NCBI GenBank assembly: GCA_963767505.1
Contig: CAVYDV010000008.1
Span: 358,937-422,936 of the forward strand
DNA: 64,000 nt
Direction of reading: 5' to 3'
From: an uncultured Thermoleophilia bacterium
GTDB lineage: Bacteria; Actinomycetota; Thermoleophilia; UBA2241
The notes beneath the pieces are model-generated. The model did not search any database and had not been told where the DNA came from. It was given only the letters and a program-made list of their open reading frames with translations. This document shows, piece after piece, positions 1-64,000 of the stretch. The position numbers and the translations under genes are program-made. How positions within the stretch are numbered: the first letter of the stretch is position 1; each line of letters begins with the position of its first letter.

Positions 1-1676
1 GGGACTGCCAGGGCGCTCGCCTGAAGCCCACCAGTCTCGCCGTCACGGTTGGCGATCACAACATCCACGAGTTCACGTTGATGAGCGTGCGTGACGCGCT
101 CGGCGCACTGCGCGTGCTTCCGCTCACCGAGACAGAGCGCATGATCGGCGACCGCGTCATCAGGGAGATCGTCGAGCGCCTGACCTTTCTCAACGATGTC
201 GGCGTCGGCTACCTCACGCTGCAGCGCGCCTCGGCGACACTCTCCGGAGGCGAGGCCCAGCGCATCCGCCTGGCGACGCAGATCGGCTCGGCGCTGGTCG
301 GGGTCCTCTACATCCTCGACGAGCCCAGTATCGGCCTGCACCAGCGCGACAACCGTCGGCTCATCGACACCTTGCTGCGGCTGCGCGATCTCGGCAACAC
401 GGTGATCGCCGTCGAACACGACGAAGAGACGATGCGCGCTGCCGACCACATCGTCGACATGGGACCCGGGGCCGGCGATCACGGCGGGCATGTCGTCGCC
501 CAGGGATCGCCGCAGACGATCATGGACGATCGAGGATCGGTGACGGGCGACTTCCTCGCGGGGCGGCGGGCGATCGCCGTGCCGGCGCAGCGGCGCCCTG
601 GGCTGCAGTGGTTCACGGTGCGCGGCGCACGTCTGCACAATCTGCGCGACATCGACGTGGCGTTCCCGGTGGCGGCCTTCACCTGCGTGACCGGGGTCTC
701 CGGGTCCGGCAAGTCGACGCTCATCAATGAGATCCTCTACAAGGGCATGGCCAGTCGTCTGAACCGCACCTCGAAGCTGCGCCCGGGAGCACACGACACC
801 ATCGACGAGGCCGACCTGCTGGACAAGGTGATCGACATCGACCAGTCGCCCATCGGCCGCACACCGCGCTCCAATCCGGCGACCTACACAGGTGTCTTCG
901 ACCACATCCGCCAGCTCTTCGCGCAAACGCCGGAGAGCAAGCTTCGCGGCTACAGGCCCGGTCGCTTCAGCTTCAACGTCAAAGGGGGGCGTTGCGAGAC
1001 CTGCAAGGGTGATGGGCAGATCAAGATCGAGATGCACTTCCTGCCGGACGTCTACGTGCCCTGCGAGGCCTGCGGCGGCAAGCGCTACAACCGCGACACG
1101 CTCGAGGTCTGGTACAAGGGCAAGAGCATCGCCGACGTGCTGGAGATGAGCGTCGAAGAGGCGGTCACCTTCTTCGCGAACGTGCCTCGCATCGCCCGCC
1201 GCCTGCAGGCTCTCGCCGACGTCGGCCTCGACTACGTGCAGCTTGGCCAGCCGGCCACGACGCTGAGCGGCGGGGAGGCGCAGCGCGTCAAGCTCGCCAG
1301 TGAACTCAGCAAGGTGGCCACCGGCAAGACGCTCTACATCCTCGACGAGCCCACCACCGGGCTGCATTTCTCGGATATCGAGAAGCTGCTCGAGATGCTG
1401 CAGCGCCTCGTCGACGCCGGAAACACCGTGGTAGTCATCGAGCACAACCTCGACGTCATCAAGTCGGCCGACTGGATCGTCGACCTGGGGCCGGAGGGCG
1501 GGGAGGAGGGCGGCGCGGTCGTCGCTGCGGGCACCCCGGAGGACCTCGTCGAGCAAGCGGACGTCTCCCACACCGGCGAGTTCCTGGCCAGAGTGCTGCA
1601 GACGGACCAAGGGCTAGTCCCGAGCGCGACCCCCCGTCGTCGTTCGGGGTACAATCGCAGCGATGACGCAGCCTGA
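1..1676 (+). CDS. uvrA: Excinuclease ABC subunit A, C-terminal ~558 aa (5' end upstream of window)
   Basis: Frame 3 is open from base 3 ([17 protein letters not shown]...). Two [11 protein letters not shown] signatures, Walker [10 protein letters not shown], zinc finger [17 protein letters not shown]. Stop at 1674-1676. Confidence 0.95.
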
Positions 1677-3530
1677 CAGGACCCCTTCTCACACGCTGGC
1701 GGGCCTGCGCGAGATTCTGCCGCGCATCCCGCTCGCTCCCGGCGTGTATCGCTTCCTGGACGTGCGCGGCGAGGCGCTCTACGTAGGCAAGGCCAAGGTA
1801 CTGCGCACGCGCGTGAGGTCCTATCTCCGCCCAGCCGGTGTCGCGCATGGACGCACCGCGGAGATGCTCGCCCAGGCGCACGATATCGAGTGGGTCGTGA
1901 CCGCCTCGGAGAGCGAAGCGCTGATCCTCGAGGACAGCTTCATCAAGGAGGCACGACCGCCCTACAATCTCCGCCTTCGCGACGACAAGAGCTACCCCTA
2001 TATCGAGGTCACGTTGCGTGACGAGTGGCCGCGCGTGCGCTTCTTCCGCGGGCGACACGTGCCGGGGAACCTCTACTTCGGGCCGTACTCGAGCGCCGGC
2101 AAGGTGCGTGAGACACTGGACGTGATCGGCCGGATCTTCCCCTACCGCAAGTGCAAGCGCGCACGGCCAGGGCGCTCCAGCGGCTCGCCCTGCCTGCAGC
2201 ACTTCATCAAGCGCTCCTTGGCGCCATGCGACAGGCGTGTCACGCGCGAGGAGTACGCGGCGGTCATCGAGGAGGCCGTGGACTTCCTGCGCGGTCGGCT
2301 GGACGCCGTCGAGGTCGGCATCGAACGTGAGATGGCGACGGCTGCGGCGGCACAGGATTTCGAGAAGGCCGCCGTGCTGCGCGATCGCCTCGCGGCTGTG
2401 AGGCATCTGGGCGAACGCCAGAACGCCAGGCTGGAGGGCAGCGAGTCGTTCGACGTCATCGCACTGCATCAGACCGAGCCCGGCGCCAACGTGCAGGTCT
2501 TCCGCCTGCGCGAGGGAGCAATGGTCGGTCGCCAGTCGTTCTACGTGGAGAATTCCGACGGTCGTGACACCGATGAGGTGCTCGAGGAGTTCCTCCTCGA
2601 GTACTACTGGGACGGACCCGCGATCCCTCCGGAGGTCATCGCGCCGCTCGCCGATGCTGGAAGTGTCGCAGCGCTTCTCAGCACGCGGCGCGGCTCAGGC
2701 GTCAAGGTCCGCGCGGCTCAGCGCGGACCGAAACGACGCCTCATGGAACTGGCCCAGCGCAATGCCGAACTGGCGGCGGAGCACGAGGTCGAGGAGCAGC
2801 GGAGAGGCAGGGTCTCACGCATCGAGGCTCTCGAGCTTCTGCGCGATGCCCTTGGACTCGAGCGCCTGCCGCTTCGCATCGAGTGCTACGACATCTCCAA
2901 CCTCGGCGAAGAGCATCCCGTGGGATCCATGGTCGTCTTCGAGGGAGGGCTGCCCAAGAAGGCGCACTACCGCAAGTTCTCGCTGCGCGATACACGGGCC
3001 AGGATGATTTCGACATGATGAACCAGGTCGTCGGACGACGCTTCGAGCGGCACACGGCGGTATCGGAGGGCACGTACGACGAGAGCTTCGCCGCCCTTCC
3101 CGACCTCGTCGTGATCGACGGTGGCAAGGGCCAGCTCTCGGCGGCCGCGGGGGCTCTGCGCGGCGCGGAAGTCGACGTCGCCGTCGTGAGTCTGGCAAAG
3201 CAGAGGGAGGAGGTCTTCGTCCCTCGGCGCAGCGACCCGCTGCCGCTGCCCCCCGACGACCCCGCCTCGCTTCTTCTGCAGCGCGTTCGCGATGAGGCGC
3301 ATCGCTTCGCCGTGCGGTACCATCGTCAGAAGCGGGACGCAGACCTGCGCAAGTCCTCGGTCTTCGACGAACTACCGCAGGTCGGCCCCGTGCGCCGACG
3401 ACGGATTCTGGAGCATTTCGGCAGCCCCGAGCGCTTCCTCATCGCGTCGCGCGAAGAGATCGAGCATGTGCCGGGACTGCCGGCGAAGGTGGCGAGGGAC
3501 CTGTATGCGCATCTCCACAAGGCAGGCTGA
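1663..3530 (+). CDS. uvrC: Excinuclease ABC subunit C; frame broken once as sequenced (~2990)
   Basis: GIY-YIG N-terminus ([18 protein letters not shown]), UVR motif ([16 protein letters not shown]), C-terminal HhH ([16 protein letters not shown]). ORF 1663-3018 continues in ORF 2883-3530: ...HYRKFSLRD | [17 protein letters not shown]. The ATG overlaps the uvrA stop. Confidence 0.85.
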
Positions 3531-3531
3531 G

Positions 3532-4038
3532 ATGCCCATCGCGACGTCGCGACGCGAGGAGACGTACGTGTGCAGGTTTGGCACGGGGCGCCTGCTGACC
3601 AGCGGCGACCTGCCACTTGAGGTCCGCCTGCCCGGCCCCGGCGCAGACGAGCTCGCTGTCGCGGACGCGCCCAGTCACTGGGCGCTGCTGCTCGAGCGCT
3701 ACTTCGCCGGCGAGGCGGTGTCCTTTGACCTGGACATCGAGGCGTACGCGCAGGCGGTCGGCCTGACGGCCTTCGAGCGCGCCACCTACGCGGCGCTTGC
3801 ACAGATCCCTCGCGGCAGCGTCCTCAGCTATGGCGATCTCGCGGCCGCGGCCGGAAGTCCACGCGCATACCGAGCCGTCGGCTCTGCCATGGCCCGCAAC
3901 CGGCTCCCGGTGATCCTGCCCTGCCACCGCGTCATCAGAAGCGACGGCTACCTGGGGCAGTACGGCGATGACCCGGTCTGGAAGGAGCGCCTCCTCGCGC
4001 TCGAGGCAGTCCGGCTCAACGGGGGGAGACTCGCATGA
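3532..4038 (+). CDS. ogt: Methylated-DNA--protein-cysteine methyltransferase (Ogt/MGMT family)
   Basis: Active-site motif LPVILPCHRVIRSDG. ATG 3532 directly follows the uvrC stop. The stop overlaps the rapZ start (ATGA). Confidence 0.8.
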   Translation: MPIATSRREETYVCRFGTGRLLTSGDLPLEVRLPGPGADELAVADAPSHWALLLERYFAGEAVSFDLDIEAYAQAVGLTAFERATYAALAQIPRGSVLSYGDLAAAAGSPRAYRAVGSAMARNRLPVILPCHRVIRSDGYLGQYGDDPVWKERLLALEAVRLNGGRLA

Positions 4039-4904
4039 CGGAGGCTCTGCAGTTCGTGATCGTCACCGGCCTCTCGGGGGCCGGGAAGTCACTGGCCATG
4101 GATGCCTTCGAGGACGCGGGGTGGTTCTGCATCGACAACCTCCCCCCTGAGTTGGTGCCGACTCTGGTCGACCTCTTCCGTCGCGAGGGCAGCAAGGTAG
4201 ACCGAGTCGCGGTGGTCAGCGACGTGCGTGGGGGCGAGTACTTCACACGCCTCGAGCAGTGCCTCGATGAGCTGCATGAGCGAGGCGTGGAGCACGCCTT
4301 GGTCTTTCTGGAGGCATCGAACGAGGCCCTCGTGCGGCGCTTCAAGGAGACGCGTCGTCGCCACCCGCTGGCCGGCACCGGCAGCGTCATCGACGGCATC
4401 CGCAAGGAGCGCCGCCTGCTGGCCGGTCTGCGCGAGCGCGCCAACCTGGTGGTCGACACGAGCGATACCTCAGCCCACCAGCTCAAGGCGCGCCTCAACG
4501 AGGACCTCATCCAGCACACGAGGCGCTCCAGGATCGTCTTTGCCGTTGTCTCCTTCGGCTACAAGTACGGCATCCCGATCGACGCCGACCTGCTCTTCGA
4601 CGTGCGCTTCCTGCCCAATCCTCACTACGACCTGCGTCTGCGGCCGCTGACCGGACTCGATAGCGAGGTGCGGGACTACGTGATGCAGTCCCCGGGCACT
4701 CAGGAGTACCTGGAACGACTCCTTCCGCTCCTCGACTTCCTCTTCCCGCGGTACGCCGCCGAAGGCAAGGCACACCTCACGATCGGCATCGGCTGCACCG
4801 GGGGCCGGCATCGCTCGGTCGCTATCGCCGAGCTGCTCGGCCGGACCTACGAGAAGCAGGGGTACTACACGATCGTCAGGCACCGGGACATCACGAGAGA
4901 CTGA
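4035..4904 (+). CDS. rapZ: RNase adapter / nucleotide-binding protein RapZ (YvcJ)
   Basis: Intact 289-aa ORF with Walker A GLSGAGKS. It occupies the conserved rapZ-yvcK-whiA position. Confidence 0.9.
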   Translation: MTEALQFVIVTGLSGAGKSLAMDAFEDAGWFCIDNLPPELVPTLVDLFRREGSKVDRVAVVSDVRGGEYFTRLEQCLDELHERGVEHALVFLEASNEALVRRFKETRRRHPLAGTGSVIDGIRKERRLLAGLRERANLVVDTSDTSAHQLKARLNEDLIQHTRRSRIVFAVVSFGYKYGIPIDADLLFDVRFLPNPHYDLRLRPLTGLDSEVRDYVMQSPGTQEYLERLLPLLDFLFPRYAAEGKAHLTIGIGCTGGRHRSVAIAELLGRTYEKQGYYTIVRHRDITRD

Positions 4905-6153
4905 TGCGCACCTCCCTCGACTGGTTCTACCCCGGACTCGGATTCAAACGCTGGCTCCTGCTCGCCTTCGCCGGCGGCGTCCTCCTCGTCTACGGAGGCC
5001 TGAGCGCCATCGCCGTGCTGTGGTCGCCGCAGCTCATGCGTGGCCTCGGCATGGGGTGGCTTCTGGGACGGCCCTGGGTGGCGCTTCTGCTCGCTTTCGA
5101 CGCCATGGTCGTCGGTGGCATCGTGCTGCTGCTGGGAGTGCGGCAGGTCTGGATCTTCCAGAGGACGACCCCGGAGACGGCGAGCGAGATCCGTGCGGCG
5201 GCCCGGCTCGCGCGCGGGCCGCGCGTCGTCGCCATCGGTGGCGGCACAGGTTTGGCGGCGCTGCTCAGCGGCTTCAAGAGCCGCACGAGCAATCTCACGG
5301 CGGTCGTCACGATGGCCGACGACGGCGGCAGCTCCGGGGCTGCTGCGCCGTGACATGGGTATGCCGCCGCCCGGAGATCTGCGCAGCTGTCTCGTCGCCT
5401 TGGCCGACGACGAATCCCTCATGAGCCAGCTCTTCCAGTACCGGTTTCCCGACAGCGGAGGGCTTCACGGGCACAGCTTCGGCAACCTGTTCATGGCCGC
5501 CCTTGGCGGAGGTGACCGGGGACTTCGAGGCGGCGGTCCAGGAGTCGACGCGCGTGCTCAAGGTGAGAGGGCGCGTCCTGCCTTCCACCCTCGAGGATGT
5601 GATGCTGCACGCCCAGCTCGAGGGCGGCGCTCGCGTCAGCGGCGAAAGCACGATCACGGCATCCGACCGTCTGCCGCGTCGTGTCTGGCTCACTCCCGAC
5701 ACGGCGCGTGCTCTGCCGCAGGCGATCGCCGCGATGACCAGCGCCGATCTCGTGGTTCTGGGGCCCGGAAGTCTCTACACGAGCGTGATCCCGAATCTGC
5801 TCATCCCCGACGTGCGGGACGCCCTCATGGAGACGCGCGCGCCGGTGGTGTACGTCTGCAACGTCATGACGCAGCCCGGCGAGACCGACGGGTACAGCGC
5901 CGGCGACCACCTCGATGCCCTGCGGCGGCATGGCATGCGCGGCGTGATCGACGTCGTGCTGGTCAACGAGAGCCCCGTGTCCGACGACGTCGTCGCCAAC
6001 TACGAAAGACTCGGGGCGCAGCCGGTGACGATCGACGACCAGCGCATCCGACAGATGGGCGTGAGAGTGGTGAGCGCTTCGGTGGCGGCCGAGAGCGGCG
6101 TCGTCCGGCACGACTCCGAACGTCTCGCTCAGGCTCTGGAGCACCTTCTCTAG
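4904..6153 (+). CDS. yvcK: YvcK/CofD-like gluconeogenesis factor (UPF0052); two frame breaks as sequenced
   Basis: Homology runs through three frames. These are 4904-~5337 (..[10 protein letters not shown]), ~5338-~5497 ([47 protein letters not shown]) and ~5500-6153 ([14 protein letters not shown]...). The breaks coincide with a G4 run (5336-5339) and a C3 run (5497-5499). Confidence 0.8.
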
Positions 6154-6161
6154 GACGAGAG

Positions 6162-8179
<2,018 letters not shown>

Positions 8180-8321
8180 GAGCAGGGCGCCAGACCCGCC
8201 ATGGGCTCCGCCGGGCGGCCAGCGCACTCATCGTGACCCGGGCTGAGGCGGCCGTCACCCGGCGGAGCCGGGCAGGTCGGGCGACCGCTGCACGAGTCCT
8301 GAGGGGGAGGCGAGATCCGCG

Positions 8322-9490
8322 ATGAAACGCTCTGTCACCGAGTACCCGCTGGCCGGCAAGCGCGTGTTCTGCCGCGTCGACTTCAACGAGCCTGTCGTGC
8401 GTGGCGAAGTCGCCGACGACATGCGTATCCGCGCTGCGTTGCCCACCATCAACTACCTGCTGGAGCAGGACTGCCCGATCATCCTCGCGTCACATCTGGG
8501 TCGACCTCAGGGCCAGGTGATCGAGGCGATGCGCCTCGAGCCTATCGCTCGCCGCCTGCAGGAACTGCATGGGTCGCAAGATCCGCAAGATGGACGACTG
8601 CGTCGGATCCGTGGTGCAGGAGGCGGCCGATCAGCTCCACCCGGGCGAGATCATGCTGCTCGAGAACACTGCGCTTCCACGCCGAGGAGACGTCCGACGA
8701 CCGCGGCTTCGCCAAGCAGCTCGCGAGTCTTGCCGAGGTGTACGTGAACGACGCGTTCGGTACGGCCCACCGCGCCCACGCGTCGACCGAAGGCATCACG
8801 CACTACCTGCCGTCGCTAGCCGGCCTGCTCATGATCCGCGAGCTCGAGATCCTCGCCCGCCTCTTGCGCGACCCGGCTCGACCTCTGGTCGTGGTCCTCG
8901 GCGGGTCGAAGGTCTCGGAGAAGATCTCGCTCATCCAGCGCATGCTGAGCCTGGCCGACACAGTCCTGATCGGTGGGGCGATGGCCAACGCCTTCCTCGT
9001 CGCTCAAGGGCACGACGTGGGTGATTCGAAGTGCGAGTCGGAGCAGGTCGACGTCGCTGCCGAGGTCCTGGCGGCAGCTGCGAAGGCGCGGTGCGAACTC
9101 CTGCTGCCGACCGACGTCGTCGTCGCCGAAGAGGCGACGGGCGGTGTTGAGACGGAGGTCGTCGAGGTCGATGCCATCAAGCCGCACCAGATGGCCCTGG
9201 ACATCGGTCCGGCGACCGTGCGGGAGTTCGTGAACCATCTTCGCAACGCCGGCACCATCTACTGGAACGGACCTATGGGCCTGTTCGAGATCGACGACTT
9301 CGGAGCCGGCACGCAGGCGATCGGCGAAGCCATCGCGTCGAGCGCCTCCGTCACCGTGGCCGGCGGCGGCGACACCGTCGCGGCCACCCGCAAGTTCGGG
9401 ATCGAGGCGCGTTTCACGCACCTCTCCACGGGCGGCGGCGCCTCCATGGAGTTCCTCGAGGGGCGGTCGCTCCCGGGAGTCGAAGCGCTC
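8322..9490 (+). CDS. pgk: Phosphoglycerate kinase; two frame breaks as sequenced; no stop codon before tpiA
   Basis: Frames change at ~8573 (..RRLQEL | [15 protein letters not shown]) and ~8664 (LLEN | [38 protein letters not shown]). C-terminal ..[20 protein letters not shown] runs straight into tpiA in the same frame. Confidence 0.85.
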
Positions 9491-10276
9491 ATGGAACGCG
9501 GCGGTACCGTGGCGGCCGGTCGCCGGCCCCTGATCGCCGGCAACTGGAAGATGTACAAGACGCGCCCCGAGACGATGCAGTACCTGCGTGAGTTCATCCC
9601 GCTGGTGCGGTCCGCCGGCGAGCGCGACATCGTGGTCTGCCCACCGTTCGTGTGCCTGGAGACCGCTGTCGCGGAGTCGCTGCGCACGAACGTCGGCGTC
9701 GGAGCGCAGACCATGGCCGCCGGCGACGAAGGCGCCTACACGGGCGAGGTCTCCCCGGAGATGCTGCGCGAGCTGGGCGTACAGTTCGTCATCCTCGGCC
9801 ACTCCGAGCGGCGCGACTTTCCCTACGATACAGACCGTATGCTGGCCCATAAGGTGAGAGCCGCGCTGAACAAGGGCATCCGCCCGATCCTTTGTGTCGG
9901 AGAGACACTCGAGGAGCGCGAAGGCGGCTTGACCGAAAGCAAGGTCGGCCGCCAGATCGACACCGGCTTGGCCGACGTGAGCCCGGCTGAGTTCGCGCTC
10001 GTCGCCGTGGCCTACGAGCCTATCTGGGCGATCGGCACCGGCCTGCGGGCCACACCCGACATGGCACAGGAGACGATCTCCTTCATCCGTGAGCGGCTGC
10101 GCAGCAGCTTCGGAGGTGCCGCCGACGCCGTGCGCATTCTGTACGGCGGCAGCGTCAATGGGGCAAGCATCGACGCCCTGATGGCCGAGCCGGACATCGA
10201 TGGCGTGCTGGTAGGCGGCGCGAGTCTCGAGCCCAACGAGTTCGCGCGGATCGCGCGCTTCGTGGAGAGCGTGTGA
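9491..10276 (+). CDS. tpiA: Triosephosphate isomerase (in frame with pgk; possible own start ATG 9491 or GTG 9509)
   Basis: [29 protein letters not shown] and YGGSV motifs. Stop at 10274-10276. Confidence 0.9.
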
Positions 10277-11866
10277 CAGGCACGCGATCCGGCGAAGCGC
10301 CGCCTGGCGACCCTGCGCTGTCCCCGACAGGACGGCTGTACAGCCCCGTGGCGCTCGTCATCCTCGATGGCTGGGGCAGCGCGCCCCCCGGGCCGAGCAA
10401 CGCCATCAGTCAAGCGCGGACGCCCGTCTTCGATCGGCTGGAGGCCGAATTCCCTTGCGGCGAGCTCGAAGCATCCGGCCTAGCCGTGGGGCTGCCGCCC
10501 GGCCAGATGGGCAACTCCGAGGTCGGACATCTCAACATCGGAGCAGGCCGGGTCGTCTTCCAGGACCTGACGCGCATCACAGCAGCCATCGCCGACGGCA
10601 CGTTCTTCGACAACCGCGTGCTGCGGCAGGCTTGCGCCAAGGCCGTCCGGGCGTTCGAGCACGCTGCATCTCATGGGCCTCGTCTCCGACGGGGGAGTGC
10701 ACAGCGACCTGGGGCACCTCGAGGCGTGCCTCGTCCTGGCCGCCCGCGAACACGTCCCCAACGTCGTCGTCCACGCCTTCCTCGACGGGCGCGACACCTT
10801 GCCGCGCAGCGCCAAGGGCTACCTGGCCGAGGTGCAGGCGGTCATGGACCGCCTCGGCATCGGCCGCTTCGGCGTGGTCTGCGGTCGCTACTACGCCATG
10901 GACCGCGATACGCGCTGGGATCGGACGAAGCTGGCCTACGACTCCCTGGTCACGGGCGAGGGCTTCGTCGCCGCCGACGCGCAGGCCGCCGTCGAGGCGG
11001 CCTACCGACGGGGGGAGGACGACGAGTTCGTCCGGCCCACCATCGTGGCGCCCGAGCACGACACGCGCATCAAGGATGGTGATGTCTGCCTCTTCTTCAA
11101 CTTCCGGCCCGACCGCGCTCGTCAGCTCACTGAGGCGTTCTTCGAGAGCGAATTCGAGCCGTTCGACCGCGGTCCGCGTCCCCCGGTCGTCGACTTCGTC
11201 ACCATGACCGAGTACAAGCGGGAGTTCCCGGTGCCGGTCGCCTTCCCGCCGGAGCACCCCACGCAGGTGCTGGCGGATGTCCTCGCCGAGCACGGGCGGC
11301 GCCAGCTTCACATCGCCGAGACCGAGAAGTACGCCCACGTCACGTTCTTCTTCAACGGCGGGGTGGAGCCTCCGCCCGACGGGGAGGAGCGCATCCTGGT
11401 GCCGAGCCCGCGGGACGTCCCCACCTACGACCACAGTCCGGCGATGAGCGCGTACGAAGTCACCGACCAGCTCGTCCGTCGGCTGCAGGGCGGCGACTTC
11501 GACTTCGTCGTCGTGAACTTCGCCAACGCCGACATGGTCGGCCACACCGGGGTGATCAGCGCCGCCGTCGAGGCCATCGAGGCGGTCGACGAGTGCGTGG
11601 GACGGCTCACCGCCGCCGTCGCCGCGCTTGGCGGCGTCTGCCTGATCACGTCCGACCACGGCAACGCCGACCACATGCTGGAGCCAACGGGAGGCGCCAA
11701 CACGGCCCACAGCACGAACCGCGTCCCGTTCATCGCGACCGTTCCAGGCGTGCGCGTCCGCCCCGGCGGCCGCCTCTGCGACGTGGCGCCGACGGTTCTC
11801 GCCCTCATGGGCATCGCCCAACCGCCGGTCATGACCGGCATCGCCCTGCTCGAAGCGGCTGGCTGA
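10273..11866 (+). CDS. gpmI: 2,3-bisphosphoglycerate-independent phosphoglycerate mutase; one frame break (~10660)
   Basis: [24 protein letters not shown] | [13 protein letters not shown], ..[11 protein letters not shown] 10273-11082 continues in ORF 10673-11866. The GTG start overlaps the tpiA stop. Confidence 0.85.
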
Positions 11867-11969
11867 TTCGCCGATTCCACGTTCCGGCCAGCCGTGCCGA
11901 TGTTTGTACTCACGCGCGCAACAGATGTATTCTCGTACGCGCTTGCCCAGTCTCCAAAGGGGGAACTCC

Positions 11970-12191
11970 GTGCTCAACGCCATACTGGTCGTCCTGCATC
12001 TGATCGTCTCGGTCACGCTCATCGCACTCGTGCTGCTGCACTCGGGCAAGGACTCCGGCATGGCGAGCGTCACCGGTTTCTCGTTCGCCTCATCGGCGAG
12101 CGTCATGGAGAGGAACCTCACCCGCTACACGGTCATCACCGGGGTCGCGTTCTTCATCACGACGCTGCTTCTCGTCTGGCGGATCGGCTAG
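11970..12191 (+). CDS. secG: Preprotein translocase subunit SecG
   Basis: ~73 aa with two TM segments and LLHSGKDSG (the SecG-type LLQ.GKG.G motif). GTG 11970 is preceded by AAAGGGGGA. Conserved position after the glycolytic genes. Confidence 0.75.
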   Translation: MLNAILVVLHLIVSVTLIALVLLHSGKDSGMASVTGFSFASSASVMERNLTRYTVITGVAFFITTLLLVWRIG

Positions 12192-12406
12192 ACCCGATGG
12201 CGGCCGCTTCGATCTTCAGCGCCGCCGCGATCGCCGGCACTCAAAGGGCAGACAAGATGTGCGCACAAGAGAGCGAAGAACGGAGTCACACGCATATCGG
12301 GAGGTGAAGGAGGCAGAGCTTGTCTGATGGGTGATCCTCCCGCTCTGACGACAGCGCACGCTGCAGCTCGCGGAGGGAACATGTCTCGACCGTCCAGGAG
12401 GGCACA

Positions 12407-14091
12407 TTGAAGATTCTCACCAGGAGATGGCGCGTTCTGCCGCTGGCAGGCGCCATTCTCGTCGTCGGCGCTCTTGCTCTGAGCGGCTGCGGTGGCGAGC
12501 GACGACGAAGGCACGACCAGCACCACCGAGACGCCGAAGCCGGGCGGGACCTACAACTACCCGCTGAGCGCCAATCCCGGTCTCCATCGAGCCGCTCAAC
12601 GCGCAGGAGTCCGAGGGCAGCGCAGGTCGCCCATCAGGTGTTCCAGGGCCTCGCCAAGTACGTCCTGAACGACAAGGGCGAGATGGTCGCCGAGCCGGAC
12701 ATCGCCGAGAAGTGGGAGACTGAGCGACTCACAGACCTGGACTTTCACGCTCAAGAAGGGCGTCATGTACGCGGCGCCGGTGAGCCGTGAGGTCGTGGCG
12801 CAGGACTTCGTCGATTCGTGGAACCGCGTCACCGACCCCAAGAACCAGTCGCTACGTCTCGTACATCCTGGCTCCGGTCGAGGGCTGCGACGACGGCGGC
12901 TACCAGGTCGACACCAAGAAGGGCCTCACCGGCGTCAAGGCGATCGACGACTACACGCTCGAGGTCAAGCTGCGCTACCCGTTCGCGGAGTTCCCGCAGA
13001 CGCTGGGCCACACGGTGGCCGCGGCGACCCCGGTCGAGTACATCAACAAGGTCGGCGACAAGGAGTACGGCAAGAAGCCCGTCGGCACCGGCCCGTACAT
13101 GGTCGAGTCGTGGAAGAACAACCAGTCGGTCCAGCTCGTGAGGAACCCCGACTACTGGGACACCGAGAACGCGGGCTACGTCGACAACATCAACATGCCC
13201 ATCATCCTCGAGGCCTCCGACGAGCTGGCTCGAGTTCCAGAAGGGCACTATCGACTACACCGCCGTGCCGTCCGGGCCAGGTGGCACGCTGCAGAGAACA
13301 AGCCCGAAGGTCACGAGCGGCGAGTGGACCGCCAAGCGCTGGCCGACGCTGGCCATGTACTTCATCGGCATCAACATGACCGACCCGGTGCTCGGCGAGA
13401 AGTCCTCGAGCTCCGCCAGGCGCTCACCGAGTCGGCCGACCGCCCAGAACGTCATCAACATCGTCAACGAGGGCGTGCCCCTGCCGGCCACCGGCTACGT
13501 CCCCGAGGGCATCCCCGGCTACGTCGCCGGACCAGTCGCCCTACCCTACGACCCGGAGGACGCCAAGGCCATCGTCATCGGAGTCTCGGCGCCGTGCCGA
13601 CCCTCAACTACTGGTACAACACCGACGAGCTCACCAGAAGATCGCCGAGGCGCTGCAGGCCGGCTGGAAGGACGCCGGTATCGAGCGTCAAGCTGAGCAA
13701 CTTCGAGTGGGGCACGTTCCTCGACAAGCTCATCCAAGAGCAACTCGGGCAGCGGCAGCCAGCTCTTCCGCATGGGCTGGATCGCCGACTACCCGTCGAT
13801 GGACAACTTCCTGTACCCGCTGTTCCAGTCGGACCAGGCGCGTACGGGCAGCTACACGCTTCTACTCCAACGCGGAGGTCGACGACCTCGCTGCTACGAG
13901 GCCCGCTCCACGATCGACGACGCAGCAGCGGCACGACCTGTACGCGCAGGCCGAGAAGATCGATCCTCACGGATGCGCCGGCCATCCCGCTGTACTACTA
14001 CCGTGACTTCCGCGTCACCAACAACCGCATCGGCGGCTTCGTGCACAACCCCATGGGCTTCACCGACATGTGGACCGTGTGGGTCAAGTAG
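12407..14091 (+). pseudogene. oppA: Peptide/nickel ABC transporter substrate-binding lipoprotein (family 5, OppA/DppA-like), at least 12 frame breaks as sequenced
   Basis: Lipobox ALALSGCGG. Family-5 SBP sequence can be followed only by hopping frames. Readable pieces include ..TPKPGGTYNYPLSANP / VSIEPLNAQESEGS / VAHQVFQGLAKYVLNDKGEMVAEPDIAEKWET / SQTWTFTLKKGVMYAAPVSREVVAQDFVDSWNRVTDPKNQS / YVSYILAPVEG...PIILEASD / WLEFQKGTIDYTAVPSGQ / ...DAPAIPLYYYRDFRVTNNRIGGFVHNPMGFTDMWTVWVK. Confidence 0.8.
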
Positions 14092-14150
14092 CGACGCTGA
14101 GGCTTGCGCAGGCAGTCGTGACCATCCAGACTGCGCGCAGTGATTCGTGT

Positions 14151-14183
14151 GGCGGCCCGCCGCGCTCCGCGCGGCGGGCCGCC
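14151..14183 (+). terminator. Perfect 15-bp GC hairpin (loop TCC) between oppA and oppB; candidate intra-operon terminator/attenuator or mRNA stabiliser
   Basis: GGCGGCCCGCCGCGC-TCC-GCGCGGCGGGCCGCC read directly. No T-tract. Confidence 0.5.
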
Positions 14184-14259
14184 GCGTGCTGTCCGAGACC
14201 CTGCGTTCCGCATCCCCCGGAGGTACCGGCGGGAGCGTTGAGCCGGTAGGCTAGAGCCC

Positions 14260-15237
14260 ATGCTGGCCTACATCATCAGGCGTCTCTTCCAGCTCGTGAT
14301 CGTGCTGATCGGCGTCAGCCTGATCACGTTCCTCATCATGTTCGCCATCCCCGGCGACCCGGCGCGCCAGCTCGCCGGCAAGAACGCCACGCCCGAGAAG
14401 GTCGCCGCGATCTCAGCCCAGCTCGGCCTCGACCAGCCTCTCTACGTGCAGTACTTCAGGTTCCTGGGGCGTCTTCTGCACGGCGATCTCGGAGAGTCCT
14501 ACGCCCTGCAGCAGCCGGTCACGGAGCTCATCCGCGGACAACGCCCCCAACACGATCCAGCTTGCCATGGCGGCGGTGCTGATCGAATTGCTGGGCATCC
14601 CGCTCGGCATCTTCTCGGCGCTGCGCCAGTACACGTTCTGGGACACGGCCCTCACGACCACGGCGCTCATCATCTGGGGCATTCCGGTCTTCGTGCTGGG
14701 CCTCTTCGTTCAGTGGTTCTTCTCGCTCAAGCTGCAGCAGTGGTTCGGCATCGACATCTTCCCGCTCACCGGCGCCGGCGACAACGTCCTGTGGGTCATC
14801 CCCGCGTCTTGGGACAGCTTCATGACGCTGGTTCTTCCCGCCGTCACGCTCGGTCTCATCGGAGTCGCCTACATCTCGTACATGCAGCGAGCTTCGATGC
14901 TCGAGGTGATCCGCTCCGACTACATCCGCACGGCGCGCGCCAAGGGCCTCTCCGAGCGCCAGGTGGTCCGCAAGCACGCCTTCAAGAACGCCATCATCCC
15001 GGTCATGACCATCGCCGGGATCGATCTCGGCGCCCTCATGGCCGGGGCCATCCTCACCGAGACCGTGTTCTCGCGACCCGGGATCGGGCTCGATGATCTA
15101 CCAGGCCATCGGCGCCCGCGACCTCCCGGTCGTCGCGGGAGGAGTGCTCTTCGCGACCTTCATCTACGTGTTCGCCAACCTGTTCGTCGACCTCGGCTAC
15201 GCCTGGGTCGATCCGCGCATCCGGCTGGAGAGGCTGA
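14260..15237 (+). CDS. oppB: Peptide ABC transporter permease (OppB/DppB type); ~3 frame breaks
   Basis: MLAYIIRRLFQLVIVLIGVSLITFLIMFAIPGDP.. The break at ~14545 falls in a C5 run (..ELIRGQR | PNTIQLAMAAVLIELLG..). The second is at ~15090 (..TETVFSRPGIG | MIYQAIGARDLPVV..). The C-terminus ..GYAWVDPRIRLE needs a further shift to reach stop 15235-15237. Confidence 0.8.
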
Positions 15238-15242
15238 ACTCC

Positions 15243-16253
15243 TTGGCCGAGCGCGACACCAGCGGCAACCGTCATCACGACGGACGTCTCGGTCAGTACG
15301 CGTCAGCGAGCGCGACATCGTCGAGGAGTCGCCTTCTCGGGCAGGCGTCCGCTGGGTCTCTGGGCAGATACGTGGCGGCGCCTCAAGCGCAATCACCTCG
15401 CCGTCGTCGGCCTGGGTATCATCGTCGTCTTCCTCGCCGTGGGCCTGAGCCAGGAGATCGCCAATCTCGTCGGCCTGAACACCGGCGATCCGGGCTCCGG
15501 CTACCTGGCGCCCTACGACCCCAACGCCGTGAACTACGAGTTGTCTCCGAAGGGGCTGGGATCGCCGCCCTCGTGGTCGCATCCGTTCGGCACCGACTAC
15601 CTGGGCCGCGACATCCTTTCGCGTACTCTGGTGGCGACGCGCATCTCCATGCTCGTCGGCGTCATCGCAGTCGCCATCGCGCTCACCATCGGCCTCATCC
15701 TGGGACCGATCTCCGGGTACTACGGAGGACGCACCGACGCCGTCATCATGCGCACCGCCGACGTCTTCTTCGCCTTCCCCTACATCCTCTTCGTCCTGCT
15801 GTTCATGACGGTGCTCGGACCCGGCTTGTGGAACGTCTTCATCGCCATCGGCATCCTGGGCTGGGCGACCTACGCGCGCCTCAACCGCGGCTCGGTGCTG
15901 ACCGTCAAGACGATGGAGTACGTCGAGGCGGCCCGCGCCCAGGGGGCCAGCGATCTGCGCATCATCTTCCGCCACGTGCTGCCCAACACGATGGCGCCGG
16001 TCTACGTCGCCATCGCCATGGGCATCGGCGGCGCCATCGTCACGGAGGCGGCGCTGAGCTTCCTCGGCATCGGCCTGCAGCCGCCGGACGCCTCCTGGGG
16101 CAAGATGATCTCCGACTACCTCACCTATCTCCTGGCGGGAAGCTGGTGGATGCTGGTCTTCCCGAGTGCCTGGCCCTGGTCGCGACGGTGTTCGGGTTCA
16201 TCTCGTTCGGCAACGGCCTGCGCGACGCCACCGACCCCAAGCTCAAGGAGTAG
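15243..16253 (+). CDS. oppC: Peptide ABC transporter permease (OppC/DppC type); at least 3 frame breaks, 5' end uncertain
   Basis: ..[12 protein letters not shown] | [28 protein letters not shown].. and the permease core ..[19 protein letters not shown].. The break at ~16160 leads to the C-terminus ..[27 protein letters not shown] (stop 16253). The start is probably TTG ~15243 but is not secure. Confidence 0.7.
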
Positions 16254-16257
16254 GCGC

Positions 16258-17280
16258 ATGGCCGAGCGACTGCTCACGGTCAGCGACCTGTCCACGCACT
16301 TCTTCACCCACGCCGGCGTGGTCAAGGCGGTCAACGGCGTGAGCTTCACTCTCGATCGCCGGGAGACACTCGGCATCGTCGGCGAGTCGGGCTCGGGCAA
16401 GACGGTCGCCGCCCTGTCGCTGATGCGCCTCATCCCCGATCCGCCCGGCAAGATCGTGGAGGGATCGATCATGCTCGGCGACCGCGACCTGCGCACTCTG
16501 GGCGATCAGGAGATCCGCCAGGTCCGCGGCAACGACATCGCGATGATCTTCCAGGACCCCATGACCAGCCTGAATCCCGTGGTCAAGGTCGGCAAGCAGA
16601 TCGCCGAGGCCATCACGCTGCATCAGGGCAAGGCGCAAGGACGAGGCCTGGACGATGGCCGCCGAGCTGCTGGCGCGGGTCGGCATCCCCGACGCGCCGG
16701 CGCGGGTCAACCAGTACCCCTTCGAGTTCTCGGGCGGCATGCGCCAGCGGGTGATGATCGCCATGGCGATCAGCTGCAACCCGGACATCCTGATCGCCGA
16801 CGAGCCCACCACCGCCCTCGACGTGACCATCCAGGCACAGATCATCGACGTGATCGGCGAGATGCAGGAGGCCTACGAGTCAGCCGTCATCCTCATCACC
16901 CACGACCTCGGCCTCGTGGCCGAGATCGCCGACAAAGTGATGGTCATGTACGGGGGCCGGACGGTCGAGTACGGCGACGTCGACGAGATCTTCTACAACG
17001 CGCATCACCCCTACACGTGGGGACTGCTGGGCTCGCTGCCGCGCCTGGACCGCAAGACCCGGCTCACCCCGATCAAGGGGCAGCCGCCGGACCTCATCTC
17101 CCTGGCCGGATGGCTGTCCCTTCTCTGCACGGTGTGGCTACGAGCGCAGCGAGTGCCGCGACCACGTGGCCGGCGCTCGAGATCGTCGGGCCGCAGCACG
17201 GCGTCAACTGCTGGCTGCCGGAGGAGCAGCGCGTGGCGCTGCGCGCCGGGCTGCAGCACGTCAAGGACCCTGTCGCATGA
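16258..17280 (+). CDS. oppD: Peptide ABC transporter ATP-binding protein (OppD/DppD type); 3 frame breaks
   Basis: Walker A GESGSGKT, signature FSGGMRQR, Walker [14 protein letters not shown]-terminal oligopeptide domain ..[15 protein letters not shown].. / [20 protein letters not shown] / [16 protein letters not shown]. Breaks at ~16640, ~17105 and ~17166. Confidence 0.8.
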
Positions 17281-18328
17281 GCCTGCTCGAAGTCCGGGAC
17301 CTGAAGAAGCACTTCCCGATCAGGACAGGGGTCCTCAAGCGGACCACGGGCCACGTCTACGCGGTCGACGGGGTGAGCTTCTCGGTGGAGGCGGGGGAGA
17401 CGCTGGGACTGGTGGGCGAGAGCGGCTGCGGCAAGTCCACGACGGGTCGGGCGGTGATGCGCCTGCATCGACGCCACCGCGGGCAGCGTGACCTTCGAGG
17501 GCATCGACGTCATGGCTGCACGACGCAGCGAGATGCAGCAGCTGCGCCGGGACATGCAGATCATCTTCCAGGACCCCTACGCGTCGCTCAATCCGCGCAT
17601 GCGAGTGCGGAGCATCGTCGGCGAGTCCGCTGGACATCCACAGCATCGGCACGCCCGCCGAGCGCACGGCGCGCGTCTACGAGCTCCTCGAGACGGTCGG
17701 CCTCAACGCCGAGCACGCCGAGCGCTACCCGCACGAGTTCTCCGGCGGTCAGCGCCAGCGCATCGGCATCGCCCGGGCTCTGGCGCTCAATCCCAAGCTG
17801 ATCATCTGCGACGAACCCGTGAGCGCCCTGGATGTCTCCATCCGCGCCCAAGTGATCAACCTGCTCAAGGACCTCCAGGACGATCTCGGCCTCACGTACC
17901 TCTTCATCGCTCACGATCTGTCCCTCGTCAAGCACGCGTCGGATCGGGTCGCGGTGATGTACCTGGGCAAGATCGTGGAGATCTCCGACAGCGACACGCT
18001 CTACGACAGGCCGCAGCACCCCTATACCGAGGCGCTCCTCTCGGCCGTCCCCATACCCGACCCCGATACGGAGCGCGCGCGGCGGCGGATCATCCTCGAG
18101 GGAGACGTACCCAGCCCGGCGAACCCGCCGACGGGCTGTGTCTTCCACCCACGCTGCCAGCGGGTCCAGGAGATATGCACGACGGAGATGCCGACCCTGG
18201 CGAGCACCGGCGGCGACGCCGGCGAGCACCACCAGGTGGCCTGCTACTTCCCGGCGCGCTTCCGCGACGGAACACGCTCGGTGGGCGAAGAGCCGTTCAT
18301 CGCCGACGGCAGTCGGGAGCGGGACTGA
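17277..18328 (+). CDS. oppF: Peptide ABC transporter ATP-binding protein (OppF/DppF type); 2 frame breaks
   Basis: The start shares ATGA with the oppD stop. Walker [38 protein letters not shown]-terminal ..[20 protein letters not shown]. Breaks at ~17465 and ~17632. Confidence 0.8.
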
Positions 18329-19274
18329 TCGGCGCGTTTCGTCGCGGCAGCCTCGCGTGCGTCGGTCTCTGCGCCCTCCTCGGCGCCCTTTCCCTCGGGG
18401 TCGGCGGCTTGCGGCGAGCGCGCCGCGCAGCCGACAGCCTCCGCAAGCCCCGCCCAGCAAGAACTCTTCCAGGTCGAGGGCATCACTGTCGCCCAAGCGG
18501 ATGTCGACGCCATTCGCGCCGAGGCACGGCTCGGTGGCGCCGAGGACGATGCGGAGCGAGCCCGGGAACAGGCGGTGCGCCGCCTGCTGGTGCGCCGCCA
18601 GGCCGAACGCCTGGGCGTGACGGTGCCGGAGCGGAGCGTCGAAGCCCGCCTCGACGCTCTCCGCAAGCGCATCGGCGGCGAGAAGGCCCTCGCCGCAGCG
18701 CTCAGTGGCGCGGCGATGACCTTCGAGCAACTCGACGCAGCGATTCGCTACAGCCTGCTGGAGAGCGCCCTGCAGGACGAGATGTACGCCGACGTACGCG
18801 CCTCGGAGGACGCCGTCTGAGACGTTCTATCGCGAGAATCGCGCCGAGCTGTTCACACGTCCCGCACAGGTGCGCCTGCGCAGCATCACACTGCCCAGCC
18901 GGAACGTCGCTCTTCAGGTCGGCAGGGACGTCGCTGAGGGGGCGGACTTCTCGACCCTCGCGCGCCGCCACAGCATCGACAGAGCGACGCGCGACGACGG
19001 CGGGATGCTGGGCTGGGTGGCCTTGTCGTCCTTGCCCGCAGAAGTGAGAAAGGCGCTCGCCCCGGTGAGTCGCGGCGGCGTGTCGGAGCCTGTCTTCGCC
19101 CTGAGCCGGTGGCACCTCTACGAGGTCGTCGATCGCCGCCCGGAGACGGTCCTGCCGCTGAAGAGGGTGTCGGCGGAGATCACGACAGAACTCACCCGCC
19201 GCCGCCGCGCGACCGCTCTGGAGGAGTGGATCGGCCGCGCTCGTGAGCGAGCGACCGTCGAGTCGTCCCCCTGA
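18325..19274 (+). CDS. Parvulin-type peptidyl-prolyl isomerase lipoprotein (PrsA/SurA-like); 2 frame breaks, start codon unresolved
   Basis: Signal-peptide-like [27 protein letters not shown] followed by Cys in the next frame (AACGERAAQ..). SurA-N-like helical part, then PpiC domain ..[46 protein letters not shown]. Breaks at ~18405 and ~18818. Confidence 0.65.
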
Positions 19275-19322
19275 GAGGCGACTCGGGCCAACGATGAGGC
19301 AGTGGGCCGCCACTGGTGCCGC

Positions 19323-19331
19323 TGCTATACT
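19323..19331 (+). promoter_or_regulatory. Candidate extended -10 promoter element TGCTATACT
   Basis: TGnTATACT lies 37 nt upstream of GTG 19368. The identical 9-mer recurs upstream of dxs (63780-63788). Confidence 0.35.
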
Positions 19332-19367
19332 TCCCGGCACGCGACTCAAGACCAGGAGGTCTCTCCG

Positions 19368-19745
19368 GTGCGCAACGCGCTCATCGTCCTCGTCGCCGTC
19401 GCCCTCGCGCTGGTCGGGATCGGCGGACTCAACCGTTCTCTGCAGTTCGACGTCGACTTCGTGGTCGTGTCCTGGAGCTATGTGTCGGCGTTCTGGATCA
19501 CGCTCGTAGTCGGTGCGGCTCTTCTCCTGACGGGTCTCGTCGCCGCCTTTCTGGCGCGCACCTCAGCCGTCGCAGCTCAGCGCAAGCTCGAGGCGGAACT
19601 CCAGACCACGTACGAACGGCTTCGTGCGGCCGAGGCGCGAATCCCCGTGGAGCCGCCAGCGCCGACCGAGGAAGAGGTGTCCCCCGTGACGCCGATGGGC
19701 GACTCGGCCCCGACGGAACCCGAGGCTCCACCGACGACGGACTGA
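19368..19745 (+). CDS. Small membrane protein, LapA/DUF1049-like, with Pro/Glu-rich tail
   Basis: GTG 19368 follows ACCAGGAGG. Two TM helices, then a coiled segment (QRKLEAELQTTYERLRAAEARI). Confidence 0.55.
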   Translation: MRNALIVLVAVALALVGIGGLNRSLQFDVDFVVVSWSYVSAFWITLVVGAALLLTGLVAAFLARTSAVAAQRKLEAELQTTYERLRAAEARIPVEPPAPTEEEVSPVTPMGDSAPTEPEAPPTTD

Positions 19746-19793
19746 GGTCGCCCCCGCGACGACGCGCCCATCTGTCCTCGGCCCCGGGTAGAC

Positions 19794-22376
19794 TTGGCGA
19801 GTGAAGCTGTCGTGACCGATCAGGCGTCCTGGCGCATTGCGCCGGCCCCCTACGCCGACGTGCGTAGGCTGGCCGCCGAACTCGGCGTCAGCGAGGTGCT
19901 GGCGCAGATCCTCGTCCGCCGCGGCTTCAGCGATGCCGGCGAGGCGCACGCCTTCCTGCATCCGGACTTCCGCGTGCACGATCCGTACGCGATGCTCGGC
20001 ATGGCCGCCGCCAGGCGGCGTATCGACACGGCCCTACAGCGCAATGAGCCCATTGCCGTCCACGGCGACTACGACGCGGACGGCATCACCGCGACCTTCC
20101 TCCTCGTGCGCGTCCTTCGGGATCTCGGCGCAGACGTGCGCTGGCGTCTGCCGAATCGCTTCGCCGACGGCTACGGGATCTCATCTGCCGCGGTCGACGA
20201 TCTCGCCGCCGCCGGGGTGCGGCTGCTGATCACGGTCGACTGCGGGATCACCGCCCGCGAGGAGGTAGCTCGAGCTCAGGGGCTGGGGATGGACGTCATC
20301 GTCACCGACCATCACGAGATGGAGGGCGGGCTACCCGACTGCATCGTCGTGACGCCGAAGCTCGAGGGGTACCCATGCCCGGACCTCGCCGGGGTCGGAG
20401 TGGCGTTCAAGCTGGCCCACGCCCTCATCGAGGAGCCAGACGCGCCTCTCGTCGAGGTGCCGCTGGCCCTGCGTTCTCTCACCGACGTGGTCGCCATCGG
20501 CACCATCGCCGACATGGTGCCCCTGATCGACGAGAACCGCGTGCTTGCCGCTCTGGGCCTCGGGCGCCTGCGCAGCTCGCCACGACCGGGGCTCGCGGCT
20601 CTGATGGAGGTATCCGACGTCAAGGCCGACGCCGTCACCGCGGGCGTCGTCGGCTTCCGGCTGGCGCCGCGCCTCAACGCGGCCGGCCGCCTGGAGGACG
20701 CCTCCCTGGCGCTCGAGCTCCTCGACTGCGAGACGCGCACCGATGCTCTGCCGCTCGCCCTGCGCCTCAACGAACTCAATCGCGAGCGTCAAGCCATCGA
20801 GAAGGCGATCATGACGGAGGCGTGCGCGATGGTGAGCGAGCCGGCTCCGGCGGCCCTTGTGCTCTCGTCTACGCAATGGCACGAGGGCGTCGTCGGGATC
20901 GTCGCCTCGCGCGTCGCCGAGCGCTTCAACCGTCCGACGATCCTGCTCAGCGAAGGCGATACCGACGCCAAGGGCTCCGGCCGAAGCATCGCCGGCTTCG
21001 ACCTGCTCGCCGCCGTCGAGCACAGTTCCGAGCACCTGCTGGCTTTCGGCGGACATCGTGCGGCGTGTGGGCTGCGCCTGCGCCGCGACCACATCGGCCC
21101 GTTCCGCGAGACGTTCGTCGCGCGGGTCGGCCGACACCCTTGGCGACGATCTCACCCGCACACGTCGCATCGACGCGCTGGTCGGGGGTCACGAGCTGAC
21201 CCTGGCTCTCGCGGACGAGCTTGAGCTTCTGGCCCCCCACGGCTTCGGCAATCGAAGCGTGACGCTCCTGCTGCGCGGCGCCGATCTCGTGGCTCCCCGC
21301 CTGACGCGCAACGGCAGGCACATGCAGTACCGGGTGCGTTGCGACGGCTCCTCCTGCAAGGCGATCCACTTCAACTTCTCGGCCCTGGACGAGATCGGTG
21401 CGCCCGGGCGGCACGACGTGGTACTCGCCCTGTCGAAGAACGAGTACAACGGCACGGTGAGCGCCCAGGTGGAGGTCAAGGACCTCGCGCGCCGCGAAGG
21501 GCTGCCGGTCGATCTCTGCCGCACCGCCTGCGACGCGAGCTGCCCAGACCGTCTCCATGGCATCGACTTGTGGCGAGCGCTCGGTCGACGGCCCGACACG
21601 TCGGCCCGTCCGCTCCGAGACACCTGCGCGCTCGCCGCGCTTGGTGCTCGCCAAGCGAATCGTCGACCGCCGCGAGAAGCCGCTGGCGCCCGCGCTCAGC
21701 GCCCTCGCGACCGGCGGCGAGCGCGTCCTCGTGCTGGTCGCCGACGTGGGCCGCCGTCGACCACTGCTCACGCCGAGACGTCCTGGCGCCGCAGATCGAG
21801 CAGAGCGGTCTCTATCTGCACACCGCCTGCGTGGGCCGCCTCGGCCTCGCGCCCGACGTGGACGTGGTCATGGCGGGCTTTGACCTGGCGGCTGCCCTGG
21901 AACCCGCCGAGCTCGCCGTCGCTCTGGCCGATTTCGGACACGTCGTCTTCGCGGATCCTCCTTTCACGAAGGCTCTGCTCCAGGTCGTGGCCGAAGCCTG
22001 TCCCGACGCATGGCTGCACTTCGCCTGGGGGCCTGCCGAAGTAGACTTTGCGGGGAAGATGCGCCAAGCTGAATACGATCTGGATCGCGTCGCGCGACGC
22101 GTCTGGCGTGCCGCGCGAGCGGGGTCGGGCCGGTTTGACGAGGCGCTCGAGGACGAGCTCCTGGGGGGCGAGCCGTTCTTGCCGTCGTCCTCCGCACTGG
22201 TCGCTGCGTTCCGGGTATTGTGCGAAGCGGATCTCCTGCACGTCACCGCCGACACGTACTGGCTCGAGCGACCTGCCGCCAAGGCCGATATCACGCAGAC
22301 CGAGAGCTACGGAGCATGGCACACACTGTTTCAGACAAGCGACTTCCTGCCGACCTGCCTGACAGCGAGACTCTGA
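19794..22376 (+). CDS. recJ: Single-stranded-DNA-specific exonuclease RecJ with a long C-terminal extension; ~3 frame breaks
   Basis: DHH motifs (IAVHGDYDADGITA, LITVDCGI, VIVTDHH) and DHHA1 (GGHRAACG). Breaks at ~21135, ~21610 and ~21770. The last ~300 aa (..GGERVLVLVADVGRRRPLL / ..DVDVVMAGFDLAAALE..HVVFADPPFTKALL..) have no family I recognise. Confidence 0.75.
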
Positions 22377-24567
22377 AGCACGTCCCGGAGCAGTACGCGC
22401 CGCTGCTCGACGATCTGTTCGAGGCCCTGGCGCACTACAATCCGGACGCCGACCGCGACCTCATCACCCGAGCTTTCGTGGCGGCGGCCATCCTCCATGA
22501 GCCGCAGAGCCGCAAGAGCGGCGAAGCCTACATCCATCACCCCGTCGGCACCGCCCTCAACGCGGCGGAGCTCATGCTCGACTCAGTCACCATCGCCGCC
22601 GCCCTCTTGCACGACGTCGTCGAAGACACGGGCACACCCCTCAGCTGGATCGAGGAGCGAGTTCGGCGCCGAGATCGCCATGCTTGTGGACGGAGTCACC
22701 AAGCTCACCAAGATGCACTTCACCTCCCAGGAGGAGGAGCAGGCCGAGAACTACCGCAAGATGATCATCGCCATGGCGACAGACATCCGCGTCATTCTCA
22801 TCAAGCTCTGCGATCGCCTGCACAACATGCACACGCTCTGCTACCTGGGCAAGCAGAAGCAGATCCAGAAGGCGAAGGAGACGCTGGAGATCTATGCGCC
22901 GCTCGCTCATCGCCTCGGTATCCACAACCTCAAGTGGCAGCTGGAGGATCTGGCGTTCTCCTCGCTGCACCCGCGCAAGTACCAGGAGATCCAGAGGTGG
23001 GTCGCACAGCGGCGCGGCGACCGCGAGGACTACGTGGAGCGAGGCGACCGGATTCCTGCGCGAGGCGCTCGCGGAGGCCGGCATCGAAGCCGAGATCGGC
23101 GGGCGCGTCAAGCACTTCTACTCGATCTACACGAAGATGAGTCGCGGCGGCAAGGAGTTCAACGAGATCTTCGACCTCACCGGCATCCGCGTCCTCGTCG
23201 ACTCCGTCAAGGACTGCTATGGAGCCGTGGGCATCATCCACTCCCTCTGGAAGCCCCTCCCAGGGCGCTTCAAGGACTACATCGCGATGCCGAAGTTCAA
23301 TCTCTACCAGTCGCTGCACACCACGGTGATCGGGCCCGGCGGCAAGCCGCTCGAGATCCAGATACGCACCTTCGACATGCACCAGACCGCGGAGTACGGA
23401 GTGGCCGCCCACTGGCTCTACAAGGAGAGAGGCGAACGCGACCAGGACAAGCTCGCATGGCTGCGCCAGATGATGGAGTGGCAGTCCGAGACCGGCGACT
23501 CAGGCGAGTTCATGGACACGCTGCGGGTCGACCTCTTCGAGGATGAGGTCTTCGTGTTCACGCCGAGAGGCGACGTCAAGAGCCTGGCCGCGGGGAGCAC
23601 GCCCATCGACTTCGCCTACGCAGTCCACACCGACGTCGGCAGCCACACGGTGGGGGCGAAGCTCAACGGACGCATCGTCCCCCTGCACACCAAGCTCAGC
23701 TCCGGCGATATCGTCGAGGTCATAACGAGCAAGTCGAGCCGCGGCCCGTCGCGCGACTGGCTCGACATCGTCAATACGCCGCGGGCGCGCCAGAAGATCC
23801 GGCAGCACTTCCGCCGCGAGCAGCGCGAGGATTCTGAGCACTCCGGGCGCGATCTTCTTCAGGAGGTCCTCCGCCGCGAAGGTCTGCCGACGGCGAAGAT
23901 CCTCAGCTCGAAGGCGTTCGCTCAGATCTGCAAGGAGATCGGCTTCAGCAAGCCGGACGACCTCTACATGGCGATCGGATCGGGCCGAGTGCCGGTCAAG
24001 ACCGTCGCCACCAAGGTGCTGCAGGCTTCGGGCACGCTGAAGGCGACGGCGCCGCGGGCGGAGCCTCTGGCCGCCAAGCCGGTCCACGACGCGGACGAGC
24101 CCCAGGCCCTCTCCGGCGAGCTGGGGATCGCCGTCGAGGGCATGAGCGACATCATGGTGCGCATGGCCAAGTGCTGCAAGCCGATCCCCGGCGACGACAT
24201 CGTGGGCTACATCTCGCTGGGCAAGGGCATCACCATCCACCGCAGTGACTGCAAGAACGCTCGCAGCCTGATGAAGAACCCGGAGCGCTTCATGAAGGTC
24301 GATTGGAAGGGGCTCGCCGACAACGCCTTCCACGTCGAGATCATGGTCGAGGCCCTCGACCGGAACCACCTCCTTGAGGATCTCGCACGGACGCTGTCCG
24401 ACTCGGGAGTCAGCATCCTCGGCGGCAGCATGCAGACCCTCTCAGACGGCGCCGTGCGCGACCGCTTCACGCTCCAGGTCGGCGACGTCCGGCAGCTCGA
24501 CAACATCCTCGGCAACATCCGCAGCATCCACACGGTCTACGACGCCTACCGCGTGCTGGGCACCTAG
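22316..24567 (+). CDS. rel: Bifunctional (p)ppGpp synthetase/hydrolase (RelA/SpoT family); 2 frame breaks
   Basis: HD domain (HPVGTALNAAEL..AALLHDVVEDT), synthetase (RVKHFYSIYTKM..DLTGIRVLV..EIQIRTFDMH), TGS (VFVFTPRGDVKSLAAGSTPIDFAY) and ACT at the C-terminus. Breaks at ~22655 and ~23040. The proposed ATG overlaps the recJ 3' end by 61 nt. Confidence 0.85.
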
Positions 24568-24637
24568 TCGCCGCGGCGGACGCGAGGCGACCCGCCAAGG
24601 TCGACCCTCGGGGAGGCGTTTGATACGCTCCGCACGA

Positions 24638-25306
24638 ATGCCTACCGCTCGAGGTTCCGTGCCCGATTCGCTCCAAGTCTCTTCACTGCAGCTCGGTCCT
24701 CTGCAGGCCAACTGCTTTCTCGTGATCCAGGGCCAGGAGGGCCTCGTGATCGACCCCGGCGACGAAGCGGGAGTCGTGGTCGAGGCGATGGGTCGATTCG
24801 GTGTGAGACCCGCGGCCGTCCTCGTCACACACGGCCATTTCGATCACATCGGCGGAGTGGCCGCACTGGCCAGCCACTACGCCGTTCCGGTGTTCGCGGG
24901 TGCCGCCGACGCCGAAGATATCGCCCAGGGCGGCTTCAGCAGCATGGCCGGCTACGAGATCGACTCTGTCGGGAGCGTGCACACCATCGACGGCGAGCAG
25001 GAGCTTGCGCTGCCGGTGGCCGTGACCGCCATCCCGACTCCGGGGCATTCCCTGGGGTCGTTCACGTTCTCCGTCGGCGGAGAGCTCTTCTGCGGGGACC
25101 TTCTCTTTCGCGGAAGCATCGGGCGCAGCGACCTGCCGGGAGGAGACATGGACCAGCTGCTCGATTCGATCGGCGACCTCATGCGCCGCTTCCCGCCCGA
25201 TACCGTCGTCCACTGCGGCCACGGTCCGGACACCTCGCTGGGCCGTGAACTCGCCGTCAACCCCTTCCTGGGCTCACTGCGCCACGACCCGAAGCACCGC
25301 TGGTGA
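24638..25306 (+). CDS. MBL-fold metallo-hydrolase (glyoxalase II-like)
   Basis: VLVTHGHFDHIGG (HxHxDH) and downstream His/Asp ligands. Intact. The stop overlaps the hisS GTG. Confidence 0.85.
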   Translation: MPTARGSVPDSLQVSSLQLGPLQANCFLVIQGQEGLVIDPGDEAGVVVEAMGRFGVRPAAVLVTHGHFDHIGGVAALASHYAVPVFAGAADAEDIAQGGFSSMAGYEIDSVGSVHTIDGEQELALPVAVTAIPTPGHSLGSFTFSVGGELFCGDLLFRGSIGRSDLPGGDMDQLLDSIGDLMRRFPPDTVVHCGHGPDTSLGRELAVNPFLGSLRHDPKHRW

Positions 25307-26570
25307 GCCACATCCAGGCCCCCAAGGGCACGTACGACCTGCTGCGGCGACGAAGCCGCCGAGCGAGATCGCGTGGTAGCGACGGCGGCCGACGTCTTCG
25401 CGTCATACGGGTATCACCGCATCGTCACGCCGGAGTTCGAGGCGACAGACCTCTTCCAGCGGGGAGTCGGTGAGGCGACCGACATCGTGCGCAAGGAGAT
25501 GTACACGTTCAGCGACAAGGGCGGGCGCTCGATGACCTTGCGCCCCGAGGGCACGGCGCCGGTGTGCCGCGCCTACCTCGAGCACGGCCTCCACAAGTGG
25601 CCGCAGCCCGTCAAGCTCTGGTACTACTCTCCGATGTTCCGCTACGAGCGGCCGCAGGCCGGTCGATACCGCGAGCACTACCAGATCGGCGCCGAGGCGA
25701 TCGGCTCGGCCGATCCCGCGGTCGACGCCGAGGTGATCGCCTTGCTCGCCGGCATCTTCGCTGAGGTGGGCGTCGCGGACACACGCCTCAGCATGAACAG
25801 CATGGGCGACGGTCAGTGTCGACCGGCCTACGTCGCCAGGTTGCGGGAGTACCTGAAGGGCCGCGAGAGCGAGCTGTGTGGGGAGTGCCGTCTCCCGACT
25901 GGAGATCAACCCCCTGCGCACCTTCGACTGCAAGGTCGCATCATGCCGAGCGGTGCTCGATGAGGCGCCGCACATCATCGACCACCTCTGTCCGGACTGC
26001 CGGCAGCACTTCGACGTCGTGCTGGAGCTCGTGGGCCGCGCCGGTCTCGAGCCGCACCTCGACTATCGGCTCGTGCGCGGACTGGACTACTACACCCGCA
26101 CCACCTTCGAGTTCAGCTCCGACCGACTGGGGGCACAGAGCGGGGTCGGCGGGGGCGGCCGCTACGACGGGCTCATCGAACAGCTCGGCGGTCAGCCGAC
26201 ACCGGGCGTCGGCTGGGGGAGCGGCCTGGAGCGCATCACCCAGGTGAGACGTGCGGAGCCACGACCTGGTGTTGCGCCTGCGGTGTTCATCGTGACCTTC
26301 TCTGCAGATGCCCGAGGAATCGCTTTCGGCCTCGCTCAGGAATTGCGCGGCAGGGGCATCGCCGCAGAGATGGACCTTGCCGGCCGGAGCCCAAAGGGTC
26401 AGCTCAAACATGCCGGTCGGATGCGGGCTGCCTGGAGCGTTCTCGTCGGCTTGAGCGAGCTCGCTCCCGACATGGTCCGACTGCGCACGATGGACGGCGG
26501 CCGCGAAGAGGATGTACCGGCGATGGAGCTCGTCGGGCTGGTCGCAGGCCGGCTCGGAGGGACGCTGTGA
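25303..26570 (+). CDS. hisS: Histidine--tRNA ligase; 2 frame breaks
   Basis: [14 protein letters not shown] | [32 protein letters not shown].., motif 2 [17 protein letters not shown], | ..[37 protein letters not shown]. Breaks at ~25345 and ~25885. Confidence 0.85.
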
Positions 26571-26592
26571 AGCTGCGCGAGGAGGACGCCTG

Positions 26593-28356
<1,764 letters not shown>

Positions 28357-28416
28357 GCTGAACGCTCAAGGTTCGTGCAGGATTGCCGACTGTGCTGATG
28401 AAACGGTACTCGATAC

Positions 28417-28445
28417 TTGGTGAATCGGGAGACGTTTGCTAGGAT
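28417..28445 (+). promoter_or_regulatory. Candidate sigma-70-type promoter TTGGTG-N17-TAGGAT
   Basis: Read directly in the 260-nt, lower-GC aspS/28618 spacer. It would give a ~165-nt leader. Confidence 0.25.
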
Positions 28446-28617
28446 GGCGCAGCTCGACCTTGTGCGTGACCTCGTGGCATTCTCGAGCCAACATGTCTAC
28501 ATAGGGAGCCCGTTCGTCGACTCATTCGTGGATGAGCCGAGAGGGCACCCACCTGCAAGAGCAGGTTCGAGAATAAAGCGAGCACGGCAAGGTGGAGCAA
28601 TTCACTAGGGAGGATGC

Positions 28618-29205
28618 ATGGGCACGATACGACGCAACTCATCGTTCCTGATCTCGATTGCCCTCATTCTGGCGACCGGCGCCCTTCTTTTCGGCGGCGT
28701 GGTCGTGGTGCGCGTGGTGGCCGCCGAGAACACCACCGCAGCGGCACCGCCACCCTCCGCGACCGATTCCAACAACGCGGTCAGCAGCTACGGCCTCGAG
28801 AACCTGAGCGCCTCCGACTCCAGCCTCACGGCCGCCAGCGCTGGTGCTGGCTACGAGCCGCTGACCATCACCCCCACAGATGAGACCCCGGACTTCATCG
28901 CCGAAAGCCTGGCCGAACAGCAGGGGATCGTTCTGCTCGTGTACGTCCAGGGCGCCTCGGACGACATGGAGATGCTGAGCTACTTCAACACGGTCAAGGC
29001 GCAGTATGCGGCCGACTCCTCGTTCTTCTCCTTCGAGGCCGTCAAGACGACCGAACTCGGCGACACGCTCGGTCAGTTGCGCGCCAGCAACCCACCGGTG
29101 CTTGCCATCATCGATGGCAACGGAGAGGTCTCAGAGCTCTACACAGGATGGATCGGGCTCAAGGTCATGGAACAGCGCGTCGCCGACGCGGTACGCGGCC
29201 TCTAG
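28618..29205 (+). CDS. Hypothetical N-terminally membrane-anchored protein (195 aa)
   Basis: ATG preceded by TAGGGAGGA. One TM helix (SFLISIALILATGALLFGGVVVV), an Ala/Ser/Pro linker, then a ~110-aa globular part. No motif I can name. Confidence 0.6.
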   Translation: MGTIRRNSSFLISIALILATGALLFGGVVVVRVVAAENTTAAAPPPSATDSNNAVSSYGLENLSASDSSLTAASAGAGYEPLTITPTDETPDFIAESLAEQQGIVLLVYVQGASDDMEMLSYFNTVKAQYAADSSFFSFEAVKTTELGDTLGQLRASNPPVLAIIDGNGEVSELYTGWIGLKVMEQRVADAVRGL

Positions 29206-29245
29206 ACTCCCTTCGCCGGCTTTCGGGTTCGAGACGTTCACCTTG

Positions 29246-29276
29246 TTGACGACACACGGCTGCGTGGTACCATAAT
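29246..29276 (+). promoter_or_regulatory. Candidate sigma-70-type promoter (TTGACG ... TACCATAAT) for the Rrf2-iscS-iscU-mnmA operon
   Basis: TTGACG at 29246-29251. TACCAT follows 16 nt downstream and CATAAT 19 nt downstream. About 50 nt upstream of ATG 29324. Confidence 0.4.
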
Positions 29277-29323
29277 GCCGACCTTCCCGGTTGGGTTTTC
29301 ATGCACTCTCTGTCAGGAGCCTC

Positions 29324-29737
29324 ATGCGCATCTCGTCCCGCTGCGAATACGGCCTGAGAGCGATGGTCTATCTCGCCGAGCATGACGAGGCGCGTCCGGT
29401 GCCTCTCACGGAGATCGTCGCCCAGGAGGGCATCCCCGGGCCCTTCCTGGAGCGCATCCTCGCGCGCCTGCGAGAAAGCGGCCTGGTCTCCACGACACGC
29501 GGCGTGAGCGGTGGGTACCAGCTGTCGCGCGGTGCCGAGACGATCGCCGTCAGCCACATCGTGACCGCTCTCGAGGGACCCTTGGCTTTGGTCGGGTGCG
29601 TTCCCGACGACGGTGGTTGCGAGCGTTCCCAGTCGTGCGCCTCACGGGCAGTGTGGCGTCGCTTGGACAGTGCCATCAGCGGCACCCTCGCCGACATCAC
29701 ACTGCGCGATCTGACCACGGAAGCCGGACTTATATGA
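29324..29737 (+). CDS. Rrf2-family transcriptional regulator (IscR/CymR-like)
   Basis: MRISSRCEYGLRAMVYLA N-terminal wHTH. Three-Cys cluster GCVPDDGGCERSQSC typical of Fe-S-ligating Rrf2 proteins. The stop overlaps the next ATG. Confidence 0.85.
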   Translation: MRISSRCEYGLRAMVYLAEHDEARPVPLTEIVAQEGIPGPFLERILARLRESGLVSTTRGVSGGYQLSRGAETIAVSHIVTALEGPLALVGCVPDDGGCERSQSCASRAVWRRLDSAISGTLADITLRDLTTEAGLI

Positions 29738-30894
29738 GGAGCATCTACTTCGACCACGCGGCGACGACACCGGTCGACTCGAGGGTCCTCGACGAGATGC
29801 TCCCGTACTTCAGCGGCGAGTACGGGAACCCCTCAGAGCTCCATCGCCTGGGCAGGGGGGCACGTCTCGCCGTGGAGCGAGCACGATCACGAGTGGCAGC
29901 CACTCTGGGCGCCGCCGACAACGAGATCGTCTTCACCGGCGGCGGCACCGAAGCCGACAACCTGGCGCTGGTCGGCTACCTTCAGCGTCTCGCGCCGGGG
30001 CACCTTGTCGTCAGCGCCGTCGAGCACCCCGCTGTCCTCGAGGCGGCGCGGGCCCTCAATCGCGCCGGGTGGGACGTCGACTTCGTACCGGTCGACGAGC
30101 ATGGGACCATCGACCTCGAGGCCTACGAGAAGGCCTTTCGCCCAGACACCAAGCTGGCCTCGGTACTCCACGCCAGCAACGTCATCGGGACCGTGCAGCC
30201 CATCGCCGAGCTGGCGCGTATCGCCCACGAGAAGGGTGCAGTGTTCCATACGGACGCCGTCCAGTCGGTCGGAGCGCTCGCCATCGACGTCGTCGACCTC
30301 GGTATCGACATGCTCAGCATCTCGGGGCACAAGATCTTCGGCCCCAAAGGTGTGGGGGCCCTCTACCTGAAACGCGGGATCCGTGTGACTCCAATCGCCC
30401 ATGGGGGCGGACAGGAGCGTCGATTGCGCTCCGGGACGGAGAACGTGCCGGGTATCGTCGGGCTCGGCGCCGCCATCGAGTTGGCGGCCGCAGGCATCCC
30501 CGAGACGAGTCCACGCCTGGAGGCGCTGCGCGATCGTCTCGTGGCAGGCGTGCTCGCCGGCGTGCCGGGCTCCCGCTACCTCGGCCATCCGTCGCGTCGG
30601 CTGCCGGGCAACGCCGCCTTCACCGTCCGCTTCGTCGAGGGCGAGTCGATGCTGCTGCGGCTCGATGCCGCAGGCTTCATGGTGTCGAGTGGTTCGGCCT
30701 GCGCCTCCGGCTCGCTCGAGCCCTCCGCCGTGATCATGGCCCTGGGAGTGGGGGCCGAGGAGGCGCACGGCAGCATACGGGTCAGCCTCGGTCGCGAGAA
30801 CACGCAAGCAGAGGTCGATGCGTTCGTCGAGGCGTTTCCGCCGATCGTCGACAATCTGCGACAGATGAGCCCCCTCTACGGCAAGGGGTCATGA
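29734..30894 (+). CDS. iscS: Cysteine desulfurase (NifS/IscS type)
   Basis: PLP-lysine motif SGHKIFGPKGVGALY and active-site loop SSGSACASGS. Intact 386 aa. Confidence 0.9.
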   Translation: MRSIYFDHAATTPVDSRVLDEMLPYFSGEYGNPSELHRLGRGARLAVERARSRVAATLGAADNEIVFTGGGTEADNLALVGYLQRLAPGHLVVSAVEHPAVLEAARALNRAGWDVDFVPVDEHGTIDLEAYEKAFRPDTKLASVLHASNVIGTVQPIAELARIAHEKGAVFHTDAVQSVGALAIDVVDLGIDMLSISGHKIFGPKGVGALYLKRGIRVTPIAHGGGQERRLRSGTENVPGIVGLGAAIELAAAGIPETSPRLEALRDRLVAGVLAGVPGSRYLGHPSRRLPGNAAFTVRFVEGESMLLRLDAAGFMVSSGSACASGSLEPSAVIMALGVGAEEAHGSIRVSLGRENTQAEVDAFVEAFPPIVDNLRQMSPLYGKGS

Positions 30895-31325
30895 TGTACA
30901 CGGACCTCGTGATGGACCACTTCAGCGATCCGCGGAACGTCGGGGAGATCGAGGGTGCCGATGGGGTGGGCCAGGTCGGCAACCCCGTCTGCGGCGACGT
31001 CATGCGTATCAGCATCCGCGTCCAGGACGATCGCCTCTTGGACGTCAAGTTCAAGACCTTCGGCTGCGGGGCCGCGGTGGCGACATCGAGCATGATCACG
31101 GAGATGGCCACGGGCAAGACTCTGAAGGAGGCCGGCGGGCTTTCGAACAGGGCCGTCGCCGCGGCCCTCGGCGGCCTGCCCCCGAGCAAGATGCACTGCT
31201 CTAACCTCGCCGCCGACGCCCTGCATCTCGCCATTCAGGCCTATCTCGAGAACAACGGGCGCGCCGCCGAGGTCGAGGAGGTCCTCGGAACGCTCCCAAA
31301 AGCACCGGAGCCCTCGTCGCACTGA
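30891..31325 (+). CDS. iscU: Fe-S cluster assembly scaffold IscU/NifU-like
   Basis: Three conserved Cys contexts (NPVCGD, FGCGAA, HCSNL). ATGA overlap with iscS. The C-terminal ~15 aa may be affected by an indel at the mnmA junction. Confidence 0.85.
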   Translation: MMYTDLVMDHFSDPRNVGEIEGADGVGQVGNPVCGDVMRISIRVQDDRLLDVKFKTFGCGAAVATSSMITEMATGKTLKEAGGLSNRAVAAALGGLPPSKMHCSNLAADALHLAIQAYLENNGRAAEVEEVLGTLPKAPEPSSH

Positions 31326-32362
31326 GCGGCGGGGTGGACAGCGCCGTGACGGCGCTGCGCCTCGTGGAGCAGGGGCGCGCGCTGGAGGCGGCGATGGTGC
31401 GACTCTGGCCCAGCGACGACGAGCGCAGCTGCTGCTCGCCGGGTGCGCTGCAGCGGGCGCGGCAGACGGCTGCAGCCGTTGGGGTGCCTTTCCACGTGCT
31501 GGACGAGGCCTCCGACTTCGCCGCCCGCGTCGTCGAACCGTTCGTCGCATCCTACGTCGCCGGCGAGACGCCGAACCCCTGCGTCAGGTGCAATCCCCGG
31601 CGGCTGGCGGCCCTCGTCCGCTTGGCCGACGAGCTCGGCGTCAGGCGGGTCGCCACGGGCCACTACGCGCGCCTCGTGTGGAGGGGCGGCGAGCCCTACC
31701 TTGCCCGCGCCGCCGACGCTGTGAAGGACCAGACCTATATGCTGTGGGCCGTCCCTCCCGATATCCTCGCACGTCTCGAGTTCCCCCTCGGCGAGTCGAC
31801 CAAGAGCGAAGTCCGTGCAGCCGCGGCAGCGGCTGGGCTCCCCTCCGCAACGCAGCCTGAGAGCCAGGAGGTGTGCTTCGCGCCCGACGGCTACCGAGGC
31901 TTTCTCGAGAGTCGCGGTGCGGGGCCCGCTCGGGGCGCCGTGGTCGACATCAAGGGCCGCGCTCTCGGCGAGCACAAGGGCCACTGGCGCTACACGATCG
32001 GGCAGCGCCGCGGCCTCGGGATCGCGTCTGAGGAGCCCCTGTACGTGCTCGAGCGACGTGCCCACCACAACGAGGTGGTGGTGGGTCCTCGCCAGGAGCT
32101 CCAAGTCAGAGAGGTGGCGGTCCGCGAGATGGTCGACCGTGACCTCGGCGATGGACGCGATCTGCTGGTCCAACTCCGCTACCGCTCCGCCGCAGTTCCG
32201 GTCGCGGGTATCGAGCGGCGCTCGGCGGCGACGGCAGTGATCCACCTAGCCGAGGAGTTCAGCGGCGCGGCCCCCGGGCAGTCGGCTGTGTTCTACCGTG
32301 ACGACGTTCTGGTGGGCGGCGCGGTGATCGCCGAGCCGCCCCTCGTCAGGCAGGGAGTGTGA
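31298..32362 (+). CDS. mnmA: tRNA 2-thiouridine(34) synthase MnmA; no in-frame start codon upstream of the PP-loop
   Basis: ..ALVALSGGVDSAV (PP-loop), NPCVRCN, catalytic ..ESQEVCF... The frame is open from 31205 but has no ATG/GTG/TTG before GTG 31334, which lies inside the SGGVDS motif. Confidence 0.8.
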   Translation, partial: KSTGALVALSGGVDSAVTALRLVEQGRALEAAMVRLWPSDDERSCCSPGALQRARQTAAAVGVPFHVLDEASDFAARVVEPFVASYVAGETPNPCVRCNPRRLAALVRLADELGVRRVATGHYARLVWRGGEPYLARAADAVKDQTYMLWAVPPDILARLEFPLGESTKSEVRAAAAAAGLPSATQPESQEVCFAPDGYRGFLESRGAGPARGAVVDIKGRALGEHKGHWRYTIGQRRGLGIASEEPLYVLERRAHHNEVVVGPRQELQVREVAVREMVDRDLGDGRDLLVQLRYRSAAVPVAGIERRSAATAVIHLAEEFSGAAPGQSAVFYRDDVLVGGAVIAEPPLVRQGV

Positions 32363-32411
32363 TAGGGTTCGGCCTGTCCCGGAGGCTCACCCAGTCGGCA
32401 AGGAGCGATTG

Positions 32412-32906
32412 ATGGAAGCCATACTCGCGCCAATCGCGCTGACCTCTTCCGAGGTACTGCGCTACGCCGCCGCCTTCTTCTTCGTGTTGGTCGCGATCAC
32501 GATGGCCTATGCGCTCATCAAGGCCGCCAAGGCACTGGATCGCGTCGACACGGTGCTGGCCGACGTCGATCAAGAGGTCGTACCGCTGATGAAGAAGGCC
32601 GGCGTGTCTCTCGACGGCGTCAACGCCAACCTCGGCAACGTCGACGACATCACCAAGGACGTCGCCGACATCACCGACAAGATCGACTCCATGGCCAACA
32701 TCGTCGAAGGCGCCGTCTCCAAGCCCGCGCGCAAGGCGGCATCGTTCAGCGCCGGCGTGCAAACGGCCATGTCCTCGTTCATGCGACGCGACCGGGACGA
32801 CCTCGCTGAAGACGCCCCGTCCGAGGACGCCTCCGCCGCATCCGAGACGGCGGCAGCGGCCAGCGCGGCAGGCGACGATCCGGGGACTCCCCCAAGCGAG
32901 ACCTGA
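32412..32906 (+). CDS. DUF948-like membrane-anchored protein
   Basis: AAGGAG then ATG 32412. One TM helix followed by a long helical region rich in D/V/A (..DRVDTVLADVDQEVVPLMKKAGVSLDGVNANLGNVDDITKDV..). Confidence 0.6.
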   Translation: MEAILAPIALTSSEVLRYAAAFFFVLVAITMAYALIKAAKALDRVDTVLADVDQEVVPLMKKAGVSLDGVNANLGNVDDITKDVADITDKIDSMANIVEGAVSKPARKAASFSAGVQTAMSSFMRRDRDDLAEDAPSEDASAASETAAAASAAGDDPGTPPSET

Positions 32907-32909
32907 GCC

Positions 32910-33194
32910 ATGGGTCTCTCCGCAAGGCTGATCATCGGCGGAGTGGCGGCCGGCGCCGCCCTCGCCTACTACGTCAAGAAGCGCCACGTCGCGACGGGCG
33001 ACTCCTACCTCGACATCGTGGCGCAACTGCCGTCCGCCGCTCGACGCTCAGTCGGCGAGATGAAGCAGCGTGCCACGCTGGCTCTCGAGGAGGGCAAGAC
33101 GGCGGCGCGCGCCCGCGACTCCGAGCTCTCGGGCCAGCTTGAGCCCCCGAAGCCAGCTCCTCCCGCCGCCACCCCGACGCACCCAGGGAGCTGA
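32910..33194 (+). CDS. YtxH-like small membrane/stress protein
   Basis: N-terminal GLSARLIIGGVAAGAALAYY followed by a charged helical tail. Typical YtxH layout and neighbourhood (adjacent to DUF948). Confidence 0.5.
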   Translation: MGLSARLIIGGVAAGAALAYYVKKRHVATGDSYLDIVAQLPSAARRSVGEMKQRATLALEEGKTAARARDSELSGQLEPPKPAPPAATPTHPGS

Positions 33195-33205
33195 AGGAGC
33201 GCACC

Positions 33206-33604
33206 TTGACCGAGAGGATCAACCTCGAGGTGCCGGCTTCGCTCAGCGCTCTCTCGGCGGTCCGCAGAGTGCTCGGCGGTCTCGGTGCGCGGCTCGGCTA
33301 CTCGCTGGACGACATCGAAGACCTCTACCTCGGCACAGAGGAGCTGCTGCGCGCCGCGCTGAGCTACGAATCACTCGAGTGCTTTCGCCTCGAGATGCTG
33401 GTGGCGGCAGACCACCTGCAGCTCACGATCGGCACGTTCTCTTCGGAGCGCCTGCTGGCCGAAGTGGCTGCCGAGGTGCAGGCCTGCGACAGCATCGACC
33501 TCTGCCGCTTGCTGCACCGCACCATGGATGAGGTCAATGTGGTCGATCCAAGCGACGCCTTCAGCGTGGTGCTCCTCCGGCGCCATCGGGATGTGGACTC
33601 GTGA
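33206..33604 (+). CDS. RsbW-like anti-sigma factor lacking the kinase ATP-binding motifs
   Basis: The N-terminal half aligns by eye with B. subtilis RsbW (INLEVPASLSALSAVRRVLGGLGARLGYSLDDIEDLYLGTEELL vs [44 protein letters not shown]). The N-box Asn and the DxGxG/GxG boxes are absent. The stop overlaps the sigma gene GTG. Confidence 0.6.
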   Translation: MTERINLEVPASLSALSAVRRVLGGLGARLGYSLDDIEDLYLGTEELLRAALSYESLECFRLEMLVAADHLQLTIGTFSSERLLAEVAAEVQACDSIDLCRLLHRTMDEVNVVDPSDAFSVVLLRRHRDVDS

Positions 33605-34434
33605 GCGTGGATGCGCACGACGACGTCGAAGGCCGCGGTCGCGACGAGTCGGAGAAGCTGGATCAGTACCTGCTGCGCCGCTACCATTTGCACGGCGACC
33701 AGAAGGCGCGCGAGCAGCTGATCACCATGTACATGCCGCTGGTGCGCTCGCTGGCGCGGCGCTACGCCTCCCGCGGTGAGCACTTCGACGATCTCGTCCA
33801 GGTCGGGGCGATCGGCCTGATCAAGGCCATCGACCGCTTCGACCTTGCTCGGGGTGTCGAGTTGACGACCTACGCCACGCCCAACATCGTCGGCGAGATC
33901 AAGCGCTACTTCCGCGACAAGGGCTGGTCGGTGCGGGTGCCTCGCGGCCTGCAGGAGCTGAACATCCGCGTCAACAAGGTGATCGACGAGCTGACTCCCA
34001 AGCTGCAGCGTTCGCCGACCATCGCCGAGATCGCGGAGTCGGCCAACGCCACGCCGGAGGAAGTCCTCGAAGCGCTTGAGTCAAGCCAGGCCTACAACTC
34101 CATCTCCCTTCAGGCGTCCCCGAACAGCGATTCCGGCGACGACGAGGCCAGCCTCGTGGACTATCTCGGGGGCGAGGAGGACGCCTACGACACGATGGAG
34201 GATCGCACGATGCTGGCCCCGGGCTTCGCCAAGCTCGAAAGCCGCGAGCGCTACATCCTCCACCTGCGCTTCTTCGAGGGCCTTACCCAGAGCCAGATCG
34301 CGTCGCGCGTCGGCATCTCGCAGATGCACGTTTCGCGCCTCATCCGGCGTTCGCTGGAGAAGCTCCGCGAGGAGATCGGTGAGCTCAATGCTCCGCCGGC
34401 CAAGCGCTCGCCGAGCACCGGCGACGACCTGTAG
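33601..34434 (+). CDS. Group-3 sigma-70 family factor (SigB/SigF type)
   Basis: Region 2 (FDDLVQVGAIGLIKAIDRFD, TYATPNIVGEIKRYFRDKGWSVRVPR), region 3, and region 4 HTH (LTQSQIASRVGISQMHVSRLIRRSL). Intact. Confidence 0.85.
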   Translation: MSVDAHDDVEGRGRDESEKLDQYLLRRYHLHGDQKAREQLITMYMPLVRSLARRYASRGEHFDDLVQVGAIGLIKAIDRFDLARGVELTTYATPNIVGEIKRYFRDKGWSVRVPRGLQELNIRVNKVIDELTPKLQRSPTIAEIAESANATPEEVLEALESSQAYNSISLQASPNSDSGDDEASLVDYLGGEEDAYDTMEDRTMLAPGFAKLESRERYILHLRFFEGLTQSQIASRVGISQMHVSRLIRRSLEKLREEIGELNAPPAKRSPSTGDDL

Positions 34435-34451
34435 AACCAACTTCGGACGAC

Positions 34452-37088
34452 GTGAGGGACCCATTGAAGGCTGCCGATATCCGCGACCTGTTCAGAGACT
34501 TCTTCGCCGCGCGCGGACACATCGAGGGTGAGCCTGCAAGCCTGGTTCCCGCCGGCGATACCAGCGTGCTGTTCACAACGGCGGGCATGCAGCAGTTCAA
34601 GCCCTACTACCTGGGTGTGGGGACTCCCCCGGCGAGGCGTATGATCACCTGCCAGCGCTGCTTCAGGACCTCGGACGTCGAGAACGTCGGAAAGACCGCC
34701 CGCCACCTCACGTTCTTCGAGATGCTCGGCAACTTCTCGTTCGGCGACTACTTCAAGGCCGAGGCGATCAAGTGGGCTCTGGAGTTCTCGGACGAACTCG
34801 GCATCGATCGCGATCGGGTCTGGATCTCGGTGTACGGCGGCGACGCGGAGGTACCGGCAGACGAGGAGGCCGTGGAACTCTGGCAGAGCTGCGGCGTCCC
34901 GGCCACGCGCATCGTACGGCTCGGCCGCGGCGACAACTTCTGGGGGCCGGCCGGGCCCACGGGCCCGTGCGGCCCGTGCTCCGAGCTCTACTACGACCTG
35001 GGCTCCGAGTTCGGCTGCGGTTGCGCCACATGTGCGCCCGGCTGCGACTGCGACCGCTTCATGGAGTACTGGAACCTCGTCTTCGTCCAGTACGAGATGG
35101 ACGCCACGGGGGCTCTCACGCCGCTGCCCCAGCCGAGCATCGACACGGGCATGGGGCTCGAGCGCCTGGCCACCATCACGCAAGGCGCAGGCGACGTCTA
35201 CGAGACCGATCTCTTCGCCTCGCTGATGGCTACGGCGTCGCGCCTGGCAGACGTGCGGACGGACGACTCGGCCGCTGCGACTCGTGCACTGCGGGTCATG
35301 ACCGAGCACGCCAGAGCGGCGGCCTTCCTCGTCATGGACGGTGTCCTGCCCGGCAACGAGGGCCGCGACTACGTACTGCGGCGCATCATTCGTCGGGCCG
35401 TGCAGCAGGGCGTCTCCATCGGCATCGACAAGCCATTCCTGGCCGCCTTGGCCGGGCAAGTCGTGGATGAGATGGGCGCCGCCTACCCGCAACTCGTCGC
35501 GGCGCGGTCGGAGATCGATCGGGCCCTCGTCGAGGAGGAAGCCCGTTTTCGCCGTACGCTCGATCAGGGCATGGGTATCATCGACGAGGCCTTGCGGCGC
35601 GCGCGCGACGCAGGCTCCGAGCTTCCGGCCGAAGTGGCTTTCGAGCTGCATGACACGTACGGCTTCCCCTTCGACCTCACGCGAGAGATCGCCGCCGAGT
35701 CAGAGATGAGCGTCGACGAAGAGCGCTTCGAGCACCTCATGGAGGAGCAGCGCCGGCGGGCTCGAGCGGCGCAGAAGGACGCGGGTCTGGCCGGTACGGA
35801 CGAACTCAACAGCTTCCAGCGGCGTACATGCCGGGCTGCCGTCTCGTTCGTCGGATACGAGCAGCTCGAGGTCTTCACAGTCATACGGGCTTGCGACGAG
35901 CTGTCCGACGGCCGTCTCGTCGTCAAGCTCGCCGAGTCGCCGTTCTACGCCGAGGGCGGCGGACAGGTCGCCGATGTCGGGTGGGTGCACACGGACTCGG
36001 GCAAGCTCGATGTGGACGAGGTCCTGCGTTTCGACACCGACCAGGTGCTCGTGGCGCGTCAGGTAGAAGGCGAGGTCGTCGCCGGGGAACGTGCCAAGGC
36101 CATGGTCAACGCCGTCCGCCGTCACCAGACCGCATGCAACCACACCGCGACGCATCTCCTGCACAACGCTCTGCGCATCGTGCTTGGCGACAACGTACGC
36201 CAGGCCGGATCCATGGTGCGTCCGGAACGCCTGCGTTTCGACTTCAACGTTCGCAGGGCGCCGACACGTGAGGAGCTCCGGCAGGTCGAAGAGCTCGTCA
36301 ATCGGCGCATCGTCGAGAGCCACGCTGTGCGGCCGTTCGTGACGACCAAGGAGTATGCAGCCGAGATCGGCGCGTTGGCCTTCTTCGAAGACAAGTACGG
36401 TGAGTTCGTCCGCGTGCTGGAGATCGACGACTTCAGCCGCGAGCTTTGCGGCGGCACGCACGTGACGTCGACCTCCCAGATCGGCATGTTCAGGATCACC
36501 AGCAGTCAGTCGGTCGGCGCCAACACGCGCCGCATCGAGGCCATCACGTCGGCCAGGGCCATCGACCACTACCGTAGGCTCGAGCAGGAGTGGGACGAGG
36601 TCGCCGAAGGTCTCGGCGTCAAGCCCGATCGCCTGGGCGCGACGGTCGACAAGCTCAAGAACCGACTCGCCGAGACGCAGGCCAAGCTCAAGGCGGCGGA
36701 GAGTGGGGGAGGGCAGACCCGGCTGGAGGACCTGCTCACCGCGATGACGCCCGTCGGTGGCGTGTCACTGGTCGCGGGCGCGCCGGATGTGGCCGACGGC
36801 GCTGAGCTGCTCGAGCTCGCGGATCAAGTGCATGCGCGCCACCCGGAGGCCATCGTCCTTCTGGGGGCGGCCCTGGGTGGCAAGGCGGCTCTGGTCGTGT
36901 CCGCCGGCGATGCGGCAGTGGGTCGCGGTGTCCACGCCGGTGAGATCCTGAAGGCCATGCTGCCTGCCGTCGACGGCAGGGGCGGAGGGAAGCCGACCCT
37001 GGCACGCGGGGGCGGGGCCAACGAGGCCGGCATCGCCGCGGCCCTTGAGGCGGGCGTCGCCCGAGCCCGAGGCCTGCTGGAGGAGTAG
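34452..37088 (+). CDS. alaS: Alanine--tRNA ligase
   Basis: Intact 878 aa. FTTAGMQQFKPY, editing-domain HxxxH (NHTATHLLHNAL) and CGGTH, C-terminal DHHA1. Confidence 0.95.
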   Translation: MRDPLKAADIRDLFRDFFAARGHIEGEPASLVPAGDTSVLFTTAGMQQFKPYYLGVGTPPARRMITCQRCFRTSDVENVGKTARHLTFFEMLGNFSFGDYFKAEAIKWALEFSDELGIDRDRVWISVYGGDAEVPADEEAVELWQSCGVPATRIVRLGRGDNFWGPAGPTGPCGPCSELYYDLGSEFGCGCATCAPGCDCDRFMEYWNLVFVQYEMDATGALTPLPQPSIDTGMGLERLATITQGAGDVYETDLFASLMATASRLADVRTDDSAAATRALRVMTEHARAAAFLVMDGVLPGNEGRDYVLRRIIRRAVQQGVSIGIDKPFLAALAGQVVDEMGAAYPQLVAARSEIDRALVEEEARFRRTLDQGMGIIDEALRRARDAGSELPAEVAFELHDTYGFPFDLTREIAAESEMSVDEERFEHLMEEQRRRARAAQKDAGLAGTDELNSFQRRTCRAAVSFVGYEQLEVFTVIRACDELSDGRLVVKLAESPFYAEGGGQVADVGWVHTDSGKLDVDEVLRFDTDQVLVARQVEGEVVAGERAKAMVNAVRRHQTACNHTATHLLHNALRIVLGDNVRQAGSMVRPERLRFDFNVRRAPTREELRQVEELVNRRIVESHAVRPFVTTKEYAAEIGALAFFEDKYGEFVRVLEIDDFSRELCGGTHVTSTSQIGMFRITSSQSVGANTRRIEAITSARAIDHYRRLEQEWDEVAEGLGVKPDRLGATVDKLKNRLAETQAKLKAAESGGGQTRLEDLLTAMTPVGGVSLVAGAPDVADGAELLELADQVHARHPEAIVLLGAALGGKAALVVSAGDAAVGRGVHAGEILKAMLPAVDGRGGGKPTLARGGGANEAGIAAALEAGVARARGLLEE

Positions 37089-37090
37089 CC

Positions 37091-37486
37091 ATGCGCATCG
37101 TCGCTCTCGATCACGGAGCGGTGCGTACTGGGGTCGCGATCTCGGATGAGACGGCCACTCTGGCGCGGCCTCTCACCACGCTCGCAAAGGTTGACACGGC
37201 GCCGGGCTTCTCGGCGCTGCTCGCGTTGCTCGAGGCCGAAGCGCCCGGACTCATCGTGGTAGGGTTGCCCGTGTCCCTTGACGGCCGCGAACACGAGCAG
37301 GCGCGACACGCGCGGTCCTTCGCGGAGCGCCTCAGGCTGGCGGTGGCCCTTCCCGTGGAGCTGTACGACGAGCGCTTCACGAGCAGGATCGCTGACCAGC
37401 GCGGTGGCCGCGCGTCGCGCGACGCGCGGGCCGCTGCAACGCTGCTCGAGGACTACCTGAGGATGATCGGTGAGCCGACCTTCTAG
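37091..37486 (+). CDS. ruvX: Putative pre-16S rRNA nuclease / Holliday-junction-resolvase-like YqgF
   Basis: MRIVALDHGAVRTGVAISD start, 131 aa. Conserved alaS-ruvX-mltG order. Confidence 0.85.
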   Translation: MRIVALDHGAVRTGVAISDETATLARPLTTLAKVDTAPGFSALLALLEAEAPGLIVVGLPVSLDGREHEQARHARSFAERLRLAVALPVELYDERFTSRIADQRGGRASRDARAAATLLEDYLRMIGEPTF

Positions 37487-38657
37487 TGGTCCCCACGTTC
37501 CGGGCGGACCGCCTCAGTCCGATGGCGAGTGGTTTCGCTATGACCCCGACGACCGCTGGGCGAGCGACGGACCCGCGCACTCTGACGACGATCTGAGCTT
37601 CGTGCGTCGTTCACGCCGCGGGCCGCCTGAGCGTCGGCGAAGGCGGGGTCGTCTGATCGGCCTTGTCCTGGTGGCCATCCTCGCGCTGTTGGCCGGAATG
37701 GGTGCGGGGTATGCACGGAGCTACTTCTCCAGCGGCGCGGTGGGCGAGGAGGTCACCGTGGTCATCGCCGCGGGCGACAGCTTGAGTACGATCGCCGACA
37801 AGCTCGAAGCGGCGGGTGTCGTCGAGCACGCGGGGGCCTTCGTAGTCCGCGCGAAGACCGATGGCTACTCCTCGCAATTCAAGGCCGGGACGTATCGACT
37901 GCGCGAGAACGAACCGTATGCGGATCTCGTCACCATTCTCGTGGAGGGGCAGAAGCCCCTCACGGTCAAGGTCACCATCTTCGAGGGGAGCACGCTCAGG
38001 CAGTCGGCCGCTCTTGTGGCCGAGAGGGTCGAAGGCGTCGAGGCCGAGGACTACATTCGAATCGCGCGAGACGATCCTCCGAAGATCCGGCTGGAGGGCT
38101 ACAAGACCGGGACGACGCTGGAGGGCCTGCTGTTCCCAGCCACATACGAGCCCGAGCCCGAAGTGAAGGCAAGACCCTTCATCGAAGGACAGCTCGCCGC
38201 CTTCGAGGAAGGCTTCGCAGAGGTCGACATGAGGCGTGCCGACAAGGCGAACCTCACACCCTACGAAGTTGTCATCATCGCATCGATGATCGAACGCGAG
38301 GCGCAGGCGGAGGATGAGCGCCCGCTGGTCGGGGCGGTGATCTGGAACCGCCTGCAAGACGACATGCTGCTGCAGATCGACGCGACGATCCAGTACGCCC
38401 TGGGAGAGACCAAGCCCCTCCTCACCTTCGAGGATCTCAAGATCGACTCACCATACAACACGTACACGAACGCCGGCCTGCCGCCGACGCCGATTGCCAA
38501 CCCCGGACTCGCTTCACTGCAGGCCGCCGCCGACCCAGCCGCAGTAGACTACCGCTACTACGTGGCGCGCGCCGACGGCACGGGAAAGCACTACTTCTCG
38601 CGCACCTACGAGGAGTTCCTCGCGAATCAGGCCAAGGCCGTGCGCAACAGCCAGTAG
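37470..38657 (+). CDS. mltG: Endolytic murein transglycosylase MltG (YceG-like)
   Basis: N-terminal TM helix, ..LEGLLFPATYE.., IIASMIEREA, SPYNTYTNAGLPPTPIANPG. Intact. Confidence 0.9.
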   Translation: MSRPSSGPHVPGGPPQSDGEWFRYDPDDRWASDGPAHSDDDLSFVRRSRRGPPERRRRRGRLIGLVLVAILALLAGMGAGYARSYFSSGAVGEEVTVVIAAGDSLSTIADKLEAAGVVEHAGAFVVRAKTDGYSSQFKAGTYRLRENEPYADLVTILVEGQKPLTVKVTIFEGSTLRQSAALVAERVEGVEAEDYIRIARDDPPKIRLEGYKTGTTLEGLLFPATYEPEPEVKARPFIEGQLAAFEEGFAEVDMRRADKANLTPYEVVIIASMIEREAQAEDERPLVGAVIWNRLQDDMLLQIDATIQYALGETKPLLTFEDLKIDSPYNTYTNAGLPPTPIANPGLASLQAAADPAAVDYRYYVARADGTGKHYFSRTYEEFLANQAKAVRNSQ

Positions 38658-38676
38658 GCGGGGGCAGCGCCAGGTC

Positions 38677-38698
38677 GGGGCAGGAGACGCCCCCTTTT
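38677..38698 (+). terminator. Weak candidate intrinsic terminator after mltG (GGGGC-N7-GCCCC + CTTTT)
   Basis: 5-bp GC stem followed by the only T4 tract in this spacer. Confidence 0.3.
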
Positions 38699-38831
38699 CC
38701 GCCAATCAATAGGGCGACACGCTCGTCGGCGATTCCCTCGAAGCTGCCTCGCGCCGCCCGAGAACCGCCGTTGACGGGACTTCACACGGGGGCACGAGAC
38801 GATCCAGGGAACGACACAAGTCATAGGCATC

Positions 38832-39641
38832 ATGGGCGACCCCGTAGCGCACTCGCTGTCGCCGGCGGTCCACAACGCCGCCTTCGCAGCAGCGGGCCTC
38901 GACATGGTCTACGTGCCGCTGCCGGTGCGCGCCCAGGACGTCGGCGCCGCGGTCAACGGCCTTGTCGCCCTTGGCTTCCGCGGCGCCAACGTGACCGTCC
39001 CTCACAAGGGAGCCGTGATCCCGTGGCTCGACTGGCTCGACGACGACGCCCGCCTCGCGCAGGCGGTCAACACGATCGTCGTCGAAGATGGCGTGCTACG
39101 CGGCTACAACACCGATATCGACGGCGCACGCACGGCGCTGGTCGGCGTATGCGGAGACTCCTTGCGCGGCTCCCGCGCCCTTGTCCTCGGAGCCGGGGGC
39201 GCCGCGAGAGGTGTCGCGCTGGCGCTGGCGAGGCTGGGCGCCGTGCTCACGGTCGTGAATCGTACCGGCGCTGGAGCCGAGCGCCTCGCCGCGCTCGCCG
39301 AAGCCGGCGTGCCCGGCGCCGCCTGCCGCTGGCTTCCCCTCGACGAACTCACGCCGGCGGATGTCGCGCAGCAGAGCCTGCTTGTCAATGCGACCTCCCT
39401 CGGGATGACAGGAGCAGGTAAAGTCCCCGCGTCGTTGGTCGATACAGTGTCAGCAGGGCAAGTCGTATTCGATGTTGTGTACGGCCGCACGGAGACAGAT
39501 CTGCTGCGGCAGGCGCGCAGCCGGGGGGCCCAGACGGTGGACGGCAAAGCCATGTTTCTGGCCCAGGCGATTGGGGCCTTCCGACTCTGGACGGGTCAGG
39601 CGCCACCGGCAGACGTGATGCAGACTGCACTGAACTCATGA
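38832..39641 (+). CDS. aroE: Shikimate dehydrogenase; homology appears to extend upstream of the first ATG
   Basis: GDPVAHSLSPAVHNAAF and NVTVPHK. The in-frame upstream codons read ..TQVIGIM, the usual beta-1 strand, but lack a canonical start. TTG 38771 is in another frame. The stop overlaps the pilB ATG. Confidence 0.85.
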   Translation: MGDPVAHSLSPAVHNAAFAAAGLDMVYVPLPVRAQDVGAAVNGLVALGFRGANVTVPHKGAVIPWLDWLDDDARLAQAVNTIVVEDGVLRGYNTDIDGARTALVGVCGDSLRGSRALVLGAGGAARGVALALARLGAVLTVVNRTGAGAERLAALAEAGVPGAACRWLPLDELTPADVAQQSLLVNATSLGMTGAGKVPASLVDTVSAGQVVFDVVYGRTETDLLRQARSRGAQTVDGKAMFLAQAIGAFRLWTGQAPPADVMQTALNS

Positions 39642-41533
39642 GCAAATCGGGAAGTGGGGACTTGGAGTCCACGACGTTCGACACTGACGAGGGCATCGCC
39701 GTCGACGAGGCGATCGTCCTGCTCGAGCAGCCCGAAGTCGAGAGGCTCGACCTGCCGGCGAGTGATTCCGTGCCCGAAGCCAATGGGAACGGCTCCAACG
39801 GCGAGCGTGGAGTGACCACCGCCGATGCCTTGGACGGCTTCGTGCGCACGCAGCGCGCCTCCAAGCTCAGCCTCGGCGACATCCTCAAGGACATGGGTCT
39901 CGCGACAGAGAAGCAGATCACGACGGCGTTGGCGAAGCAGAAGGAGACGCGGCAACGCATCGGCCAGATCCTCATCGATGACGGCTCGATCAGTCAGCTC
40001 GATCTGACGAAGGCCCTGGCCAACAAGTTCGGCGTAGCCTTCCTCGACCTCTCGGACACGACCCTCGAACCCGCCGCCGCCGGAACGATCGACGAGAAGC
40101 TGGCGCGACGGTACGGCGCTGCGCCCATACGCTATGTAGACGAGAACACGCTGCTCGTCGCCATGGTCGACCCCCAGAATCTGCTGGCGCTCCAGGACCT
40201 CGAGATCATCACCGGCTACGGCATCCAGGCGGCGATCGCCAGCGAGGAGGACGTGTACGGCGCCATCTCCAAGATCTACCGCGACCGCCCCGAGGTCGAT
40301 CTGGACGAGGCCGACCTGGCAGACCTGGACGACGGCGCCGACGTCGCCGACATCCGCGACGCCACCGATGAGGCGCCGATCGTCAAGCTGGTGAACTCGA
40401 TCATCGCCCAGGCTGTCGACGACGGCGCCAGCGACATCCACTTCGAGCCGCAGATGAAGGAGCTCTCGATCCGCTTCCGCATCGACGGCGTGCTGCAAGA
40501 GATCATGTCGGTCCCGCGGCGCATGCTGAGCGGCGTCATCAGCCGCCTCAAGATCATGGCCGACCTCGACATCGCCGAGCGCCGCGTTCCGCAGGACGGT
40601 CGAATCGGCCTCATGGTCGGCGGCCGGCCCATCGACATGCGTGTCGCCACTCTGCCGACCGTCTACGGCGAGAAGATCGTCATGCGCCTCCTCGACAAGT
40701 CCAACGTCATGCTCGACCTCGAGGATCTGGGCTTCTCGGAGAAGGCGCTGAAGCGCTTCCGCGGGTCGTTCACGAAGCCCTACGGCGCCATCCTGGTGAC
40801 GGGGCCCACCGGCTCCGGCAAGTCGACGACGCTGTACGCGGCGCTCAACATCCTCAACTCCACCGAGAAGAACATCATCACCGTCGAGGATCCGGTCGAG
40901 TACCGCCTCGGCGGCATCAACCAGGTCCAGGTCAACACGCGCGCCGGGATGACCTTCGCCGCCGCGCTGCGCTCGATCCTGCGCTGCGACCCCGACATCG
41001 TGATGATCGGCGAGATCCGCGACCGCGAGACGGCGCAGATCGCCGTCGAATCGGCGCTCACCGGACACCTCGTGCTCAGCACGCTCCACACCAACGATGC
41101 CCCTGGGGCGCTCTCGCGGCTCACCGAGATGGGCATCGAGCCGTTCCTCTCGTCTTCGGCGGTCGATTGCGTGCTGGCCCAGCGCCTCGCGAGACGCCTC
41201 TGCACGGTCTGCAAGGAGCCCTACACTGCGACGCGCGAGATGCTGCGCAAGAACGACTTCCCCGCCGAAGTGTGGGAGCGCGACGATGTCGTCCTGCATC
41301 GCGCCAAGGGCTGCCCGCGGTGCAAGAACACGGGCTACAAGGGGCGTCTCGGCCTCTACGAGGTGATGATCGTGAGCGAGGCGATCCGCCGATTGACCGT
41401 GGAGCGCAAGAGCGCCGACGAGATCTCCCGGGTGGCCAAGGCGGAGGGCATGAAGAGCCTTCGCGAGGACGGCATCGACAAGGTACTGCAAGGGGCGACC
41501 TCCTTCGAGGAGATCGCCCGCGTCATCATCTGA
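39638..41533 (+). CDS. pilB: Type IV pilus assembly ATPase PilB (GspE family) with MshEN-like N-terminal domain
   Basis: Intact 631 aa. Walker A GPTGSGKST, Asp box, Walker B, His box, tetracysteine CTVCKEPY..CPRCKNTGYKGR. The N-terminal T2SSE_N region has two 24-aa motifs (aa 78-101 and 107-130). Confidence 0.9.
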   Translation: MSKSGSGDLESTTFDTDEGIAVDEAIVLLEQPEVERLDLPASDSVPEANGNGSNGERGVTTADALDGFVRTQRASKLSLGDILKDMGLATEKQITTALAKQKETRQRIGQILIDDGSISQLDLTKALANKFGVAFLDLSDTTLEPAAAGTIDEKLARRYGAAPIRYVDENTLLVAMVDPQNLLALQDLEIITGYGIQAAIASEEDVYGAISKIYRDRPEVDLDEADLADLDDGADVADIRDATDEAPIVKLVNSIIAQAVDDGASDIHFEPQMKELSIRFRIDGVLQEIMSVPRRMLSGVISRLKIMADLDIAERRVPQDGRIGLMVGGRPIDMRVATLPTVYGEKIVMRLLDKSNVMLDLEDLGFSEKALKRFRGSFTKPYGAILVTGPTGSGKSTTLYAALNILNSTEKNIITVEDPVEYRLGGINQVQVNTRAGMTFAAALRSILRCDPDIVMIGEIRDRETAQIAVESALTGHLVLSTLHTNDAPGALSRLTEMGIEPFLSSSAVDCVLAQRLARRLCTVCKEPYTATREMLRKNDFPAEVWERDDVVLHRAKGCPRCKNTGYKGRLGLYEVMIVSEAIRRLTVERKSADEISRVAKAEGMKSLREDGIDKVLQGATSFEEIARVII

Positions 41534-41555
41534 CAACCGCACGAAGGAAGTGGAG

Positions 41556-42630
41556 ATGGATCTGGTCGACGTCCTTCTCGAGGTCCTGGAACGCGATGCC
41601 AGCGACCTGCACCTCTCGGTGGGGTCGCCGCCCATCATCCGCATCAACGGCGCGCTCGAGCGGCTCGACTACCCGAGGCTCGAGGCCAACGACACCCGCG
41701 AGCTCATCTACAGCATCCTCTCGCAGGACCAGCGCCAGCGCCTCGAGAACGAGTGGGAGATCGACTTCTCGTACTCGGTCCCGGGCAGAGCGCGCTTCCG
41801 CGTCAACGCCTTCTTCCAGCGCAACAGCCTGGGAGCGGCCTTCCGCCTGATCCCCATCCAGATCAGGCCGCTCGAGGAGCTCGGTCTGCCCAAGGCGCTG
41901 CACGAGCTCACCAGGAAGCCGCGCGGCTTCGTCATCGTCACCGGGCCGACCGGCTCGGGCAAGTCGACGACGCTGGCGGCGATGATCGACGAGATCAACG
42001 AGACACGCGACGAGCACATCATGACGATCGAGGACCCCATCGAGTTCCTCCATCGCCACAAGAAGTGCATGGTGAACCAGCGCGAGGTGGGCGCCGACAC
42101 CAAGGGCTTCAACCGCGCCCTCAAGAGCGTTCTGCGCCAGGACCCGGACATCATCCTGGTCGGCGAGATGCGCGACACCGAGACGATGGCCACGGCGCTG
42201 ACCGCGGCCGAGACCGGGCACCTCGTCTTCGCGACCCTGCACACCCAGGACGCGCCGCAGACGATCGACCGCATCATCGACGTCTTCCCGCCGCACCAGC
42301 AGGAGCAGGTCCGCGTGCAGCTCTCGACCACCCTGATGGGCGTCTGCACGCAGCAGCTGCTGCCGACCCGCGACGGGCGCGGTCGCGTCGTCGCCTGCGA
42401 GGTCCTCATGCCGACGCCCGCGGTGCGCAACCTCATCCGCGAGGGCAAGACGCACCAGATCTACTCGGCCATGCAGACGGGGTCGGCCTTCGGCATGCAG
42501 ACGATGGACGCGGCGCTCGCCGACCTGGTGCGCCGCAACATCATCAGTCGCGAGCTGGCCATGCATCGCTCCAGCGACCCGAACGGGCTGGAGCGGCTGG
42601 TCGGGCAACCAGTGCCCGATGGGGGTCTAA
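41556..42630 (+). CDS. pilT: Type IV pilus retraction ATPase PilT; the 3' end needs a 1-nt correction in a G5 run
   Basis: SDLHLSVGSPPIIRINGAL, Walker A GPTGSGKST, GEMRD, AETGHLVFATLHT, ..VRNLIREGK. The frame reads on into pilC unless G5 (42621-42625) is G4. That would give ..PVPDGV-TAA (42628-42630), followed by GGGAGGA and the pilC ATG. Confidence 0.85.
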
Positions 42631-42639
42631 GGGAGGATC

Positions 42640-43854
42640 ATGAGCACCTTCGCCTACAAGGCGCTCGACGCCAGAGGCATGGCCGCGGGCGGACAGATCG
42701 ACGGTGCCAGCAAGGCCGCCGCGGCCGCTGCCCTGCGTCACCGGGGCCTCACCGTCCTCGACCTCAACGAGGTCAAGCGCGGCATCGGGCAGATCGAGAC
42801 TCGGCGGTCGCATCAAGCCCAAGGACCTGACCATCTTCTCGCGGCAGTTCGCGACCATGGTCAACTCGGGTCTCTCGATGCTGCGCTGTCTCTACGTGCT
42901 CGAGGAGCAGACGCAGAACAAGAAGCTCGCCAAGGTCGATCGGCGCCGTGCGCGCCGACGTCGAGGCCGGCATCATCCTGTCGGACGCGCTCGAGAAGCA
43001 CCCCAAGGTGTTCAGCCGGCTCTACGTCAGCATGGTCCGCGCCGGAGAGGTCGGCGGCATCCTCGATGAGGTGCTCAACCGCCTGGCGACCCAGCTGGAG
43101 AAGGAAGACAGCATCCGCCGCGCCGTCAAGTCGGCCATGGTGTACCCGGTGGTCATCGGCGTGTTCGCCATCCTCGTCCTGGTCGGCATGGTGATGTTCC
43201 TCATCCCCATCTTCGCCGGCATGTACAAGGAACTCGGGGACGCCGAGCTGCCGCTCCTCACGCGTATCATGGTGGGCCTCTCGGAGATCTTCCGCAGCTG
43301 GTGGGGTCTCGTCATCCTGGGTGTGATCATCCTCCTCATCTGGGTCGTCGCCCGGCTCAAGCGCACGCGAGAAGGGCGCCATGGTGTGGGACCGCTTCAA
43401 GCTGCGCATCCCCATGGGCATCGGCCAGATCGTCCGCAAGCTCGCCATCGCGCGCTTCTCGCGCACCCTGGGCACGCTCATCTCTTCCGGCGTGCCCATC
43501 CTCCAGGCTATCGAGATCACCGGCCAGGCAGCCGGCAACGCCGTCATCGAGCACGCCATGAAGGATGTGCAGCAGAGCGTCAAGGAGGGCGAGCCGATCA
43601 CCACCCCTCTCGAGAAGGTCTCGGTGTTCCCGCCCATGGTCACGCAGATGATCGCCGTGGGCGAGGAGACGGGCTCGCTCGACGCCATGCTGGGCAAGAT
43701 CGCCGACTTCTACGAGGACGAGGTCAACGCCAGCATCAAGTCGCTCACCTCGATCATCGAGCCCATCCTCATGCTCGGCGTCGGCATCATCGTCGGCATC
43801 GTCGTCATCTCGATGTACCTGCCGATCTTCAACATGATGAACATCGTCAAGTAG
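42640..43854 (+). CDS. pilC: Type IV pilus inner-membrane platform protein PilC (GspF family); 3 frame breaks
   Basis: MSTFAYKALDARG.., two GspF repeats (..LTIFSRQFATMVNSGLSMLRCL.., ..IARFSRTLGTLISSGVPILQAI.., PPMVTQMIAVGEETGSLD). Breaks at ~42795, ~42940 and ~43378. Confidence 0.85.
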
Positions 43855-43873
43855 GTCGCGGAAGGGATCTGCC

Positions 43874-44615
43874 GTGGAGAACGAGCAGCTGATCGCCGGA
43901 TATGCGACGAGCGGGTCGGCCGCGGCGCTCGACGAACTCGTCCGCCGCAACCAGAACCTGCTGCACCATATCCTCAAGCGTTTCGCGTACGCCAACGAGT
44001 CCTACGAGGACCTTCTGCAGGTCGCCAATCTGGGGCTCATCAAGGCGGCACAGCGCTACGACGCCACACGGGGCACGCGCTTCTCGACCTATGCGACGGC
44101 GATCATCGACGGCGAGTTGCGCCACCATCTGCGCGACTCGCTGCTCCTGCGACAACCTCGCTGGGTCAAGAAGGTCTACGCCGATATCCAGGTCAAGTCG
44201 AACGAGCTCATGCACAAGCTCGGCCGGGCTCCGGAGCTGGGCGAGATCGCGGCGGCTCTGAACATCGACGAAGACGGCATCCTCGAGGTCATGCGCCTCT
44301 ACGCGCGCATCGATCTGCACAGCCAGAACGAGCCGTACAGCGGCGACGACATGGGCATCGAGGCAGATCGCCAGTCCGTACGGGCCCTGCGGCAGGAGTC
44401 GTTCGCGCTGCCCATCGAGGACCGGATCGTCCTCTACGACGCTCTCGACACTCTCACTGGGTTCCAGCGTCGGCTCGTCTACCTCCTCTTCTTCAAGCAA
44501 CTCACGCAGTCCGAGGTCGCAGACCTGCTCGGCTTGAGTCGAAGGTCTCGCGCGAGCAGATCAAGCTGCTCGCACGACTTCGCCAAGCGTCTGCGCGGCT
44601 GGCCGCTTCACGATA
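43874..44615 (+). CDS. Group-3 sigma-70 family factor (FliA/SigD/WhiG-SigF-like) encoded inside the pilus cluster; one frame break (~44537)
   Basis: Region 2 (YEDLLQVANLGLIKAAQRYDATRGTRFSTYATAIIDGELRHHLRD), region 3 (LGRAPELGEIAAALNIDEDG), region 4 (RRLVYLLFFKQLTQSEVADLLGLS | KVSREQIKLLARLRQ..). Corrected stop TAG 44613-44615. GTG lies 19 nt after the pilC stop. Confidence 0.8.
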
Positions 44616-44855
44616 GTGCGGGCAAGAGACCCGCCTGCGCGGCTGCAGGCAGCGTCAGCGCCGCGCTGAGGCGTCCCCCGACTGGCGCACGGCCTGCCCC
44701 TCGATGGCCACTCCCGTCCACACGAGGGCATCCGTCGGCCGCTCACCGATCACGCAGTTCCTCGCCGCCGACCACGTGTCGACGAACCACTAGACGCTTG
44801 TTCCAGTCTGGGAGTGCCTGATCGGGGCAGAGTAGGTGTGCGTCAGACAGTCGCC

Positions 44856-44883
44856 TAAAGTGTCAACACGCGATTGCCGAAAG
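44856..44883 (+). promoter_or_regulatory. Candidate sigma-28-type promoter TAAAG-N15-GCCGAAAG upstream of the pilA leader
   Basis: TAAA at 44856-44859, a 16-nt spacer, then GCCGAAAG at 44876-44883 (consensus TAAA-N15-GCCGATAA). A second copy with identical spacing is at 51830-51857. Confidence 0.5.
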
Positions 44884-44919
44884 AGTGTCTAGGAAACGCA
44901 CAAGGAGGCACACTAGGGA

Positions 44920-45000
44920 CGAAAGCGATAAAGGCAAACCACCCGCGAGGGTGGGGCGCAAAGCTACAGGACTCACAGAGTCGGCTGAGCTGCCGCTACA
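44920..45000 (+). promoter_or_regulatory. Candidate c-di-GMP-I (GEMM-I) riboswitch aptamer in the pilA 5' leader
   Basis: GGCAAACC (44933-44940). Helix CCACCC/GGGTGG capped by GNRA loop GCGA (44939-44954). GGCGCAAAGC (44955-44964). A 12-bp second hairpin (44962-44991). Closing pairs GGC/GCC and AGC/GCT. Confidence 0.65.
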
Positions 45001-45155
45001 GGAGCGTTCAACAAAGCCTGTGAAGCCCGGCCGCGCCAAGCCAGAGCTTCGCAGGCTTCTTCTGTGGGGTCCGCGCAGGAAGCAGGGTCGGCAAGTCGTA
45101 CTACGCAGTCGTGTACATGTGGGGCAACGCACCAACAGAGAGGAGATGGCAGAAC

Positions 45156-45542
45156 ATGAAGCGTTTCACCAAAAAGCAGGGGGGCTTCACCCTCATCGAG
45201 CTCCTGATCGTGATCATCATCATCGGCATCCTCGCCGCGATCGCGATCCCGATGTTCCTCAACCAGCGCACCAAGGCCAAGGACGCAGGCGTCAAGGAAG
45301 GCACGCACAGCATCCAGATCGGCGTGCAGAGCTACGCCGTCGACAACAACGACGTCTATCCGCTGACCGCCACCATCGTCGCCGACGTCACGCCTCAGCT
45401 CGACCCGTGGCCGGACAACTCGTTCACCGGTGCCGCTATGGCCAACGACGGCGCCTTGGGCAACTTCACCTACGCGTCTGTCGCCGGAGCCGACTACACG
45501 CTCCTGGGTGTCTTGAGCGGCGGCAACTTCGTGGTGCGCTAG
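45156..45542 (+). CDS. pilA: Type IV major pilin (class III signal peptide)
   Basis: MKRFTKKQG|GFTLIELLIVIIIIGILAAIAIP shows a prepilin leader, cleavage-site Gly, Phe+1 and Glu+5. RBS AGAGAGGAG. 128 aa. Confidence 0.92.
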   Translation: MKRFTKKQGGFTLIELLIVIIIIGILAAIAIPMFLNQRTKAKDAGVKEGTHSIQIGVQSYAVDNNDVYPLTATIVADVTPQLDPWPDNSFTGAAMANDGALGNFTYASVAGADYTLLGVLSGGNFVVR

Positions 45543-45567
45543 GCAACTCCATTAAGAGAAGCCGTGT

Positions 45568-45603
45568 GCAGCGGGACGGGGCCATAAGGCCCCGTCCCGC
45601 TGC
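45568..45603 (+). terminator. Strong stem-loop after pilA (16-bp perfect stem, loop ATAA); candidate terminator
   Basis: GCAGCGGGACGGGGCC-ATAA-GGCCCCGTCCCGCTGC read directly, 26 nt after the pilA stop. No T-tract. Confidence 0.6.
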
Positions 45604-45748
45604 GTTGGGCCCCACGGTCGCCGCGCACAGGAGTGAGTGCGGTGGGCGGCGAACACCCAATTGCGTCGCCGTCCGATCGCACCGGGCCATTGCGAGCGAC
45701 GAGCGGTTCTCGGACTGGAACGACCCTGCGAAAGGCGGATGCGAGGGA

Positions 45749-46513
45749 ATGGTTCAGGAAGACCTGACTACCAGCATCGAGCCGTCGGCGAACGACGCTG
45801 GCGGTCCGGCCGTTCTGATTGCGGCCTCCACAAGACGGTCGCCGTCGGGTTCCGGCGCCGGAAGGTTGACATCCTGAAGGGCGTCGATCTCGTCGTCAAC
45901 CGGAATGAGGTGTTCGGCCTCCTGGGGCCCAACGGAGCGGGCAAGACGACGACCGTGAAGGTCGCCCTCGGCCTGATGAGAGCCGACGGCCGGCAACGCC
46001 CGCCTCGGCGTCGACGGGCTCGCGCGCGTCGGCTACCTCCCGGAGAACGCCTACTTCTACGACTATCTCTCGGGGCGCGAGTTCCTGGCGTTCTGCGCCC
46101 GTCTCTTCGCGCTCGACCCGGACGTGCGCCACGAGCGCGTCGACGAACTGCTGTGCGACGTCAGCCTCGAGGCGGCGGCCGACATCCACCTGCGCAAGTA
46201 CTCCAAGGGCATGCTGCAGCGCATCGGCATCGCGCAGGCGCTCATCAACGACCCGGAGCTGGTGCTCCTCGACGAGCCCATGACGGGACTCGACCCGGTC
46301 GGCCGGGTCGAGGTCAAGCGCATCATCCAGGACCTCCACGAGCGCGGCAAGACCGTACTCTTCAACTCCCACATCCTCGGCGATGTCCACGAGCTCTGCT
46401 CGCGCATCGCCATCATGCGCGCCGGCCGCGTCGTATGGACCGGAGCCGTCGCCGAGGCCCTGAACGAGGCGGCCTCCCTCGAGGACTTCTTCATGAAGGT
46501 GGTGACGGCATGA
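45749..46513 (+). CDS. ABC transporter ATP-binding protein (ABC-2 type, PilH-like position); 2 frame breaks
   Basis: ..[30 protein letters not shown] (Walker A), [15 protein letters not shown] (signature), [12 protein letters not shown] (Walker B). Breaks at ~45820 and ~45985. Confidence 0.8.
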
Positions 46514-47275
46514 ACCAGGTCGTGGCCATCGCCATGAACACATTCCGCGAGACGATCCGCGACAGAGTTCTCGCGGTCATCGTGGTGTTCGCCCTGCTGA
46601 TGATCGCCGGCGGCCTCTGGCTGGGCAGCATCAGCCTCGGCGAGCAGGGACGCATGATCATCGACTTCGGGTCTGGTCGCAGTCACGGGCTTCGGGCTCA
46701 TCGTGGCGGTGTTCGTGGCCGCCAGCCTGGTGCACAAGGAAGTCGAGAAGCGCACCGTGTTCGTGCTTTTCTCCAAGCCGGTGAGCCGTGCAGCGTTCAT
46801 CGCCGGCAAGTTCCTCGGCCTCTGCGGCACGATGGCCGTTGTGCTCACCGGCATGGGGCTGTTCCTCTTCGCGCTCGTCTGGCTGGTCGCCGGGCAGGCC
46901 TCGGGCATGGTGCTCCTCGCCGTGCTCATGATCTACGTGCAGCTTCTCGCCGTCGTCGCAGTCACGGTCTTCTTCTCGACCCTGGGCTCGGCTATCCTAG
47001 CGGCCGTGCTCGGCATCTGCGTGTTCGTGGCCGGGCAGCTCAGCCACAACGTCCTTTCTCTGACGCGCCTCGGCGACAATCCCGTCACCGAGGCCCTCTC
47101 CTGGGTGGTCTACGTCATCATCCCCAACTTCTCGGCGGTCGACGTGAAGGCCGGCGCCGTCGGGGAGCAGACGCTCGCCTGGGGGCAGATCGGGCTGTGG
47201 GCGGCGTACCTGCTCGCCTACATCGTCGTCGCCCTGGCGCTGGCTACCGTCGTCTTTCGCCGCAAGGAGTTCTGA
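46510..47275 (+). CDS. ABC-2 family transporter permease (PilI-like position); one frame break (~46670)
   Basis: ATGA overlap with the ATPase gene. [20 protein letters not shown].. and about six hydrophobic segments. Confidence 0.75.
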
Positions 47276-47277
47276 GC

Positions 47278-48021
47278 GTGTTTCGACGAGTGGTCGCCAT
47301 CATCGTGGTCGCGGCGTGTGCCGCAGGAGTGCTGGCCTACCAGGCGACGCGGCCTGCAAAGGCTCCGGCGGAGCCGCGGGTGTTCGTTCCTCCACCGCAG
47401 GTCTTTCTCGACTTCTCGCCGAGCTTCCGCACGTCGATCGCCGACGTCTACTATCTGAACATGGTTCAGTACTACGGCGAGCACGTCAATGGAGACGGGC
47501 GCCTCGACTCACTGCCTCAGATGGTCGACCTCGTCACGGAGCTGAGTCCACACTTCACGCGGCCGTACCGCTTCGGGGCCTTCGGCCTGGTCGACGCCGG
47601 GCAACCAGGAGCCAGCTACGAGATGCTCGAACGCGGCTTCGCCGCGAACCCCGACGACTGGCGATTCCCGTCATACCTCGGGTACTTCACCTACACATAT
47701 GCCAGCAACAAGGACAAGGACCGCATCGCCGCGGACTGGTACTCGAAGGCTGCCGCGATGCCGGGGAGCCCCGACTACCTCAAACGGCTCGCTGCGGTGC
47801 TTCACGGCAAGGGTGGAGAGACGCAGAAGGCCGTCCTGATGTGGGGGCAGGTCTACGCCGACGGCGACAAGTACTCCCGCCAGAAGGCCGTCGACGGTCT
47901 CGACCGCATCCTGCCGAAGGGCAAGCAGGCCCGGATGAAGGCCCTGGCTCCGCTCGTCGACACCATGCCCGAGGACGAGCTGAACCAACTCATCGCCGAG
48001 CTCTTCGCGGGGTACGAGTGA
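47278..48021 (+). CDS. Hypothetical membrane-anchored protein (247 aa), third gene of the ABC module
   Basis: GTG 47278 lies 2 nt after the permease stop. N-terminal TM helix ([17 protein letters not shown]), then a helical/aromatic-rich domain (..[12 protein letters not shown].., ..[27 protein letters not shown]..). Intact. Confidence 0.6.
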
Positions 48022-48046
48022 GTCGCGCGCTGACCATGGTCCGCCC

Positions 48047-48824
48047 GTGACGGCCTCCCTCGTGGTCATCGCCGTCCTCTTCGGCCTCCTCATCGGCAGC
48101 TTCCTCAACGCCTGGGCTTGGCGACTCGCTCATGAGGAGAAAATCAGCAGCGGCCGCTCTGCATGCCCGAAGTGCCACCATCAGATCCGCGCCTACGACA
48201 ACATCCCTGTGATGAGCTGGCTCATCCTCCGAGGGCGCTGCCGAGACTGCGGGACGTCGATCAGCTGGCGCTACCCGGTGGGGGAGGGGGTGACTGCCGT
48301 CTTGTTCGGTAGCCGTCGCCGCCTTCGATGGCCTGAGCTGGCTGCTCGTCCCGCATCTGATCTTCGTCTCGGTGATGATCCTCATCAGCCAAGTGGACCT
48401 GGAGACGATGATCATCCCCGACGTCGTGATCCTCCCGGCGGCGCTCATCGGCCTTCCATTGATGATCGCCCTGGGTGACGGCCCTTGGTGGGAGTGGCCG
48501 CTGGCCGGGCTCGCTGCCGCGGGCGCGCTCTGGCTGATCGGCGAAGCCTACTACCGGCTGAGACATGTCGAGGGTCTGGGATTCGGCGACGTCAAGCTGG
48601 CACTCTGCATGGGCGTGTACCTCGGCGCCGCCGTGGTCCCTGCCGTCTTCATCGGCTTCATCAGCGGCGCCCTTATCGGAGTCGCTGTGATAGGCGTGCG
48701 CAAGGCCGGCGCGAAGACCGCCGTTCCCTTCGGACCATTCCTGGCTGCCGGCGCAATAGTCGCCCTGTTCGCCGGCCAGTGGCTCATCGACGCGTACCTC
48801 GGTCTCGCCTTCCCCGATCGCTGA
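48047..48824 (+). CDS. pilD: Prepilin peptidase (A24 family) PilD; one frame break (~48305)
   Basis: N-terminal Cys pairs CPKCHH..CRDCG, then ..ISQVDLETMIIPD.. and GLGFGDVKL (the two catalytic Asp contexts). Confidence 0.85.
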
Positions 48825-48966
48825 GCAGGCGGTACGTCATCCGGGTGACCACTCCGTCACCCTCGTGACCTTCCGCCTGCTCGGCTAGGCTGGCTGCGTT
48901 CTCCCCCCGGGTCGACACGAGGCATCCTCCCGGCCTCGTTCGACCCCCTCCCGCCGGAGGTGAGGA

Positions 48967-49419
48967 ATGCGCCAGCAGAGAGGCTCCACCCTGTTCGAGC
49001 TCATGACCGTGCTCGCCGTCGGCGGGCTCCTGGCGGGCATCGCGATCCCTGGGGTCGGCGCAGCGCGGCGCACGCTGGCCGGCGATGCGGGGGCGCGAAT
49101 GCTCGCGCTCGTTCTGCGCGCCGCGCAGTCCCGAGCCCAGGCGCACGCAACGACAGTGACGGTGGCGATAGCGGGCGACGGCGCCTACACAGTGCACGAG
49201 GCGCAGACTGGCGCCGGGCCCTCGAGTGGGCCCGCGCTCGTCGCCTCCGGTGGGCTGGGGGCGGATGTCGGAAGCAACTACCCGTCCGCCGTCGTCGAGT
49301 TCGGTCCGCGGGGATGGCCCCGCCTGCCCGGCTACGGGAGTCCGCGAGCCGGCACCTTCACCGTGGGCGGCGACAACCGGGTCGTCCTGCAGCTGGGCGG
49401 CTGCATCCGATGCAGATGA
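48967..49419 (+). CDS. Minor pilin / pseudopilin (GspH/FimT-like)
   Basis: MRQQRG|STLFELMTVLAVGGLLAGIAIP prepilin N-terminus. RBS GGAGGTGAGGA. Intact 150 aa. Confidence 0.75.
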   Translation: MRQQRGSTLFELMTVLAVGGLLAGIAIPGVGAARRTLAGDAGARMLALVLRAAQSRAQAHATTVTVAIAGDGAYTVHEAQTGAGPSSGPALVASGGLGADVGSNYPSAVVEFGPRGWPRLPGYGSPRAGTFTVGGDNRVVLQLGGCIRCR

Positions 49420-50013
49420 GCAGTTCGGGCAGAGGGTTCTCGCTCATCGAAGCCATAGTCGCCGTCGCCGTTCTGCTCGCCACCTGCCTCGCGGTGAGCG
49501 CCAGTCTGGCGGTGGCGCTCCAGGCGGATCGGCAAGTCGAGAGGCGCGACACGCTGGAGGGGATCCTGGGGTCCGAAAGCGCGCGTCTGGCTTCCCTGCC
49601 CTTCCGCCGGACGACGGCGCCACCTGTCGCGGGCGTGGCGTGGAGCCCAGACCCGCGCTCGCTGCTCGGCGAGGTCTTTCCGCACGCAGACGCAGGGCAC
49701 GACGGCGACGGCTCCTACCACGTCGAGGGCGGCGTCGGCGTGTTCGTCGCGAGCCGTACCACTGAAGGCTTCGAGATATTCAGCGAGGCGCGCTTCGTGC
49801 GACGCAAGCCACGCAGGGTGGGTACCCGTGCCCGCGGCGTCCTTGCAGGGTTGGAGCGTCTGGGGTACTCAGCCTCTCCCTGCGGCGACGGTGGAACTGC
49901 GCCTCACGGCGTCGCGAGGCTCCGCCACTGCGTCCGCTCAGATGATCCTCGGCGCGCTGCGAACCAGAGTCAGCCCTATAGCGTCTGCTCTCGGAGGCTC
50001 TCGTGAGGGCTAG
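49410..50013 (+). CDS. Minor pilin (PilV-like); possible frame break ~49815
   Basis: MQMSSSGRG|FSLIEAIVAVAVLL. The C-terminus looks more protein-like in the +1 frame (..VELRLTASRGSATASAQMILGAL..). The start overlaps the previous stop. Confidence 0.65.
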
Positions 50014-50581
50014 GCTGATCGCCCGTCGGCCCTGCGCGTCCCGTCCGATCGGGGGAGTCCCCAGCCAGGGCGGAGCGACGCTCACGGAACTGCTTGTGGC
50101 TCTTTCCCTGTCGGCGGTCGCGCTCGCTGCCGCCTGGCCATGGCTCTGGAACGTCGCCGAGGTCGCTCGTGCCGCGGACGCCAGAGCCCAGGCCGCGACG
50201 TCATCTGCCTTCGCCACGCGCAGCATCGCAGCCGATCTCGAGTGCGCTACGGCACTGCTCGCCCCGCCACCTGGCGCGTCGCCAGAGCGCTGTCTCCAGC
50301 TGACGCATGCTCACCCTGGCCAGACGCGTGAGACGGTCCTCATTGCCTGGAGCGCGCCACGGCGAGTTCTGTGGCGCAAGACGACGGCGACATACCTCGC
50401 CGACAACGTCGAGTCATTCACGATCACGTACTTCGACCACCACGGCGAACCCTTGGCGCCAATCGACTTGGCCCAGCCGGCGTGGCCTGACACGGTCAGC
50501 AGAGTGCGCATCAGGGTCGGCGTGTCAACGCCCTTGGGATCCTCCAGCGCCGCTTGCGACGTGGTACTGCGCGCCCGATGA
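50003..50581 (+). CDS. Minor pilin (PilW/GspJ-like)
   Basis: ..SQGG|ATLTELLVALSLSAVALAAAW prepilin-type N-terminus. Intact 192 aa. Confidence 0.7.
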   Translation: MRARLIARRPCASRPIGGVPSQGGATLTELLVALSLSAVALAAAWPWLWNVAEVARAADARAQAATSSAFATRSIAADLECATALLAPPPGASPERCLQLTHAHPGQTRETVLIAWSAPRRVLWRKTTATYLADNVESFTITYFDHHGEPLAPIDLAQPAWPDTVSRVRIRVGVSTPLGSSSAACDVVLRAR

Positions 50582-51718
50582 AGGGCCCCCGACGCGCAGA
50601 CGGCTACGCTCTTGTTGCCGCATTGGTGATCATCGCTCTGGCGGGCACGCTAGCAGCGCTCTGCATTGCTGCCGCCTCCGCGCAGCAGGAGATATCGGGC
50701 GTAGACCGTCAGGCAGCCGCCGCCACGGCAGCGATCAATGAGGGACTCGACGACGTCTGTGGCCAGCTCCGCTGGATTCCGCAGACTCGCTCCGGCACTC
50801 GACGATCGGCGCCAGGGACGGGCAGCCGTTGGGCCGCCACCTGGCGCCCAGCGATCCCCGCGGCTGCAGGGACGCCAAGGCTCACGCTCGACCTCACATC
50901 GATGGATGCTCGCGCCCAGCGCAGCCTTCAGGCGATCGTCGAGCTTCGCCCGGAGCTCGTCTCGCAGGGCGTAGTGGTCTCGGGTGACGTGGATCTCCGG
51001 GCCCCGACCACTATCAGCGGGAGCGGCGTCTACACAGGCGGCTGCCTGCGAGGGCGCCAATGGCTGCGGTTCACAAGCGGTGACCTTGCGGCCCGTCTGC
51101 CCCCGCGCGCGACGAGGTGCATCCGGAGATGTGGTCGATGGCCGGCGTCCGCGCTATGGGCGGCATCTGGGCAGACGGCAATGAGATTCACGCTCCGGGA
51201 GAGGCCTCCGCATGGACGGACGACACTGACACGCACACGCCCGAAGACGGCCTTGCCGACCTCACGCGCGCCTTCGACCAGGACCTGCTCTGCGCGCTGA
51301 GTGAGCAGGCCATCCCTCCCGGTGATGCTCTGATCGACGGCGTCCTCGATCTGGCGCGTCTGCCCGCCCGCCCAGCGAACGGCGGCGTCGAGGCCATCGT
51401 CGTACTTCGTACGACCCGTGGCCGACGCGACGCTCCTCATCGTTGGCGCGCGCAGCGCTGCGGATTGTCCACTCGTGCTGATCGTCGACGGCGACGCGTG
51501 CTTCGGGCTTCCCGACTCGCCACCGATCTTCGCGCGGGGCGCACTCGTGGTCGCCGGAGGACTTCGAAGTCAGGGGGCCCACTCGCTATGCCGGCCACGT
51601 CCACGCCCAACAGCTTCTGATCGATGCGCCGACGCACTTCGAGGTGCCCCGCGACTGGCGAGAGCGCCCTCTCCCGGGCCTCACTGAGCCCGTCATCGTC
51701 GCGCTTTCCGGATCATGA
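50578..51718 (+). CDS. PilX-N-like large minor-pilin/tip-associated protein; ~3 frame breaks
   Basis: MKGPRRADGYALVAALVIIALAGTLAAL has a hydrophobic N-terminus without Glu+5, as in PilX/GspK. The coding signal follows frames 1 > 0 (~51105) > 1 (~51415) > 2 (~51570), ending at TGA 51716-51718. Confidence 0.55.
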
Positions 51719-51829
51719 CCCTCAGACGCAGGAGGCCGGACGAATGCTCTGTACCTCGTTTACCCAGTATGAGAGACTTGTGCCATGTGCAGGGAAGGTG
51801 CCGAAAGCAGCTCGGCGAACTCTGCGTCT

Positions 51830-51857
51830 AAAGGTATCCGTGCTGTCTGCCGACAAC
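51830..51857 (+). promoter_or_regulatory. Candidate sigma-28-type promoter TAAAG-N15-GCCGACAA upstream of pilM
   Basis: TAAA at 51830-51833, a 16-nt spacer, then GCCGACAA at 51850-51857 (7/8 to GCCGATAA). It lies 36 nt upstream of the pilM ATG, which has RBS GAAGGGG. Confidence 0.5.
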
Positions 51858-51892
51858 GCCGCCAGAGCGGCGATGTGAGTGAAGGGGCTGGA

Positions 51893-52996
51893 ATGGGGAA
51901 GAGTGGACCGCGCGTCGGGATCGACTTGGAGCAGTCCTCGATCGCCGGGGCGCAGGTGAACGGCTCGCGGCAGGGGCATGCATTGACTCATGCTGCCGTC
52001 CGATCCCTCCCACCGGGATTGATGTTCGAGGGCGAGGTCGTCGACGTAGAGGGTCTCGCCGCGGAACTCAAGTCCTTCTGGAAGGCGAGCGGCTTCAGCG
52101 GCAAGAGGTTCGCCCTCGGAGTCGCGAACCAGAAGGTCGTGGTCCGCACCATGGACTTCCCGATCATGGACGAGAAGGAGTTGCGCGCCGCGATCGAGTT
52201 CCAGGCCCAGGAGGCCATTCCCATCCCGCTCGCTGACGCCATCCTCGACTTCGAGGTACTGACGACAAGCTCTGGTCCAGACGGCGGCGGCTCCCAGAAG
52301 GTGCTGATCGTCGCGGCGCAACGAGAGATGGTCGAGCAGTTCGTAGAGGCAGCGCGAAAGGCCGGACTCACCATCGACGGACCTCGACCTGCAGGCGTTC
52401 GCCCTCATGCGGTCGATGGCTCCCCCGGTTGCGTTCGTCGATCAGGGTTCGCAATCTGCCGGAGAGGCGACGGCGCTCGTCAACATGAGCTCCAGCACCA
52501 CCAACCTCGTCGTGGCCGTCAACGAAGTACCCCAGTTCACGCGCGTCGTGAACCTCGGCTGCGAAGCGCTTCTTGAGGCGCTTGATGACCAACCGCGGCA
52601 TCAATCACGATGAGGCCGACGTCCTGCGTCTCAACGTGGGGCTCACCGGCTCGGAGCCGCCGTTCGCGGACCTCGAACAAGAGACGCTGGCCGAGGTCCA
52701 TCGGGTCCTCGACACCGCCTGCGAGGCGTTCGCCGACGAGGTGCGCAGGTCGATCGACTACTACCACTCCCAGGACAACCCCGGGCAGATCGGCGAGATC
52801 CTGCTCAGCGGCGAGGGCGCCCTGACGCGCAACATGTGCGACTACCTGGCGCAAGCGCTCCACCTGAGCGTCGCGCTCGGGAATCCCCTGCAGCATCTCA
52901 GCGAGAACAAGACGAGCATTCCCCAGAGCCGACCTTGAGGCGATCTCTCCGCGCCTCGCCGTCGCCTTGGGTCTCGGCCTGGACAGCGAGGAGTAG
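51893..52996 (+). CDS. pilM: Type IV pilus assembly protein PilM (actin-like ATPase fold); 3 frame breaks
   Basis: ..RVGIDLEQSSIAGAQV.., ..FALGVANQKVVVRTMDFPIMDEKELRAAIEFQAQE.., ..LVNMSSSTTNLVV.., ..ILLSGEGA.., C-terminal ..ISPRLAVALGLGL. Breaks at ~52385, ~52585 and ~52925. Confidence 0.8.
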
Positions 52997-53002
52997 GCGG
53001 CC

Positions 53003-53665
53003 ATGAAGCGTTTCAACCTTCTGCCTCCCGAACAGCGCGTCAAGGCGTCGCGCGATCGAGGAATGCTGTATGCCATCTTGGGCCTCGTCGTGCTCGTGCT
53101 GGCCCTCGGCGCCGTCTATCTCCAGCAGAACAGCGTGGTCAACGACCGACAGGCCGAACTCGATCGACTCAACGCCGAGAACCAGATCGTCCAGGCGCAG
53201 CTTGCGGAACTCCAGCCATACGCCGACATCCACAACCTGCGCACGGCCATGACTGAGACCGCCGTGAACATCTACGACGCGCGTGTGCCCTGGTCCAACA
53301 TCGTCGAAGAGGTCAGTCTAGTGATTCCTGAGAACGTTCGCCTGCAGACCATGAACTGCGTCGTCCCGCCGGAGATGCTCCCGGGGCCGGCTCAGCCCGA
53401 GACGACCGCCGACACCACGCCGACCGTCGACGTCACGTTCACCGGCGATACCTACACGCACAAGGACGTGGCCGAGTTCATGACGCGCCTCGGCCTCATC
53501 CCGCAGCTCACCGACATCCAGCTCGCCAGTTCCACGGAGTCGACCGGCCCCGTCGCAGCCGCGATTTCAGGCTCGACAGTGACGTTCACCGTGAACGCCT
53601 CGCTGCGGTCCTATATCAAGTCACCGCCGACGACCACTCTGCAGACCGCGGGGGCCACACAATGA
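53003..53665 (+). CDS. pilN: Type IV pilus assembly protein PilN
   Basis: MKRFNLLPPEQR is the conserved PilN N-terminal INLLP-type motif. It is followed by a TM helix and coiled coil. Intact 220 aa. Confidence 0.85.
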   Translation: MKRFNLLPPEQRVKASRDRGMLYAILGLVVLVLALGAVYLQQNSVVNDRQAELDRLNAENQIVQAQLAELQPYADIHNLRTAMTETAVNIYDARVPWSNIVEEVSLVIPENVRLQTMNCVVPPEMLPGPAQPETTADTTPTVDVTFTGDTYTHKDVAEFMTRLGLIPQLTDIQLASSTESTGPVAAAISGSTVTFTVNASLRSYIKSPPTTTLQTAGATQ

Positions 53666-54290
53666 AGAGAGCTCGCGGCAAAGAGGTCTACATCATCACC
53701 GCCGTCGTAGCGGTCGTCATCGCGGTCGCCTGGTACTTCCTCCTGCTCAGCCCCACGCGCAGCGAGATCGCCGACGAAGACGGATGAGGTGCAGGTCGCT
53801 CAGGCGAACCTGAACACCTCACGACAGCAGGTCACTCGGCTCGAGGCCTACAAGAAGACCGCCCCCCAGTCACGCGCCGAGATCGTGCGACTCGGCAAGA
53901 TGCTGCCGGTGAGCGAGGGCATCCCCTCGCTGATCGTCGAGCTGACGAAGACCGCCTCATCATCCGGCGTCGGGCTGGTCGGCATCACGCGCGGCGAATC
54001 CTCTCCCGGTGCGCCCTTCGGCATCCAGGCGGTCAACGTCCAGGTCAGCGGCCGTTTCTTCGAGACCGAGGACTTCCTGAACCGGCTTGAGAGCTACGTG
54101 GCGTTCAACAACGCCAACTTCCGCGTGACGGGCCGGCTTCTTCAGGTGGTCAGCGTCAATATGGCCGTCCAGGCCCTTGCTGACCGAGACCTCCGCCACT
54201 TCTCCTCCGCTCACCGTGAGCATCGTCCTGAACGCGTACCTCTGGGGTGGCGGTGCGTCCACCGCGGCGAGCGCGGGAGGTGCAACGTGA
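53662..54290 (+). CDS. pilO: Type IV pilus assembly protein PilO; 2 frame breaks
   Basis: ATGA overlap with pilN. TM helix (YIITAVVAVVIAVAWYFLLL), coiled coil, then ..IPSLIVELTKTASSSGVGLVGIT..VQVSGRFFETEDFLNRLE... Breaks at ~53783 and ~54168. Confidence 0.75.
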
Positions 54291-55099
54291 TCAAGAACAA
54301 GCGCCGACTCGCCCTCGTGGTCATCGCGCTAGTCCTCGGCGCGGCACTGGCGCTGGCAGTGGTGCTCTCCCGAGGCGACTCATCGGAGAGCACGGAAGCC
54401 AGCCAGGCCACGCCCTCGCCGGCCGCCACGACGCCCGTGGCCGCGCAGACCACAGACGACGACCCCCTCGCCGTCGACCCGGCGAAGCAGGAGCCGCTGC
54501 TCGACAAGTTCAAGAGCAAGGACCCCTTCATCCCGCTCACCGTGGCGAGCACCGGTAGCACCGGCGCCACCACCGGCACGACGACGAATACCAGCACGAC
54601 CGGCCTGAAGGCGAAGATCACCGTGAACGGAACCGCCTCCACGGTATCCGCGGGTGATGAGGTGCCCCCAGGTGGCGCCGTCTTCACGATCTCGAGCATC
54701 ACCGCCAGCAGCGTCACGTTCAAGCTCCTCTCCGGGGTGTTCGAGAACGGTGATTCCTCTGTGACCGTGGGCGTCGGCGAGAGCGTCAAGGTCACTCAGG
54801 ACGGTGGTCCGTCCTACACACTCACGGTGGTCAGCACCGGCAGCGCGAGCAGCACCACGACGTCCACGGCATCGGGCCACTCGATCACGGTGCTGAGCAT
54901 CAACGAGAGCAACGGGACCTCCCTCGTGTCCCTCGAGATCGACAAGAAGACGTACACGGACAAGAAGACGGGGCAGACCTTCAGCACCACGTGGGGCGAG
55001 GTCAAGGTCCTGTCGATCGACCAGGCTGCCCAGACCGTGACGATCATGCATGGCGATCAGACCATCACCTTGCGAGCAGGCCAAGTGGTCGTGAAGTAG
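54287..55099 (+). CDS. Membrane-anchored Thr/Ser-rich protein in the PilP position (PilP-like, two beta-rich segments)
   Basis: GTGA overlap with pilO. TM helix (LALVVIALVLGAALALAVVL), KDPFIPL motif, T/S-rich linkers. The two segments end ..FTISSITASSVTFKLL and ..VKVLSIDQAAQTVTIMHGDQTITLRAGQ. Intact 270 aa. Confidence 0.55.
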   Translation: MIKNKRRLALVVIALVLGAALALAVVLSRGDSSESTEASQATPSPAATTPVAAQTTDDDPLAVDPAKQEPLLDKFKSKDPFIPLTVASTGSTGATTGTTTNTSTTGLKAKITVNGTASTVSAGDEVPPGGAVFTISSITASSVTFKLLSGVFENGDSSVTVGVGESVKVTQDGGPSYTLTVVSTGSASSTTTSTASGHSITVLSINESNGTSLVSLEIDKKTYTDKKTGQTFSTTWGEVKVLSIDQAAQTVTIMHGDQTITLRAGQVVVK

Positions 55100-55124
55100 A
55101 GCCCAGCCGGATCCGCAGGTACGC

Positions 55125-55150
55125 ACGGGGCGGCTGCAATGCCGCCCCGT
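55125..55150 (+). terminator. Stem-loop after the pilus cluster (10-bp perfect stem ACGGGGCGGC/GCCGCCCCGT); candidate terminator
   Basis: Read directly 26 nt after stop 55099, followed by CCTGTTCC. Confidence 0.55.
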
Positions 55151-55235
55151 CCTGTTCCGGTCCCCGCTCCGTTGCCAGCGGACTAGGCCTCCGGCCCGTC
55201 TTCCCACGGGCACCCGGTCTCGATAGGGTAGTGCC

Positions 55236-56403
55236 ATGAGCAGACTACGATTCCTCACAGCGGGCGAGTCGCACGGCGCCCAGCTCACAGCGATCGTCGA
55301 GGGATGCCCGGCCGGACTCGACGTGGACGTCGCCGATATCGATCGCGATCTGGCCCGTCGACAGCAGGGCTACGGCCGGGGCGGGCGCATGGCCATCGAG
55401 AGGGACCGGGTCACGCTGCTCGGGGGTGTGCGCTACGGCCGCACGACCGGGGCGCCGATCGCCATGGCGATCGCCAATCGTGACGCAGGCAATTGGGGAT
55501 CGACGCTGGCGATCGCCCGCCCCGACGACGACGCCGAATCGGGCGGCGCCGGTGCGCGTGCCACGTCCGGGGCACGCCGATCTCGGTGGAGCGCTGCTCT
55601 ACGACCTCGACGACATCCGCGACGTGATCGAGCGAGCCAGCGCCCGGGAGACAGCCGCGAAGGTCGCCTGCGGCGCAGTGGCGCGACTGCTGCTACGGCG
55701 GATCGGCTGTAGCGTCGTCAGCCATGTCGTCGCGATAGGTGGGGAGCATGCCGGCGAGCGGCTCGAGACGGACGATCTCGAACGCGTCGAGGCCGACCCC
55801 GTGCGTTGCGCGGATCCCGCCGCCAGCGCCAGGATGTGCGTCTCGATCGACGAGGCCGCCGCTGCCGGGGACACGCTGGGCGGCGTCGTTGAGATCCTTG
55901 CCGTCGGGTATCCGCCGGGCGTCGGGAGCTACGTCCACGGCGACCGCCGGCTCCAATCACGGCTGGCGGCAGCGGTACTCACCATCCCGGCGATCAGAGG
56001 GGTGGAGTTCGGGCTCGGCTTCGCTGCCGCGAAGCTCCCCGGCAGCGCGGTGCACGACCCGCTGGGCCACGAAGCGGAGTGCGGCTACACACGGAGCACG
56101 AACAACGCCGGCGGCATCGAGGGCGGGATGTCCACCGGCGACGATATCGTCCTGCGCGCTGCGATGAAGCCGATCGCGACGCTTCGGAGTCCGCTGCAGA
56201 GCGTCGAGCTCGGAACGCATCGATCCGTGGAATCGCGCTTCGAGCGGTCGGACGTATGTGCGGTGCCCGCCGCCGGGGTCGTAGCCGAGGCCGTCGTCTC
56301 CCTGGCGCTCGCCGATGCGGCGCTCGAGCGCTTCGGCGGCGCGACGGTCGCCGAGCTCGAGGCGGCTGCCGCCCGCCACCGCGAGCACTGTCGGCGCCGG
56401 TGA
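55236..56403 (+). CDS. aroC: Chorismate synthase; one frame break (~55540)
   Basis: MSRLRFLTAGESHG.., GYGRGGRM | ..RPGHADL..ERASARETA.., ..NNAGGIEGGMSTG... Confidence 0.85.
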
Positions 56404-56982
56404 GTGCCTCGACCAGGGCAGAGCTCGACCACGGACCTTCCGTCAGCACTCGCCCTCGTGGGATTCATGGGAGTCGGCAAGAGCACCATCGGAAGGCTCG
56501 CAGCGGCCAAGCTCCACTGCCCCTTCGTCGATAGCGATGTGCTCGTCGAGCAACGCCACGGCGACATCTCCGAGATCTTCGCCGCCCGCGGCGAGCAGGT
56601 GTTTCGCCAGTTCGAACGTGACGAGGTGTGCGCGGCGCTCACGGCGGCGCTCGAGCGCCCCTCCGTGGTCGCCCTGGGCGGAGGGGCCGTGCTGAGCCCC
56701 GAGGTTCGCGAGACGCTCGGGCGCCTGCGGCATGTCGTCTGGCTCACGGCTCCGGCGGACGTTCTCTGGGCGCGCGTCAAGAGGTCGGCCGGTCACAGAC
56801 CTCTGGCCTCGGACAAGGACCGGTTCCGCCGCCTCCTGGAAGAGCGATCTGCTCTCTACGCCACCGTCGCGACCGACGCAGTGGTCAACGACGGTCGCCG
56901 CCCGCAATCGGATGTGGCCGACGAGGTGGCGCGGATCGCGTCGGCGGCCACGGGCGCGTACACGGGAGAGCGTGGGGCATGA
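56404..56982 (+). CDS. aroK: Shikimate kinase
   Basis: Walker A GFMGVGKSTIG, DSD, and the ..GGGAV.. lid. Confidence 0.85.
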   Translation: MPRPGQSSTTDLPSALALVGFMGVGKSTIGRLAAAKLHCPFVDSDVLVEQRHGDISEIFAARGEQVFRQFERDEVCAALTAALERPSVVALGGGAVLSPEVRETLGRLRHVVWLTAPADVLWARVKRSAGHRPLASDKDRFRRLLEERSALYATVATDAVVNDGRRPQSDVADEVARIASAATGAYTGERGA

Positions 56983-57010
56983 GCGGGCGACTCGACGGAG
57001 CCGGCGAGCC

Positions 57011-58105
57011 ATGAAGAGACTCTCCGCAGTCACGTCCTCCCGCGACTACGATGTGCTCGTCGGCAGGGGCTGCCTGCCGTCGCTCGGCGGGGCGCTCGCT
57101 TCGCGCGTTCCCGGAGGCCAGATCGTGCTGTGCTGCGACGAGAACGTGGCGCCTCTCTACCTCGGCACCGTCGGCGAGAGCCTGAGGGCAGCAGGCTATC
57201 CGGTCTCCCAGATCGTCATCCCGGCCGGGGAGGCCCAGAAGAGCCTGGCCCGCGCCGAAGAGCTCTACGGTGTGCTGTACGACCGCGGACTGCGGCGCAG
57301 CGACACACTCGTGGCGCTCGGAGGCGGCGTCATCGGCGACCTGATCGGCTTCGTCGCGGCCACCTACCAACGCGGGATACGGCTTCGTCCAAACGCCCAC
57401 CACGCTGCTCGCGCAGGTCGACGCGGCGATCGGCGGCAAGGTGGCAGTGGACTTCCGCGCCGGGAAGAACTACGTCGGCTGCTTCTACCAGCCCTCCCTG
57501 GTGTTCGTCGACGTCGACACGCTGGTCTCCCTGCCGGGCCAGGAGCTGCGCAGCGGATCCGCGGAGGTAGCCAAGTACGCTCTGGCGGACGGCGGCGAGC
57601 TGCTCGAGAGCTGCGAGGGTCTGGCCGCTCGCAAGGGCCTCTCCTGCCGAGCAGATCAGCGAGGCGCTGGTCGCCTCGTGCATCCAGCGCAAAGCTCGAC
57701 GTGGTGGCTGCCGACGAGCGTGAGGAGTCCGGTGCGCGCGCCGTCCTCAACCTCGGCCACACCATCGGCCACGCGATCGAGGGGGCCACTGCGTTCTCGC
57801 GCTTCTCGCACGGCGAGGCTGTGGGGCTCGGCCTGCGCGCCGCGCTCTGGCTGTCCGAGAAGCTCTGCGGCCTGCCCGCTGCCGATGCCGCCCGGGGACA
57901 GGCGCTGCTCGACGGACTGGGCCTGCCGCAGCGCGTGACCGACGTGCCGGTCGACTTGATCTGCGACCTCACGCGACGCGACAAGAAGGCCGGCAAGGAC
58001 GGCGTCGGCTACGTGCTGCTGGAGCAGCTGGGCAGCCCGGTGATCGGCGTGCCCGTCTCCGCCGCGATAGAACGGGAAGCGGTCGAGTGGCTGACACGCC
58101 GTTGA
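57011..58105 (+). CDS. aroB: 3-dehydroquinate synthase; 3 frame breaks
   Basis: ..LVALGGGVIGDLIGFVAATYQRGI | FVQTPTTLLAQVDAAIGGKVAVD.. | ..EQISEALVASCIQRKA | VVAADEREESGARAVLNLGHTIGHAIE..HGEAV. Breaks at ~57380, ~57640 and ~57695. Confidence 0.85.
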   Translation: MKRLSAVTSSRDYDVLVGRGCLPSLGGALASRVPGGQIVLCCDENVAPLYLGTVGESLRAAGYPVSQIVIPAGEAQKSLARAEELYGVLYDRGLRRSDTLVALGGGVIGDLIGFVAATYQRGIRLRPNAHHAARAGRRGDRRQGGSGLPRREELRRLLLPALPGVRRRRHAGLPAGPGAAQRIRGGSQVRSGGRRRAARELRGSGRSQGPLLPSRSARRWSPRASSAKLDVVAADEREESGARAVLNLGHTIGHAIEGATAFSRFSHGEAVGLGLRAALWLSEKLCGLPAADAARGQALLDGLGLPQRVTDVPVDLICDLTRRDKKAGKDGVGYVLLEQLGSPVIGVPVSAAIEREAVEWLTRR

Positions 58106-58554
58106 AGACGCTCTGGCTGCTGCACGGGGTCAACCTCGACATGCTCGGCCGACGCGATCCGGAGCACTACGGGACTCTCACACTGGAACGACTCGAGGAC
58201 ATGGTCGCCGAGCGCGCGGCGAGCAGAGGTTTCTCGTTGCGCTGTTTCCAGACCAATCACGAGGGCGAGTTCGTGGAGAAGCTCCACCAGATCGCCCGCG
58301 AGGGGGCCGGTGGGGTGCTCATCAACCCCGGCGCCTGGACGCACTACAGCTACGCCATCCGCGACGCCCTCGAACTGGTTGAGGCCCCCGTCGCTGAGAT
58401 CCATCTGTCAGCTGTCGACGAGCGTGAGGAGTGGCGTCGTCTCTCGGTCATCGCCGACCTCGCCACCGTGCGCATCAGCGGGAAGGGAGCCGAAGGGTAC
58501 ATGGATGCCGTGGAGGCGCTCGCCGACGCTGTCCAGCGAGCGCTGACGCCATGA
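58087..58554 (+). CDS. aroQ: Type II 3-dehydroquinate dehydratase
   Basis: LLHGVNLDMLGRRDPEHYG, FQTNHEGE, INPGAWTHYSYAIRDA. Intact. Confidence 0.9.
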   Translation: MADTPLKTLWLLHGVNLDMLGRRDPEHYGTLTLERLEDMVAERAASRGFSLRCFQTNHEGEFVEKLHQIAREGAGGVLINPGAWTHYSYAIRDALELVEAPVAEIHLSAVDEREEWRRLSVIADLATVRISGKGAEGYMDAVEALADAVQRALTP

Positions 58555-59677
58555 GCCGACGCGCTCCGGCAAAGACGACAGGGCCCACCGAAGCTGGCGC
58601 TGGCCGATCGTCTGCGCCGTTGCCGTGACCTCATCGCCGAGGCCGGACTCGACGCCCTGATGGTCAGCGACAGCCACGACGTAAGGTACCTCTCGGGGTT
58701 TCGAGGGGAGGACGCGACCCTCGTCGTGATGTCGGGATGTGGCGCTCATCTGCACCGATTCCCGCTACTGGCCGCAGGTCCGCGAGGAAGTCGCCGGCTT
58801 CGAGCTTGTCAAGACCCACGGGGACCTGATCTCCGAGACGGCCGCTGCCACAGCCGCGCATCTCGGGCCGGCCGCGGCTCTCGGCTTTCAGGGGACGCAT
58901 CTCAGCTACGCGGGGTACCGCCGGCTGAGACGGCGCCACGACGGTCGCCTGCGCGACCTGCGCCGCCGCGTGAGCCGCCTGCGCGCGGTCAAGGACGCAT
59001 ACGAGATCGAGCAGATGCGGCGTGCCGCGGCGATCACCGACGAGGCTCTTCGGGCGGTCACGCTCCAGGGGCTCGCGGGCCGCACCGAGGCTGAGGTCGC
59101 CTGGGCGCTGCAGAGCGCCTTCCGCCGGCTGGGTGCTGAGGGCGAGGCCTTTCCTGCGATCGTCGCCGCGGGTGACCACGCAGCCCACGGCCACGCACTC
59201 CCGGGCAACCGGGTCATCGCTGCCGGGGAGCTCGTCGTCATCGACACCGGCGCGAGAGTCAACGGCTACTGCAGCGACATCACGCGTACGTTCGCAGCCG
59301 GCGAGCCGGCGTCGGAGCTGCGCGAGATGTACGCCTTGGTCCTCGACGCCCAGATGGCCGGACTCGCGGCCGTGCGCAGCGGCGCCCACGGCCGCGACGA
59401 CGTCGACGCCGCCTGCCGCCGCGTCATCGCATCTGGCGGCCACGCCGACGACTTCGGCCACGGCACCGGCCACGGCGTAGGCCTCGAGATCCACGAGGCA
59501 CCGGACCTGGGCAGCACAAGGGGGGACGTACTGAGCACGGGCATGGTCTGCACCGTCGAACCCGGCATCTACGTCGAGGGTGTCGCCGGCGTGCGCATCG
59601 AGGACACGGTGCTCGTCACAGAGGACGGCTGCGAGCGTCTCACGACCCATGCCAAGGATCTGCAAGTCCTCGACTGA
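58551..59677 (+). CDS. pepP: Xaa-Pro aminopeptidase/dipeptidase (M24B); 2 frame breaks
   Basis: ATGA overlap with aroQ. ..GLDALMVSDSHDVRYLSGF.., metal ligands ..VIDTGARVNGYCSDITRT.., HGTGHGVGLEIHE, ..VEPGIY..GVRIED. Breaks at ~58575 and ~58735. Confidence 0.85.
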
Positions 59678-59763
59678 GCCGCTACACCCCGGCGCGACCT
59701 TGCTGTATCATGGCCTACTAGCGTTCTGGTCCGTTCACACCTTCGCATTCACATAGGATCCGC

Positions 59764-60331
59764 ATGGCAGAAGTAGTCTCCACGAACCAGTTCAAGAGCG
59801 GCATGGCGATCGAGATCGACGGTCAGCCGTTCACGATCGTCGAGTTCCAGCACGTCAAACCTGGCAAGGGTGGCGCGTTCGTGCGCACCAAAGTGCGCAA
59901 CATCGCCAACGGCGCGGTCCTCGACAAGACCTACCGCGCCGGCGAGAAGTTCGTGCGCATGCACACCCGGTCGCGCAAGATGGCCTACCTCTACTCGACC
60001 GAGGACGAAGTGGTCCTCATGGACAATGAGACGTACGAGCAGGTCTCCGTGAGCCGCCCCATGGCGAAGGACGCGCTCGAGTGGGTCGTGGAGAACATGG
60101 AGGTCGAGCTCCTGTTGCATCAACGACGCCCCGTTCGAGGTGGCGGCGCCGAACTTCGTCGAGCTGACGATCACTCAGTCGGATCCCGGCGTGCGCGGCG
60201 ACACAGCTCAGGGGGCCACGAAGCCGGCCGTCCTCGAGACAGGCGCCGTCGTGCAGGTGCCGCTGTTCGTCGAAGAGGGTCAGCGCGTCAAGGTCGACAC
60301 GCGCACCAGGGAGTATCTGAGCCGCGCCTGA
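59764..60331 (+). CDS. efp: Elongation factor P; one frame break (~60120)
   Basis: ..[37 protein letters not shown].. | ..[39 protein letters not shown]... Confidence 0.9.
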
Positions 60332-60357
60332 CGGCGCGCCGGGGACAGGAGGACGCG

Positions 60358-62193
60358 ATGCGCGCCCGTCAAGTACAGATCACCGATACGACGCTGCGCG
60401 ACGGCCACCAGTCGTTGTGGGCGACGCGCATGCGCACCAACGAGATGCTTCCCATCCTCGAGCAGATGGACGAGATCGGCTACCACTCGCTCGAGTGCTG
60501 GGGAGGCGCGACCTTCGACGCCTCGCTGCGCTTCCTCGACGAGGACCCGTGGGAGCGTCTGCGCCTGATCAAGAAGCACGTCGTGCGCACGCCCCTGCAG
60601 ATGCTGCTGCGCGGCCAGAACATCGTCGGCTACCGTCACTACGGCGACGATATCGTCCGCCGCTTCGTGCACAAGGCGGCCGAGAACGGGATGGACATCT
60701 TCCGAGTGTTCGACGCGCTCAACGACATCCGCAACTTCGAGACGGCCGCCGCGGCGATCAAGGAGACCGGGAAGCACTTCCAGGGCGCGGTGGTGTACAC
60801 GATCTCGCCGGTGCACTCGCTCGATCACTACCTCGAAGTCGCCCACAAGCTGGTCGACATGGGCGCCGATTCCATCTGCATCAAGGACATGGCGGCACTC
60901 CTCTCTCCATACTACGCCGAGCAGCTCATCGGGCGCCTCAAGGCCGAGATCAGCGTCCCCATCCAGCTCCACTGCCACTACATCGGTGGCCTCGCGCCGA
61001 TGACGTACCTGAAGGCCGTCGAAGCCGGCGTCGACGTGATCGACACGGCCACCGTGCCGCTCGCCTTCGGCAACTCCCAGCCGGCCACCGAGATGGTGGT
61101 GACGGCGCTGATCGGTACGCCGTATGACACCGAACTCGATCTCGACAAGCTCTTCACGATCGCCAAGTACTTCGAGGGGGTTCGCGTCGAGATCGGCCAC
61201 GAGCGCGGCGTCACCTCGCTCACCCACATGCAGGTGTACTCTCATCAGGTGCCCGGAGGCATGATCAGCAACCTCGAGAGCCAGCTCAAGGAACAGACCG
61301 CTCTCGACCGTATGCCCGAGGTGCTCGAGGAGATCCCGATCGTTCGCGCCGAGATCGGCTTCCCACCCCTGGTGACCCCGATGTCCCAGATCGTCGGGAC
61401 TCAGGCCGTCCTCAACGTGCTCTCCGGCCGTCGCTGGCACATCGTCCCGGACGAGATGAAGGCCTATATCCGCGGCATGTACGGCGCGGCGCCCGGTCCC
61501 ATCTCGGACGAGGTCGTCAAACGAGTGCTCGGCGACGAGAAGCCCATCACGGGCCGGCCGGCCGATCTCGTCGACGAGACGGTCGAGGGGTACCGGGAGG
61601 AGATAGGCGACCTGGCGCGGTCGGAGGAGGATGTCATCAGCTACGCGCTCTTCCCGCAGACGGCACGGACCTATCTGGAGCGGCACCAGGTCGGTGCCGA
61701 GGCCGACGTGTTCGGAATGCACGAACGCTACCTCGCCACGCAGATCGGCGCGGCGCTCGCCGACTCCTCGGCAGACCGTGTGCGCGAGATCCTGACGATG
61801 GTCGAGGACAGTGAGGTCGATGAGGTCGTGATCGAGGAAGGCGACCTCAAGGTCACGGTACGCAAAGCGGGGGCTGCACCCGTGGCGGCTCCGGTGGGGG
61901 CGGCTGCGGCGAGCACCGCCGCGGCGGAGGCCGCGGATGCGAGCGCCAACGGACACCACGTCGTCCGCTCCAAGTGGGTGGCGACCTTCTACAGAGCTCC
62001 CTCGCCTCAGTCGCCGACGTTCGTCGAGATCGGCGACCCCGTCGAGGCCGGTCAGACGCTCTGCATCCTCGAGATGATGAAGATGATGAACGAACTGACC
62101 GCCGACATCGACGGTGTCGTTCGCGACATCCTGGTGGAGAATGGACAGACCGTGGAGTACGGACAGCCCCTGTTCGCCATCGAGCCGACCTGA
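60358..62193 (+). CDS. Carboxyltransferase (oxaloacetate decarboxylase alpha / pyruvate carboxylase subunit B / 5S type) fused to an AccB-like biotin carboxyl carrier domain
   Basis: ITDTTLRDGHQSLWATRM (HMGL-like/PYC_OADA N-terminus). The C-terminal ~75 aa read VATFYRAPSPQSPTFVEIGDPVEAGQTLCILEMMKMMNEL..VENGQTVEYGQPLFAIE, with the biotinyl-Lys MKM motif. Intact 611 aa. Confidence 0.85.
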   Translation: MRARQVQITDTTLRDGHQSLWATRMRTNEMLPILEQMDEIGYHSLECWGGATFDASLRFLDEDPWERLRLIKKHVVRTPLQMLLRGQNIVGYRHYGDDIVRRFVHKAAENGMDIFRVFDALNDIRNFETAAAAIKETGKHFQGAVVYTISPVHSLDHYLEVAHKLVDMGADSICIKDMAALLSPYYAEQLIGRLKAEISVPIQLHCHYIGGLAPMTYLKAVEAGVDVIDTATVPLAFGNSQPATEMVVTALIGTPYDTELDLDKLFTIAKYFEGVRVEIGHERGVTSLTHMQVYSHQVPGGMISNLESQLKEQTALDRMPEVLEEIPIVRAEIGFPPLVTPMSQIVGTQAVLNVLSGRRWHIVPDEMKAYIRGMYGAAPGPISDEVVKRVLGDEKPITGRPADLVDETVEGYREEIGDLARSEEDVISYALFPQTARTYLERHQVGAEADVFGMHERYLATQIGAALADSSADRVREILTMVEDSEVDEVVIEEGDLKVTVRKAGAAPVAAPVGAAAASTAAAEAADASANGHHVVRSKWVATFYRAPSPQSPTFVEIGDPVEAGQTLCILEMMKMMNELTADIDGVVRDILVENGQTVEYGQPLFAIEPT

Positions 62194-62214
62194 TCTCGAG
62201 CCGGCGACGCCACA

Positions 62215-62639
62215 CTGAGCGCCACGAGACCCAGCAGGAAGCAGGCACGGCGAGATGCTGCTGTTCCTGCTCTATCAACGTGAGGTCACGTCGCTGTCGC
62301 ATGGAAGAGCTCGTCGATGGCCAACGACGACGTGAGGGCTACGCGCCTGACGATTTCACCATCGACGCCGTGGAGGGAGTCCTGGCGAAGCGGGAAGAGA
62401 TCGACGCACAGCTCGCCATGCTCTCCAGCGCGTGGCCGCTCAGCCGCATGGCTCCTCTCGAGCGCAGCATCCTCCGCCTCGCCCTGTGGGAGATGAAGAG
62501 CGGCGTCACCCCGGCGCCCGTTGCCATCGACGAGGCGGTCAGACTCGCCAAGCGCTACTCGACCGACGAGGCCGGCGCCTTCGTGAACGGCATCCTGGGG
62601 GCCGCGCAGCGCGAGCAGGAGGACGGCGGCGGTGACTGA
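62215..62639 (+). CDS. nusB: Transcription antitermination factor NusB; 2 frame breaks, start codon unresolved
   Basis: ..RKQARRDA | LLFLLYQREVTSLS | MEELVDG..IDAQL..WPLSRMAPLERSILRLALWEM..VAIDEAVRLAKRYSTDEAGAFVNGILG. Breaks at ~62255 and ~62298. Confidence 0.8.
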
Positions 62640-62844
62640 GGCAGCGTCCGGAGCGAGCGGGTCTCACGACATGGCGGACCCGACGGAGAGGGTCCACGCA
62701 CTGATGGGGCAGATCGAGGATCTCGAGGAGCGCCTCGCGGGCTCGGGCACCGGAGAGGTCGAGCTGACCCTGCTGGAGCAGGCCACCGAGCTGGTCGAGG
62801 AGGCCGGCCGGCTCCTGGAGCGGGTCGGGCACGCCTCGGGCTAG
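62632..62844 (+). CDS. xseB: Small helical protein in the xseB position (exodeoxyribonuclease VII small subunit-like)
   Basis: 70 aa with a helical hairpin pattern (..RVHALMGQIEDLEERLA....LTLLEQATELVEEAGRLLERV). It sits immediately upstream of ispA-dxs, as in the E. coli xseB-ispA-dxs and B. subtilis nusB..xseA-xseB-ispA-dxs operons. Confidence 0.5.
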   Translation: MTEAASGASGSHDMADPTERVHALMGQIEDLEERLAGSGTGEVELTLLEQATELVEEAGRLLERVGHASG

Positions 62845-62862
62845 GGGCACCTCTCCGCTGCC

Positions 62863-63744
62863 ATGCCCGAGGAGATCGACAGGGGAACGTATCCGACAGA
62901 CCTGCTCGCGATGGTCGAGGAGTACCTCCTCGCGGTCGAGTTCGGAGCCGACACTCGAGCCGCGCGCCTCGTCGAGGCGATGCGCTACTCGCTCCTCGCC
63001 GGCGGCAAGCGCATCCGCCCGGTCCTGACACTGGCTGCGGCGCGCAGTCTGGGCGCCGACCCGGCGAGAGCGCTCCCGACCGCGGCGGCGTTCGAGTTCA
63101 TCCACACGTACTCGTTGATCCACGACGACCTCCCGGCCATCGACGACGACACCCTGCGCCGCGGCCGCCCCACATGCCACGTGAGGTTCGGCGAGGACAT
63201 CGCCATCCTGGCCGGCGACGGACTGTTCGCCGAGGCCTTCCGCATCCTCCTGGACCGACAGGAGGGCACTCCGGTCACCGTCCTCGCGGTGGCGAGCGAG
63301 ATCGCCCGCGCGACGGGAGTGCAGGGCATGGTCGGCGGCCAGTACATGGATGTCACCGGCGCGGCACGCGACGACGTCGATCTGCGCCTCCTGCACGCCC
63401 TGAAGACCGGGAGGCTGATCGAGGCGGCCGTCGTGTGTGGGGCCCTCCTCGGGGGCGCCCCGGACGTCGCGCCGTACCGCGCCTTCGCGGCGGAGGTCGG
63501 TCTGCTGTTCCAGATCGTCGACGACATCCTCGATGAGGCGGGAGACGCCGGTGAGCTTGGCAAGAGCGTGGGGAAGGACCGCGCCCAGGACAAGATCACG
63601 TACGTCTCGCGCTTCGGTATGGACGGCGCGGAGCATCTTGCGAACGCCGTGTACGAGCGCTCCGGCCAGCGAATCGCCGCCCTCCCCGGCGATACCTCCG
63701 ATCTCGCGTCGGTAGCCGCCTACATCCGCCACCGGCGACGCTGA
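62863..63744 (+). CDS. ispA: Polyprenyl (farnesyl/geranylgeranyl) diphosphate synthase
   Basis: FARM LIHDDLPAIDDDTLRRGRP and SARM FQIVDDILD. Intact 293 aa. Confidence 0.9.
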   Translation: MPEEIDRGTYPTDLLAMVEEYLLAVEFGADTRAARLVEAMRYSLLAGGKRIRPVLTLAAARSLGADPARALPTAAAFEFIHTYSLIHDDLPAIDDDTLRRGRPTCHVRFGEDIAILAGDGLFAEAFRILLDRQEGTPVTVLAVASEIARATGVQGMVGGQYMDVTGAARDDVDLRLLHALKTGRLIEAAVVCGALLGGAPDVAPYRAFAAEVGLLFQIVDDILDEAGDAGELGKSVGKDRAQDKITYVSRFGMDGAEHLANAVYERSGQRIAALPGDTSDLASVAAYIRHRRR

Positions 63745-63779
63745 TCCAAGGCACGGGGCCCGCGCCCGAGTGAGCCGGA

Positions 63780-63788
63780 TGCTATACT
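63780..63788 (+). promoter_or_regulatory. Candidate extended -10 promoter TGCTATACT, 9 nt upstream of the dxs ATG (leaderless or near-leaderless mRNA)
   Basis: TG-C-TATACT at 63780-63788. No Shine-Dalgarno sequence between it and ATG 63798. Confidence 0.4.
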
Positions 63789-63797
63789 CCTGCGACG

Positions 63798-64000
63798 ATG
63801 CGCTACCTCTCCAGGATCTCCGACACGGCCGACCTCCGCCAGTTCTCGGAACGCGAATTGAGTCTGCTCTCAGGCGAGATTCGCGAGGCGATCCTCTCCT
63901 GCGTAAGCGAGGTCGGTGGCCACCTGGCTCCCAGTCTCGGAACCGTCGAACTCACGGTGGCGCTACACAGCATCTTGCGCAGTCCGCAGGACAAGATCAT
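63798..64000 (+). CDS. dxs: 1-deoxy-D-xylulose-5-phosphate synthase, N-terminal 67 aa (continues beyond window)
   Basis: MRYLSRISDTADLRQFSERELSLLSGEIREAILSCVSEVGGHLAPSLGTVELTVALHSILRSPQDKI matches the conserved Dxs N-terminus (GGHL..SLG..EL..ALH). Not in the ORF track because it has no stop. Confidence 0.85.
   Translation, partial: MRYLSRISDTADLRQFSERELSLLSGEIREAILSCVSEVGGHLAPSLGTVELTVALHSILRSPQDKI

Follow-up and report, generated by a model that had tools for sequence, protein, structure and literature searches.

The 64-kb stretch of DNA analyzed here (the window) is a 67% GC portion of the core genome that carries one type IV pilus cluster, located between aroE and aroC. The cluster consists of a pilB-pilT-pilC block, a gene for a group-3 sigma factor, the major pilin gene pilA with a riboswitch in its leader, genes for an ABC ATPase and an ABC-2 permease, pilD, four minor-pilin-like genes, and pilM-pilN-pilO (Table 1). 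Many of the genes are broken by single-base frameshifts (pilM and pilC three times each, pilD and the cluster sigma gene once each). When the window was searched by tblastn with the intact 366-aa PilM of locus L075, pilM was matched in frames 2, 3, 1, and 2. Because the encoded proteins are 70-93% identical to intact orthologs, we ascribe the frameshifts to an error-rich long-read assembly and not to pseudogenes. Of the window ORFs scanned, none was identified as a flagellar gene, and none is a GGDEF or EAL gene.

Table 1. Positions of genes and regulatory features of the type IV pilus cluster (window coordinates).
Feature	Position	Strand	Remarks
aroE	38832-39641		third site lies inside its 3' end
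Third predicted promoter site, TAAA-N15-GTCGATAC	39419-39445	+	aroE 3' end, 193 nt before the pilB start; kept in L075-L081
pilB-pilT-pilC block	39638-43854	+	
pilB	39638-41533	+	MshEN-type c-di-GMP-binding N-terminus
pilT	41550-42830	+	
pilC	42640-43854	+	frameshifted (three times)
Cluster group-3 sigma gene	43874-44616	+	1-nt frameshift near 44538; SigB/SigF-like, not sigma-28-like
Predicted sister promoter (site 1), CTAAAG (44855-44860)-N15-GCCGAAAG (44876-44883)	44855-44883	+	between the cluster sigma gene and riboswitch + pilA
c-di-GMP-I-GGC riboswitch aptamer	44924-44998	+	pilA leader; Rfam RF03167, 66.9 bits (gathering score 59)
Terminator-like hairpin, AGCCTGTGAAGC ... GCTTCGCAGGCT, then U-rich tail	45015-45070	+	riboswitch expression platform
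pilA, major pilin	45111-45542	+	prepilin N-terminal methylation motif
ABC ATPase + ABC-2 permease	within 45637-47275		ORFs split by frameshifts
pilD	48047-48824		frameshifted (once)
Four minor-pilin-like genes	48967-51718		last one frameshifted
pilM site, -35 element CTAAAG	51828-51833	+	TAAA core 51829-51832; direct reading; unchanged in 15 of 15 aligned orthologous spacers
pilM site, spacer	51834-51848	+	15 nt (16 nt from the TAAA core); direct reading
pilM site, -10 element GCCGACAA	51849-51856	+	7/8 match to the sigma-28 consensus GCCGATAA, CGA core intact
pilM leader	51857-51892	+	36 nt; direct reading
GC-rich inverted repeat CGCCGC-CAGA-GCGGCG	51857-51872	+	direct reading
Shine-Dalgarno-like GAAGGGG	51881-51887	+	direct reading
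pilM	51893-52993	+	Pfam PilM_2, TIGR01175; three frameshifts (~52382, 52575, 52900)
pilN	53003-53665	+	Pfam PilN; 61% identity to L076 PilN
pilO	53789-55099	+	Pfam PilO, domain in the first 100 residues; ORF as listed

The spacer ahead of pilM extends over 174 nt (51719-51892), starting right after the TGA of the upstream gene at 51716-51718, and has a GC content of 0.60-0.63 compared with ~0.69 in the flanks, in agreement with a preliminary description of this DNA. The plus strand around the pilM site, read directly, is tCTAAAGgtatccgtgctgtctGCCGACAAc. The promoter-like motif that had been assigned to 51830-51857 is present there, but its coordinates were ca. 2 nt off, the actual span being 51828-51856. 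The CTAAAG -35 element, which was said to be common to this site and to a sister site ahead of pilA, was read at both (51828-51833 and 44855-44860). The gap that follows CTAAAG is 15 nt long and not 16 nt as originally given; a value of 16 is obtained only when TAAA alone is taken as the upstream element, as in the written form of the WhiG consensus. The pilM -10 element, GCCGACAA, does match GCCGATAA at seven of eight positions, but the sister -10 element, taken earlier to be GCCGATAA itself, reads GCCGAAAG, and the two -10 elements agree with each other at six positions out of eight. The GCCGACAA element ends 36 nt upstream of the pilM ATG at 51893, exactly the distance noted before.

CTAAAG-N14-17-GCCGA has two matches in the window versus 0.01 expected, and TAAA-N14-17-GCCGAYAA has one match versus 0.00 expected; given these counts, we exclude chance as the source of the motif. 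A scan of positions 51400-52000 revealed no TTGACA-N16-18-TATAAT-like promoter of the sigma-70/sigma-A type and no terminator. Three ORFs run over the motif (51624-51878, 51785-52576, and, on the minus strand, 51722-52408). They were rejected as genes because protein conservation begins exactly at the ATG at 51893 and because the gaps in the spacers of relatives are not multiples of three. The alignment gaps mark the leader region as non-coding for the same reason.

The two sites described initially, each in front of a pilus transcription unit, are both real, but a third one, which lies within the 3' end of aroE and precedes pilB-pilT-pilC-sigma, had been overlooked. The cluster thus has three sites, not two, and the "small dedicated regulon" suggested on the basis of the pair is not established; if a WhiG-type sigma reads the sites, the Rubrobacter regulon would be a precedent that also spans c-di-GMP turnover genes elsewhere in the genome. 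Third codon positions of this genome have a GC content of ~0.85-0.9, yet the aroE-internal site is made up of rare codons ending in A or T (GGT AAA G.. GAT A), which argues for selection on the DNA itself. In L079 and L080, this site is a perfect TAAA-N15-GCCGATAA. The site ahead of pilA (site 1) is syntenic, is kept in at least 20 relatives, and is flanked by conserved CTAGAC-type inverted repeats. The c-di-GMP-I-GGC aptamer of the pilA leader is also present in L001, L075, and L076. Since aptamer and terminator do not overlap, the layout of the pilA leader points to an OFF switch rather than an ON switch. Clostridioides difficile has a c-di-GMP-II riboswitch upstream of pilA1; the two systems share a c-di-GMP-sensing leader before the major pilin gene and differ in its type, c-di-GMP-I-GGC here and c-di-GMP-II there, and the likeness applies to site 1 and not to the pilM site. 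The spacer ahead of the minor-pilin block (48825-48966) was scanned and, as reported earlier, contains no such motif. It follows another conserved design, with tandem CGTCATCC repeats and a TANNNT -10 element, and judging by these elements looks like a sigma-A promoter with an activator and not like a SigB/F-type promoter.

To assess conservation, genomes were scanned with the PilM N-terminus, which yielded 74 loci (referred to by L numbers), the closest of them from uncultured Thermoleophilia MAGs (metagenome-assembled genomes) with 62-77% identity. Exact-protein look-ups added the intact clusters L075-L081, which have the same gene order. The closest relative is L075 (ERZ25039459 contig_19753), with a PilM that is 82% identical; further MAG sequences with the cluster are ERZ25039459 contig_42839, GCA_041393415.1, GCA_036751705.1, and GCA_936415865.1. 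In all 28 lineage loci that cover the region, TAAAG...GCCGACA(A/C) is found 61-66 nt before the pilM start; conservation of the pilM site was also seen in L075, L076, and L078-L080. An alignment of 15 diverse spacers contains, apart from the start codon, only two long invariant blocks, CTAAAG and TGCCGACA. Between the two elements, relatives keep the length of the spacer (15 nt, or 14 nt for L002 and L021) but not its sequence, which varies freely. Spacing identical to that in the window was observed in the short-read relatives L001, L003, L005, L010, and L014, and is therefore not an artefact of the error-rich window assembly. A comparison of orthologous pilM upstream regions, which had been proposed as a check, upheld the motif: in every such region recovered from the lineage, the two elements are kept, as are their spacing and distance from the start. 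Across 34 related loci (554 kb), TAAAG-N14-16-GCCGA occurs in 55 copies versus 0.5 expected. All 55 are on the pil strand and fall at three syntenic places, i.e., upstream of pilM, after the sigma gene and ahead of the riboswitch with pilA, and in the 3' end of aroE ca. 190-220 nt before pilB. That the motif is a real, strongly conserved promoter is well supported by these comparisons.

In 44 loci (781 kb) with type IV pilus clusters of Solirubrobacterales and Acidimicrobiia, there are 75 matches to T(A/C)AA(G/A)-N14-16-GCCGAT, with 2.6 expected. Thirty-one of the matches are upstream of pilA, most at a distance of ~135 nt, 28 directly adjoin pilD, and seven are located ~275 nt upstream of pilM. 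The -35 variant used in these clusters is TCAAG. No sigma gene was found in them by tblastn search, which indicates that a factor acting in trans reads this promoter class and that the class predates the cluster sigma described here. A motif scan of two Rubrobacteraceae whiG loci returned no sites.

TAAA-N16-GCCGACAA is a single mismatch away from the sigma-28/FliA/WhiG consensus TAAA / GCCGATAA, with 11 of 12 positions matching. The pilM site carries the -35 TAAA, the central CGA that is invariant in the -10 consensus, and a TAAA-to--10 gap within the 15-16 nt of the class; in the window, as in most relatives, this gap is 16 nt long, and L002 and L021 have 15 nt. Like the sites accepted by Schumacher et al. 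(2021), it is intergenic, co-oriented with the downstream gene, and less than 200 bp from the start codon. The site is best read as a predicted promoter of the sigma-28 (FliA/SigD/WhiG) class serving pilM-pilN-pilO. Flagellar class-3 promoters read by FliA/SigD conform to TAAA-N15-GCCGATAA (Helmann 1991, as given in a citing paper); the two-block sequence and spacing are the same, but the genes downstream are here those of a type IV pilus and not flagellar or chemotaxis genes. The preliminary description had not recognized the motif as the classical sigma-28/FliA/WhiG consensus.

The closest known case is that of Rubrobacter. Schumacher et al. (2021) searched the Rubrobacter radiotolerans genome for TAAA / GCCGATAA with up to two mismatches and validated 12 sites by 5'-triphosphate end capture, three of which are in the type IV pilus cluster, at the head of three transcription units; the Rubrobacter xylanophilus pilus cluster has two such sites. 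The Rubrobacter pilus promoters are under the control of WhiG, RsiG, and c-di-GMP, which form a (RsiG)2-(c-di-GMP)2-WhiG switch (PMC8325347): the anti-sigma RsiG with c-di-GMP bound sequesters WhiG, and the pilus promoters are off at high c-di-GMP. The consensus is the same in our case, and so is the presence of several promoters in one pilus cluster, each at the head of a pil transcription unit; R. radiotolerans and the window have three apiece. The hosts are alike too, being unicellular, deep-branching actinobacteria, with Rubrobacter in a sister class. On the other hand, the sites described here are predicted from sequence alone, whereas the Rubrobacter starts were mapped and WhiG and RsiG are known; the -10 element is GCCGAC/A and not GCCGAT; and the lineage has two additions, a SigB/F-like sigma gene that forms part of the cluster and, in the leader of pilA, a c-di-GMP riboswitch. 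The main text of Schumacher et al. (PMC8325347) makes no mention of a riboswitch.

In a preprint by Denis et al. (2026), the WhiG2 consensus is given as T(A/C)AA-N16-GCCGATAA, with an invariant central CGA and variable last three bases (PMC12871210); variation at the last three bases is also what is seen among the three window sites and among relatives. WhiG-type control of type IV pili has also been reported for Actinoplanes, and it has been predicted for several further families. The search logic of Denis et al. was the same as ours, and genes for type IV pili come up repeatedly as targets in their predicted regulons. Their main text names Cellulomonadaceae, Cryptosporangiaceae, Sanguibacteraceae, Rubrobacteraceae, and Jonesiaceae but not Thermoleophilia, Solirubrobacterales, or Acidimicrobiia (PMC12871210), so the distribution seen here extends theirs. 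With a textbook consensus whose use before pilus operons was already published for Rubrobacter, we regard the finding as solid but largely expected.

Two sigma genes are present in the window. One of them, at 33601-34434, encodes a SigB/F/G member (301 bits versus a cut-off of 234) and is preceded by an RsbW-like gene. The other, the cluster sigma gene, was scored through its intact 246-aa ortholog, P0001. The best model was SigBFG, with 177.7 bits, which is below the cut-off of 234; the second-best was PRK07408, which we take to be the cyanobacterial-type SigF model. The score with the FliA_WhiG model TIGR02479 was 91.6 bits versus a cut-off of 189.6, which leaves the protein outside that family. 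The best matches among solved structures were SigF and SigB, not FliA or WhiG, and a search of 1.8 billion proteins likewise gave SigB/F-like nearest cluster representatives. The nearest other representatives of 50%-identity clusters are 49-52% identical to the cluster sigma, and the next nearest ~40%. The protein was aligned with Streptomyces venezuelae WhiG, Escherichia coli FliA, and a further FliA from PDB 9wsf. Its region 4.2 reads SQKKVSRE versus (T/G/S)ESRVSQ in WhiG/FliA, its region 2.4-3.0 reads GELRHHLRD..QPRW versus M(I/L)DE(L/V)R..DW-PRSV, and the sigma-28 loop insertion is missing. Judged by these residues, the cluster sigma is a poor candidate reader of TAAA / GCCGA, though it is suggestively placed. 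No convincing target promoter for it was found, the design of the minor-pilin spacer being different.

Neither the 64-kb window nor the loci recovered for this lineage yielded a gene of the sigma-28 family. A tblastn search of the window with a Streptomyces coelicolor WhiG bait, ~97% identical to S. venezuelae WhiG (PDB 6PFJ), matched only the two SigB/F-like genes. Further baits were the sigma-4 segment of R. radiotolerans WhiG (PDB 7LQ4) and a full WhiG rebuilt from locus L082; searched for alongside the pil cluster with these two, WhiG was found only as the Rubrobacteraceae-type protein, in a conserved dprA-whiG-rpsB-tsf context. The whiG gene lies between dprA and rpsB in the Rubrobacteraceae loci L082 and L083, and in Streptomyces as well. 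The RsiG motif E(X)3S(X)2R(X)3Q(X)3D had no six-frame regex match in the window, which says little because rsiG of Rubrobacter is also unlinked to the pilus cluster. Thermoleophilia such as Thermoleophilum, Patulibacter, and Conexibacter carry WhiG and a single-motif RsiG. Yet since only ~30% of Actinomycetota genomes have a WhiG homolog, its presence in this lineage cannot be assumed. On balance, we consider a WhiG-type sigma the more likely reader of the sites.

The promoters could instead be read by the cluster-encoded SigB/SigF-like group-3 sigma, which would then be a dedicated pilus sigma; we hold this to be possible but rather unlikely. Made from a pilB-pilT-pilC-sigma operon, the factor would switch on pilA and pilMNO, much as fliA encoded in flagellar operons leads to flagellin expression. 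Every cluster of the lineage has its gene in the same syntenic place, beginning 19 nt past pilC and immediately ahead of site 1. Moreover, the gene co-occurs with the TAAAG / GCCGA(C/A) form of the motif, while lineages that lack it use TCAAG / GCCGAT. The searches for WhiG in the contigs of this lineage, as described above, returned only Rubrobacteraceae genes. There is also a precedent in Synechocystis, where pilA1 has a dedicated group-3 sigma outside the sigma-28 family, SigF (Asayama and Imamura 2008, PMC2532724), which resembles the cluster sigma in being a non-housekeeping group-3 factor tied to pilin expression, here by gene position. The SigF promoter, with TAGGC at -32 and GGTAA at -12, is unlike our motif and is not read by E. 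coli sigma-28 (PMC2532724); neither SigF element is present in 51828-51856. The specificity of the cluster sigma is not predictable from its family, which is isolated and falls below both the SigBFG and FliA_WhiG curated cut-offs, but its DNA-reading segments are SigB/F-like and not sigma-28-like. Known SigB/F-type factors, with their GGGTA-type -10, use promoters quite different from this motif, as does cyanobacterial SigF. Finally, the promoter class is also found in pilus clusters without such a gene, and a trans-encoded sigma-28-type factor is therefore the simpler solution. It seems unlikely to us that the cluster sigma reads the pilA and pilM promoters, having evolved or kept a sigma-28-like specificity with other DNA-contacting residues. 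If it did, a cascade would follow in which the aroE-internal promoter is used for pilBTC-sigma first and pilin and pilMNO are expressed next, with the c-di-GMP riboswitch and the c-di-GMP-binding PilB as further control layers.

We consider it improbable that the motif is a binding site for a transcription factor, activator or repressor, with the real promoter elsewhere in the spacer, e.g., at CTGTAC...TGAGAGACT (~51747-51782). Further conserved blocks do exist upstream of the motif in the pilM spacer, and the inverted repeats flanking site 1 mean that regulators do act in these regions. However, the blocks are kept only in sub-clades and are absent in L002, L021, L075, and L076, all of which retain the motif. 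The motif itself is asymmetric, has the fixed two-block geometry of a promoter, points in every case towards the genes that follow, and keeps a set distance of 29-37 nt to the start codon, in addition to its match to a known sigma consensus. It is more improbable still that the motif has no specific function and reflects chance or close kinship of the compared genomes. Many of the MAGs (L004-L027) are indeed closely related to one another and fairly conserved over the entire spacer, but in the distant members (the window, L001, L002/L021, L003, L075, and L076, with PilM 62-82% identical) the spacer has diverged nearly everywhere except in the two blocks, and the excess of matches over expectation, both in the window alone and in the 55 copies found on one strand at three syntenic sites, speaks against it as well. 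Transcription of pilM could also arise by read-through from the upstream minor-pilin genes, between which and pilM no terminator was found by the scan.

Taken together, the site is probably a sigma-28-class promoter that starts the pilM-pilN-pilO transcript; it is most likely read by a WhiG-type sigma whose gene lies elsewhere in the genome. With a sigma-28-type factor bound, RNA polymerase would contact TAAA at -35 and GCCGACAA at -10. From the geometry of the promoter class, transcription is predicted to start ca. 6-9 nt downstream of the -10 element, near 51862-51865, and to give a leader of ~30 nt with GAAGGGG as the ribosome-binding site. For site 1 and the aroE-internal site, the corresponding predicted starts are at ~44889-44892 and ~39451-39454. 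The inverted repeat at 51857-51872 was considered as a 5' RNA hairpin and dropped, as it straddles the predicted start. The aroE-internal site would drive pilB-pilT-pilC-sigma, site 1 the riboswitch and pilA, and the pilM site pilMNO, so that the three promoters would switch the motor, the pilin, and the alignment complex together. If the reader is of the WhiG type, as in Rubrobacter, c-di-GMP-loaded anti-sigma RsiG would sequester it, and high c-di-GMP would silence all three promoters. The layout of the pilA leader suggests a riboswitch OFF switch that would act in the same direction as WhiG/RsiG silencing, and the c-di-GMP-binding N-terminus of PilB may provide a post-translational input.

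The link between WhiG-type promoters and type IV pili is thus extended from Rubrobacter to uncultured soil Thermoleophilia and, by the side scans, to Solirubrobacterales and Acidimicrobiia. This distribution supports the view that control of pili may have been an ancestral role of this sigma family in Actinomycetota and that its recruitment for sporulation in Streptomyces came later. Up to three possible c-di-GMP inputs, i.e., a possible WhiG/RsiG switch, the riboswitch in the pilin leader, and the MshEN domain of PilB, would converge on one pilus system, which, with an extra unclassified sigma gene, makes the locus a compact test case for the combination of control layers. If any single element makes the locus more than an expected case, it would be the unclassified cluster sigma. 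The three conserved sites provide a ready motif for regulon prediction in these abundant uncultured soil bacteria.

The third sigma-28-type site of the window (see table), internal to aroE, is conserved in relatives, and two of the related Thermoleophilia loci, L079 and L080, carry a perfect GCCGATAA at this position. The codons that spell the site are rare and A/T-ending. The site probably serves as an internal promoter of pilB-pilT-pilC-sigma. The sigma gene of the cluster is syntenic in all relatives of the lineage, and more than 1000 close homologs were found in metagenomes; its product scores under the curated cut-offs of the SigB/F/G model and the FliA/WhiG model alike.

A c-di-GMP-I-GGC riboswitch is located in the pilA leader, with site 1 (the sister sigma-28-class site) on one side and pilA on the other. 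Downstream of the aptamer come a strong hairpin that resembles a terminator and a U-rich tail. Because aptamer and terminator do not overlap, the arrangement suggests an OFF switch. The riboswitch is kept in three related loci (L001, L075 and L076), and none was detected in the pil clusters of Solirubrobacterales or Acidimicrobiia. The tandem MshEN-type motifs of PilB, the pilus extension ATPase, argue that this protein is itself probably a c-di-GMP receptor.

Additional conserved elements were observed upstream of the pil genes. The inverted repeat and the GTGTCTAGGAA block that flank site 1 were both found again in relatives, and are candidate operators for a regulator of the pilA promoter. 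The second block of the pilM spacer, which in many relatives reads CTGTACGC-N-CTCTCTTTGTGAGAGAGT and contains an internal inverted repeat, is limited to part of the lineage. The minor-pilin spacer contains two direct repeats ca. 20 nt apart, with a -10-like element (TANNNT) 3' of them, and this design is common to relatives; it suggests an activator-dependent housekeeping promoter for the minor-pilin operon. Conservation within the pilus cluster extends to the genes for an ABC ATPase and an ABC-2 permease and to one for a 247-aa product that belongs to no family; these three proteins may resemble PilH, PilI and PilG of Myxococcus.

Otherwise well-conserved genes of the window are frameshifted at a rate of roughly 1 per 400-1000 bp, with many genes hit (pilC three times). 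Such a pattern resembles that of a long-read assembly left uncorrected, and gene calls and exact lengths in the window are therefore not to be trusted.

Features of the window and of related loci (window positions unless a locus is named)
Feature	Position	Remarks
6S RNA gene	28449-28602	79.9 bits
Canonical SigB/F/G sigma gene and RsbW-like anti-sigma gene	33206-34434 (both genes)	anti-sigma gene directly upstream
Third sigma-28-type site, TAAA-N15-GTCGATAC	39419-39445	inside the coding region of aroE; 193 nt upstream of pilB
PilB N-terminus, tandem MshEN-type c-di-GMP-binding motifs	39638-39950	NF053729, 53 bits
Group-3 sigma gene	43874-44616	in pilus cluster, between pilC and pilA; frameshift at ~44538
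CTAGAC...TTCCAG inverted repeat	44790-44806	~60 nt upstream of site 1
GTGTCTAGGAA block	44885-44895	just 3' of site 1 -10 element
c-di-GMP-I-GGC riboswitch, hairpin and tail	44924-45070	aptamer 66.9 bits
ABC ATPase, ABC-2 permease, 247-aa protein	45637-47275 plus next ORF	L075 (closest relative) 12118-14352
pilD frameshift	~48313	
Minor-pilin operon upstream region	48825-48966	conserved design, unlike sigma-28-type sites
Direct repeats ACGTCATCC and CCGTCACCC	48835-48842; 48855-48862	
TAGGCT	48885-48890	
pilM spacer second block, CTGTAC ... TGAGAGACT	51747-51782	upstream of pilM promoter
pilM frameshifts	~52382, 52575, 52900	
ORF fusing efp to carboxylase	59764-62193	frameshift example
Rubrobacteraceae-type whiG	L082 5447-6291; L083 around 6001-6291	dprA on one side, rpsB-tsf-pyrH-frr on the other

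In the pil clusters of Solirubrobacterales and Acidimicrobiia (L028-L071), TCAAG-N-GCCGAT(C/A)A sites precede pilA, pilD and pilM, with 75 matches observed versus 2.6 expected. This distribution is absent from the main text of Schumacher et al. 2021 (PMC8325347) and of the preprint by Denis et al. 2026 (PMC12871210). In a single MAG of the Solirubrobacterales, a group II intron (domains D1-D4; L049 6433-6789) is located in the region of the pilus cluster. The whiG neighbourhood seen in Rubrobacteraceae is presumably the same in Streptomyces, and its dprA-rpsB arrangement can help to find whiG where MAGs are fragmented.
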